Assembly (NCBI GenBank): GCA_005877505.1
Contig: VBOO01000060.1
Coordinates: forward strand, 1 to 39,981
DNA from: Nitrospirota bacterium
GTDB taxonomy: Bacteria; Nitrospirota; Nitrospiria; Nitrospirales; NS-4
Reading direction: 5' to 3'
Length of the DNA: 39,981 nucleotides
Shown: positions 1 to 39,981 of the stretch, piece after piece
Layout of the letters: every line of letters begins with the position of its first letter
Position numbering within the stretch: position 1 is the first letter of the stretch
Translations under genes and position numbers: made by a program
The notes under the pieces: generated by a model
What the model was told of the DNA's origin: nothing
The model's input: the letters and a program-made list of their open reading frames with translations, nothing else
Database searches by the model: none

Positions 1-2
1 TG

Positions 3-2933
3 AATTGTGGCCTGGAGTTAGAGGAGAAGGGGGTCTTCAAACAATACGGTATCAAAGTTCTAGGGACCCCGATCCTGGCCATCAGAGAGACCGAAGACCG
101 CGGTCTGTTTGTCAAGACACTGACGGAGATCGGTGTCAAGGTTCCCACGAGTTCGGCTGTGACTTGCGTGGATGAGGCAGTCCGGGTGGCCACGGAAATC
201 GGCTATCCTGTGATGTTACGGATCGCCTATGCGCTCGGCGGGCTTGGTTCGGCGATGTGTGTCAATGAAGAAGCAGTACGCGAGCGAGCCACCAAAGCCT
301 TTGCGCATAGTAGACAGATTCTCCTTGAGGAGTTCCTCAAAGGATGGAAGGAAGTGGAATACGAGGTTGTCCGTGACTCCTTTGATAACTGTATCACCGT
401 TTGCAACATGGAAAATTTCGACCCCATGGGGATTCACACCGGCGAAAGTATCGTGGTCGCCCCAAGTCAGACTCTCAGCAATAGTGAATATCACCTCCTC
501 CGCCAGATTGCCATCCGGGTCGTACGGCATCTGGGGATCATTGGGGAGTGCAATATCCAATTTGCCCTTGATCCCAATTCCGGGGATTACCGTGTGATCG
601 AAGTGAACGCTCGACTTTCGAGAAGTTCTGCGTTGGCTTCAAAGGCGACTGGCTATCCCTTGGCCTATATCGCCACCAAGCTGGCATTGGGGTATGGCCT
701 CACCGAGTTGCAAAACCCGATTACCAAGGTCACCCAGGCCTGCTTCGAGCCGGCTCTCGATTACGTGGTCGTCAAAATTCCCCGCTGGGATCTCCAGAAG
801 TTTCGGGGCGTTCATAAAAGAATTGGGTCGGCGATGAAATCTGTGGGCGAGGTGATGGCCATCGGCCGCACATTCGAGGAGGCACTGCAAAAGGCTCTCC
901 GGATGCTCCAAACAGGGGTGCATGGCCTGGTTGGCAACGATAACTTCGGTTTCACCGATCTCGAGAAGGAGCTCTGCGAGCCTACTCCCAGCCGGATCTT
1001 TGCCGTCGCGGAAGCGATTAAAAGAGACTATCCGCTTGAGAGAATTTATGAACTTTCGGGCATCGATAAGTGGTTCCTTTATAAAATTCAAAACGTTGTT
1101 GAAATGGAGAAGCTTTTGCGGCGTGTACCGAACAAACAATGTGCATCCGAGCTTCTTCTCGAAGCCAAGCAGATGGGCTTTTCGGATTTCCAGATTGCAA
1201 AGCTCACAGGATCGGAAGAATCCGAGATACGACAACAGCGCAAAGAGTGCCGTGTCGTTCCCTTCGTGAAACAGATTGATACGCTCGGCGCTGAATATCC
1301 TGCCCACACCAACTATCTGTATCTGACGTATAACAGCACGGAGGACGATGTTGGATTCGACGGCAAGAACTCCGTTCTTGTGCTGGGCTCTGGGGCGTAC
1401 TGCATCGGCAGCTCAGTGGAGTTTGACTGGTGCTGTGTCAACACGGTGCTCGCGCTACGGAAGTTGAACTATCACACGATCGTCGTCAACTACAACCCGG
1501 AGACGGTGAGCACCGACTACAACGAGAGCGACAAACTCTACTTTGAGGAGCTCAGCTTTGAAACCATTCAGGAAATTTACGCGAGGGAGAACCCCGTGGG
1601 CGTGATTCTGTCCATGGGAGGGCAGATTCCAAACAATCTTGCCCTGCGATGCTATGAAGCCGGCATGAGAATCCTTGGCACTTCGCCGCTGAGTATCGAT
1701 ACGGCCGAAGATCGCCAAAAGTTCTCAACGCTGCTGGAGGAGCTTGGGATTGACCAACCGGACTGGAAGGAGCTGGTCTCGCTGGAAGAGGCAAAATGGT
1801 TTGCAGACAAAGTGGGCTATCCGGTCTTGGTTCGCCCATCGTATGTTCTCAGTGGGGCAGCCATGAGCGTGGCATGTAACGACATTGAATTAGAGAGATT
1901 CCTCGCGAAGGCCGTTGAGGTCTCGCCGAAATATCCTGTCGTGATCAGCAAGTTCGTGGAAAATGCCAAGGAAGTGGAAATAGATGCGGTGTCCAATCAT
2001 GGCGACCTCGTAGTCTGGGCCATCTCGGAGCATGTAGAAAACGCCGGGGTCCATTCTGGTGATGCCACACTGGTGCTGCCCCCTCAGCGAATCTATCTCG
2101 AAACGATGCGCCGAATTAAGAAGATCGCGGAGAAGATCGCGAAAGCTCTCAAGATTCATGGGCCTTTCAACATTCAATTTATCGCCAAAGACAACGATGT
2201 CAAAGTCATTGAATGCAACTTGCGCGCATCCCGTAGCTTCCCCTTCGTATCGAAGACCTCGAAGGTTAATTTTATTGATATCGCGACCAGGGTGGTGATG
2301 GGGCAACCTGTGCCCCCGGTCAATGGGTCCAGCCTTGATCTGGAATATGTCGGGGTCAAAGCTCCCCAATTTTCGTTCACCCGGCTTGAGGGGGCTGACC
2401 CGATTTTAGGCGTCGAGATGACCTCGACGGGCGAGGTGGCCTGTTTGGGTGATGATTTTGAAGAGGCCTTCCTGAAAGCTTTATTTTCAGTGGGCTATCA
2501 TCAACCGATAAAAAACGTCCTCCTCTCTACAGGGCCTATTGAGACGAAGGCAGCCTTCCTGCAAAGCGCGATGCTTCTCAAGGACATGGGCGTACACATC
2601 TACGCAACTCACGGCACTGCAGATTTTTTACGGACAAACATGATAGAGGCAACAGTATTGCACTGGCCGTTGGAGGGGGAAAGTCCTAATACGATCGCGT
2701 ACTTGAGCCAAGGGATGATCGACCTGGTGATTAATATCCCCAAGAATTATCAAGAGGAAGAGCTGACCAATGACTACTTGATCCGTCGCACGGCCGCGGA
2801 CTTTTCCGTTCCGCTGATTACCAATATCCAGCTCGCCCAACGATTTGTGGAGTCCCTCTCTTGTAAGAGCCTTGCTGATCTGAAGATTAAGAGCTGGGGG
2901 GAGTACGCAAGGCCCCACGGGGACCCGCCTTAA
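3..2933 (+). CDS. carB: carbamoyl-phosphate synthase large subunit (5' end outside window)
   Basis: The reading frame is open from nt 3 (NCGLELEEKGVFKQYGIKVLGTPI...), so the listed start at 159 is internal. Two ATP-grasp halves (..GYPVMLRIAYALGGLGS.., ..GYPVLVRPSYVLSGAAMS..) and a C-terminal MGS-like domain (..HIYATHGTADFL..). Stop TAA 2931-2933. Confidence 0.95.
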   Translation, partial: NCGLELEEKGVFKQYGIKVLGTPILAIRETEDRGLFVKTLTEIGVKVPTSSAVTCVDEAVRVATEIGYPVMLRIAYALGGLGSAMCVNEEAVRERATKAFAHSRQILLEEFLKGWKEVEYEVVRDSFDNCITVCNMENFDPMGIHTGESIVVAPSQTLSNSEYHLLRQIAIRVVRHLGIIGECNIQFALDPNSGDYRVIEVNARLSRSSALASKATGYPLAYIATKLALGYGLTELQNPITKVTQACFEPALDYVVVKIPRWDLQKFRGVHKRIGSAMKSVGEVMAIGRTFEEALQKALRMLQTGVHGLVGNDNFGFTDLEKELCEPTPSRIFAVAEAIKRDYPLERIYELSGIDKWFLYKIQNVVEMEKLLRRVPNKQCASELLLEAKQMGFSDFQIAKLTGSEESEIRQQRKECRVVPFVKQIDTLGAEYPAHTNYLYLTYNSTEDDVGFDGKNSVLVLGSGAYCIGSSVEFDWCCVNTVLALRKLNYHTIVVNYNPETVSTDYNESDKLYFEELSFETIQEIYARENPVGVILSMGGQIPNNLALRCYEAGMRILGTSPLSIDTAEDRQKFSTLLEELGIDQPDWKELVSLEEAKWFADKVGYPVLVRPSYVLSGAAMSVACNDIELERFLAKAVEVSPKYPVVISKFVENAKEVEIDAVSNHGDLVVWAISEHVENAGVHSGDATLVLPPQRIYLETMRRIKKIAEKIAKALKIHGPFNIQFIAKDNDVKVIECNLRASRSFPFVSKTSKVNFIDIATRVVMGQPVPPVNGSSLDLEYVGVKAPQFSFTRLEGADPILGVEMTSTGEVACLGDDFEEAFLKALFSVGYHQPIKNVLLSTGPIETKAAFLQSAMLLKDMGVHIYATHGTADFLRTNMIEATVLHWPLEGESPNTIAYLSQGMIDLVINIPKNYQEEELTNDYLIRRTAADFSVPLITNIQLAQRFVESLSCKSLADLKIKSWGEYARPHGDPP

Positions 2934-3032
2934 CGTGCCGCTGCGTTAGTCTGATCACTCTGGATACGCAAACGTCAGTTAATCCTCTTACGTCAGGAAT
3001 CTGGCACTGAGTCAGGGAGGCGAGAAAAGCAT

Positions 3033-4817
3033 ATGAACATCCTGGGCATCTCATGCTTCTTCCACGACGCCGCGGCCGCGCTGGTCCAGGACGGGATCGT
3101 GACAGCCGCGGCCGAAGAGGAGCGCTTCTCCCGGATCAAGCACGACGCGAGTTTTCCGATTCGGGCAATCGAGTTCTGCCTCCGAACCGCCAAGCTCCGG
3201 GCTGAGGACCTGGACTGGGTCGTCTTTTACGAGAAGCCCTTCGTGAAGTTCGACCGCATCCTGATGTCCACGCTGGCGACCCATCCGCGATCCTTCCGGG
3301 TGTTCCGCGAGTCGATGATCAAGTGGCTCGCTGAGAAGCTCTGGGTGAAGGGGCTCATCCGAAAGCGGGTGGGGATTCCGCAGGAGAGGATTCTTTTCAG
3401 CAGCCATCACCTCTCGCACGCTGCCAGCGCCTTCTACTGCTCCCCGTTCAGCGAGGCCGCCATCCTGACCGTGGACGGCGTCGGCGAGTGGGCGACCGCG
3501 ACGTTCGGGGTGGGACGCGACAGGAACATTGAGCTGCTCGGCGAAATCCGCTTCCCCCACTCGCTCGGGATGCTCTACAGCGTCTTCACCGCGTTTCTCG
3601 GCTTCGAGGTCAACGAGGGCGAATATAAGGTCATGGGGATGGCGCCGTACGGGACGCCGAAGTACGCCGATGATGTCCGAAAGCTCCTGCGGCTCCACGA
3701 CGACGGGAGCTTCTCCCTGGACATGGACTACTTCGCCTACCACTATTCCCCCGACACGGCCTTCAACGGCAAGTTCGAGCACCTGTTCGGCGCCCCGCGC
3801 GATCCCAAGAGTCACTTCTTCACCGAATCGTCAGGATACCCGGCCTACTTTGGTGACAAGCCAGCGAATTACAAAGAGCTCTGCCGGCTGAACCAGCACT
3901 ATGCCGACATCGCAGCCAGCATCCAGCTCGTCACTGAAGAGACGCTCCTCGCCATGGCCCGGGCCCTGCATGTCAAGACGGGCCTTCCCCGCCTCTGCAT
4001 GGCCGGCGGCGTCGCACTGAACAGCGTGGCCAACGGCCGGATCCTGCGGGAGACCCCTTTCAAGGAGCTTTACGTCCAGCCCGCCGCGGGCGACGGGGGA
4101 GGCGCAATCGGTGCCGCACTCTACGCTTACCATGCAGTGCTCGGCAACCCGCGCAACTACGTGATGGAGCACGCGTACCTCGGGGAGGAGCACTCTGAGG
4201 CCGACATCAAGAGCTTCCTCGACGCGAACGGGATCCGCCATGAGTATGTCGAGGATGATGACCGCCTCATCGAGCGCGTGGTCGACGCGCTCATGCAGGG
4301 GAGGGTCGTCGGCTGGTCCCAGGGACGGTTCGAGTGGGGGCCACGGGCGCTCGGCAACCGGAGCATCCTTGCCGATCCCCGCCGCGCCGACATGAAGGAC
4401 ATCGTCAACACGAAGATCAAGTTCCGGGAGCCCTATCGGCCATTCGCCCCGTCGGTGCTGGCGGAGCGTGCCGAGGAGTACTACGACCTGAAGTCCCCGG
4501 AGCGTCACTACCCCGCGCGCTTCATGCTGCTGGTCGTGCCGGTGAAAGAGTCGAAGCGCCAGGTCGTGCCGGCCCCGACCCACGTGGACGGCACCGGGCG
4601 CCTACAGACGGTCTTCAAGAAGACGAACCCGCGCTACCACCGGCTGATCGAAACGTTCGACAAGGCGACCGGGGTTCCGGTGGTCCTCAACACCTCCTTC
4701 AACTTGAAGGGTGAGCCGATCGTCAACACGCCCGCGGAGGCCTTCAGCACTTTCTCCAAGAGTGGAATGGACATGTTGGTCCTAGACCACTTCATCGTAG
4801 AGAAGGAGAACTCATGA
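3033..4817 (+). CDS. NodU/CmcH/TobZ-family carbamoyltransferase
   Basis: 594-aa ORF. The N-terminus MNILGISCFFHDAAAALVQDG..AAEEERFSRIKHD and the C-terminal ..VVLNTSFNLKGEPIV.. are hallmark segments of this family. GGGAGG at 3015-3020 lies 12 nt upstream of the ATG. Confidence 0.9.
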   Translation: MNILGISCFFHDAAAALVQDGIVTAAAEEERFSRIKHDASFPIRAIEFCLRTAKLRAEDLDWVVFYEKPFVKFDRILMSTLATHPRSFRVFRESMIKWLAEKLWVKGLIRKRVGIPQERILFSSHHLSHAASAFYCSPFSEAAILTVDGVGEWATATFGVGRDRNIELLGEIRFPHSLGMLYSVFTAFLGFEVNEGEYKVMGMAPYGTPKYADDVRKLLRLHDDGSFSLDMDYFAYHYSPDTAFNGKFEHLFGAPRDPKSHFFTESSGYPAYFGDKPANYKELCRLNQHYADIAASIQLVTEETLLAMARALHVKTGLPRLCMAGGVALNSVANGRILRETPFKELYVQPAAGDGGGAIGAALYAYHAVLGNPRNYVMEHAYLGEEHSEADIKSFLDANGIRHEYVEDDDRLIERVVDALMQGRVVGWSQGRFEWGPRALGNRSILADPRRADMKDIVNTKIKFREPYRPFAPSVLAERAEEYYDLKSPERHYPARFMLLVVPVKESKRQVVPAPTHVDGTGRLQTVFKKTNPRYHRLIETFDKATGVPVVLNTSFNLKGEPIVNTPAEAFSTFSKSGMDMLVLDHFIVEKENS

Positions 4818-4911
4818 TGCGCACGGATGGGGACGGCCTCGGAAACATATCGAATCCTTGGGCCGCTACGCGGCCGGCAAGTTTCGAAGTTTGCAGAGCG
4901 GGAGGTAAGAC

Positions 4912-5094
4912 ATGAGCGGAAATAAAAACAGCCTCATCACTAACGTAGCCACCGTGAAGGAGCTCCTGGTATTTTTCTGGCGGAGCAAGATCTGGTGGCT
5001 GACCCCGGTCGTGCTGGCGCTGGTGTTGCTGAGCGCTATCGTGGTCTTAACAGAGAGCTCGGCGCTGGCGCCGTTCATCTATACCCTGTTCTGA
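4912..5094 (+). CDS. small membrane protein, DUF5989-like (carbamoyltransferase-associated)
   Basis: 60-aa ORF with a strong RBS (GGGAGG 4900-4905), one TM helix (WWLTPVVLALVLLSAIVVL) and the C-terminal tail ..SALAPFIYTLF. From memory this matches the small conserved protein usually found beside carbamoyltransferase genes. Confidence 0.7.
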   Translation: MSGNKNSLITNVATVKELLVFFWRSKIWWLTPVVLALVLLSAIVVLTESSALAPFIYTLF

Positions 5095-5095
5095 G

Positions 5096-5367
5096 ACACC
5101 GCAACGGATGAGCCCGACTGGTCGGCCACTCGTATTTGCCGGCGCTGCCTGGAGGCACGGCGACAACCGGAGGTTTCGAGGCCACAGGTTGAAAGCGATT
5201 GCACTCACCGTTCACGACCCGGCGGCGGCCGACCGCGTGCTGATTCTCTCACCGACCCCCCGGACTCCGACTACCAGGGAATCGTGGAGACAGCTCAGCT
5301 CGTCGTGGATGCTCGGAACGCCACCTGGGGCATTGCCGCGCCAAAGAGCCAGGTCTTCAGACTCTAG
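5096..5367 (+). pseudogene. decayed 3' fragment of a WbpA/WecC/TviB-type UDP-N-acetylhexosamine 6-dehydrogenase gene
   Basis: No intact ORF. One frame (5254-5364, stop TAG 5365-5367) reads DPPDSDYQGIVETAQLVVDARNATWGIAAPKSQVFRL*. A second frame just upstream reads ..LKAIALTVHDPAAADRVLILS... Joined across a frameshift near 5248-5253 this gives ..ADRVLIL-TDPPDSDYQGIVETAQLVVDARNA... That is the characteristic extreme C-terminus of this dehydrogenase family as I recall it (..aD.vvi.TdH..fDy..i...a.lvvDtRNa..). Further upstream ..CLEARRQPEVS.. resembles the ..LLerGA.V.yhDP.. segment. Confidence 0.5.
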
Positions 5368-5382
5368 GGGACCCTCGCGCGA

Positions 5383-6726
5383 ATGAGACAGGCCCATCCT
5401 GTAGGTTCGGAATGGTGGCGGGCCGAGAGCCAGGCGGCTGGCGATGTTGCCCCCAGGGCCGCAGGTGCGGCAGCGGCTGAAGCGACCGAAAGCCCGGTGC
5501 CGTTCTGGGCCTTGATGGCCTGCACGTTCATTCTGTTGTTGGCCCCGCAGCAGATGATCCCGGCCCTCGCCCCTTATCGCATTGCGCTGCTCACGGCAGT
5601 AGTCGCAGTTATCACGCATCTCTATGATCGCCTGCGCCGAGGGCAACCGATCGTGCGTCTGAAACGGGAGATGTGGATCGTCGTCTGCCTTTGGGGGTGG
5701 GCCTTCCTGACGGTGCCCTTCTCCTATTGGCCAGGCGGCAGTCTGTCGTTTCTCGCCTTCGACTATCTGAAAACGCTGGCCGTCTTCTGGCTCCTCAGCA
5801 ACGTCGTGAACACACCCACACGGCTCCGTCAGGTTGCCTGGGGACTCAGCTTGATGGCGGTCCCGATATCCGTGACAGCCGTGGACCACTTTTTCGCCGG
5901 CGTCTTCGTCCCCGAGTTTTCGAATCCCCAGGTGAAACGCATCATCGGCTATGAAGCCCCGCTGACGGCAAACCCGAACGATCTCGCGTTGATGCTCAAT
6001 CTCGTCCTTCCCTTAAGCGTCGCGCTGATCCTGAGCTCTCGAAGACGCGTGGTCCGCATCCTGTTGCTGGCCATGATCGCCCTGGACGTGGGCGCCATCA
6101 TCCTCACATACTCCCGCATGGGCTTCCTGACGCTGTTCATAACGGTGCTCCTGTACCTTTGGAAACTGCGGGGGAAGCCCGAACGCGTCTGGGCGTGGGG
6201 GGCGCTGGTCCTTGCATGCCTCTGCGTCCCGCTGCTTCCCTCAAGCTATCTGGACCGCATCGGCACCATCACGAGCATCGAATCGGATGTGACCGGATCG
6301 TCCCAGGAGCGGTGGAGGGACATGGCCGCAGCAGCGAACCTGGTATTGAAAAACCCGATCATTGGGGTCGGGGCGGGGATGAATGCGTTGGGGCTCAATG
6401 AGGAACGCGGGCGCTACTGGGTAGAAGTCCACAACGTCTATCTCGAGTACGCGGTGGAGTTAGGCCTCCCTGGCCTCGTCCTGTTTCTCATTCTGCTCGC
6501 CAGTTGCATCAAGAAGGCGTCGTTCGTTCGGCAGTGCTCCGCCCCTCTGCCAGCCTTTGGGGAACTCTTCTCTCTTGCCGAAGGAATCCAGATCACTCTG
6601 GTCGCATACGCAGTGGCCGCTCTGTTCCACCCCGGAGGCTATAACTTCTCCTTTTACTACTTCGCTGGGTTGGCCGTAGCGCTTAAAGCCGTGTACGAGC
6701 GTGTGGAAAGAATGAAGGCTCTCTGA
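5383..6726 (+). CDS. O-antigen ligase/polymerase-like (Wzy_C domain) integral membrane protein
   Basis: 447-aa ORF with about 10 or more hydrophobic segments and the Wzy_C-type motif ..VHNVYLEYAVELGLPGLVLFLILL... The start is uncertain; an internal ATG (..ALMACTFILL..) is also possible. Confidence 0.85.
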   Translation: MRQAHPVGSEWWRAESQAAGDVAPRAAGAAAAEATESPVPFWALMACTFILLLAPQQMIPALAPYRIALLTAVVAVITHLYDRLRRGQPIVRLKREMWIVVCLWGWAFLTVPFSYWPGGSLSFLAFDYLKTLAVFWLLSNVVNTPTRLRQVAWGLSLMAVPISVTAVDHFFAGVFVPEFSNPQVKRIIGYEAPLTANPNDLALMLNLVLPLSVALILSSRRRVVRILLLAMIALDVGAIILTYSRMGFLTLFITVLLYLWKLRGKPERVWAWGALVLACLCVPLLPSSYLDRIGTITSIESDVTGSSQERWRDMAAAANLVLKNPIIGVGAGMNALGLNEERGRYWVEVHNVYLEYAVELGLPGLVLFLILLASCIKKASFVRQCSAPLPAFGELFSLAEGIQITLVAYAVAALFHPGGYNFSFYYFAGLAVALKAVYERVERMKAL

Positions 6727-6744
6727 TCGGTCTTTCAGCACGAG

Positions 6745-7968
6745 ATGCCTATGCAGCAGAACAGGATTAAGCTCCTGAAGTTCGTCCCGAACTTCGGTGT
6801 CGGTGGGACAGAGCGCCAGTTTGCAAACCTGGCGCTGGCCCTCGATCCCTCCAGGTTTGAGCTCAGCTTCGCCTGCTTAAGACGCTGGGGGAAGTATCTT
6901 GACGTGTTGGAGCCATGGCAGAGAACGATGGCTGAGTACAAGATTCAGAGTCTCTATTATCCCCACAGCTTTGCACAGCAACTCAGGTTGGCGAGGTCTC
7001 TGCGGCGGGACCGAATCCAGATCCTTCATACCTATAATTTTTACGCCAATGTCTTTGCCATCCCGGCTGCCTGGCTGGCAGGCGTGGCCGTCATTGTGGC
7101 GTCGATCAGGGAGACCGGTGCTTACCTGACCCCGATGCAGAAACGTGTGCAGAAATTCGTCTGCCGCTACGCCGACTGTGTTCTGGTCAACGCCGATGCG
7201 GTCAAGCAGTGGCTAATAGCCCAAGGATACCGCCGGGAGCAGATCGTCGTCATACGAAACGGCATTGACCTCTCCAGGTTTGTAACGAGAAACGGCAGCG
7301 GCCAGCTCCGGCAGGAGCTTGGACTGCCTGCTCGCGCCCCTCTGGTTGCGGTGCTGGCCCGCTTAAACCAGATGAAGGGCATCGAATACTTTCTGGAAGC
7401 GGCGGCCGTGATCGCCGGGCGTTGCCCGGACGCGCGCTTCCTGATCGTCGGCAGCAACTTAATCCCGCGAGACGACACTGCAGTGGAAGACGTCGCGTAT
7501 AGGAGAGAGCTGGAAAGTTCTGTGGTTCGCCTCGGTCTCGACGGACGCGTCGTGTTCACAGGAATGAGGCTCGATGTCCCCGAGATCCTCTCAGCGCTCT
7601 CTGTGTCCGTGCTCCCCTCCCTCAGCGAAGGACTGTCCAACACCCTGCTCGAATCCATGGCGGCGGGGGTCCCTGTGGTTGCCACGAGAGTGGGCGGCAA
7701 TCCCGAAGTTGTGGAAGAGGGCGTGACAGGGTTCCTCGTGCCCCCTCGGGACCCGGCGGCGCTGGCGAAAGCCATCTGCCAGTTGCTCGAGAATCCGGAA
7801 CTGGCCTCGCGCTTTGGCCAGGCCGGCAGGCAACGGGTTGTCGAGTGCTTTTCTCTTGAGCGGATGGTGCGGGAGACGGAGCGTCTGTACCTGTCCCTGT
7901 TGAACCAGGCCAGACACGGGGAGACCAGCATCCGAGACAAGATACAGATACGAAGTTCCTGCCCGTAG
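6745..7968 (+). CDS. GT4 (group 1) glycosyltransferase
   Basis: The N-terminus ..IKLLKFVPNFGVGGTERQFANLALAL.. and the C-terminal E-x7-E region ..SEGLSNTLLESMAAGVPVVATRVGGNPEVVEEGVTGFLVPPRD.. are typical of GT4. Confidence 0.9.
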   Translation: MPMQQNRIKLLKFVPNFGVGGTERQFANLALALDPSRFELSFACLRRWGKYLDVLEPWQRTMAEYKIQSLYYPHSFAQQLRLARSLRRDRIQILHTYNFYANVFAIPAAWLAGVAVIVASIRETGAYLTPMQKRVQKFVCRYADCVLVNADAVKQWLIAQGYRREQIVVIRNGIDLSRFVTRNGSGQLRQELGLPARAPLVAVLARLNQMKGIEYFLEAAAVIAGRCPDARFLIVGSNLIPRDDTAVEDVAYRRELESSVVRLGLDGRVVFTGMRLDVPEILSALSVSVLPSLSEGLSNTLLESMAAGVPVVATRVGGNPEVVEEGVTGFLVPPRDPAALAKAICQLLENPELASRFGQAGRQRVVECFSLERMVRETERLYLSLLNQARHGETSIRDKIQIRSSCP

Positions 7969-8052
7969 GTCCCTCGGCGCTCAACACGGAGAGAGTCCAG
8001 CCTATCGTGGGTCGGGTCACTGCAGTCAGAGTCTTAGAGCAGCGGAGGGGTT

Positions 8053-9066
8053 ATGCGCAAGACCTTGCGTGAGGCGCGCATCGAGGTGTTTTCGACGTGC
8101 CCCCAATCCAGCGCGGCCGTGGATGGGTCCTACCTCCGGAACGTCGTTGATGTTGCGCGGTGGAGCGAACAGGCTGGATGCACGGGCATCCTCGTGTATA
8201 CGGACAACTCTCAGGTGGACCCCTGGCTGGTCTCACACCTCATCATTCAAAACACGGCGTCCCTCTGCCCGCTCGTCGCGGTCCAGCCGATCTACCTGCA
8301 CCCCTACGCGGTGGCCAAGATGGTGGCTACCCTCGGGTCCCTGTACGGGAGGCGCGTGTACCTCAACATGGTGGCCGGCGGCTTTAAAAACGACTTGACC
8401 GCGCTGAACGATACCACCCCGCATGACAAGCGCTATCAGCGGCTGGTCGAATACACCACCATCATCAGTCGGCTGCTCTCCGGCGCGTCCCCCGTGAGCT
8501 ATCAAGGAGAGTTCTACCGGGTAGAAAATTTGAAACTGTCCCCGCCGCTGCCACAGGAGCTCTTCCCGGGAATCTTTGTGTCCGGTTCGTCCGAAGAGGG
8601 GTTAGCCGCAGCCGCGGCGATCGGCGCAACAGCGATCAAGTATCCCAAGCCGGCCCACGAAGAATATCAGGGTGATCGCCCTGACCGCCCGGGCGAGAAC
8701 GGCATTCGCGTGGGCATTATCGCTCGAGAGCTCATTACGGAGGCCTGGGCCGTCGCCCATGCCCGTTTTCCGGAAGACCGCAAGGGCCAGCTTGCCCATC
8801 AGCTCGCGATGAGGGTCTCGGATTCAGTCTGGCACAAGCAATTATCGCAGATGGAGCCCGAGACCGAGAAGTCCCCGTACTGGCTCGTTCCGTTCCAGAA
8901 CTATAAGACCATGTGTCCCTATCTGGTGGGGAGTTATGACTGCGTTGCGGAAGAGCTCGCGCGATATATCGCCGCCGGATACCGAACCTTCATCCTCGAC
9001 ATCCCGCCGAATGTGGAGGAACTCAACCACATCTCGCACGCCTTCAACCGAGCGCTGGAGCTCTAG
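8053..9066 (+). CDS. LLM-class (luciferase-like) flavin-dependent monooxygenase, SsuD-like
   Basis: ..IEVFSTCPQS..YLRNVVDVARWSEQAGCTGILVYTD..DPWLV..LCPLVAVQP..PYAVAKMVATLGSLYGRRVYLNMVAGG.. parallels the N-terminal half of SsuD-type FMNH2-dependent monooxygenases. GGAGGGG RBS upstream. Confidence 0.8.
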   Translation: MRKTLREARIEVFSTCPQSSAAVDGSYLRNVVDVARWSEQAGCTGILVYTDNSQVDPWLVSHLIIQNTASLCPLVAVQPIYLHPYAVAKMVATLGSLYGRRVYLNMVAGGFKNDLTALNDTTPHDKRYQRLVEYTTIISRLLSGASPVSYQGEFYRVENLKLSPPLPQELFPGIFVSGSSEEGLAAAAAIGATAIKYPKPAHEEYQGDRPDRPGENGIRVGIIARELITEAWAVAHARFPEDRKGQLAHQLAMRVSDSVWHKQLSQMEPETEKSPYWLVPFQNYKTMCPYLVGSYDCVAEELARYIAAGYRTFILDIPPNVEELNHISHAFNRALEL

Positions 9067-9068
9067 CC

Positions 9069-10685
9069 ATGCCTGAACTCCTGCATGATTGGGTCAGCCT
9101 TCACGCGGCCATACGTCCGGACGCCATCGCGGTCGTCGGGAACGACGACACGTTGACGTATGCCCAGTTGGAGACCCGCTCGACCCAAGTCGCACGGATC
9201 CTCACGGAAGGAGGGTGCCACAAAGGGGACCGGATCTGCGTGCTGATGCCCAAATGCCCGGCCGCGATTGTTTGCCTGCTCGCTATTTACAAGGCCGGTG
9301 GCGTGTACGTTCCGCTCGACCCGGCGAGTCCCCCAGCGCGGCTCGAAAAAATTCTGGACTCCTGTGACACGCGGTGGCTCCTGGCCGCGGGACCGACGAC
9401 GCGCTTGCTGGACGCAGTCTTCGAGCACGAGCCATTTCGAACCTCGATCTCCATCGGGTGGATGGATGCTCACCCGCCGAAGGAGACGACCTTCCGAATC
9501 GCATTCTCGATCGATGATGTTCGGAGCCAGCCCGTCACGCCTCCCGTCTCCCGCACAACCCGACGCGATCCCGCCCACATCCTGTACACCTCCGGTTCGA
9601 CGGGGATCCCCAAAGGAGTGGTCATCACGCATGCCAACGTCATCCATTTCGTCGAATGGGCCGTCAAATATTTCGACCTCAGCCCCTCCGATCGGATCTC
9701 CGGCCACCCTCCGCTCCATTTCGACCTGTCCTTCTTCGATATCTTCGGGACGTTTGCGGCGGGGGCACAGCTTCACCTGGTTCCCACGGAACTGAACCTG
9801 CTCCCGAACAAGATGGCCGAGTTTATTCGCGCCTCGGAGTTGACGCAATGGTTTTCGGTCCCCTCTGTGCTGACCTATATGGCGAAGTTCGAGGCCGTGC
9901 GGATCGGTGACTTTCCGACACTGAGGCGGTTGCTGTGGTGCGGTGAAGTGTTCCCGACGCCGTCGCTCATGCATTGGATGAGACGGCTGCCCCACGTGAA
10001 ATTCACCAATCTGTACGGCCCGACGGAGGCCACGATCGCCAGCAGTTATTACACCGTGCCCACATGCCCAGACGATGAGAAGGCGGCGATCCCGATCGGA
10101 ACGGCCTGCGAGGGTGAGGAGCTGCTCGTGCTGGACGAGCGGTTACAACCCGTTCCGCACGGACAGGTTGGAGACCTCTATATTCGCGGGGCCGGTCTGA
10201 GCCCAGGCTACTGGCGAGACCTCGACAAGACGGAGGCCGTCTTCCTGCGCAATCCCCGCAGTTCGGACCCCTCCGATCGGATCTATAGAACCGGAGACCT
10301 GGCCCACATCGGTTCCGATGGCCTCGTCTATTTTCTGGGACGGGCGGATTCGCAGATCAAGAGCCGGGGCTATCGGATCGAGCTGGGCGAGATTGAAACA
10401 GCCGTGAATGCGATCGCCTCCGTGCGGGAGAGCGCGGTCGTGGCCCTGTCTAGCGACGGGTTTGAAGGCGCGAGCATCTGTTGCGCGTACGTCCCGGCGC
10501 CGGGCGCCATCATAACCCCGGTGACGCTACGGAAAGCGCTGAGCACGGTCTTGCCCAACTACATGTTGCCCTCCCAGTGGTTGGTGTTCGAGCGACTGCC
10601 CACAAACGCGAATGGGAAGATTGATCGCCGTCAGCTCAAAGAGGCCTTCGCAGGCGATGCGACTCAGACCGCTCGACAGTCCTGA
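9069..10685 (+). CDS. stand-alone adenylation (ANL-family) enzyme, DltA/NRPS A-domain-like
   Basis: Core motifs present: ..LTYAQLETRS.., ..ILYTSGSTGIPKGVVITH.., ..NLYGPTEATI.., ..YRTGDLA.., ..GRADSQIKSRGYRIELGEIE.., ..NGKIDRRQL... No condensation, thiolation or thioesterase domain is fused. Confidence 0.9.
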   Translation: MPELLHDWVSLHAAIRPDAIAVVGNDDTLTYAQLETRSTQVARILTEGGCHKGDRICVLMPKCPAAIVCLLAIYKAGGVYVPLDPASPPARLEKILDSCDTRWLLAAGPTTRLLDAVFEHEPFRTSISIGWMDAHPPKETTFRIAFSIDDVRSQPVTPPVSRTTRRDPAHILYTSGSTGIPKGVVITHANVIHFVEWAVKYFDLSPSDRISGHPPLHFDLSFFDIFGTFAAGAQLHLVPTELNLLPNKMAEFIRASELTQWFSVPSVLTYMAKFEAVRIGDFPTLRRLLWCGEVFPTPSLMHWMRRLPHVKFTNLYGPTEATIASSYYTVPTCPDDEKAAIPIGTACEGEELLVLDERLQPVPHGQVGDLYIRGAGLSPGYWRDLDKTEAVFLRNPRSSDPSDRIYRTGDLAHIGSDGLVYFLGRADSQIKSRGYRIELGEIETAVNAIASVRESAVVALSSDGFEGASICCAYVPAPGAIITPVTLRKALSTVLPNYMLPSQWLVFERLPTNANGKIDRRQLKEAFAGDATQTARQS

Positions 10686-11163
10686 ACTGATCCACCTCGT
10701 GGCGAAGTGGTTGGCTCAAAAAGAGAACTACCAATGGCTGGACTTTGGCGATGGACGGCAGAGTCTCACGCCGGAGTGGCTCAAAATCATGACCCAGCGG
10801 CAGTCTGACGTGCTCAGGGCGTTCACGGCTGATGGGAGCGATGTCCCGATCGGAGTCGTGGGGCTGAGCAACGTCGATCGTCACTTCAAAACGGCCAGGC
10901 TCTGGGTGGTCGCAGGGGATAAATCCTTCAGCGCGAGGGGCTATGCGCACCGGGCGACCTCACGGATGCTCACCCTGGCGTTTCGGGAATTGGGCCTTCA
11001 CGCGGTGAACACATGGATCGTCGAGGGCAATCCTTCCGTGCGAGGCGCCAAGCGCCTCAACTTTCAGTACATCGGGCGACAACGCCACTGTCACTACATC
11101 GACGGTCGCCCGTACGACCGCCTCTGGTTCGATCTGCTGGCTTCGGAGCATAAGGAAATCTGA
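10657..11163 (+). CDS. GNAT N-acetyltransferase (RimJ/RimL-like)
   Basis: The likely start is the ATG at 10657 (MRLRPLDSPELIH..), overlapping the upstream gene by 29 nt; the listed 10612 start is an out-of-frame extension inside that gene. GNAT core ..ARLWVVAGDKSFSARGYAHRATSRMLTLAFRELGLHAVNTWIVEGNPSVRGAKRLNFQYIG... Confidence 0.85.
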   Translation: MRLRPLDSPELIHLVAKWLAQKENYQWLDFGDGRQSLTPEWLKIMTQRQSDVLRAFTADGSDVPIGVVGLSNVDRHFKTARLWVVAGDKSFSARGYAHRATSRMLTLAFRELGLHAVNTWIVEGNPSVRGAKRLNFQYIGRQRHCHYIDGRPYDRLWFDLLASEHKEI

Positions 11164-11186
11164 GCGGAGATTCCGGACGATGACGT

Positions 11187-12077
11187 ATGAACCCGGTCAT
11201 TGAAGCGTACTCCCGCATCGCGAGCGAATACGACCACCCCAGGAATATCGAGTCTTGCTGGGGCTCTATCACGCAGCACTCCCTGGGCCTTGTGACCCTC
11301 AGGGACGGACACAAAACCGTGGCCGACATCGGATGCGGGACAGGTCGGGACCTAGCCCGACTCGCATCGGCGAGCCCACCTGATGTGCGGTTCATCGGAG
11401 TGGAGCCGGCTGCGAATATGCGCAGCATCGCGGTTGGCCGGACAGCGCACTTTCCGAACGTGCGCATTATCGATGGGCGCTTCGAAAGACTCCCGCTGGA
11501 GAGCCAGTCGATCGATTATCTGTACAGCATCCTGGCGTTTCATTGGACGACGGACTTAGGCAAATCGGTGGCCGAGCTGGCGCGTGTCATGAAGCCGACT
11601 GGCGAGCTGGATATGACGTTCATCGGCCGACACAATGGTCGGGAGTTTATCCGGAAGACAACGCCCGTGTTCTTCAAATACCTGACCCCAGCCACGATGA
11701 TCAAGGCCGTCTCGCTGCGGAAACAGATGACCCTCGAGGCTGCCACTGCGCTATTCCGCACCGCATTCGGCCCACCCGGGCTCAGCGTGACCGAGTCCTA
11801 TCACACCTGCTACGACACGCTAGAGGGGCACTGGGGCTGGTGGGTCCGCATCGAAAGTCAGTTACTGGACATCCCTGAGGCAAAGAAGGCCGAATGCGAG
11901 CACGCGGTTCGAGGAGCGATAGCCACGCTGGCGACGGACAAAGGCATTCCCTACACGGTTCACCTGCTCCATGTACGGCTGCGACACGAAGAATTGACGG
12001 AAAGGGCCGTCAGCCAGGATTGCACACACGCCGTGGAACGCACCGAGATGGTTGGGTTCGGGCATAAGGAACTCTGA
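11187..12077 (+). CDS. class I SAM-dependent methyltransferase
   Basis: Motif I ..VADIGCGTGRDL.. and post-I/II segments ..FIGVEP.., ..IDYLYSILAFHW.., ..VMKPTGEL... Confidence 0.85.
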   Translation: MNPVIEAYSRIASEYDHPRNIESCWGSITQHSLGLVTLRDGHKTVADIGCGTGRDLARLASASPPDVRFIGVEPAANMRSIAVGRTAHFPNVRIIDGRFERLPLESQSIDYLYSILAFHWTTDLGKSVAELARVMKPTGELDMTFIGRHNGREFIRKTTPVFFKYLTPATMIKAVSLRKQMTLEAATALFRTAFGPPGLSVTESYHTCYDTLEGHWGWWVRIESQLLDIPEAKKAECEHAVRGAIATLATDKGIPYTVHLLHVRLRHEELTERAVSQDCTHAVERTEMVGFGHKEL

Positions 12078-12078
12078 C

Positions 12079-12351
12079 GTGTCCGAGGCGAGCCCCGTAG
12101 ACAGTCGGGTCGTCAGGTTGTTCGAAGAGACCCTCCGTCTGGAGCTCCCGTCCGCCGACACGGACTTGTTTGAAACCGGGGTGCTGGATTCCATGGCCTT
12201 CGTGGAACTCCTGCATGAGTTGGAGCAGCAGTTCGGGATCACGGTGCCAATCGAAGACCTCGAACTCGACAACTTCCGAACCATCAAGAAGATTGAAGAA
12301 TTCGTCGCCAACCGCGAGCGCCTGCCAGAATCGGCTCAGCGGGGACCGTGA
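12079..12351 (+). CDS. acyl/aminoacyl carrier protein, DltC-like
   Basis: ..DLFETGVLDSMAFVELLHELEQQFGITVPIEDLELDNFRTIKKIEEFV.. closely parallels DltC (..FEEGLLDSFGTVELLL..F....P..). The putative phosphopantetheinyl Ser codon is at 12190-12192. A GTG start at 12079, one nt after the upstream stop, is favoured over the overlapping start at 12052. Confidence 0.8.
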   Translation: MSEASPVDSRVVRLFEETLRLELPSADTDLFETGVLDSMAFVELLHELEQQFGITVPIEDLELDNFRTIKKIEEFVANRERLPESAQRGP

Positions 12352-12416
12352 CTCTTCGCCGCGGCCCTGAAGCCTCCCCGCACGGCTTCCGGTAGGAGTC
12401 CACAGACAGAGTCCAC

Positions 12417-13511
12417 ATGGAACGGATACGGCCATTTGTCGAAGGTGACATTCCGCGAGTCGCGGACTTGCACCGAAGGGTGTTTCGCACCAGCGCGCAC
12501 TCCTCCGAGCAACTCCAGGCGCAGTACGCCCGGTATTTCAAACAGGTCTTCTTGAACAATCCCTGGTACGATGAACGCCTCCCTTCGCTGGTATGTGAAA
12601 CCGCTCAGGGCGCGATCGCCGGATTTCTTGGGGTGATGCCGCGGTGGTTGTCCATCAAGGGCCAGCCGATTCAAGCGGCGGTCAGCTCGCAATACATTGT
12701 CGAGCCCGGCCCGCGTTCCACCGTGGCGGCCTTGCAGTTGGCGAAGGCCTTTCTCGCAGGGCCTCAGGATCTCTCGCTGGCTGATGAAGCGAGCACCGCA
12801 ATGCGCAGTCTTTGTGAGCGAGCGGGAGGCAGCACGGCATTGTTGTATAGCCTCTCGTGGGGACGCTTCTTACGACCCAGTCAGGTTGTGCTCTCCCGGT
12901 TCGCGAAGCAGCGGCCGCTCAAGCCGTTCGCACTCGCTCTACGGCCGCTGTCTCGCGCTGTGGACGGCATGGCGGTCCGAACGCCCGGGAGTCCGTTCCG
13001 GCAAGTCGCGCCTTCGCTCTCAGGCGGTGACCTCTCCCCGGAGACCCTCCTTGCCTGCCTGTCAGAATTCACGCATGATCGGGCGGTTCGGCCGGAATAC
13101 GACGTGGGTTCGTTGAAATGGCTCTTTGACGTCCTGGCTCAACGGAGCGAGCATGGCCTGTTTCAGAAAACAGCCCTGCGCAACACCATGGGGGAGATCG
13201 TCGGCTGGTATCTCTATCAGCTCAATGGGGGAGGCATCGCAGAAGTGGTCCAAGTTGGGGCGAAGAAGGATTTCATCAAGCCGGTCCTTGATCACCTCTT
13301 CTACCATGCCTGGCGCCATGGCGCGATCGCGCTCACGGGACGACTCGACCCTCAGATCATCCGGGAGCTGTCTGAGCGCTCCAGCGTCTTCCACCATCGC
13401 GGCCAATGGGTGCTGGTGCATTCCCGCATACCCGAACTGCTGCACGCCATCCACCGCGGCGATGCCTTTCTGACGCGATTAGAAGGCGAGTGGTGCATGC
13501 GTTTCAGCTAG
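12417..13511 (+). CDS. large (364-aa) GNAT-like acyltransferase, Eis-size
   Basis: MERIRPFVEGDIPRVADLHRRVF.. followed by ..GAIAGFLGVMPRWLSIKGQPIQAAVSSQYIVEP..RSTVAALQLAKAF.. resembles two-domain GNATs. The assignment is weaker than for the other GNATs. Confidence 0.6.
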   Translation: MERIRPFVEGDIPRVADLHRRVFRTSAHSSEQLQAQYARYFKQVFLNNPWYDERLPSLVCETAQGAIAGFLGVMPRWLSIKGQPIQAAVSSQYIVEPGPRSTVAALQLAKAFLAGPQDLSLADEASTAMRSLCERAGGSTALLYSLSWGRFLRPSQVVLSRFAKQRPLKPFALALRPLSRAVDGMAVRTPGSPFRQVAPSLSGGDLSPETLLACLSEFTHDRAVRPEYDVGSLKWLFDVLAQRSEHGLFQKTALRNTMGEIVGWYLYQLNGGGIAEVVQVGAKKDFIKPVLDHLFYHAWRHGAIALTGRLDPQIIRELSERSSVFHHRGQWVLVHSRIPELLHAIHRGDAFLTRLEGEWCMRFS

Positions 13512-13556
13512 CCCGACCGGTCTGGGTGGGCGTCTGATTCTCGAGAGGGTGGCACT

Positions 13557-16508
13557 ATGAATGCGGATCAAGATACTCCCCCCGTTGAGTTTGCTCAAGG
13601 CTCCGCATCCAACGAGTCGCTTCTGTTGGAGCCTGCGCAACAGCCCTTCCACACGGAGCTCTTGGATACGGAGCTGCGGTTCTATCGCAGTTACTCGTGG
13701 TCTCTGAACGCATGCCCCACGATCCAAGAGGTCGTCGGATACCTCCGCATGGAACTGAGCAAGTTCGAAGAGGTTGACGAAGAGTGGCAACGCGCCGAGG
13801 TCCTGAAAAATGTCTTTCTGCTGGCGTGCGCGATTTCTGACACGGTTGACGCCTATCTGCTCGGGGAGAGGTACGACTTTTCCCCCGTGAGGACGGTGGT
13901 CCCCTGGCTCGGGCCCGCGATATGGCCAGTGGAGCGGCTGCTGAGAGTGTCGAGAAAAGTTCGCGAGTGGCGCCACCGCCACATCCGCGCATGGAGGGAG
14001 AACTGGGAAGTCGGCGTCGTGCGATTCTTGCGGGCCTTCGTGGCCGAGGAGAAACTCAGTGGGAATGCGCTCTCAGATGCACGAGACGGGTTGGCAGGGT
14101 TGCTATCCGCCTCGCTTCCCGCTGAATTGCAGAACCGCCGTGCCAGAATTCCGGCCGCCTTCCGCACGCAGGACCTCACGCATGTCGACATCCTATCGCT
14201 GGGCCGGACACTGGTGTCCACATTCCCGGACCGGCAGCGACCGATTGTGGTCGTGGGACTCCGCACAGTGGGTTCTTACTTCGCGCCGCTCCTGCGCGCC
14301 TATCTCGACGCCCAAGGCTATCAAGACGTGGATTCGGTGACCATTCGTCCGAAGAAAGGCATCGCGAGGTGGGAGGGCGCGAGGCTTGCGCACGGCGCCA
14401 AGCGAGGCGGACTCGCCGTGCTTCTTGACGAGCCGCCCAACACCGGCGGCACTCTCACCAAAGCCCTGGACCTGATCCGCAAGGCAGGGTTCGCCGCCAG
14501 CCAAGTCGTGGCCCTGTTTCCCGTTCATCCAACCCGGCGCGATTGGGCAACCGGCTATGAATTCCTGCCGCTTCGGGGTAGCGGCATCATCACCCTCGAA
14601 CCCGAGCGCTGGCACATGCCGCAGTTGTTGGAGTCCGGAGCCGTCGAATCCCGTTTGGAGGAGTATTTCAAGCGACGCGGTTACTCCAGCATACGGGTGG
14701 TGGCCAGCGCCACTGCGGACCGCCTGAACGCTGACCTGCAACGCTTCTCGGAGGAGAAATTTCATACACGACTGAAGCGCATTTACGAAGTCCGGTTCCA
14801 CGATCACGGGAATGGTGGGAGAATCGCCACCCGATACGTCCTCGCCAAGAGCGTGGGCTATGGATGGCTGGGGTATCACGCATTTCTTGCCGGGCGCCTT
14901 CTGTCCGAGTTCGTCCCGCCTATTCTGGGCCTGCGCGACGGGATCCTCTACACCGAGTGGCTCCCGCAGAGCCACCCCGGTGCGGCTGATGGAGACCGGG
15001 ACCAGGTGATCAGACGTGCGGCCTCGTATGTCGCGGCGCGAGTCCGTTTCCTGGGCTTGGGAAGAGACCCCGCGCCCGACTTGAGCCGAGCCGACCAGCA
15101 TAAAGGCTCCACGCTGCTAGCCGAGGCCCTCAGCAGGGCCTACGGCTGGAAGGCGGCGGCCGCTTTGAAGAGCGAGCGAATCCGGCATGAGCTGTCGCGC
15201 CGCCCCTGCCCTTTTCCCACCCTGATCGACGGCAAGATGCGCCGGCAGGAATGGATCGCAGGGCCGTCCGCGCTGCTCAAGACGGATTTCGAGCAGCACG
15301 GCCTGGGGAAGCACGATCTGAACATGACGGACCCCGCGTACGATCTCGCCGAGGTCATCCATTCTTTCAGGCTCTCACAAGGCGAAGAGCGGAGGCTCAT
15401 GGCGCGCTACGTGGAGGAGTGCGGAGACGCCGGAATAGAGGAACGCCTCTTCTTGAACAAACTGCTCGCGGGAAGATGGTCCACGGCGACGGCTCTCGGC
15501 AACCTTGCCGATCCGCGACTTGCGCACCGACACCAGGAGTTCAATCAACAATATGTGGAGGCGATAAACTTCCTGACCGTGCACACCATGCGGCTCTGTG
15601 CCGGCTTCTGCCAGCGTCCAGAGACGGTACGCTGGCACTCACCGCTCGTGGTGATGGACATCGACGGCGTTCTGGACAAGCAGATCTTCGGGTTTCCGTC
15701 CACCACCGCGGCTGGTATTCGCGCGGTGTCATTGCTCCATGCCCATGACGTGGCCGTCGCGGTGAACACCGCGCGAACGGCATCGGAGGTGAAGGAGTAT
15801 TGCAGCGCGTACGGATTCGTCGGAGGCGTCGCCGACTATGGGGGGATGATCTGGGATGCCGTGGCCGGCCAAGAGCGTGTGTTGGTGAGCGCCGAGTCGC
15901 TGGACCAGTTGGAAAAGGTACGCAGCGTGCTCCGACAGATTCCAGGCGTGTTCCTCGACGACCACTATCGGTACTCCATTCGAGCTTACACGTATGAGCG
16001 GGGCACGACGGTCCCCCTCCCGACGATCTTGATCCAGCATGTGATGGCTGACTTGAAGGTCGATCGGCTCAGGTTTTACCAGACCTATGTGAATACCGCC
16101 GTGCTTCCCAACGACGTGGACAAGGGCACCGGCTTGCTCGCGTTGCTCGCGCTGGCGGGACAGCGCGAAATCGAAACGATCGCGATTGGAGACTCCGAGC
16201 CCGACCTGGCGATGTTTCGCGTCGCAAGCCGTTCATTCGCTCCTTCACACATTTCAGGCCGGGCGGTCGCGAGGTTGCTCGGGTGCCGGATCGCCGATCG
16301 CTCCTTTCAGCCTGGCTTCCTCCGTATCGTCCGGTCCATTGTCCATCCTGACGGCGGCCGATGCGACCGATGCCGGAGCGCCGAGCGGGCGGGGCCCGAG
16401 GAGAAGGATCTTTTCTGGGAACTGTTAGAAGCGGCGGATCGGTCGCGGCCGCACTTGCTGCTGAAGGCCCTGCTGGACCCCTTGGCTTTCCAGACTTTTA
16501 CCAAATGA
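13557..16508 (+). CDS. 983-aa multidomain protein: unknown N-domain + PRTase-like + kinase(APH)-like + HAD-IIB-like phosphatase
   Basis: PRPP-loop-like ..LAVLLDEPPNTGGTLTKALDLIRKAGF.. (about 14411-14490). APH/choline-kinase-like ..LLKTDFEQHGLGKHDLNMTDPAYDLAEV.. with a non-canonical catalytic-loop position (..LIDGKMRRQEW..). HAD motif I ..VVMDIDGVLD.. (Asp codons 15657-15665), motif II ..VAVNTART.. and motif IV ..AIGDSEPDLAMF... Confidence 0.75.
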   Translation: MNADQDTPPVEFAQGSASNESLLLEPAQQPFHTELLDTELRFYRSYSWSLNACPTIQEVVGYLRMELSKFEEVDEEWQRAEVLKNVFLLACAISDTVDAYLLGERYDFSPVRTVVPWLGPAIWPVERLLRVSRKVREWRHRHIRAWRENWEVGVVRFLRAFVAEEKLSGNALSDARDGLAGLLSASLPAELQNRRARIPAAFRTQDLTHVDILSLGRTLVSTFPDRQRPIVVVGLRTVGSYFAPLLRAYLDAQGYQDVDSVTIRPKKGIARWEGARLAHGAKRGGLAVLLDEPPNTGGTLTKALDLIRKAGFAASQVVALFPVHPTRRDWATGYEFLPLRGSGIITLEPERWHMPQLLESGAVESRLEEYFKRRGYSSIRVVASATADRLNADLQRFSEEKFHTRLKRIYEVRFHDHGNGGRIATRYVLAKSVGYGWLGYHAFLAGRLLSEFVPPILGLRDGILYTEWLPQSHPGAADGDRDQVIRRAASYVAARVRFLGLGRDPAPDLSRADQHKGSTLLAEALSRAYGWKAAAALKSERIRHELSRRPCPFPTLIDGKMRRQEWIAGPSALLKTDFEQHGLGKHDLNMTDPAYDLAEVIHSFRLSQGEERRLMARYVEECGDAGIEERLFLNKLLAGRWSTATALGNLADPRLAHRHQEFNQQYVEAINFLTVHTMRLCAGFCQRPETVRWHSPLVVMDIDGVLDKQIFGFPSTTAAGIRAVSLLHAHDVAVAVNTARTASEVKEYCSAYGFVGGVADYGGMIWDAVAGQERVLVSAESLDQLEKVRSVLRQIPGVFLDDHYRYSIRAYTYERGTTVPLPTILIQHVMADLKVDRLRFYQTYVNTAVLPNDVDKGTGLLALLALAGQREIETIAIGDSEPDLAMFRVASRSFAPSHISGRAVARLLGCRIADRSFQPGFLRIVRSIVHPDGGRCDRCRSAERAGPEEKDLFWELLEAADRSRPHLLLKALLDPLAFQTFTK

Positions 16509-16750
16509 AGCGAAAACACAGCCGCGTTGTGACCAAGGCCCGGATAGACAAAGCGGCCTACGGCTATATCCAAGCCCGACGGGCAGCCAGCCAATCGGTC
16601 ATCCTCGACCGGCACCTGGACCTTTGGCGAGCGATTCCTTTGCTACTGGGTGGGCGGGATCGACGAGTTGCAAGTCACACTCGAGGCGCTGAAGTCGCCT
16701 GGGACAACTCACGCCTCGAACTGAATCAGCTGCCCAAGACGCCAGAATAG
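16505..16750 (+). CDS. hypothetical basic 81-aa protein (tentative)
   Basis: The ATG at 16505 overlaps the upstream stop (ATGA, 16505-16508). The ORF fills an otherwise unexplained 257-bp spacer. No recognisable motif. A neighbouring frame also reads protein-like (..GGIDELQVTLEALKS..), so it may be a frameshifted relic. Confidence 0.3.
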   Translation: MKRKHSRVVTKARIDKAAYGYIQARRAASQSVILDRHLDLWRAIPLLLGGRDRRVASHTRGAEVAWDNSRLELNQLPKTPE

Positions 16751-16765
16751 GGAGAGCGTGCACTG

Positions 16766-17977
16766 ATGGAGCCAGCAGCGCTGATCGCGCCGACGGCGGC
16801 ACCCGCTATATCGGATGTTCGGGTCGAAACGATTTCAGACTACAAGTCGTTCCTTGACCTCGAGCCCGTATGGAACGACCTCGTCGAGGCGGCGGGAATT
16901 GATCATCCTTTTCTCACCTACGAGTGGGTGCGCACGTGGTGGGAGTGCTTCGGCGAGGGGAAGCAGCTCCACATCCTCGTGGTAAAAGATGGGACGGGGC
17001 CCATCGCCATCGCCCCGTTAATGGTCAGCCATGGGCGGATGTACGGGATGTACGGCCTGCGGGTGCGCCAGATCGAGTCGCTCGGCAACGTCCACACTCA
17101 GCGCTTCGACTTTATCATGGCCCGCCGAGCGCGCGAGGCCTACAGCGCAATCTGGAAGCGCCTTGTAAACGACGCAGACCAATGGGATATGCTGCAGCTA
17201 TGCCAGTTGCCTCCCGGCTCGAGAACCCTCGAGGAACTGCCGAAGCTCGCCGCGGCAGACGGCTTCCTTACGGGCCTCTGGCATTCGGGCGATTCGCCCT
17301 ATCTCCCCTTGACCGGCGGGTGGGAAAGCTCCTTGACGAGCCTGGATGCCAAACACCGCGCGAATCTCCGCAACCGGCTCAAGCGCATCAGCCGGCTCGG
17401 GAAGGTGTCATTGGAGGTGGTTTCAGGCGGTGAGGAGCTGGCAGCGGCTCTGGAAGAAGGACTGCGCATTGAGGCGGCGGCCTGGAAAGGAGAGGCCGGG
17501 ACCGCGATTTGCAGCCGGCTCGACCTCCGGCATTTCTATACGAAGTTCGCCGAGCGAATGGCAGCGCGCGGCTGGCTGCGCTTGTTCTTCCTCACCGTCG
17601 ATCATCGCAGAATCGCCTTTCATTATTCCGTTTGCTGCAGGAACAAGCTGTACCTGCTCAAGCCGGGCTATGACCCAGCCTATGCCCCGTATTCTCCCTC
17701 GAACTTACTGTGTTACCTGGTGCTCCGCGACGCCTGCGACCGCGGCCTCGTTGAATATGGTTTCCTGGGAACTAGTGAGCCATGGAAGCTGGAATGGACG
17801 CGCAAGACGAAGCCGCACTACTGGCTGTTTATCTTTCCAAGACTATGGCGCCCGCGCCTGCTCCACTATGCCAAGTTTCGAATAGTCCCGCTCCTTCAGC
17901 GACTAGGGTTATTCCAACTCGCGCGTGAGGCCGTGGCACGAGTAAGCAGGTTGTTCGGCTTTTGCAAGGCGAGCTGA
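16766..17977 (+). CDS. CelD/BcsL / FemAB-like GNAT-fold acyl(aminoacyl)transferase, copy 1
   Basis: ..ISDYKSFLDLEPVWNDLVEAAGIDHPFLTYEWVRTWWECFGEGKQLHILVV.. and ..LKPGYDPAYAPYSPSNLL.. are typical of the CelD-like (Acetyltransf_6) family. Paralogous to 22684-23880. Confidence 0.8.
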   Translation: MEPAALIAPTAAPAISDVRVETISDYKSFLDLEPVWNDLVEAAGIDHPFLTYEWVRTWWECFGEGKQLHILVVKDGTGPIAIAPLMVSHGRMYGMYGLRVRQIESLGNVHTQRFDFIMARRAREAYSAIWKRLVNDADQWDMLQLCQLPPGSRTLEELPKLAAADGFLTGLWHSGDSPYLPLTGGWESSLTSLDAKHRANLRNRLKRISRLGKVSLEVVSGGEELAAALEEGLRIEAAAWKGEAGTAICSRLDLRHFYTKFAERMAARGWLRLFFLTVDHRRIAFHYSVCCRNKLYLLKPGYDPAYAPYSPSNLLCYLVLRDACDRGLVEYGFLGTSEPWKLEWTRKTKPHYWLFIFPRLWRPRLLHYAKFRIVPLLQRLGLFQLAREAVARVSRLFGFCKAS

Positions 17978-17996
17978 AGCGTACACCCTGCGCGCC

Positions 17997-19172
17997 ATGA
18001 TACGGGAAGCATCGATGTACGTGCCAGGCTGGCCAGGTCTCAAACCAGGGTACTTCTTTGGGGTGCCCTCGACCAACGGTCTGCCGTTCCCCCTCAATGC
18101 CCAGAACAAGACGTATTTCTACGTGGCGCGGAGCGGGATCTACCACCTGGTGCGTGCGCTGGGGTTTCAGAATGGGGACACCGTCTTGATGCCGGACTAC
18201 CATAGCGGCGTCGAGGTCTGGGCCGTCCGGGCGGCTGGCGCCCGCGTTCGGTATTACCACATCAACCGGAATATGGAGCCGGATCTGGATGAGTTACGAC
18301 AATTGTCCAGATCCAATCCACGGGCGCTGTTTCTCATCCACTACTTGGGCTGGCCGCAACCGATGAAGGAGCTCATGGCCTTGTGCCGAGAGCGGGACAT
18401 GATTCTGATAGAAGACTGTGCCCTTGCGTTGCTCAGTGAAGTCGACGGGCAGCCGCTCGGTTCGTTCGGAGACTACGCGATCTTTTGTCTCTACAAAACG
18501 CTGCCGGTTCCCAATGGCGGGCTGTTGGTGCAGAACAAGACCGTGCTTCCTGCGCTTTCCAGCATGAACTTGAAGCGCTGTGACTGGGTGTCGGTCGTCG
18601 GACGGAGTGCGGAACTGATGGTGGAATGGATGCGCGGCCGTTCAGAGCCGGTCGGGAACGCCTTGGCGTGGGCGAAACGCGCCGGCGGGAGAGCGCTGAC
18701 TGCCCTCGGCGTCAACCGGTTGCCCGTCGGGGACATCTCTCCGGATTTCCGGTCGCCGGGGTACGACGTCACCAAGCTCAATATCGGAATGTCACCGCTT
18801 TGTATGGCCATGATGACACGGTTCGACTACGAGGCGATCCGCCACAAGCGGCGGCGGAATTATTCGCTCATGCAGGAGATGCTGGCGAGTAGAGTTCCCC
18901 TTGGGCGCAAGGAGCTCCCCCCAGGGGTCTGCCCTTTGTTTTTCCCCCTGCTGGTGCCGGACAAAAGAGCGGCAGCCCGCGCCTTACGGGAACGAGGTGT
19001 CGCGGCAGTGGAGTTGTGGAATTACGGCTTTCCCGAGGCGAAAGGGGAAGAAGGCCGGGATGCGAGGTTCCTGCGAGACCATGTCCTGGAACTGCCCATT
19101 CATCAAGATGTGACACCTTCGCAAGTGGAATATGTGGCTGATCAGGTGCTGAGTCTGGGGTTGAATTTCTAG
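17997..19172 (+). CDS. DegT/DnrJ/EryC1/StrS-like PLP-dependent enzyme (sugar aminotransferase/dehydratase fold)
   Basis: ..ARSGIYHLVRALGFQNGDTVLMPDYHSGVEVWAVRAAGARVRYYHI.., ..LIEDCALALLSE.. and ..YAIFCLYKTLPVPNGGLLV.. (candidate PLP Lys) follow the family pattern. The start could be an internal ATG six codons downstream. Confidence 0.6.
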   Translation: MIREASMYVPGWPGLKPGYFFGVPSTNGLPFPLNAQNKTYFYVARSGIYHLVRALGFQNGDTVLMPDYHSGVEVWAVRAAGARVRYYHINRNMEPDLDELRQLSRSNPRALFLIHYLGWPQPMKELMALCRERDMILIEDCALALLSEVDGQPLGSFGDYAIFCLYKTLPVPNGGLLVQNKTVLPALSSMNLKRCDWVSVVGRSAELMVEWMRGRSEPVGNALAWAKRAGGRALTALGVNRLPVGDISPDFRSPGYDVTKLNIGMSPLCMAMMTRFDYEAIRHKRRRNYSLMQEMLASRVPLGRKELPPGVCPLFFPLLVPDKRAAARALRERGVAAVELWNYGFPEAKGEEGRDARFLRDHVLELPIHQDVTPSQVEYVADQVLSLGLNF

Positions 19173-19216
19173 CATTTGTCCCTTGGTAAGTCTCTCGTGC
19201 AGCCTGGGAAGCCGTC

Positions 19217-19270
19217 ATGAACGCGATCAAGCTCTACGCGGTGATAGCCGTCACAAGACCGACCGCTTAG
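19217..19270 (+). pseudogene. 5' stub of a hexapeptide acetyltransferase gene (duplicate of the start of 22194-22649)
   Basis: 19217-19235 atgaacgcgatcaagctct matches 22194-22212 atgaatgcgatcaagctct at 18 of 19 nt. It encodes MNAIKL.. then diverges and stops after 17 codons (TAG 19268-19270). Confidence 0.6.
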
Positions 19271-19384
19271 CCCAGCCTTTATACCCAGAAAGAGGCCGCG
19301 CCGTCTCTGACTTCACGGATTTTCCCCTGTGAAATTGGAGTATTCCATGGATTCTCAAAACGTCGTCGGAGAGTAAGGTTTAGC

Positions 19385-20758
19385 GTGCGTCGAATGCATA
19401 GCAGACCCCTGAAACCGGAGCCGGCGCCATTCACCGCGCCGGAAAGCAGTCAGCAATCGTTAAGGGGAAACGCGTTGAGTCCAATAGTAACCGATGTGAG
19501 AGGCCGTGTGGAGGGCCTGGAAAACCTCCCGCTAACAGTCACATTCGATGCGCTGGTGCTTGATGCGCGTCTGAGGCAGTCGCTCGTGACCGTGCGCTCG
19601 CTTGGTCGGCGGGGGCACTCCGTTGCCGCAGTGGAGTCCTTCAACAACGTCCCGGCGTTTTCGTCACGTTGGTGTCGGCAAGGATTCGTGTGCCCGGCTG
19701 ACGAGGGGTCAGCCGCCTACCTGGCCCACCTGGAACAGTTGCTAAGGCGTATAGATGCACGAGTGCTCATTCCCTCGGCTGACGGCACGATCGAACTGCT
19801 TCGTCGGCATCGCGCGAGGTTAGAACAACGAGTCCGCATTGCGCTGGCGAACGAACCGGCGCTGAATATTGCGGTCAATAAAGAGCGCACGTTGGCAGTA
19901 GCGAAGGGGCTGGGACTGAACGTACCGCGCAGCCTCGTCGTGAAGACGGCAGGCGAGGTTCCGGCGGCTTTGAAGGAAATAGGGTTACCGGCCGTGGTCA
20001 AACCTGCCGAGTCATGGTTATGCTGCGAACAACACGGATCACGCGTGAATGCCCAGGTCGTTACGACTCTTGAGGAGGCACGTCGAGCAGTGGCAGAGGT
20101 GGCGCCCTTCGGGGGAGTCACACTGTTTCAGCCGCTGCTCTCAGGAAGGCGCGAGGCAGTAAGCTTTCTGTACGCCAATGGCGAAATGTATGCTCGTTTC
20201 GCGCAATGGGCAAAGCGAACACGACCGCAATTGGGAGGAGAATCGGTCCTGCGCCAGAGCGTTCCAGTCCCGCCTGATATTGGCGACCAGGCTGAACGGC
20301 TGGTGCGTGAAATAGACCTCGAGGGCTATTCGGAAGTAGAGTTCCGACGCGACAGCGCGGGCACACCATACTTGATGGAGATCAACCCGCGGCTCTCCGC
20401 ATCGGTTGAGATCGCGGTACGATCCGGGGTCGATTTCCCCTGCCTGCTTTACCAGTGGGCGAGCGGAGGGCCTATTGATAAGGTGGAAGGCTATCGAACT
20501 GGCGGCTGGATGCGCTATCTCACAGGAGACCTTATGACGACGATCACTGCGCTCCAGCAGCGAGGCAGGCCAGAAGTCACGCCACCGGTACGCGCGGTAC
20601 TGGGCTTTGCTCACTCGTTTTTCATGCCCATGGGCTACGACTATCTGGATTGGACAGACCCTCTTCCTGCTGTCAAAGCGACAACCGATTTCATGCGTTC
20701 CTCGGTAAGAGCAGTTATGAATGGAAAACTATCCAGTTTACGCGAGAAGCCTTCATGA
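19385..20758 (+). CDS. ATP-grasp carboxylate-amine ligase-like protein
   Basis: ..FDALVLDARLRQSLVTVRSLGRRGHSV.., ..LPAVVKPAESW.. and ..YSEVEFRRDSAGTPYLMEINPRLSASVEIAVRSGVDFP.. indicate an ATP-grasp fold. The start is ambiguous (GTG 19385, ATG 19394 or further downstream). Confidence 0.8.
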   Translation: MRRMHSRPLKPEPAPFTAPESSQQSLRGNALSPIVTDVRGRVEGLENLPLTVTFDALVLDARLRQSLVTVRSLGRRGHSVAAVESFNNVPAFSSRWCRQGFVCPADEGSAAYLAHLEQLLRRIDARVLIPSADGTIELLRRHRARLEQRVRIALANEPALNIAVNKERTLAVAKGLGLNVPRSLVVKTAGEVPAALKEIGLPAVVKPAESWLCCEQHGSRVNAQVVTTLEEARRAVAEVAPFGGVTLFQPLLSGRREAVSFLYANGEMYARFAQWAKRTRPQLGGESVLRQSVPVPPDIGDQAERLVREIDLEGYSEVEFRRDSAGTPYLMEINPRLSASVEIAVRSGVDFPCLLYQWASGGPIDKVEGYRTGGWMRYLTGDLMTTITALQQRGRPEVTPPVRAVLGFAHSFFMPMGYDYLDWTDPLPAVKATTDFMRSSVRAVMNGKLSSLREKPS

Positions 20759-21987
20759 GGGTCGTACCGCAACTGGATACTTCTCAACAGTCCGTGTCCG
20801 TTACGCAATATGACGCCGTGGTCGTGGGCGCGGGTCCTTACGGTCTCTCGACGGCGGCCCATCTGCTCGGGCAGGGACGGAGAGTCGCAGTCTTCGGCAA
20901 GACACTGGAGCTCTGGCGCAATCACATGCCCAAAGGCATGCTGTTACGCTCCCACTGGTGGGCCACCAACCTCTCCGATCCACGCAAGCAGTATGGGTTT
21001 GAGCGCTTCTTCAGGGAGTCCAGATACGAGAAGTGTTTTCCCGTACCGATAGAGGTATTCGTCGACTATGCCCTCTGGTTCCAGGAACGCGCGGTGCCCA
21101 ACGTCGATGAAACCTATGTTTCTTCCGTGGAGCGTCGCGGCGATCACTTTCTATTGACACTGGAGGACGGGCGCAAGGTGCGGAGCGCTTCAGTCGTCAT
21201 GGCGACCGGCCTCTATTACTATGCGGATCGCTCGCACCCGTATACCGGTCTGCCTGCCGGACTGGTCTCGCATTCCTGCGATCACAGTGACTTCCGTCGC
21301 TTCAAGGGCAAGCAGGTCGTCGTCATCGGTGGTGGACAGAGTGCGATAGAGTTCACTGCACTGCTTCACGAGGCTGGGGCAACCGTCCACGTCGTATCAC
21401 GTCGCCCCATTTTCTGGCTTGCTCGCGACAGGGCAAACGAGCGTACTGTCTTTGAACAGATCCTGGCTCCTAACGCGAGCATTGCGCCTGGTTGGATAAA
21501 CTGGACGCTGGAGTACATGCCCTATCTCTTCTACCGCTTCTCCCAACAGCGCAAGGACAGGTTCATTTGCAATCATTACGCGGCCGCGGCTTCTGATTGG
21601 TTACAGGGGAGGGTCATCGGCAAGGCAACGCTGCACGAAGGCTACACAGTCGTCAGGACGGAGGCTGTGGACGGGAAGGTGGTCGATGTGACTATCTCCG
21701 ATGGCGAGAAGGTGCGCGCCGATCACGTGATACTGGCGACGGGATACAAAGTCGATATCAACAAGCTGACTATGATCCACCCATCACTGATGTCTGAAAT
21801 CAAGACAGATATGGGCTTTCCAATCCTGAGTCACTGGTTTGAAAGCAGTGTGCCGGGGCTTTACTTTGTCGGGCTGACCTCATTGCGCGCCTTCGGTCCC
21901 CTGTTCCGTTTTGTCGCAGGTTGTCGAGCGACGGCTCGGCGTGTTGCGAGTTCTGTAGCCCGGAAGTCTCCTCTTGGGCCCGAGTGA
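20755..21987 (+). CDS. FAD/NAD(P)-binding class-B-like flavoprotein monooxygenase
   Basis: The ATG at 20755 overlaps the ATP-grasp stop (ATGA). Two dinucleotide-binding motifs, ..YDAVVVGAGPYGLS.. and ..KQVVVIGGGQSAIEF.., plus ..VILATGYK.. resemble N-hydroxylating (IucD/PvdA/SidA-type) and CzcO-like enzymes. The listed 20650 start is an extension inside the upstream gene. Confidence 0.75.
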   Translation: MRVVPQLDTSQQSVSVTQYDAVVVGAGPYGLSTAAHLLGQGRRVAVFGKTLELWRNHMPKGMLLRSHWWATNLSDPRKQYGFERFFRESRYEKCFPVPIEVFVDYALWFQERAVPNVDETYVSSVERRGDHFLLTLEDGRKVRSASVVMATGLYYYADRSHPYTGLPAGLVSHSCDHSDFRRFKGKQVVVIGGGQSAIEFTALLHEAGATVHVVSRRPIFWLARDRANERTVFEQILAPNASIAPGWINWTLEYMPYLFYRFSQQRKDRFICNHYAAAASDWLQGRVIGKATLHEGYTVVRTEAVDGKVVDVTISDGEKVRADHVILATGYKVDINKLTMIHPSLMSEIKTDMGFPILSHWFESSVPGLYFVGLTSLRAFGPLFRFVAGCRATARRVASSVARKSPLGPE

Positions 21988-22049
21988 GACCGAGCAACTC
22001 GTTGAAGTCTGGTGCGAAACGGCAGTACGGCAGTTTGGCGCCAACACGC

Positions 22050-22156
22050 ATGACACCAGACCTGTACACGAGTGGCGAATACCTCCAGAAAAATCCCCTG
22101 TGGCATGCCGACGAATCCCGTGGAAAGCAATGAGACTGCTGGTCTTGGCAAAATGA
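22050..22156 (+). pseudogene. frameshifted, truncated 5' stub of a SAM-methyltransferase gene
   Basis: 22050-22133 reads MTPDLYTSGEYLQKNPLWHADESRGKQ*. Shifting one nt at the ccc run near 22118-22120 gives ..WHADES-PWKAMRLLVLAK* (stop 22154-22156). From memory, ..SGEYL.KNP.WH.EDSPWKA.. is the conserved N-terminus of a methyltransferase family common in O-antigen loci. The GCG.G motif region is absent. Confidence 0.45.
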
Positions 22157-22193
22157 GTGGGCAATAGTATCCTCTTCGTATCCCCTTGCCACG

Positions 22194-22649
22194 ATGAATG
22201 CGATCAAGCTCTTCCGAGTGGGGCACTGGTGTTACACCAAGGGCATCCCGGTTGTACCGAGGCTCATCTACTACTTGATTTATGTGTTCTATAACGCCGT
22301 CATCCCCATGAACACAGAGATCGGGGAGGGCACGAAATTCGGCTATGGGGGGTTGGGGGTGGTGCTTCATTGCAACTGCCGCATTGGCAGAAACGTGTAC
22401 ATCGCCCAGCAAGTCACGATCGGCGGGAGCCGGACCCCCTTTCGCAGCGTGCCGGTGATCGAAGACGACTGTTTTATCGGGGCAGGCGCGAAAATCCTCG
22501 GCCCCGTCCGCATCGGAAAGGGCTCCGTCATTGGGGCCAACGCCGTCGTGCTGGAAGACGTCCCGCCTCGTTCGGTGGCGGCAGGGGTCCCAGCCAGAAT
22601 CATCCGCAAGGACATCAACATTGAAGACTATTTCCAATTCCTATCCTAA
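22194..22649 (+). CDS. left-handed beta-helix (hexapeptide) acetyltransferase, serine-O-acetyltransferase-like
   Basis: MNAIKLFRVGHWCYTKGIPVVPRLIYYLIYVFYNAVIP.. followed by hexapeptide repeats ..IGRNVYIAQQVTIGG..IEDDCFIGAGAKILGPVRIGKGSVIGANAVV... Confidence 0.85.
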   Translation: MNAIKLFRVGHWCYTKGIPVVPRLIYYLIYVFYNAVIPMNTEIGEGTKFGYGGLGVVLHCNCRIGRNVYIAQQVTIGGSRTPFRSVPVIEDDCFIGAGAKILGPVRIGKGSVIGANAVVLEDVPPRSVAAGVPARIIRKDINIEDYFQFLS

Positions 22650-22683
22650 AGGCGACGCCCTGAGAAGTCATGCCCGCGGCGTC

Positions 22684-23880
22684 ATGGCGCCGATGGCCGA
22701 GTTGGTCGTCGAGACCGTGGAGGATCCGCGAAGCTTTGAGAGCCTCAAGGAGGAGTGGAACGAATTGCTCCGGGCCAGCCGCTCTGAATCCCTGTTCCTG
22801 ACCTGGGAATGGCTCTGGACGTGGTGGAAACACCTCTCCGATGGTAGGCGGCTTCGTCTCCTCACGGTACGCTGCGGCCGAGAGCTGATCGCGATCGCGC
22901 CGCTTGCCGTGCGTCCGCCTCGGGTGCGGCGCTTGCTTCCGTTTCGCGCGGTGGAATTCCTGGGCTCAGGCCTTATCGGCTCCGATTATCTTGATGTCAT
23001 CATCAGGGGCGGGAAGGAACAGGGCGCGTGCCACGCGCTGGCAGACTTTCTGCAACACGAGAAGCTCATGCTGGAACTCACGCAACTTGAGAGACGCTCC
23101 TGCGTGGCCGAAACGTTGGCCGCGGAATTGAAGCGGCGAGGCTGGCGCCTGTCCGAGACCAAGACCGAGGTCTGTCCGTTTATCAATCTATCCGGGCACT
23201 CCTGGCAGTCGTATCTCGCCACCCTCGGTCCGGAGCACCGCTATAACTTTTTGAGAAGGCTGAAGAACTTGATGAAACAATTCGAGGTCCGCTTCGAGCA
23301 AGTACACACGGAAGAACAGCGTCGAGAGGCGCTGCCCCTGCTCATCGCTCTGCACAATTTGCGCTGGCGGAATCGGGGCTCCTCGGAAGCTTTCTGCACG
23401 GCTGACCTGGTGTCATTCCACGACGAGCTGAGCCGCTTGGCGCTTGTGCAAGGCTGGTTGCGATTGTTCGTCCTACGGCTTGACGGCAAACCGGCGGCCG
23501 CCCTCTACGGCTTCGGCTACCACCGTGTCTTTTATTACTTTCAGGCCGGGTTTGACCCCAGGTATGGCAAGTACAGCGTCGGCCTTGTGACCATGGGGCT
23601 GGCCATCAAGAGCGCAATCGAGGAAGGCGCGGAAGGGTATGACCTCTTGCATGGCGATGAGCCGTACAAATTTCATTGGACGCGCGCGGCGCGTGAGCTC
23701 GGCCGGTTGGAGCTCTACCCGCCGGGCGCGCGCGGCTTGCTGTACAAGGGCACACTCGCGGTGAGCCGTGCAACCAGGAGAATGGCCCGGTGTGTGCTTC
23801 CGAAGACTGTCGCCGACTGGATCGTGACAGGAAGAGGCCTGCCCTTCGGAAACGGACGGGATGCTGCGGCGACTCGCTAA
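22684..23880 (+). CDS. CelD/BcsL / FemAB-like GNAT-fold acyl(aminoacyl)transferase, copy 2
   Basis: The likely start is 22684 (MAPMAELVVETVEDPRSFESLKEEWNELLRASRSESLFLTWEWLWTWWKHL..). The listed 22531 start overlaps the acetyltransferase gene. ..FQAGFDPRYGKYSVGLV.. parallels copy 1. Confidence 0.8.
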   Translation: MAPMAELVVETVEDPRSFESLKEEWNELLRASRSESLFLTWEWLWTWWKHLSDGRRLRLLTVRCGRELIAIAPLAVRPPRVRRLLPFRAVEFLGSGLIGSDYLDVIIRGGKEQGACHALADFLQHEKLMLELTQLERRSCVAETLAAELKRRGWRLSETKTEVCPFINLSGHSWQSYLATLGPEHRYNFLRRLKNLMKQFEVRFEQVHTEEQRREALPLLIALHNLRWRNRGSSEAFCTADLVSFHDELSRLALVQGWLRLFVLRLDGKPAAALYGFGYHRVFYYFQAGFDPRYGKYSVGLVTMGLAIKSAIEEGAEGYDLLHGDEPYKFHWTRAARELGRLELYPPGARGLLYKGTLAVSRATRRMARCVLPKTVADWIVTGRGLPFGNGRDAAATR

Positions 23881-25003
23881 AACAGGCTTGGCCTGCGCCT
23901 TGCATTGGACCGGAGCCGATAAGCTCATCGGCGCCCTGAACGGTTCGAGACACATGCCGCTGGTGCTTGGGTACCACCGCGTGGTCGAGGATTACACCGC
24001 CTGCGCTCGCCAATATATGCCAGCGATGCTGATCAGCCGCCGGATGTTGGAGCGCCAGCTTGACTGGATAGGGCGCCACTTCCGCCTTGTCTCCCTCGAC
24101 GAGCTGGGCCCGCGGCTTGAGTGTGGCGCGCCCTTCCACGAGCCTGTCGCAGCCATCACCTTTGATGACGGATACCGCGATGTGTACGATCACGCGTTGC
24201 CACTTTTGAAACGAAAGGGGATTCCTGCGGCAGCCTTCGTCGTGACAGACCTCATCGGGACTTCACGCTTGCAAAGCTACGACAAGCTCTACCTGCTGCT
24301 TGCCCGCGCCTTTTCCGCGTGGCGCGCTGGCCCGCGCGAGCTGGCTCGTCTGCTCCACGGCCTGGGAATCCGGCTGCCGGTGCGCGGGATGAATGACGTG
24401 AAACAGGCGCGCCATCTTGTCGCGGACCCCTATACGGCGATGCGAGTCTTGTTCACGGGTTTGCCCCAGATCGAGCTTGACCGTGTCATTGAAGCCCTGG
24501 AGGCCGAAGTCGGGATTGACGAAGGCTCCTTCAAAGACCTTCACGCCCTGACCTGGGAGATGGTCTCCGAGATGCACCGGGCCGGGATGACCATTGGGTC
24601 CCATACCCGGACCCACGCGTTGCTGCACAACGAGAGTCGGGACCGGGTCCTGGATGAAACGGGGAATTCCCGACAGGCGTTGGCGCGGAGGCTTGGGACA
24701 CGCATTCAACATTTCGCGTATCCCGACGGGCGGTTTGATACCGCGGCGGTAAGTGTGGTCGCGGATGCCGGGTATCGCTTCGCCTATACCACCTGCCTCC
24801 ACCGCGACCCCCGCTATCCCTTGCTGACCATCCCGCGCAGGCTTCTATGGGAGAATTCCTGTCTGAATGCGCTCGGGCGTTTCTCGTCACCCATCATGAG
24901 CTGTCAGGCTCATGGCGTCTTCGATGTCTTCGCCAGGTGCAGGCAAGATCACTGGTGGCCGGTGTCCGCGTCAGTGGCTCCAGGCGGGGGGCCAGGCGGA
25001 TGA
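23861..25003 (+). CDS. polysaccharide deacetylase (NodB homology domain) with an inserted ~90-aa segment
   Basis: ..VAAITFDDGYRDVYDHALPLLKRKGIPAAAFVV.. and ..MTIGSHTRTHALL.. (metal/catalytic motifs). A 20-nt overlap with the upstream gene. Confidence 0.85.
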   Translation: MLRRLAKTGLACALHWTGADKLIGALNGSRHMPLVLGYHRVVEDYTACARQYMPAMLISRRMLERQLDWIGRHFRLVSLDELGPRLECGAPFHEPVAAITFDDGYRDVYDHALPLLKRKGIPAAAFVVTDLIGTSRLQSYDKLYLLLARAFSAWRAGPRELARLLHGLGIRLPVRGMNDVKQARHLVADPYTAMRVLFTGLPQIELDRVIEALEAEVGIDEGSFKDLHALTWEMVSEMHRAGMTIGSHTRTHALLHNESRDRVLDETGNSRQALARRLGTRIQHFAYPDGRFDTAAVSVVADAGYRFAYTTCLHRDPRYPLLTIPRRLLWENSCLNALGRFSSPIMSCQAHGVFDVFARCRQDHWWPVSASVAPGGGPGG

Positions 25004-26493
25004 GCTCACTCGTCAAGCCGACGCTTGTCTTGATGTCAGGACGAGTCCTGGCCTTCATGGCGACGTTTTTTATCCCTGTCGTGCTGGCAAGGCTCTTCGA
25101 TCAGACCGAGTTCGGCATCTATAAACAGCTCTTTCTGATTTTTGCCACGTTCTACGTGATCGGGCAGTTTGGAATAGCGGAAAGCCTGTTTTACTTTCTC
25201 CCTCAGGCATCGCATGAGCCAGGGCGATACGTCCTCAACTCCCTCCTGGTGCTCGCGGCGGCAGGTCTCGCGTGCCTCGGACTGTTGACGCTCACCGCAT
25301 CGAAGATTGCGCAATGGATGAACACGAGCGCGCTGGCTGAATATATCCCGTGGATAGGCGTCTTTATTCTCCTGATGATCGCCTCGGCGGTCCTGGAGAT
25401 CGTCATGACCGTGCGCAAGCGATATCTCTGGGCCGCATCCACCTACGCCGTCTCCGACCTGCTGCGGGCTCTCCTGCTCGTCGTCCCAGTCCTTCTGTTC
25501 AGGCGGATGGAATGGCTCCTCCTGGGAGCCGTGGTCTTCGCGTCGGTCCGGCTCTGCGCGGCGTTGCTCTATCTCCGGTACGAGTTCGGCGGCGAACTCA
25601 GGCCGGATCCCGCGTTGCTGAACAAACAACTGGCTTATGCGTTCCCTTATCAAATGGCGGTTCTGGTTGATGTCGTGCAATCGAACTTCCATCAGTACGC
25701 CGTCTCCTATCATTTCGATGCCGCCACCTTCGCGATCTATGCCGTGGGGTGCCTGCAGATCCCGCTGGTCGATTTCCTCTTTACGCCCGCCAGTAATGTG
25801 ATGATGGTGCGGATGAGCGAGGAGATCAGGGACGGCAGAAGCAAAGCCGTGCTGGCCATCTGGCACAATACGACACGCAAGCTGGCGCTGGTCTTTTTCC
25901 CCCTGGTGGGGGTGCTGCTCGTGGCCGCGAGCGACCTGATTGTGGTTCTGTTTACCGAGAGCTATCGCGACAGCGTGCCGATATTCATGATCTGGACGAC
26001 GCTCACCCTGTTGGCAGCGCTCCAGACCGACGGCTTCCTGCGGGTGTACGCCGAAACCCGGTTTATCCTCCTGCAGAATGCGGTGCGGCTTCTGTTCATC
26101 GTGGCCTCGATCACGTGGTTCATTTCGACTTTTCAGCTCTTAGGGGCGGTGCTGGTCACGGCGATCGCTGCGGTGATCGGCAAAGGGTTGGCGTTGGCGA
26201 GGATCAAAAGCCTCTTGCAGGTCGGTCTCTCCCAGCTCCTACCTTGGCGGGGCCTTGCTGGAATTTTCATCGCGGCGGCCGCAGCAGGCCTCCCGGCTCT
26301 GATGGTTGAATCGGCGCTGGACGTTGCGAAGCTGCCCCTCCTCGTCATCACCAGCGTGGTGTACACCGCGTCCTATCTCATCCTCGTGTTTCGGGGCAAT
26401 CTGCTGACCGAGGACGAAAGACGTGCGTGCACAGCCTGGGTGCAACGGTTCACGGCGGGCGCCACAAAAGCCGGGGCGCTTCTCAGAAGTTAG
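25000..26493 (+). CDS. MOP-superfamily oligosaccharide flippase (Wzx-like)
   Basis: The ATG at 25000 overlaps the deacetylase stop (ATGA). About 12 or more hydrophobic helices. The N-terminus ..VLAFMATFFIPVVLARLFDQTEFGIYKQLFLI.. is typical of polysaccharide-biosynthesis flippases. Confidence 0.85.
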   Translation: MSSLVKPTLVLMSGRVLAFMATFFIPVVLARLFDQTEFGIYKQLFLIFATFYVIGQFGIAESLFYFLPQASHEPGRYVLNSLLVLAAAGLACLGLLTLTASKIAQWMNTSALAEYIPWIGVFILLMIASAVLEIVMTVRKRYLWAASTYAVSDLLRALLLVVPVLLFRRMEWLLLGAVVFASVRLCAALLYLRYEFGGELRPDPALLNKQLAYAFPYQMAVLVDVVQSNFHQYAVSYHFDAATFAIYAVGCLQIPLVDFLFTPASNVMMVRMSEEIRDGRSKAVLAIWHNTTRKLALVFFPLVGVLLVAASDLIVVLFTESYRDSVPIFMIWTTLTLLAALQTDGFLRVYAETRFILLQNAVRLLFIVASITWFISTFQLLGAVLVTAIAAVIGKGLALARIKSLLQVGLSQLLPWRGLAGIFIAAAAAGLPALMVESALDVAKLPLLVITSVVYTASYLILVFRGNLLTEDERRACTAWVQRFTAGATKAGALLRS

Positions 26494-26505
26494 CGGGGCA
26501 TTGCG

Positions 26506-28437
26506 ATGTGCGGCATAGCGGGAATAATGAGCTTCAATGGAAAGCCGGTCTCTTTCGAGAAGCTGCAGGGGATGTGCGCGGCGCTCGTCCATCGGGGTCC
26601 CGACGACGAGGGGTTCTACCTCGGAAGGGACAAGCGCGTGGGTCTGGGCATGCGCCGCTTGAGCATCATTGATCTCCAGACCGGACACCAGCCGGTGAGG
26701 AACGAGGACGGCACCGTCTGGGTGGTGTTCAACGGTGAAATCTATAACTTCAAGGCACTTCGGACTCACCTGCAAGGCCTGGGACATGCCTTGTACACCA
26801 CGACCGACACGGAAGTGATCGTACACCTGTATGAGGAGTATGGCCCGCGCTGTGTCGACCACCTCCGAGGGATGTTCGCCTTCGCGCTCTGGGACGAATC
26901 TCGCAGACAATTGCTCTTGGCGCGCGATCGTCTGGGCATCAAACCGCTCTATTATGCAGAAGCCGGCGGACAGCTCCTGTTCGCCTCGGAGCTGAAAGCG
27001 ATCCTGCAAGTGCCGGAGGTCGAACGCAATTTGAACTGGACGGCCGTGAGCCATCTCTTCACCGGTCTGACCACTTCTCCCACGGAGAGCATCATCGAGG
27101 GCGTCCTCAAGCTGGAGCCCGGACACCTCCTCATCGCCTCACCCGGCAAGAAGCCACAGATCGAACGCTACTGGGAGGTTCGATTTGAGCCCGACTACAG
27201 CCGGTCCGAAGAGGAGTATGCCGAGGAGTTACGCGAACGGCTCGAAGAGTCAGTCGCCCTGCACCTGGTGAGCGATGTTCCCCTGGGTGCCTTCCTGAGC
27301 GGGGGAATCGACTCCAGCACGGTCGTCGCCACGATGTCACGATTGGCCCCCGGTCCGGTCAAAACGTTTTCGATCGGCTTCTCCGACCAGGACTTCAACG
27401 AGCTCGACCATGCCCGCCTGGTGGCGAAACGATTCGGCACCGACCACCATGAGCTGATCCTCGAACCTGATGTGGTGGACATCCTGGAAGACCTGGCCTG
27501 GTACCTCGATGAGCCCTTCGGCGACCCCTCGGCCATCCCGACCTTTATGGTATCGAAGTTGGCGGCCGATCATGTGACCGTCGTGCTGTCGGGCGACGGC
27601 GGTGACGAACTCTTTGCCGGATACGACAGATACGTGGTCGAAGGACGGGAGCGGCGTTTCAGGTTTGTCCCGGCTCGCCTCAGACGCCTGCTCGGCCTGC
27701 TCAGCCGGCTGATGCCCGAAGGCATGAGAGGCCGAAACTTCCTCCGGCATCTCTCGCTGCCGGAGCTGGAACGATACCTGGACGCCTTAACGTTGTTCAG
27801 AAGCGAGGACAAACAACAGTTGTTCAGGAAAGAGGCCTTTGAGCGACTCCCGCTTTACGAGCCCTTCCGTCTTGAAGCTGAAAAGCGCACGCACGGAGAC
27901 GGCCACTGGCTCACCAGGCTCCAGTCCCTGGATCTCAAGGGCTACCTCCCGCTCGACATCCTGACCAAAGTGGACCGGATGAGCATGGCGCATTCCATCG
28001 AGGCTCGCGTCCCGCTGCTCGATCACAAACTGGTCGAGTTTGCCGCCACGATTCCCCCGGAGCTCAGGCTGCGCAACGGGACGACAAAGTACATCTTCAA
28101 GCGCGCCATGCGGGGGATCCTGCCGGACGAGATCATTGACCGGCCCAAGCATGGTTTTGGGATCCCGCTCGGGCGCTGGTTCAGAGGACAGCTTGGCAAC
28201 TTTGTCCGGGAGCTGTTGCTGTCGGAGACGAGCCGACGACGCGGGATCTTCAACGCCGCGTATATCGAGCAGTTGGTGCTTGGGCACGAACACGGACGGG
28301 AGCTCGACTTCCGTCTCTGGACTTTGATCTCCTTTGAGCTCTGGTGCCGGACTTTCCTGGATCGCCGGGCGCAGCCCTCGCTTCGAAGCGCTGCCAGGAG
28401 CCGCGTTCCACTTGTCAAAGAAGGCTCGTCGTTGTGA
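26506..28437 (+). CDS. asparagine synthase (glutamine-hydrolysing) family amidotransferase, paralogue 1
   Basis: MCGIAG.. (Cys2 nucleophile), ..RRLSIIDL..GHQP.., ..TDTEVIVHLYEE.., and the PP-loop ..AFLSGGIDSSTVV... Confidence 0.92.
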   Translation: MCGIAGIMSFNGKPVSFEKLQGMCAALVHRGPDDEGFYLGRDKRVGLGMRRLSIIDLQTGHQPVRNEDGTVWVVFNGEIYNFKALRTHLQGLGHALYTTTDTEVIVHLYEEYGPRCVDHLRGMFAFALWDESRRQLLLARDRLGIKPLYYAEAGGQLLFASELKAILQVPEVERNLNWTAVSHLFTGLTTSPTESIIEGVLKLEPGHLLIASPGKKPQIERYWEVRFEPDYSRSEEEYAEELRERLEESVALHLVSDVPLGAFLSGGIDSSTVVATMSRLAPGPVKTFSIGFSDQDFNELDHARLVAKRFGTDHHELILEPDVVDILEDLAWYLDEPFGDPSAIPTFMVSKLAADHVTVVLSGDGGDELFAGYDRYVVEGRERRFRFVPARLRRLLGLLSRLMPEGMRGRNFLRHLSLPELERYLDALTLFRSEDKQQLFRKEAFERLPLYEPFRLEAEKRTHGDGHWLTRLQSLDLKGYLPLDILTKVDRMSMAHSIEARVPLLDHKLVEFAATIPPELRLRNGTTKYIFKRAMRGILPDEIIDRPKHGFGIPLGRWFRGQLGNFVRELLLSETSRRRGIFNAAYIEQLVLGHEHGRELDFRLWTLISFELWCRTFLDRRAQPSLRSAARSRVPLVKEGSSL

Positions 28438-28447
28438 GCCGGATCAA

Positions 28448-29689
28448 ATGAGAGTCCCAAGGAAGATCCACGTCGATCCCCGTGTGCTACTGCTGATCTT
28501 CGCCACGTGCCTGTCCCTGGCCCTCGTGGAAGTGTCCTTGCGTCTCCTAGGGATCACCTTCGATGCCTCCCTGTACGGTTACGATGACGTGACCGGTTGG
28601 CGCTTGCGACCGGGCGCCCATGGGTGGTGGGTGAGTGAGGGGCATGCCTATGTGCGGATCAACCGCGACGGCATGAACGACCGGGACTATGCCCTCCTCA
28701 AGCCCAGAAACGGTCTGCGCATCGCCGTGCTAGGCGACTCGATGACGTCAGCCGTGCAGGTCGATGTCGAGCGCAACTTCCTGCGAGTGCTCGAGCGAAA
28801 TCTGTCCACCTGCCACGCCTTGACTGGGCGCCCCATCGAAGTCATGAACTTCGGGGTGCCCGGCTTCGGCACTGCCCAGGAGTTACTCACCTTTCAGCAC
28901 AAGGTCGTCCAGTACAGCCCGGACATCGTGCTGCTGGCGTTCTTCACGTACAACGACGTGCAGAACAACCATCGCGCGCTGAACCCGGTGAACAGCGCCG
29001 AAGCTCCCTACTTCGTCCTCGAGGGCAATCGCCTCGTCTTGGACGATTCGTTCCGGCAACAGCGCTCATGGAAGCTCTACGGAGTACTGCGCGACGCATT
29101 CGGCGACTTGGCTAATCGCTCGCGAATCATCCAAGCCGCGGCCGAGGTCATCCTGCGTCGGGGTTTGTTCGCACGGGCGCGGCAGGCCGAGGCTGGCGCC
29201 ATCGCTCAGCGGTTCGGTAAGCATGCCGACGCCCTGATCTACGGGCCGCCGACGTGGAAGGAAATGGCGGAAGCCTGGCAGGTGACCGAGGCGCTCCTGC
29301 TCCGCCTAGCCCAGGAGGCCGAGGCGCGCGATATCGGCTTCTGGCTCGTGACGCTCTCGCAAAGCCCCCAAGTCCTGGCCGATCCGGTCCAGCGGGCAGC
29401 CATAGTCCAGACGTACGGCATCCAGGACCTGTTCTATCCAGACCGGCGTCTGGAGAGATTTGCGCGACGTCACGGGATTCCGGCCATCGTGCTGGCGCCC
29501 GAACTCGCCCGCTACGCTGAGGTGCACCAGGCGCAGCTCACGCTTTTCCCGGATGGGTCTGGCCACTATAACGAGCTCGGGCACCGGATCATCGGCACTA
29601 TGATCGGCGAGCGTCTCTGCCAGGCCGCACAGGCTACGAGCGGCCACATGCAAGGGGGCAAGGCGTTGCGACTCGACAACGCGAGATGA
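28448..29689 (+). CDS. membrane-anchored SGNH/GDSL-fold protein (esterase or O-acyltransferase)
   Basis: The likely start is 28448 (MRVPRKIHVDPRVLLLIFATCLSLALVEVSL.., an N-terminal TM anchor). Block I ..IAVLGDSMTSA.., ..FGVPGFGTAQE.., and a block-V-like ..DGSGHYNELGH... Confidence 0.7.
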   Translation: MRVPRKIHVDPRVLLLIFATCLSLALVEVSLRLLGITFDASLYGYDDVTGWRLRPGAHGWWVSEGHAYVRINRDGMNDRDYALLKPRNGLRIAVLGDSMTSAVQVDVERNFLRVLERNLSTCHALTGRPIEVMNFGVPGFGTAQELLTFQHKVVQYSPDIVLLAFFTYNDVQNNHRALNPVNSAEAPYFVLEGNRLVLDDSFRQQRSWKLYGVLRDAFGDLANRSRIIQAAAEVILRRGLFARARQAEAGAIAQRFGKHADALIYGPPTWKEMAEAWQVTEALLLRLAQEAEARDIGFWLVTLSQSPQVLADPVQRAAIVQTYGIQDLFYPDRRLERFARRHGIPAIVLAPELARYAEVHQAQLTLFPDGSGHYNELGHRIIGTMIGERLCQAAQATSGHMQGGKALRLDNAR

Positions 29690-29770
29690 CCAAGCGCCGT
29701 CGCGCCCACAGACGCGCGGCTCCAGGTCCTTTCGTTCAGCCCCACGATGCACCCCATGTTGATTGACCAC

Positions 29771-29871
29771 ATAAAGGTCGGCCTGTAGCTAGGAGAGGCT
29801 GTCCATGTATCTGATCACAGGCGGGGCGGGCTTTATCGGCTCCAAGCTCGTCATGCACTGGTGGCTCGCGG
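29771..29871 (+). repeat. direct repeat copy 1: RBS + first ~22 codons of the epimerase gene
   Basis: Aligns with 30720-30821 at roughly 90% identity by eye with one 1-nt indel (gtc-atgcac vs gtccatgcac). It includes the aggag RBS and ATGTATCTGATCAC.GGCGGGGCGGG.TTTATCGGCTCCAA. Confidence 0.9.
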
Positions 29872-30605
29872 CGCTGGAGGTCGTTGGGATGATGAAGGAG
29901 GTGGCATCCCTCATGTGGCGCAGCGGGACTGAGGCCATCGAGAGGATCGAAAGAGGCCTGCGCCGACACGGACTCTGCGGCAGCGTTCGCCTTGTGGCGT
30001 CGCTCGCAGGAAAATTAGCGGGCAGGTTGCTCTATCTCCATCAGCGGCATATCTGGTACGAACTCGACCTTGACCGCGAACGACCTCTGATCGCCCTTCC
30101 ACCGGAACTCGAACTCGTTCGGGGCAGCATGGATGACCTACCGCTTCTGGAACAGCTCCCGACAATCAGCCTCATCGAAGCCCGCCGACGACTTGCTTCC
30201 GGGGCCGAGCCCTGGATCGTCCGAAAAGGCCAGCAGGCGGTCTTCTCCTGTTGGATCTTCCATGATGGCATGCCCGTCTTTGCCGCGCGCCGTGGCTGGA
30301 TCGACCTGCCGCGGGGCGTCGTTGGCCTGGAAGACGTGGTCACGTCACCGGCCTACCGGGGACAGGCCATCGCGTCCGGGGCCTTGTCCACGATCGCCGG
30401 TGCCCTCAGGCGCGAGGGGATGACCGCGATCCTGACGAAGACCGAGGAATCGAACGGCCCGTGCCGGGGCGCGCTCGAGAAGGTCGGGTTCCAGGCGGCG
30501 GCCTATATGAGCCTGGTGCGCGTCGCGACGAGGCCGCGCGTTGAGATACAGCCTGTTTTCGCGCGCGATGTCTTCGAATTCCTGGTCGCGCAGCTCTCCC
30601 GCTAG
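29805..30605 (+). CDS. GNAT N-acetyltransferase with a chimeric 5' end (epimerase Rossmann stub fused in frame)
   Basis: The ORF begins MYLITGGAGFIGSKLV (identical for 13 aa to the epimerase at 30754), then shifts frame relative to the epimerase. GNAT core ..VVTSPAYRGQAIASGALSTIAGALRREGMTAILTKTEESNGPCRGALEKVGFQ... A native-looking start exists at 29889 (ATGATG) with GGAGG at 29876-29880. Confidence 0.75.
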   Translation: MYLITGGAGFIGSKLVMHWWLAALEVVGMMKEVASLMWRSGTEAIERIERGLRRHGLCGSVRLVASLAGKLAGRLLYLHQRHIWYELDLDRERPLIALPPELELVRGSMDDLPLLEQLPTISLIEARRRLASGAEPWIVRKGQQAVFSCWIFHDGMPVFAARRGWIDLPRGVVGLEDVVTSPAYRGQAIASGALSTIAGALRREGMTAILTKTEESNGPCRGALEKVGFQAAAYMSLVRVATRPRVEIQPVFARDVFEFLVAQLSR

Positions 30606-30709
30606 CCGTGGTGGCCATCATCGAGCACCCGAAATGTGCCCAGCTCATGGCACGCCGGGCGCGGGAGCAGGTGACAATGGACACCTGGTCGGCGGTGAGC
30701 GAGGCATGA
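30569..30709 (+). pseudogene. 3' relic of a GT4 glycosyltransferase gene
   Basis: The frame reads CLRIPGRAALPLAVVAIIEHPKCAQLMARRAREQVTMDTWSAVSEA* (stop 30707-30709). It aligns by eye with the C-terminus of the intact GT4 at 33606-34718 (..GLIVPPRDPAAMARAVTSLLENQDRALRMARRARQEVEQHYTWPRVRE..), including an exact MARRAR. It overlaps the last ~12 codons of the GNAT ORF in another frame. Confidence 0.6.
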
Positions 30710-30719
30710 ATGACGCGGT

Positions 30720-30821
30720 ATGAAGGTCGGCGAGTAACGAGGAGCGGCTGTCCATGTATCTGATCACGGGCGGGGCGGGTTTTATCGGCTCCAATCTCGT
30801 CCATGCACTGGTGGCTCGCGG
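30720..30821 (+). repeat. direct repeat copy 2 (functional epimerase RBS and 5' end)
   Basis: See copy 1 (29771-29871). Confidence 0.9.
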
Positions 30822-31695
30822 ACAGCGGGTCCGCGTGCTGGACAATCTGGCGACAGGCCGCCTCGACAATCTCGAGCCAGTCAGAGGGACGATCGAGTTC
30901 GTGCAGGGGGACATCCGGTCCCTGGAGACCTGCCAGAAGGCCATGCAAGACGTCCGATTCGTGCTGCACCAGGCCGCGCTCCCCTCGGTCCCGCGCTCGT
31001 TCGAAGATCCGATCAGCTCAACCGCGGTCAACATTCACGGGACGCTGAATCTGCTGCTCGCGGCGCGGGACCGGCGGATCGAGCGCTTCGTATTTGCCTC
31101 GTCCTCCTCAGTCTACGGCGACACGCCCACGCTGCCGAAGGTGGAGACGATGCCCACCGATCCCCGCTCGCCCTATGCGGTGACCAAACTGACCGGCGAG
31201 CATCTCTGCCGGGTCTTCGCGCGCGCCTACGGGCTGCCGACCGTCTGTTTGCGCTACTTCAACGTGTATGGCCCCAGACAGGACCCCGCATCCACCTATG
31301 CGGCGGTGATCCCGCGCTTCATCACGCACTGCCTCCGGGGAACCGCGGCCACCATCTTCGGAGATGGCACGCAATCTCGCGATTTTACCTTCGTGGAGGA
31401 CTGCGTGGCCGCCAACCTCATGGCGTGCGAGGCGCCGATAGCCGGCTGTGAGGTGTGCAACATCGGGTCGGGTTCTCGCATCTCCATTGCCGAACTCCAC
31501 GCCATAATCAGGCGGATCACCCGGAGCGCCGCGTCGCCTCAGTTCGAGTCCCCGCGACCGGGGGACGTCAAGCATTCACTGGCCGATATCACGAGGGCCA
31601 AGGCCCTGCTTGGGTACACCCCTCGCTACGGCCTGGAATCCGGCCTCGCCCCGACCGTGGAATGGTTCAGGAGTCGAGAGGCAACAAGCCCATGA
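30754..31695 (+). CDS. extended-SDR NAD-dependent sugar epimerase (TviC/WbpP/GalE-like)
   Basis: MYLITGGAGFIGSNLV.. (Rossmann), ..FASSSSVYG.., the catalytic ..YAVTK.. (YxxxK), and ..LRYFNVYGPRQDP... Confidence 0.9.
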   Translation: MYLITGGAGFIGSNLVHALVARGQRVRVLDNLATGRLDNLEPVRGTIEFVQGDIRSLETCQKAMQDVRFVLHQAALPSVPRSFEDPISSTAVNIHGTLNLLLAARDRRIERFVFASSSSVYGDTPTLPKVETMPTDPRSPYAVTKLTGEHLCRVFARAYGLPTVCLRYFNVYGPRQDPASTYAAVIPRFITHCLRGTAATIFGDGTQSRDFTFVEDCVAANLMACEAPIAGCEVCNIGSGSRISIAELHAIIRRITRSAASPQFESPRPGDVKHSLADITRAKALLGYTPRYGLESGLAPTVEWFRSREATSP

Positions 31696-31731
31696 GCTCG
31701 CAGGTTCAGACACTCTAGGAGCGCGGAGACC

Positions 31732-33609
31732 ATGTGCGGTATTGCGGGCAAATTCAATCTTGACAGGCGGCCGATGGATGCGGGTCTCCTCGCGCGGATG
31801 GCCGGCCTCCTGACACACCGGGGTCCAGATGAGGAGGGGCTTTACGTGTCGGGGCCAATCGGCCTCGCCAGTCGGCGTCTGTCCATCATCGATCTGGATA
31901 CGGGCAAGCAACCTATCTCCAATGAGGATGGGACGGTGTGGGTGGTCCTCAACGGCGAGATTTATAACTTTGTCGAGCTGCGATCCATGCTCGAGGGGCG
32001 AGGGCATCGCTTCAGAACGCGGACCGACACGGAGGTCATCGTCCATCTCTATGAGGAGCACGGCGTCGCGCTGCTTGAACATCTCCGAGGGATGTTTGCC
32101 TTTGCGCTCTGGGATCAGACACGGCGCCAACTCCTGCTCGCCAGAGACCGGCTGGGCGAAAAGCCTCTCTTCTACTCCTACGTGCCCGGGAAATTTCTGC
32201 TCTTCGCCTCCGAGCTGAAATCCTTGCTTGTGGATGACGAGCTTCGCGGCAGCTTGAACCGGGCGGCCGTGGACCAATACTTCAGTCTCCTCTACATTCC
32301 GGCGCCCGCCACCATCTTCAATGAGGTGCAGAAACTCCCCGCCGCCCATTACCTGCTCTGCGCCGAACAGGGCATCACAGTCCAGGAATACTGGGACGTC
32401 CCACTCCCGCCCGAAGGAGAGGAAGATCGGCTCGACGAAACAGTCCTGCGCGATCACCTGCGCGAAGCGGTTCGCATCCAGCTTCGAAGCGACGTACCAG
32501 TCGGCGCGTTCCTGAGCGGGGGGATCGACTCGACGACGATCGTGGGCACCATGGCCGAATATGTCGGGCCTCGCATCGTCACCTGCTCGGTCGGCTTTGC
32601 CGAGCAGGATCACAACGAACTGTCCCACGCGCGCATCGTCGCCGAGCAATTGGGCACGCTGCATCGGGAGTGCCTGGTTCCTCCTGCCACGCCCGACCTG
32701 ATCGAGCAGTTGTGCTGGCACTTCGACGAGCCGTTCGCCGATTCGTCCGCCGTGCCCACCTGGGCGGTCTCACGTTTAGCGAGGCAACGGGTGAAAGTGG
32801 CGCTCTCGGGCGACGGAGGGGATGAATTATTCGGCGGCTACTCCCGCCATGCGCTGGAGTTGTGGGAGCATCTCCTCCGGCGCGGCGGGCGGGTTGCCTC
32901 CTGGTCGCTGGGGCAACTCGCCAGCGCGCTCCCGGCCGGCTTCAGGGGCCGGAATACCCTCGCGCGGCTGCGCGCTGAACCCGACGAGGCCTGCGCCATC
33001 AAGTTCCAGTTCGCCAGCCGAGCGGATCGGTTCAAGGCACAGATCTACAGCCCCGACTTCCGCCACGAGATGGGCGCCCGTGATGCGCTGGAGCCATTCA
33101 GACAGGCGTACCTCCGCGCCCAGAAGGCCAGCCCTGTCAACCGCATTCTGTACGTGGACCTCAAGACCTCCTTGCCCGACGACATGCTGGTGAAGGTGGA
33201 TCGCATGAGCATGGCCCACGGGCTGGAGGTGCGGGCCCCCTTCCTGGATCACCACTTGGTGGAACTGATCGCACGCCTGCCAGGCCGAGTGAAGGTCCCG
33301 GGACCGGCCACGAAGCCGCTGCTGCGCTCGATCCTCAACGGCCGGATTTCGCGCGTCGCTTGGGACCGGCCCAAGCACGGGTTCACGGCGCCGATCGGAC
33401 GGTGGCTACGCGCTGAGCTACGGGCGTACGCCGAAGACCTGGTGTTCTCGCCATCAAGCGTCAGCCGTGAACTGTTTGACCGGAAAGGACTGCGCCGGCT
33501 TTGGCAGGATCATCTCGCTGAACGGGAGAACCATGAGCACGAACTCTGGATGCTGCTGATGCTGGAGGTGTGGAATCGGATGCATACGCGTGCGGGGGTG
33601 GCAGCATGA
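31732..33609 (+). CDS. asparagine synthase family amidotransferase, paralogue 2
   Basis: MCGIAG.., ..RRLSIIDL..GKQP.., ..TDTEVIVHLYEEHG.., and the PP-loop ..AFLSGGIDSTTIV... Clearly paralogous to 26506-28437. Confidence 0.92.
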   Translation: MCGIAGKFNLDRRPMDAGLLARMAGLLTHRGPDEEGLYVSGPIGLASRRLSIIDLDTGKQPISNEDGTVWVVLNGEIYNFVELRSMLEGRGHRFRTRTDTEVIVHLYEEHGVALLEHLRGMFAFALWDQTRRQLLLARDRLGEKPLFYSYVPGKFLLFASELKSLLVDDELRGSLNRAAVDQYFSLLYIPAPATIFNEVQKLPAAHYLLCAEQGITVQEYWDVPLPPEGEEDRLDETVLRDHLREAVRIQLRSDVPVGAFLSGGIDSTTIVGTMAEYVGPRIVTCSVGFAEQDHNELSHARIVAEQLGTLHRECLVPPATPDLIEQLCWHFDEPFADSSAVPTWAVSRLARQRVKVALSGDGGDELFGGYSRHALELWEHLLRRGGRVASWSLGQLASALPAGFRGRNTLARLRAEPDEACAIKFQFASRADRFKAQIYSPDFRHEMGARDALEPFRQAYLRAQKASPVNRILYVDLKTSLPDDMLVKVDRMSMAHGLEVRAPFLDHHLVELIARLPGRVKVPGPATKPLLRSILNGRISRVAWDRPKHGFTAPIGRWLRAELRAYAEDLVFSPSSVSRELFDRKGLRRLWQDHLAERENHEHELWMLLMLEVWNRMHTRAGVAA

Positions 33610-34718
33610 TCATGGGAGAAACGCCCATGCGAAACGCCTCGACGAAAGGAACCGGTGTTCACATCATGGTTGTCGCCCCGACTCTCGATATCCTGGGCGG
33701 CCAAGCGGTCCAGGCGCACGCGCTGGCTACGGCGCTCAAAAACGAAGGCTATGCGGTGACGTTTCTTCCCGTCAACCCGAGGTTTCCGGCCGGACTGCAG
33801 TGGCTCCGTCGCTATCCCTATGTGCGAACCCTTTTGAACCAAGCGCTCTATTGCCCGAGCCTCGTGCGCCTCCGTTGGACCGATGTCGCGCATGTTTTCT
33901 CGGCGTCTTACTGGTCGTTTTTGCTGGCCCCGGTGCCTGCGATCGTGGCTGGACGGCTGATGGGGAAGCGAGTCGTGCTCAACTACCGGAGCGGTGAGGC
34001 CGAGGACCACCTGTCACGATGGGGTGTGCTCGTCCACCCTTGGCTGCGCTTGGCTGATGAAATCGTGGTCCCCTCGGAGTACCTTCGTGGGGTCTTCGCG
34101 CGTCATGGGTATCGGGCCCGGGTCATCCGGAACGTGGTGGACACCTCGCGCTACCACTACCAGGAGCGCTCGCCATTGCGCCCTCACCTGCTGTCTACAC
34201 GGAACTTGGAGCCGTACTACCGCGTGGATGTCACCCTGGAGGCGTTTGCGCTTCTCAAGGCCCGGTATCCAGACGCCACCTTGACAGTCGCGGGAGGCGG
34301 GAGCGAAGAGGGTCGGCTCCGCCGGTTGGCTGCCTCGCTCGGCGCCGGCGGCATTCGCTTCGTCGGGCCGGTCGAGCCTCCGGCGATTCCGCGCCTGTAT
34401 CAGGAGGCCGATGTCTTCGTGAACTCCTCCGTCCTCGACAACCAGCCGGTCTCGGTCTTGGAGGCGTTCGCGTCGGGACTTCCCGTGGTGTCCACGGGGA
34501 TCGGGGATATTTCTTCCATGGTTCGCGATGGAGAAACCGGTCTGATCGTTCCTCCAAGGGACCCGGCTGCGATGGCCAGGGCCGTGACCAGCCTCCTGGA
34601 GAATCAGGATCGCGCGTTGCGCATGGCCCGTCGCGCAAGACAGGAGGTCGAACAGCACTATACCTGGCCGCGGGTGCGTGAGGAGTGGGCGGCGGTGTAC
34701 TCGGGAAAGAGGGCCTAG
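33606..34718 (+). CDS. GT4 (group 1) glycosyltransferase
   Basis: The ATG at 33606 overlaps the AsnB stop (ATGA). ..VHIMVVAPTLDILGGQAVQAHALATAL.. and the E-x7-E region ..DNQPVSVLEAFASGLPVVSTGIGDISSMVRDGETGLIVPPRD... Confidence 0.88.
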   Translation: MIMGETPMRNASTKGTGVHIMVVAPTLDILGGQAVQAHALATALKNEGYAVTFLPVNPRFPAGLQWLRRYPYVRTLLNQALYCPSLVRLRWTDVAHVFSASYWSFLLAPVPAIVAGRLMGKRVVLNYRSGEAEDHLSRWGVLVHPWLRLADEIVVPSEYLRGVFARHGYRARVIRNVVDTSRYHYQERSPLRPHLLSTRNLEPYYRVDVTLEAFALLKARYPDATLTVAGGGSEEGRLRRLAASLGAGGIRFVGPVEPPAIPRLYQEADVFVNSSVLDNQPVSVLEAFASGLPVVSTGIGDISSMVRDGETGLIVPPRDPAAMARAVTSLLENQDRALRMARRARQEVEQHYTWPRVREEWAAVYSGKRA

Positions 34719-34729
34719 CGAGGTCAGTC

Positions 34730-36487
34730 ATGGCGATCGATCAGGCAACACCATCCAAGGGCCCGGACAGCGCGCCAACTCCGGGCTCGAGTCCGCTGCG
34801 AGTGGTAGTCTTTACGGCAGGGCCGTTGGCCTCGATCAATCAGGTCTTCTTCCAAAGACTTGCCAGTGACACGCTGCTGGACTTCCGCGGCGTCATCGTC
34901 GACGAATATCAGAGACCGCGAAAGCCGCTGGTCATGCGTCTGCTCCGTGGACTCCGCGAGGAAGGCTGGCCTTGGCTTTGGTTCAAAGTTGCCACGGGAT
35001 TGGCGGCGCTCATCCAGCGAGCGGCACTATCACTGTTCGAACGTGCACACAGGAGAAGGGGGCGGGATGAGTCGTACGAGACGTTCTCCCGGGAGACCGG
35101 GATCTCCGTGTATCGCGTCCACGACATTCATCAAGAAGAGAGCCTCAGGCTGATCAGGTTACTGCAGCCGCAGCTCGGGGTGATCGTCGGAGGCCGGATC
35201 CTTCACGACGCCGTCACCACGATCCCGGAATATGGCACGCTCAACATTCACAAGCGCAAGGTCCCTGAGTATCGCGGCGGCGGGCCCATGGGCTACTGGG
35301 AGGTGCTCGCCGGCGAACGCTCGATCGGCGTGACGATTCACTACGCAATCTCACAGGTCGATGCAGGGAATATTCTCGGAGAAGCCACGATCCCGATTGA
35401 AGAGTGCGATACCCTGAAGAGCCTCAAGATCAAGGCCGATATCCTCGGGGCACAACTCTACCACGACACCATCAGAAGCGTTGCGTTGGGTCTGCGCAAG
35501 GGAACGCCCCAGGATACATCACGCGGGAAGACGTACCGGGCACCGAGCGAGTTCAAGGTGTGGCAACTTGAAAAGCACCTGAAGCAGAAAGCAGCCAAGG
35601 TAATGCCATGTTTGCGGGGCCGTCCGCCATGGCTGGTAAGGATGCGACTGCTTGTGCAGTATGTGATGTTACTTCCTTTGCTCCTTGCCGTCAGGAAGCG
35701 GTTGCGCACGCGCCACAGTTCTCCGGTCTGTATTTTCTTTTACCACGTGGTTGCAAATCACCCGGTCAACCACATGTGTCTGCCATTCGAGGTGTTTGTC
35801 GAGCAGATCGAGTTCCTCCGGCGCTACTGGGCGATCATCCCACTTGACGAAGCCATCGAGCGGCTCAGGTCCGGCAAGAACGATGAGATTGCCGTCGCGA
35901 TCACATTTGACGACGGCTACAAGGACAATGCCTGGGCGATCGAGTACCTGCGGTACTTGGGCGTCCCGGCGACGTTCTTCATCTCGATCGGTCACGTGCG
36001 CAATGGCAGCTCGTTCCAACACGATCTGCGACGCGGATTCACGGACGCGGCCCCACTGTCCCTCACCGAGCTGCAGCGGCTGGCGTCAGCAGAGTTCACG
36101 ATCGGCTCCCACGGCCTCTATCACGAGGACTTCGGCGCACTCGACTCCGAAGCCGCGGACCACGCCCTTCGGGAGAGCCGTCGCCTGATCACCGAAGTCA
36201 CCGGCCAGACCCCAACGCACTTTTCGTTTCCCAAGGGGCAACGGGTGACGAATATCACGCCGGACAGCTTCGCGCTGGCGCTCCGCCACTACCGCTACGT
36301 CTACTCCGCCTATGGTGGCTACAACTTTCCTTGCCCAGAGCGCCGCCATTTCCTCCGCATGGGCAACCCGGTCGGTGTGCTCGAGCTGGCAATGAGTATG
36401 GACGGATATAACGGATATACGGGACTGCGCCAGTGCCTTTCCGGAAACGCCTGGGGACTCAAGACCGATGCACTTTCTCCCTACTGA
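34730..36487 (+). CDS. fusion protein: formyltransferase domain + hydrophobic linker + NodB polysaccharide deacetylase domain
   Basis: The likely start is 34730 (MAIDQ..). The formyltransferase core ..GTLNIHKRKVPEYRGGGP.. (Asn-x-His) and ..YAISQVDAGNIL.. (Asp) are preserved. Hydrophobic segment ..LLVQYVMLLPLLLAV... NodB motifs ..VAITFDDGYKDNAWAIEYLRYLGVPATFFI.. and ..FTIGSHGLYHEDF... Confidence 0.8.
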   Translation: MAIDQATPSKGPDSAPTPGSSPLRVVVFTAGPLASINQVFFQRLASDTLLDFRGVIVDEYQRPRKPLVMRLLRGLREEGWPWLWFKVATGLAALIQRAALSLFERAHRRRGRDESYETFSRETGISVYRVHDIHQEESLRLIRLLQPQLGVIVGGRILHDAVTTIPEYGTLNIHKRKVPEYRGGGPMGYWEVLAGERSIGVTIHYAISQVDAGNILGEATIPIEECDTLKSLKIKADILGAQLYHDTIRSVALGLRKGTPQDTSRGKTYRAPSEFKVWQLEKHLKQKAAKVMPCLRGRPPWLVRMRLLVQYVMLLPLLLAVRKRLRTRHSSPVCIFFYHVVANHPVNHMCLPFEVFVEQIEFLRRYWAIIPLDEAIERLRSGKNDEIAVAITFDDGYKDNAWAIEYLRYLGVPATFFISIGHVRNGSSFQHDLRRGFTDAAPLSLTELQRLASAEFTIGSHGLYHEDFGALDSEAADHALRESRRLITEVTGQTPTHFSFPKGQRVTNITPDSFALALRHYRYVYSAYGGYNFPCPERRHFLRMGNPVGVLELAMSMDGYNGYTGLRQCLSGNAWGLKTDALSPY

Positions 36488-36511
36488 GCGGCACGGTACT
36501 AAGTCTGTTGC

Positions 36512-38794
36512 ATGCAAAGCCTGGGACTCATTGATGGGGATGGCGGCGTGAGGCTGCGACGGCTGTTAAGCATGGGGCCCACCGAGCTCGCCTGTCGCAG
36601 CCGGCAGGAGGTGTCGAAGTGGTTGGAACGGGCGAGTGTCGTCGGAAGAATGGATGGCCACACCCATGCCATCTTCCAAAAAATAGCGCCTGGGCCGGTC
36701 CTTGATGCGATCGAAGCCTTGGTCCGGAAGGGGGACTTCGGTGGTGCCGCTCACGTGCTGTTGGACCACTTCTGGACGGCTGCGTCTGGCCGGTTCTTCG
36801 AGGGCGTCGTGAGCGAACAGACTCCCGCCCTGTTCGCCGAACACCTGCCGGGGACTCGAAACCAGGCGATTGCCGCGGCCGAAGCAGTCTGCCAAATGCG
36901 TTTTGATTTATTAGGGTACCGCGGTCTCTTCTTTGGTGATCCCGTGGACTGGCACCTGGATCCGGTCTCGGGACGGCGGGCTCCGCTCACGCACTGGAGT
37001 CAGATCAATCCGCTTGATCTAACTGCCGTGGGAGACAGCAAAGTTGTCTGGGAACTGAACCGGCACCAGTGGCTCGTTTACCTCGGACAGGCCTATCGGC
37101 TGACCGGGGACGATCGCTATGCAGAGACATTCGTCAATCACCTCCGCGACTGGATACAGGCCAACCCTCCGGGCATGGGGATCAACTGGGCAAGTAGCCT
37201 GGAAGTCTCGCTCCGTCTGATCGCGTGGTGCTGGGCTCTGGCGCTGTTTCGAAACGCCCACGTGCTATCGCCAGAGTTCTTCGCCTCCCTGCTATCGGCG
37301 ATCCAGGCTCATGCGTTGCATGTCGAACGATATCTCTCCTATTATTTTTCGCCGAACACCCACCTGACCGGCGAGGCGCTGGGACTGGTGTATGCCGGAG
37401 TGGTGTTCCCTGAGCTGCGCGCGGCCGACCGCTGGCGGAAGGTAGGCACTCGGATCCTGATCGAGCAGAGTGAACGCCAAATCCTGGCAGACGGCGTGTA
37501 CTTTGAGCAGTCCGCTTGCTACCAGCGGTACACCGCCGAGATCTACCTCCATTTCCTCGTCCTGGCCGCTCGCAACGGCATCGAGATACCGACATCCGTC
37601 CAGGCGCGGATCCAGCAATTGCTCGATTTTCTCCTCGCGATTCGTCTTCCGGACGGATCGCTTCCCCAGATCGGCGATGCCGACGGCGGGTGGCTGCTGC
37701 CGCTTGCCAGACGGGCCCCCAATGACCCCAGAGGCGTTTTCGCCATCGGAGCGGCCCTCTTCGGCCGACCTGACTACGCGTGGGCGGCCGGACGTGTGAC
37801 ACCGGAAGTCCTGTGGCTGTTAGGGCCCTCAGGCCTGAAGGCCTATCAGCAGCTCCGTCCGGCGGCGCCTGCCATGGCACCTTCCCGCCTTTTTCCGGAA
37901 GGAGGCTATGCGATCATGCGGAGCGGGTGGGGATCGGACGCCCACCAGTTGATCTTCGACGTGGGACCTCTCGGCTGTCCGGTGAGCGGGGGGCACGGGC
38001 ATGCTGACCTCCTGAGCATCCAGTGCTCCGTCTTCGGCGAGCCGTACCTTGTGGATGCCGGAACGTACTGCTACACGGCCAACCCTGAGTGGCGGGACTT
38101 CTTCCGAAGCACCGCCGCCCACAGCACCATCCGGGTGGACGGTATCGAGCAAGCCGCCCCTGCCGGGCCATTTAAGTGGCAGTCCCGGCCTTGCGCTCGC
38201 TTACACCGGTGGCTTTCTACAGAGGCGCTCGATTGGGCGGATGCCGACCATGACGCCTATCGCACCATCCCCGATCCAGTGGTGCACCGTCGGCGAGTCC
38301 TTTTCGTCAAGGCCAGATACTGGGTCGTGGTGGACGACCTTGACGGAGCAGCCAATCACCAGGTGGAAGTCCGATTCCAGTTCGCGCCCTTAACCGTGCG
38401 CATGGACCCATCTGGATGGGTCAGAGTGCTGGGAGACCAAGGCCATGGGCTGCTGATTCGGGCTTTCGCAACCGTCCCCCTCAAGACCACGCTGCATGAA
38501 GGCCACCTGGCGCCGATCCAAGGGTGGTACTCGCCGGATTACGGTCAGCGTCGCCCGGCGCCCGCCCTGGAATACTCGACCGAGCCGCAGCTCCCGTGTC
38601 GGATCGTGACCCTCCTCGTTCCCGTGGAAGACCCCTTCGCACCTCCGCCGGCCGTCTTGCCAATCCTGACTGACAGTCCGCAAAAAAAGCAGGATCTCGC
38701 GGGTCTCGTCTTCGGGGACGGGCAAGAGAGCGTCCGCTTCAATGAGCCAGACGGCGTCACGGTTCTTCCATCGCGTGCTGTCGGTGCTCGCTGA
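36512..38794 (+). CDS. heparinase II/III-like (alginate-lyase-fold N-domain + Hepar_II_III C-domain) protein
   Basis: ..DWHLDPVSGRRAP.., ..VWELNRHQWLVYLGQAYRLTGDDRYAE..WIQANPPGMGINWASSLEVSLRLIAW.. and ..GGHGHADLLSIQ... No N-terminal signal peptide is visible. Confidence 0.85.
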   Translation: MQSLGLIDGDGGVRLRRLLSMGPTELACRSRQEVSKWLERASVVGRMDGHTHAIFQKIAPGPVLDAIEALVRKGDFGGAAHVLLDHFWTAASGRFFEGVVSEQTPALFAEHLPGTRNQAIAAAEAVCQMRFDLLGYRGLFFGDPVDWHLDPVSGRRAPLTHWSQINPLDLTAVGDSKVVWELNRHQWLVYLGQAYRLTGDDRYAETFVNHLRDWIQANPPGMGINWASSLEVSLRLIAWCWALALFRNAHVLSPEFFASLLSAIQAHALHVERYLSYYFSPNTHLTGEALGLVYAGVVFPELRAADRWRKVGTRILIEQSERQILADGVYFEQSACYQRYTAEIYLHFLVLAARNGIEIPTSVQARIQQLLDFLLAIRLPDGSLPQIGDADGGWLLPLARRAPNDPRGVFAIGAALFGRPDYAWAAGRVTPEVLWLLGPSGLKAYQQLRPAAPAMAPSRLFPEGGYAIMRSGWGSDAHQLIFDVGPLGCPVSGGHGHADLLSIQCSVFGEPYLVDAGTYCYTANPEWRDFFRSTAAHSTIRVDGIEQAAPAGPFKWQSRPCARLHRWLSTEALDWADADHDAYRTIPDPVVHRRRVLFVKARYWVVVDDLDGAANHQVEVRFQFAPLTVRMDPSGWVRVLGDQGHGLLIRAFATVPLKTTLHEGHLAPIQGWYSPDYGQRRPAPALEYSTEPQLPCRIVTLLVPVEDPFAPPPAVLPILTDSPQKKQDLAGLVFGDGQESVRFNEPDGVTVLPSRAVGAR

Positions 38795-38806
38795 GTTAGG
38801 GACAAC

Positions 38807-39631
38807 GTGATCAGGACAGGCTTTATCGGTGGAGCGCTAGGCTATCACCTCCTGCGCCATTTCGGCCGCCATGCCGCGCAGGGAGACCCGTGCGACGGGG
38901 GTGCCTACCGTGATCGCAGCAAGCTTGAGGCGATGTTCGGGCCTGGGATTTGGACTGCCGTGGCCGGAAAAGTGGTGATTGATTTCGGATGCGGCGTTGG
39001 GAAGGAGGCGATCGAATTCGCGCAGCACGGGGCGCGACAGGTCATCGGGATCGATATTCGAGAGAAGATGCTAACGCTGGCCCGGGCGGCCGCGGAGACG
39101 GCTGGGGTTTCCGATCGCTGCCTTTTTTGCACTCACATCAACGAGCAGGCCGATGTGATCATTTCACTGGATGCATTTGAACATTTCGACGATCCTGAAA
39201 AGATCCTGAAAATTATGAGAGGACTCGTGAAACCAACCGGGTGTGTGTACATCGCTTTCGGACCCACCTGGTTTCACCCGCTGGGAGGACATCTGTTCTC
39301 GGTCTTCCCCTGGGCGCATCTCATCTTTACTGAAAAAGCCTTCATCCGTTGGCGATCGGATTTCAAGTCTGACGGCGCGACACGCTTTTGTGAGGTGGAG
39401 GGAGGGCTGAATCAAATGACGATTCACCGCTTCCGGAAGATCCTTGCAAGGAGTGAGTTCGAAACTCAAAGCTTCGAGGCAGTTCCGATCCGACGAGTAC
39501 GCAGACTATCGAAATGGTTGCCCCGGGAGTTTTTTACATCAATTGTGCGGTGTAAACTGGTTCCGAGTGCAACGCCTTTAGGTCCGTTGGGGCACTACGA
39601 AGAGAACGTGCAGGTATGTGCGCAATCGTAG
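38807..39631 (+). CDS. class I SAM-dependent methyltransferase
   Basis: Motif I ..VVIDFGCGVGKEAIEF.., ..VIGIDI.. and ..IISLDAFEHFDDPEKILKIMRGLVKPTGCVYIAF... The GTG start at 38807 is uncertain. Noticeably lower G+C than the flanking genes. Confidence 0.8.
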   Translation: MIRTGFIGGALGYHLLRHFGRHAAQGDPCDGGAYRDRSKLEAMFGPGIWTAVAGKVVIDFGCGVGKEAIEFAQHGARQVIGIDIREKMLTLARAAAETAGVSDRCLFCTHINEQADVIISLDAFEHFDDPEKILKIMRGLVKPTGCVYIAFGPTWFHPLGGHLFSVFPWAHLIFTEKAFIRWRSDFKSDGATRFCEVEGGLNQMTIHRFRKILARSEFETQSFEAVPIRRVRRLSKWLPREFFTSIVRCKLVPSATPLGPLGHYEENVQVCAQS

Positions 39632-39981
39632 GCATCATCAAACTGGATCCCCGCGAACGCGTTGAGGAGTCGCGCCTCGTGCGCATGCGCGATGTCCTGC
39701 GCCATCGGGGGCCCGATGGGGAAGGGCTCTGGATCGAGGGGCCGGTGGGGCTGGGACACCGACGGCTGGCAATCGTGGACGTGGCCGGCGGGCACCAGCC
39801 GATGGCGAATGAGGATGAGACGGTCTGGATCGTCTTCAATGGGGAGATCTATAATCATGCCGCGATCCGTCCAGAACTCGAAGCGTGCGGGCATCGCTAT
39901 CGGACACGGAGCGACACGGAGACGATTCTCCATCTCTATGAGGAGGAGGGACCGCAGTGTGTTGAGCGCCTCCAGGGAATG
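39616..39981 (+). CDS. asparagine synthase family amidotransferase, paralogue 3 (3' end outside window)
   Basis: Not in the ORF track because it runs off the window. The ATG at 39616 gives MCAIVGIIKLD..HRGPDGEG..RRLAIVDVAGGHQPM..WIVFNGEIYNH..SDTETILHLYEE.. (122 codons, open to 39981). It overlaps the methyltransferase by 16 nt. Confidence 0.9.
   Translation, partial: MCAIVGIIKLDPRERVEESRLVRMRDVLRHRGPDGEGLWIEGPVGLGHRRLAIVDVAGGHQPMANEDETVWIVFNGEIYNHAAIRPELEACGHRYRTRSDTETILHLYEEEGPQCVERLQGM

Follow-up and report, generated by a model that had tools for sequence, protein, structure and literature searches.

A candidate recombination scar in a mosaic exopolysaccharide locus: a duplicated epimerase gene start on either side of a GNAT gene

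Homology-facilitated illegitimate recombination (HFIR) is one proposed way in which resident genes of T6SS and Rhs loci are displaced, orphaned pieces being left beside a conserved anchor (PMC5361080). In the displacement arrays of T6SS effector-immunity, Rhs and CDI systems, one end of the incoming DNA is joined at a homologous anchor and the other end illegitimately, and the product has a new module beside the anchor, along with an orphaned fragment of the resident gene and short duplicated pieces of conserved sequence (PMC5361080; PMC3240628). The locus that we describe here would be alike in both respects. It departs from these arrays in that the anchor lies downstream and the orphan is the 5' stub of a gene, not the 3' tip of a toxin or an immunity gene. 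It is also a polysaccharide locus, and its mechanism is read from the product alone.

Mosaic capsule, O-antigen and EPS loci offer a second comparison: conserved flanking modules surround a variable centre, and truncated genes remain at old junctions. The pneumococcal cps, Klebsiella K and E. coli O-antigen loci generally have such a mosaic layout. The present locus shares it, and its relatives carry different genes from one another between AsnB1 and the epimerase; here, however, the host is an uncultured soil bacterium and no IS elements are involved. A third likeness is to the 'chimeras' of gene callers, frameshift fusions in gene remnants, where the RBS and ATG of a remnant persist in frame with the downstream gene and the longer ORF is picked. 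The case is ordinary mosaic-locus evolution and no new kind of system. Its value lies in being a clean, dated-by-sequence example of how a polysaccharide locus is rebuilt in uncultured soil bacteria, with a conserved downstream module, a hypervariable slot before the epimerase and an orphaned gene start as the scar.

The feature lies within a window of 39,981 nt, by which we mean the whole stretch of DNA that was analysed. Its parts, up to the intact epimerase, are as follows.

28451-29689, forward strand: SGNH/GDSL-like hydrolase gene (S), within the mechanical ORF 28334-29689; no Pfam or NCBIfam match
29721-29804, forward strand: conserved spacer upstream of the epimerase, from blastn and alignment against L012, L013 and L015; its last 34 nt are the start of copy 1
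29771-29871, forward strand: repeat copy 1 by alignment, orphaned epimerase 5' stub (leader with RBS, ATG, 22 codons)
29805-30605, forward strand: 266-aa ORF with the epimerase stub in frame with GNAT, a 28-residue N-terminal extension; also in L006 and L017
29872-29888, forward strand: 17 nt between the repeat end (J1, 29871/29872) and the native GNAT start, with GGAGG at 29876-29880
29889-30605, forward strand: GNAT acetyltransferase from the native start, 238 aa, by Pfam Acetyltransf_1, homologues and fold
30572-30709, forward strand: GT4 C-terminal relic in the frame of 30545, with TGA at 30707-30709; left edge uncertain (30572-30596)
30720-30821, forward strand: repeat copy 2 by alignment, start region of the intact epimerase; novel junction 30719/30720 at -34 from the ATG
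30754-31695, forward strand: intact extended-SDR sugar epimerase, TviC/WbpP-like (Pfam Epimerase, 6.6e-68)

The initial annotation had reported direct repeats of about 90% identity, each with an RBS and some 22 epimerase codons, and a 1-nt deletion in copy 1 that brings the stub into the GNAT frame. Pairwise alignment bears out both points. The copies are identical in 92 of 102 columns, as 82 nt at 89% and 20 nt at 100% separated by the 1-nt indel, and their local-alignment score of 152 compares with 15.7 +/- 2.2 (maximum 23) for dinucleotide shuffles. Each copy consists of a 34-nt leader with AGGAG, an ATG (29805 and 30754) and the first 22 codons of the epimerase gene; in copy 1 one C is absent after 29852, which creates the 266-aa ORF. 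The edges are sharp on both sides and the flanks show no significant similarity. In fact, the weaker similarity that had been read 25-70 nt further upstream is at chance level: local alignment of 29690-29770 with 30560-30719 is not significant, and at least the same score was reached in 792 of 1000 shuffles. With the same orientation, a similarity far above chance and defined edges, the two copies form a segmental direct duplication. The stub itself (29805-29871) falls short of an extended SDR epimerase: it holds 22 codons (MYLITGGAGFIGSKLV..) with GxxGxxG, and the remainder of the gene is missing. We regard it as a remnant, predicted to have no enzymatic role.

What lies upstream of copy 1 is informative. 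A GT4-like tail had been suggested at 29690-29788, but the peptide gives no GT4 match, and the stretch matches only the epimerase spacer of three relatives (L012, L013, L015). By blastn, 29721-29871 is 88.8% identical to L012:9917-10068, 87.5% to L015:3704-3855 and 83% to L013:9919-10068. In all three, differing upstream genes notwithstanding, this spacer of 83 nt is joined directly to the epimerase start; the window keeps it in full only before copy 1, and copy 2 has its part from -34 on. Because the spacer precedes the epimerase in the relatives, copy 1 appears to be the original epimerase 5' end, orphaned with its native context retained. Because the flank of copy 1 is epimerase spacer, there is one GT4 relic rather than two, and the joint between GT4 and position -34 (30719/30720) is novel. 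The model of the initial annotation was a duplicated GT4-3'/epimerase-5' junction with a GNAT cassette between the copies and a GT4 relic at each. It does account for the one relic found immediately upstream of copy 2, but it is very improbable given the conserved spacer, instead of a GT4 tail, upstream of copy 1 and the dissimilar flanks (29690-29770 against 30560-30719). Scans for Rfam families, sigma-70 promoters and terminators gave no match, and a consensus fold of the conserved spacer showed no covariation.

The S gene further left is absent where AsnB1 directly precedes the epimerase, as in L015 (AsnB1-spacer-epimerase). Its protein is 28% identical over 162 aa to a Lipase_GDSL_2 protein of L012, LGDS block included. 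A scan based on the SGNH protein found one locus, L052 in an ANGP1 MAG, where the gene stands in a different context that yields no empty site. In a genome scan based on AsnB1, the best match was 63% and no close relative was represented; the MAGs that match the organism most closely belong to Rokuibacteriota and ANGP1 (50-67% protein identity).

Conserved SDR N-termini can cause mis-joins in metagenome assemblies, and unrelated epimerase contigs do touch 30760-30794. Thus, reads mis-joined at the repeated epimerase motif could have produced the duplication, a concern that the initial annotation had raised. We find this hardly credible: the same architecture, without any indel, is present in two further metagenome contigs, L006 (99.3%) and L017 (99.85%), which makes three independent assemblies in agreement. 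In addition, unitig-level contigs from seven soil runs of several studies cover the junctions with even depth and no alternative joint; J1 is spanned, for example, by X1 (29423-30619) and X7 (29400-30041), and the second joint by X3 (30270-31044), X4 (30270-30837) and X5 (30478-30848). Among GTDB representatives, a 42-mer across J1 had no match.

Copy 2 continues into a conserved epimerase-AsnB2-GT4 module, of which the epimerase is the first gene and 31732-34718 the remainder, both genes being assigned by Pfam and NCBIfam profile searches.

31732-33609, forward strand: AsnB-like amidotransferase 2 (AsnB2)
33570-34718, forward strand: intact GT4

The best NCBIfam match of the intact epimerase is TviC, under its cut-off; homologues were found at 87-99% identity, those of L012, L013 and L015 at 87-90%. 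As a block it is conserved in L013 (86.4% identity over 30720-34703, ~4 kb) and in L016 (98%), and with this conservation of 86-98% it could have served as the homologous anchor of an HFIR event.

Our best explanation, which we give about an even chance of being right, is that alternative versions of a mosaic exopolysaccharide locus recombined one-sidedly, by homology at one end and illegitimately at the other, and left the feature as a scar. In the ancestral state the epimerase would have stood directly after its 83-nt spacer, as it still does in relatives. Recombination between two versions of the locus would then have placed an 848-bp segment (29872-30719) before the epimerase. This segment contains a GNAT of the locus family, complete with RBS, and ~40 codons from the end of a GT4 gene that is otherwise lost. 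One end of the incoming DNA would have been anchored by homologous recombination in the epimerase-AsnB2-GT4 module, and the other would have met the resident epimerase in an illegitimate joint at codon 22/23, the kind of product that HFIR should give. As the incoming DNA carried an epimerase start of its own (from -34 onward), copy 2 would have remained a whole gene, and the resident start, together with its spacer, RBS and 22 codons, would have been left orphaned upstream as copy 1. A later 1-nt deletion would have put the stub ATG in frame with GNAT. Since neither a donor allele (GNAT-GT4-epimerase) nor an 'empty' allele (S-spacer-intact epimerase) was found among the loci searched, we only infer the direction and the number of steps. 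The initial annotation, which had a GNAT cassette recombining into a GT4-epimerase junction, was right in part: a scar brackets GNAT, and the 3' relic of a GT4 separates GNAT from the intact epimerase. The ancestral junction, however, is that of spacer and epimerase (L012, L013, L015), and GNAT is not an outside cassette.

A transposon origin was considered and rejected. GNAT is the only ORF with a family match in 29872-30719, there is no transposase, and there are no inverted repeats at the segment ends. Target-site duplications are typically far shorter than 101 bp.

The GC content of the inserted segment is not distinctive.

The divergence between the copies, ~10%, is about that among the epimerase orthologues of the relatives (88-90% identity), which would follow from an origin of the copies in two lineages. 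With L012, L013 and L015 as outgroups, the differences are divided about equally between changes specific to copy 1 (A at 29773, ACA, AAG and the deletion) and changes specific to copy 2 (four in the leader). This even split fits divergence in situ after a duplication as well. A replication template switch could have inserted copies of GNAT and the GT4 tail at +67 of the epimerase, with synthesis taken up again at -34 and the 101-bp duplicates diverging by ~10% thereafter; the sharp edges of the copies would suit such an event, as would the even split. We nonetheless judge it unlikely. A divergence of 10% implies an age near that of the split from the 88-90% relatives, yet L016, 98% identical in epimerase-AsnB2, differs upstream. 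Moreover, the source of GNAT and of a truncated GT4 would still have to be explained.

As the initial annotation had noticed, a GT4 C-terminal relic follows GNAT and overlaps its last codons: the first ~11 codons of the relic coincide with the GNAT end in another frame. By tblastn, the relic matches the tail of the window's GT4 orthologue (34542-34682, 42.6% over 47 aa, E 5.5e-4) and the tails of the same orthologue in five other loci (L007, L013, L014, L012, L030), with 32-43% identity over 37-47 aa across the matches. It amounts to the last ~40-47 residues of a GT4 glycosyltransferase, with neither a start codon nor a catalytic domain. A recent copy of the window GT4 (33570-34718) is out, the protein identity being just 42.6%, and no closer source for the relic peptide was found in a collection of 5.8 billion proteins. 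The relic is only ~40% identical to any known GT4 tail, against 90% between the stub and the live epimerase. Because of this disparity, the relic and the duplication are perhaps of different ages, which would mean more than one event.

The same disparity bears on another history, in which an epimerase-GNAT-GT4 module was joined head-to-tail to epimerase-AsnB2-GT4 and one internal deletion each then removed the first epimerase and the first GT4, both redundant. Such a fusion would explain by one logic why GNAT is preceded by a 22-codon stub and followed by a ~40-codon tail. Epimerase and GNAT are in fact adjacent in L007, 14 nt apart, and GNAT and GT4 are adjacent in L030; the 17 nt before GNAT read RWRSLG* with an ATGA overlap, loosely like an epimerase C-terminus (..EWFRS..). 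But the likeness of RWRSLG is very short, the L007 epimerase is just 51% identical to that of the window, and at least three events are needed, with both deletions stopping exactly at the GNAT edges. In addition, genes of one module should share an age, and the stub, non-coding leader included, is 90% identical to the live epimerase while the GT4 relic stands at ~40%. We keep this history as a possible but rather doubtful alternative to the one-sided recombination that we favour.

GNAT itself is identified by profile and fold. It scores 30.9 bits against Acetyltransf_1 (PF00583), above the cut-off of 20.7, which places it in the GNAT family; its AF2 core has a pLDDT of 80-97, and Foldseek gives a probability of 1.0 to VipF, MshD and glucosamine N-acetyltransferase. 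Homologues that are 46-62% identical occupy the same kind of locus, where they adjoin AsnB1 (L018, L001, L024), the epimerase (L007) or GT4 (L030), and because of this we consider GNAT a regular member of the locus family rather than a foreign cassette.

The start that the initial annotation had called native-looking (GGAGG and ATG 29889) agrees well with these homologues, and its GGAGG is correctly spaced from the ATG. Of the 13 homologues found, the full-length ones measure 221-239 aa, their first residues falling at positions 29-42 of the 266-aa ORF; the start regions of L007 and L018 align with ATG 29889, and 'GTGGCATCCCTC' is conserved just past this ATG in L007 and the window. Epimerase homology stops at 29871, a sharp break at J1. 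Judging from the sequence, translation of GNAT most likely begins at its own ATG (29889), and the N-terminally extended form of 266 aa may also be made. A single low-depth metatranscriptome contig (29883-30148) is compatible with either start codon. P0001 was called as 266 aa, the longer ORF having been chosen, and the 266-aa 'protein' in public collections is most likely an annotation artefact made of the 238-aa GNAT plus a remnant.

The likeness of stub::GNAT to translational fusions would thus lie in the reading frame of a predicted ORF. Could the fusion nevertheless be active? The 1-nt deletion might have been selected, or the stub might serve GNAT as a captured translation-initiation region. 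The stub RBS and ATG are intact and match those of the live gene; the reading frame is open, and the deletion is fixed across the window, L006 and L017. Without it, the stub ORF would pass over the GNAT start and stop at ~29930 after 42 codons, which could interfere with initiation there. However, an in-frame outcome had a prior of one in three, the extension is present in no GNAT homologue and has no confident predicted structure (pLDDT below 50 over residues 1-45 of the 266-aa ORF in the AF2 model), and a good native RBS and start have been kept. A functional chimera is therefore highly improbable.

A bolder idea is that the ~90% direct repeats form a built-in excision switch operated by RecA-type recombination, the frame-restoring deletion having been selected alongside as it made a productive fusion of an upstream ORF that would otherwise interfere. 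We consider this quite improbable. If it were true, GNAT and the GT4 relic would be deleted and the spacer-linked epimerase re-created, intact with a crossover before the 1-nt deletion and frameshifted with a crossover after it. Soil populations could then irreversibly toggle, or vary, the acetylation of their exopolysaccharide. No excised form occurs in the contigs of the seven runs, but rare variants are dropped from contigs.

Other loci of the family differ at the very point where the window was rebuilt. Directly before the epimerase stand AsnB1 alone (L015), a deacetylase (L014, L016), a Hexapep gene with a small ORF (L012) or an Asp/Arg hydroxylase (L013). The epimerase 5' end is a recurrent recombination breakpoint, and it is useful for typing variants of the locus. 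In L013 there is even a second stub-flanked replacement, with 5' and 3' pieces of AsnB1 around CapK_C and DUF362 genes.

The window is an exopolysaccharide locus, and Pfam and NCBIfam matches give the following order of genes around the GNAT:

23861-25003, + strand, polysaccharide deacetylase
24847-26493, + strand, flippase
26506-28437, + strand, AsnB-like amidotransferase 1 (AsnB1)
28451-29689, + strand, SGNH-like hydrolase
29805-30605, + strand, 266-aa ORF
30754-31695, + strand, epimerase
31732-33609, + strand, AsnB-like amidotransferase 2 (AsnB2)
33570-34718, + strand, GT4
34685-36487, + strand, formyltransferase/deacetylase
36512-38794, + strand, heparinase II/III-like
38807-39631, + strand, methyltransferase

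For both amidotransferases, which are 46% identical to each other, the top NCBIfam model is TIGR03108 (XrtA/PEP-CTERM amidotransferase), with scores below its cut-off. AsnB1 is the orthologue of the single copy in the related loci L007, L015 and L018; AsnB2 is part of an epimerase module, as in L013 and L016. The SGNH-like hydrolase has no family match in Pfam or NCBIfam but resembles a GDSL lipase of L012 (28% identity over 162 aa, LGDS block included). Called mechanically, this ORF opens with TTG at 28334 and overlaps AsnB1 by 104 nt; the alignments with its L052 homologue and the L012 lipase begin after an ATG near 28451 (MRVPRK..) and suggest this later start. No GTDB representative is close to the window; of the annotated relatives, MAGs of Rokuibacteriota (L007) and ANGP1 (L052) come nearest, with 50-67% protein identity.

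The direct repeat flanking the GNAT gene is real: 92 of 102 columns are identical, and the local-alignment score is 152, compared with 15.7 +/- 2.2 in dinucleotide shuffles. Copy 1 (29771-29871) and copy 2 (30720-30821) match at 89% from 29771-29852 against 30720-30801, and then at 100%, offset by one base, from 29852-29871 against 30802-30821. Each contains AGGAG, an ATG and 22 codons. Six of the ten differences fall in the 34 non-coding bases; the 67-68 coding bases hold three substitutions and a single-base deletion. As first proposed, this deletion joins ATG 29805 to the reading frame of the gene that follows, and the 266-aa ORF results; the base lost is a C after 29852, and were it put back, the stub ORF would end at about 29930, past the GNAT start. 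The edges of the repeat are sharp on both sides: the 81 nt upstream and the ~120 nt downstream align no better than chance (of 1000 shuffles, 792 equal or exceed the upstream score and 738 the downstream one), and the weaker upstream similarity described in the initial annotation is therefore fortuitous. A transposon origin is excluded, given a duplication of 101 bp with no transposase and no inverted repeats.

That the duplication arose during assembly is scarcely credible. The metagenome contigs L006 (JGI 3300005552; window 29622-30813, 8 mismatches) and L017 (Ga0066709; window 27937-30620, 4 mismatches) have the same structure with no indel. Unitig-level contigs from seven soil runs, drawn from several studies, cross both junctions with even depth and show no joint of another kind.

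Which copy is the original can be judged from epimerase homologues of 87-90% identity and their surroundings. In L012, L013 and L015, a spacer of ~83 nt precedes the epimerase ATG, beginning in L015 9 nt past the AsnB1 stop. Window 29721-29804 matches this spacer at 83-89%, and the match runs on through copy 1. Copy 2 has the spacer only from -34 (ATGAAGGTCGGC..), and a GT4 relic lies upstream of that point. Thus, copy 1 is an original epimerase 5' end that has kept its native context, and 29871/29872 and 30719/30720 are the novel joints. A second GT4 tail, supposed to follow the SGNH stop (29690-29788), is ruled out, as its peptide ..DARLQVLSFSPT.. matches only the epimerase spacers and no GT4. 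The spacer is as conserved as coding sequence in relatives with differing upstream genes. With no Rfam match, no covariation and no sigma-70 consensus, it could represent a promoter or leader that goes unrecognised; since the rearrangement, the GNAT alone, not the intact epimerase, stands behind it.

The GT4 remnant downstream of the GNAT was correctly recognised. The sequence, read in the frame of 30545, is ..LRIPGRAALPLAVVAIIEHPKCAQLMARRAREQVTMDTWSAVSEA*; in the window and five loci alike, it best matches the C-terminal tail of one GT4 orthologue, the gene after the epimerase or AsnB2. It is thus a GT4 tail relic, though no recent copy of the resident gene, the matches being only 32-43% identical over 37-47 aa. 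A search of 5.8 billion proteins returned no closer GT4. The relic as such matches nothing but L006; its left edge, within 30572-30596, overlaps the conserved GNAT end. A near-repeat, GGTCGGCGGTGAGCGAGG / GGTCGGCGAGTAACGAGG (30684-30702 and 30723-30741), straddles the -34 junction, which also has ATGAA on either side (30705, 30720); these may be microhomology for joining the GT4 tail to the epimerase leader, or chance.

GNAT relatives lie in loci of this kind too, though not at one fixed position: AsnB1-epimerase-GNAT-esterase-GT4-heparinase in L007, flippase-AsnB1-GNAT in L018, GNAT-GT4-heparinase in L030 and GNAT-AsnB1 in L001 and L024, all five lacking the stub. By this comparison the gene is not a foreign cassette. 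Each relative compared has something different in front of the epimerase: AsnB1 alone (L015), a deacetylase (L014), a deacetylase-like gene (L016), Hexapep and a small ORF (L012) or an Asp/Arg hydroxylase (L013). The first ~100 nt around the epimerase start are thus a border at which recombination recurs, with variable DNA on one side and the conserved epimerase-(AsnB2)-GT4 module on the other. From roughly the fifth codon of the epimerase, L016 matches the window at 98% identity, and both alleles co-occur in soil runs X7 and X8. The L016 allele (epimerase-AsnB2; L016:1-700 against 30754-30770) has a different epimerase N-terminus, and X7 and X8 show loose ends at 30766. L013 holds a second stub-flanked replacement, with AsnB1 5' and 3' pieces around CapK_C and DUF362 genes; L013:5362-5587 and L013:8672-8851 correspond to window 26504-26729 and 28192-28371, and the AsnB1 ends are left as ~108- and ~105-codon ORFs.

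To explain these results we propose, at about even odds, that two versions of the locus recombined, homologously downstream, inside the epimerase module, and illegitimately upstream, at codon 22/23 of the resident epimerase. Along with the GNAT and the GT4 tail, the incoming DNA would have brought an epimerase start of its own; because it supplied that start, the gene would have stayed whole and the resident start been orphaned. Homology-facilitated illegitimate recombination is expected to leave such a product, and it has also been invoked to explain displaced fragments at T6SS and Rhs loci (PMC5361080; PMC3240628). The copies diverge by ~10%, as much as the epimerase orthologues of relatives do, which fits an origin from two lineages. 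Against two-version recombination, neither a donor nor an empty-site allele turned up, and the relic's much greater divergence than the stub's points to several events; compared with outgroups, the copy differences also divide evenly, as divergence in situ would equally predict. A rival and rather unlikely course is that an epimerase-GNAT-GT4 block fused with an epimerase-AsnB2-GT4 block and that two deletions came after; adjacencies seen in L007 and L030 support it, but the number of events needed and the unequal ages of stub and relic weaken it. An in-situ template-switch insertion with duplication is a still weaker candidate. Least probable of these, and very much so, is the initial annotation's duplicated GT4-epimerase junction: the observation is for the most part right and its general idea of a recombination scar at the GNAT holds, but two GT4 scars, a foreign cassette and GT4-epimerase ancestry do not, the spacer adjoining the epimerase in L012, L013 and L015. 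Features of this sort are what mosaic evolution of polysaccharide loci ordinarily produces.

The GNAT family is rare, with 13 homologues among 5.8 billion proteins. Full-length homologues (221-239 aa) start at residues 29-42 of the 266-aa ORF, and the window's start region ATGATGAAGGAGGTGGCATCCCTC aligns with those of L007 (ATGAGCGTGGCATCCCTC) and L018 (ATGAGCGCGACATCCCTC). Because homologue starts align there and GGAGG lies 8 nt 5' of ATG 29889, the native start is predicted at 29889, or 29892. That the chimera functions as such is highly improbable. P0001, the one further member with 266 aa, is this chimera again, as carried by L006. In the AF2 model of the 266-aa ORF, the GNAT core is confident and residues 1-45 have pLDDT < 50. 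Foldseek matches are GNATs, led by VipF, MshD and glucosamine N-acetyltransferase. The 266-aa entry in public protein collections is best regarded as a gene remnant followed by a 238-aa GNAT. One metatranscriptome contig (depth 3) covers 29883-30148, a weak sign that the GNAT region is transcribed, with no bearing on the start codon. This 266-nt contig, from soil run X16 of the same study as DNA runs holding the locus, is identical to the window and begins 6 nt before the native GNAT ATG. All four L006 differences in the GNAT are non-synonymous and at family-conserved positions (W137R, V139L, A183S and R185L in 266-aa numbering; L006:592, 598, 730 and 737, or window 30213, 30219, 30351 and 30358); they could reflect decay in that population or low-coverage sequencing errors.
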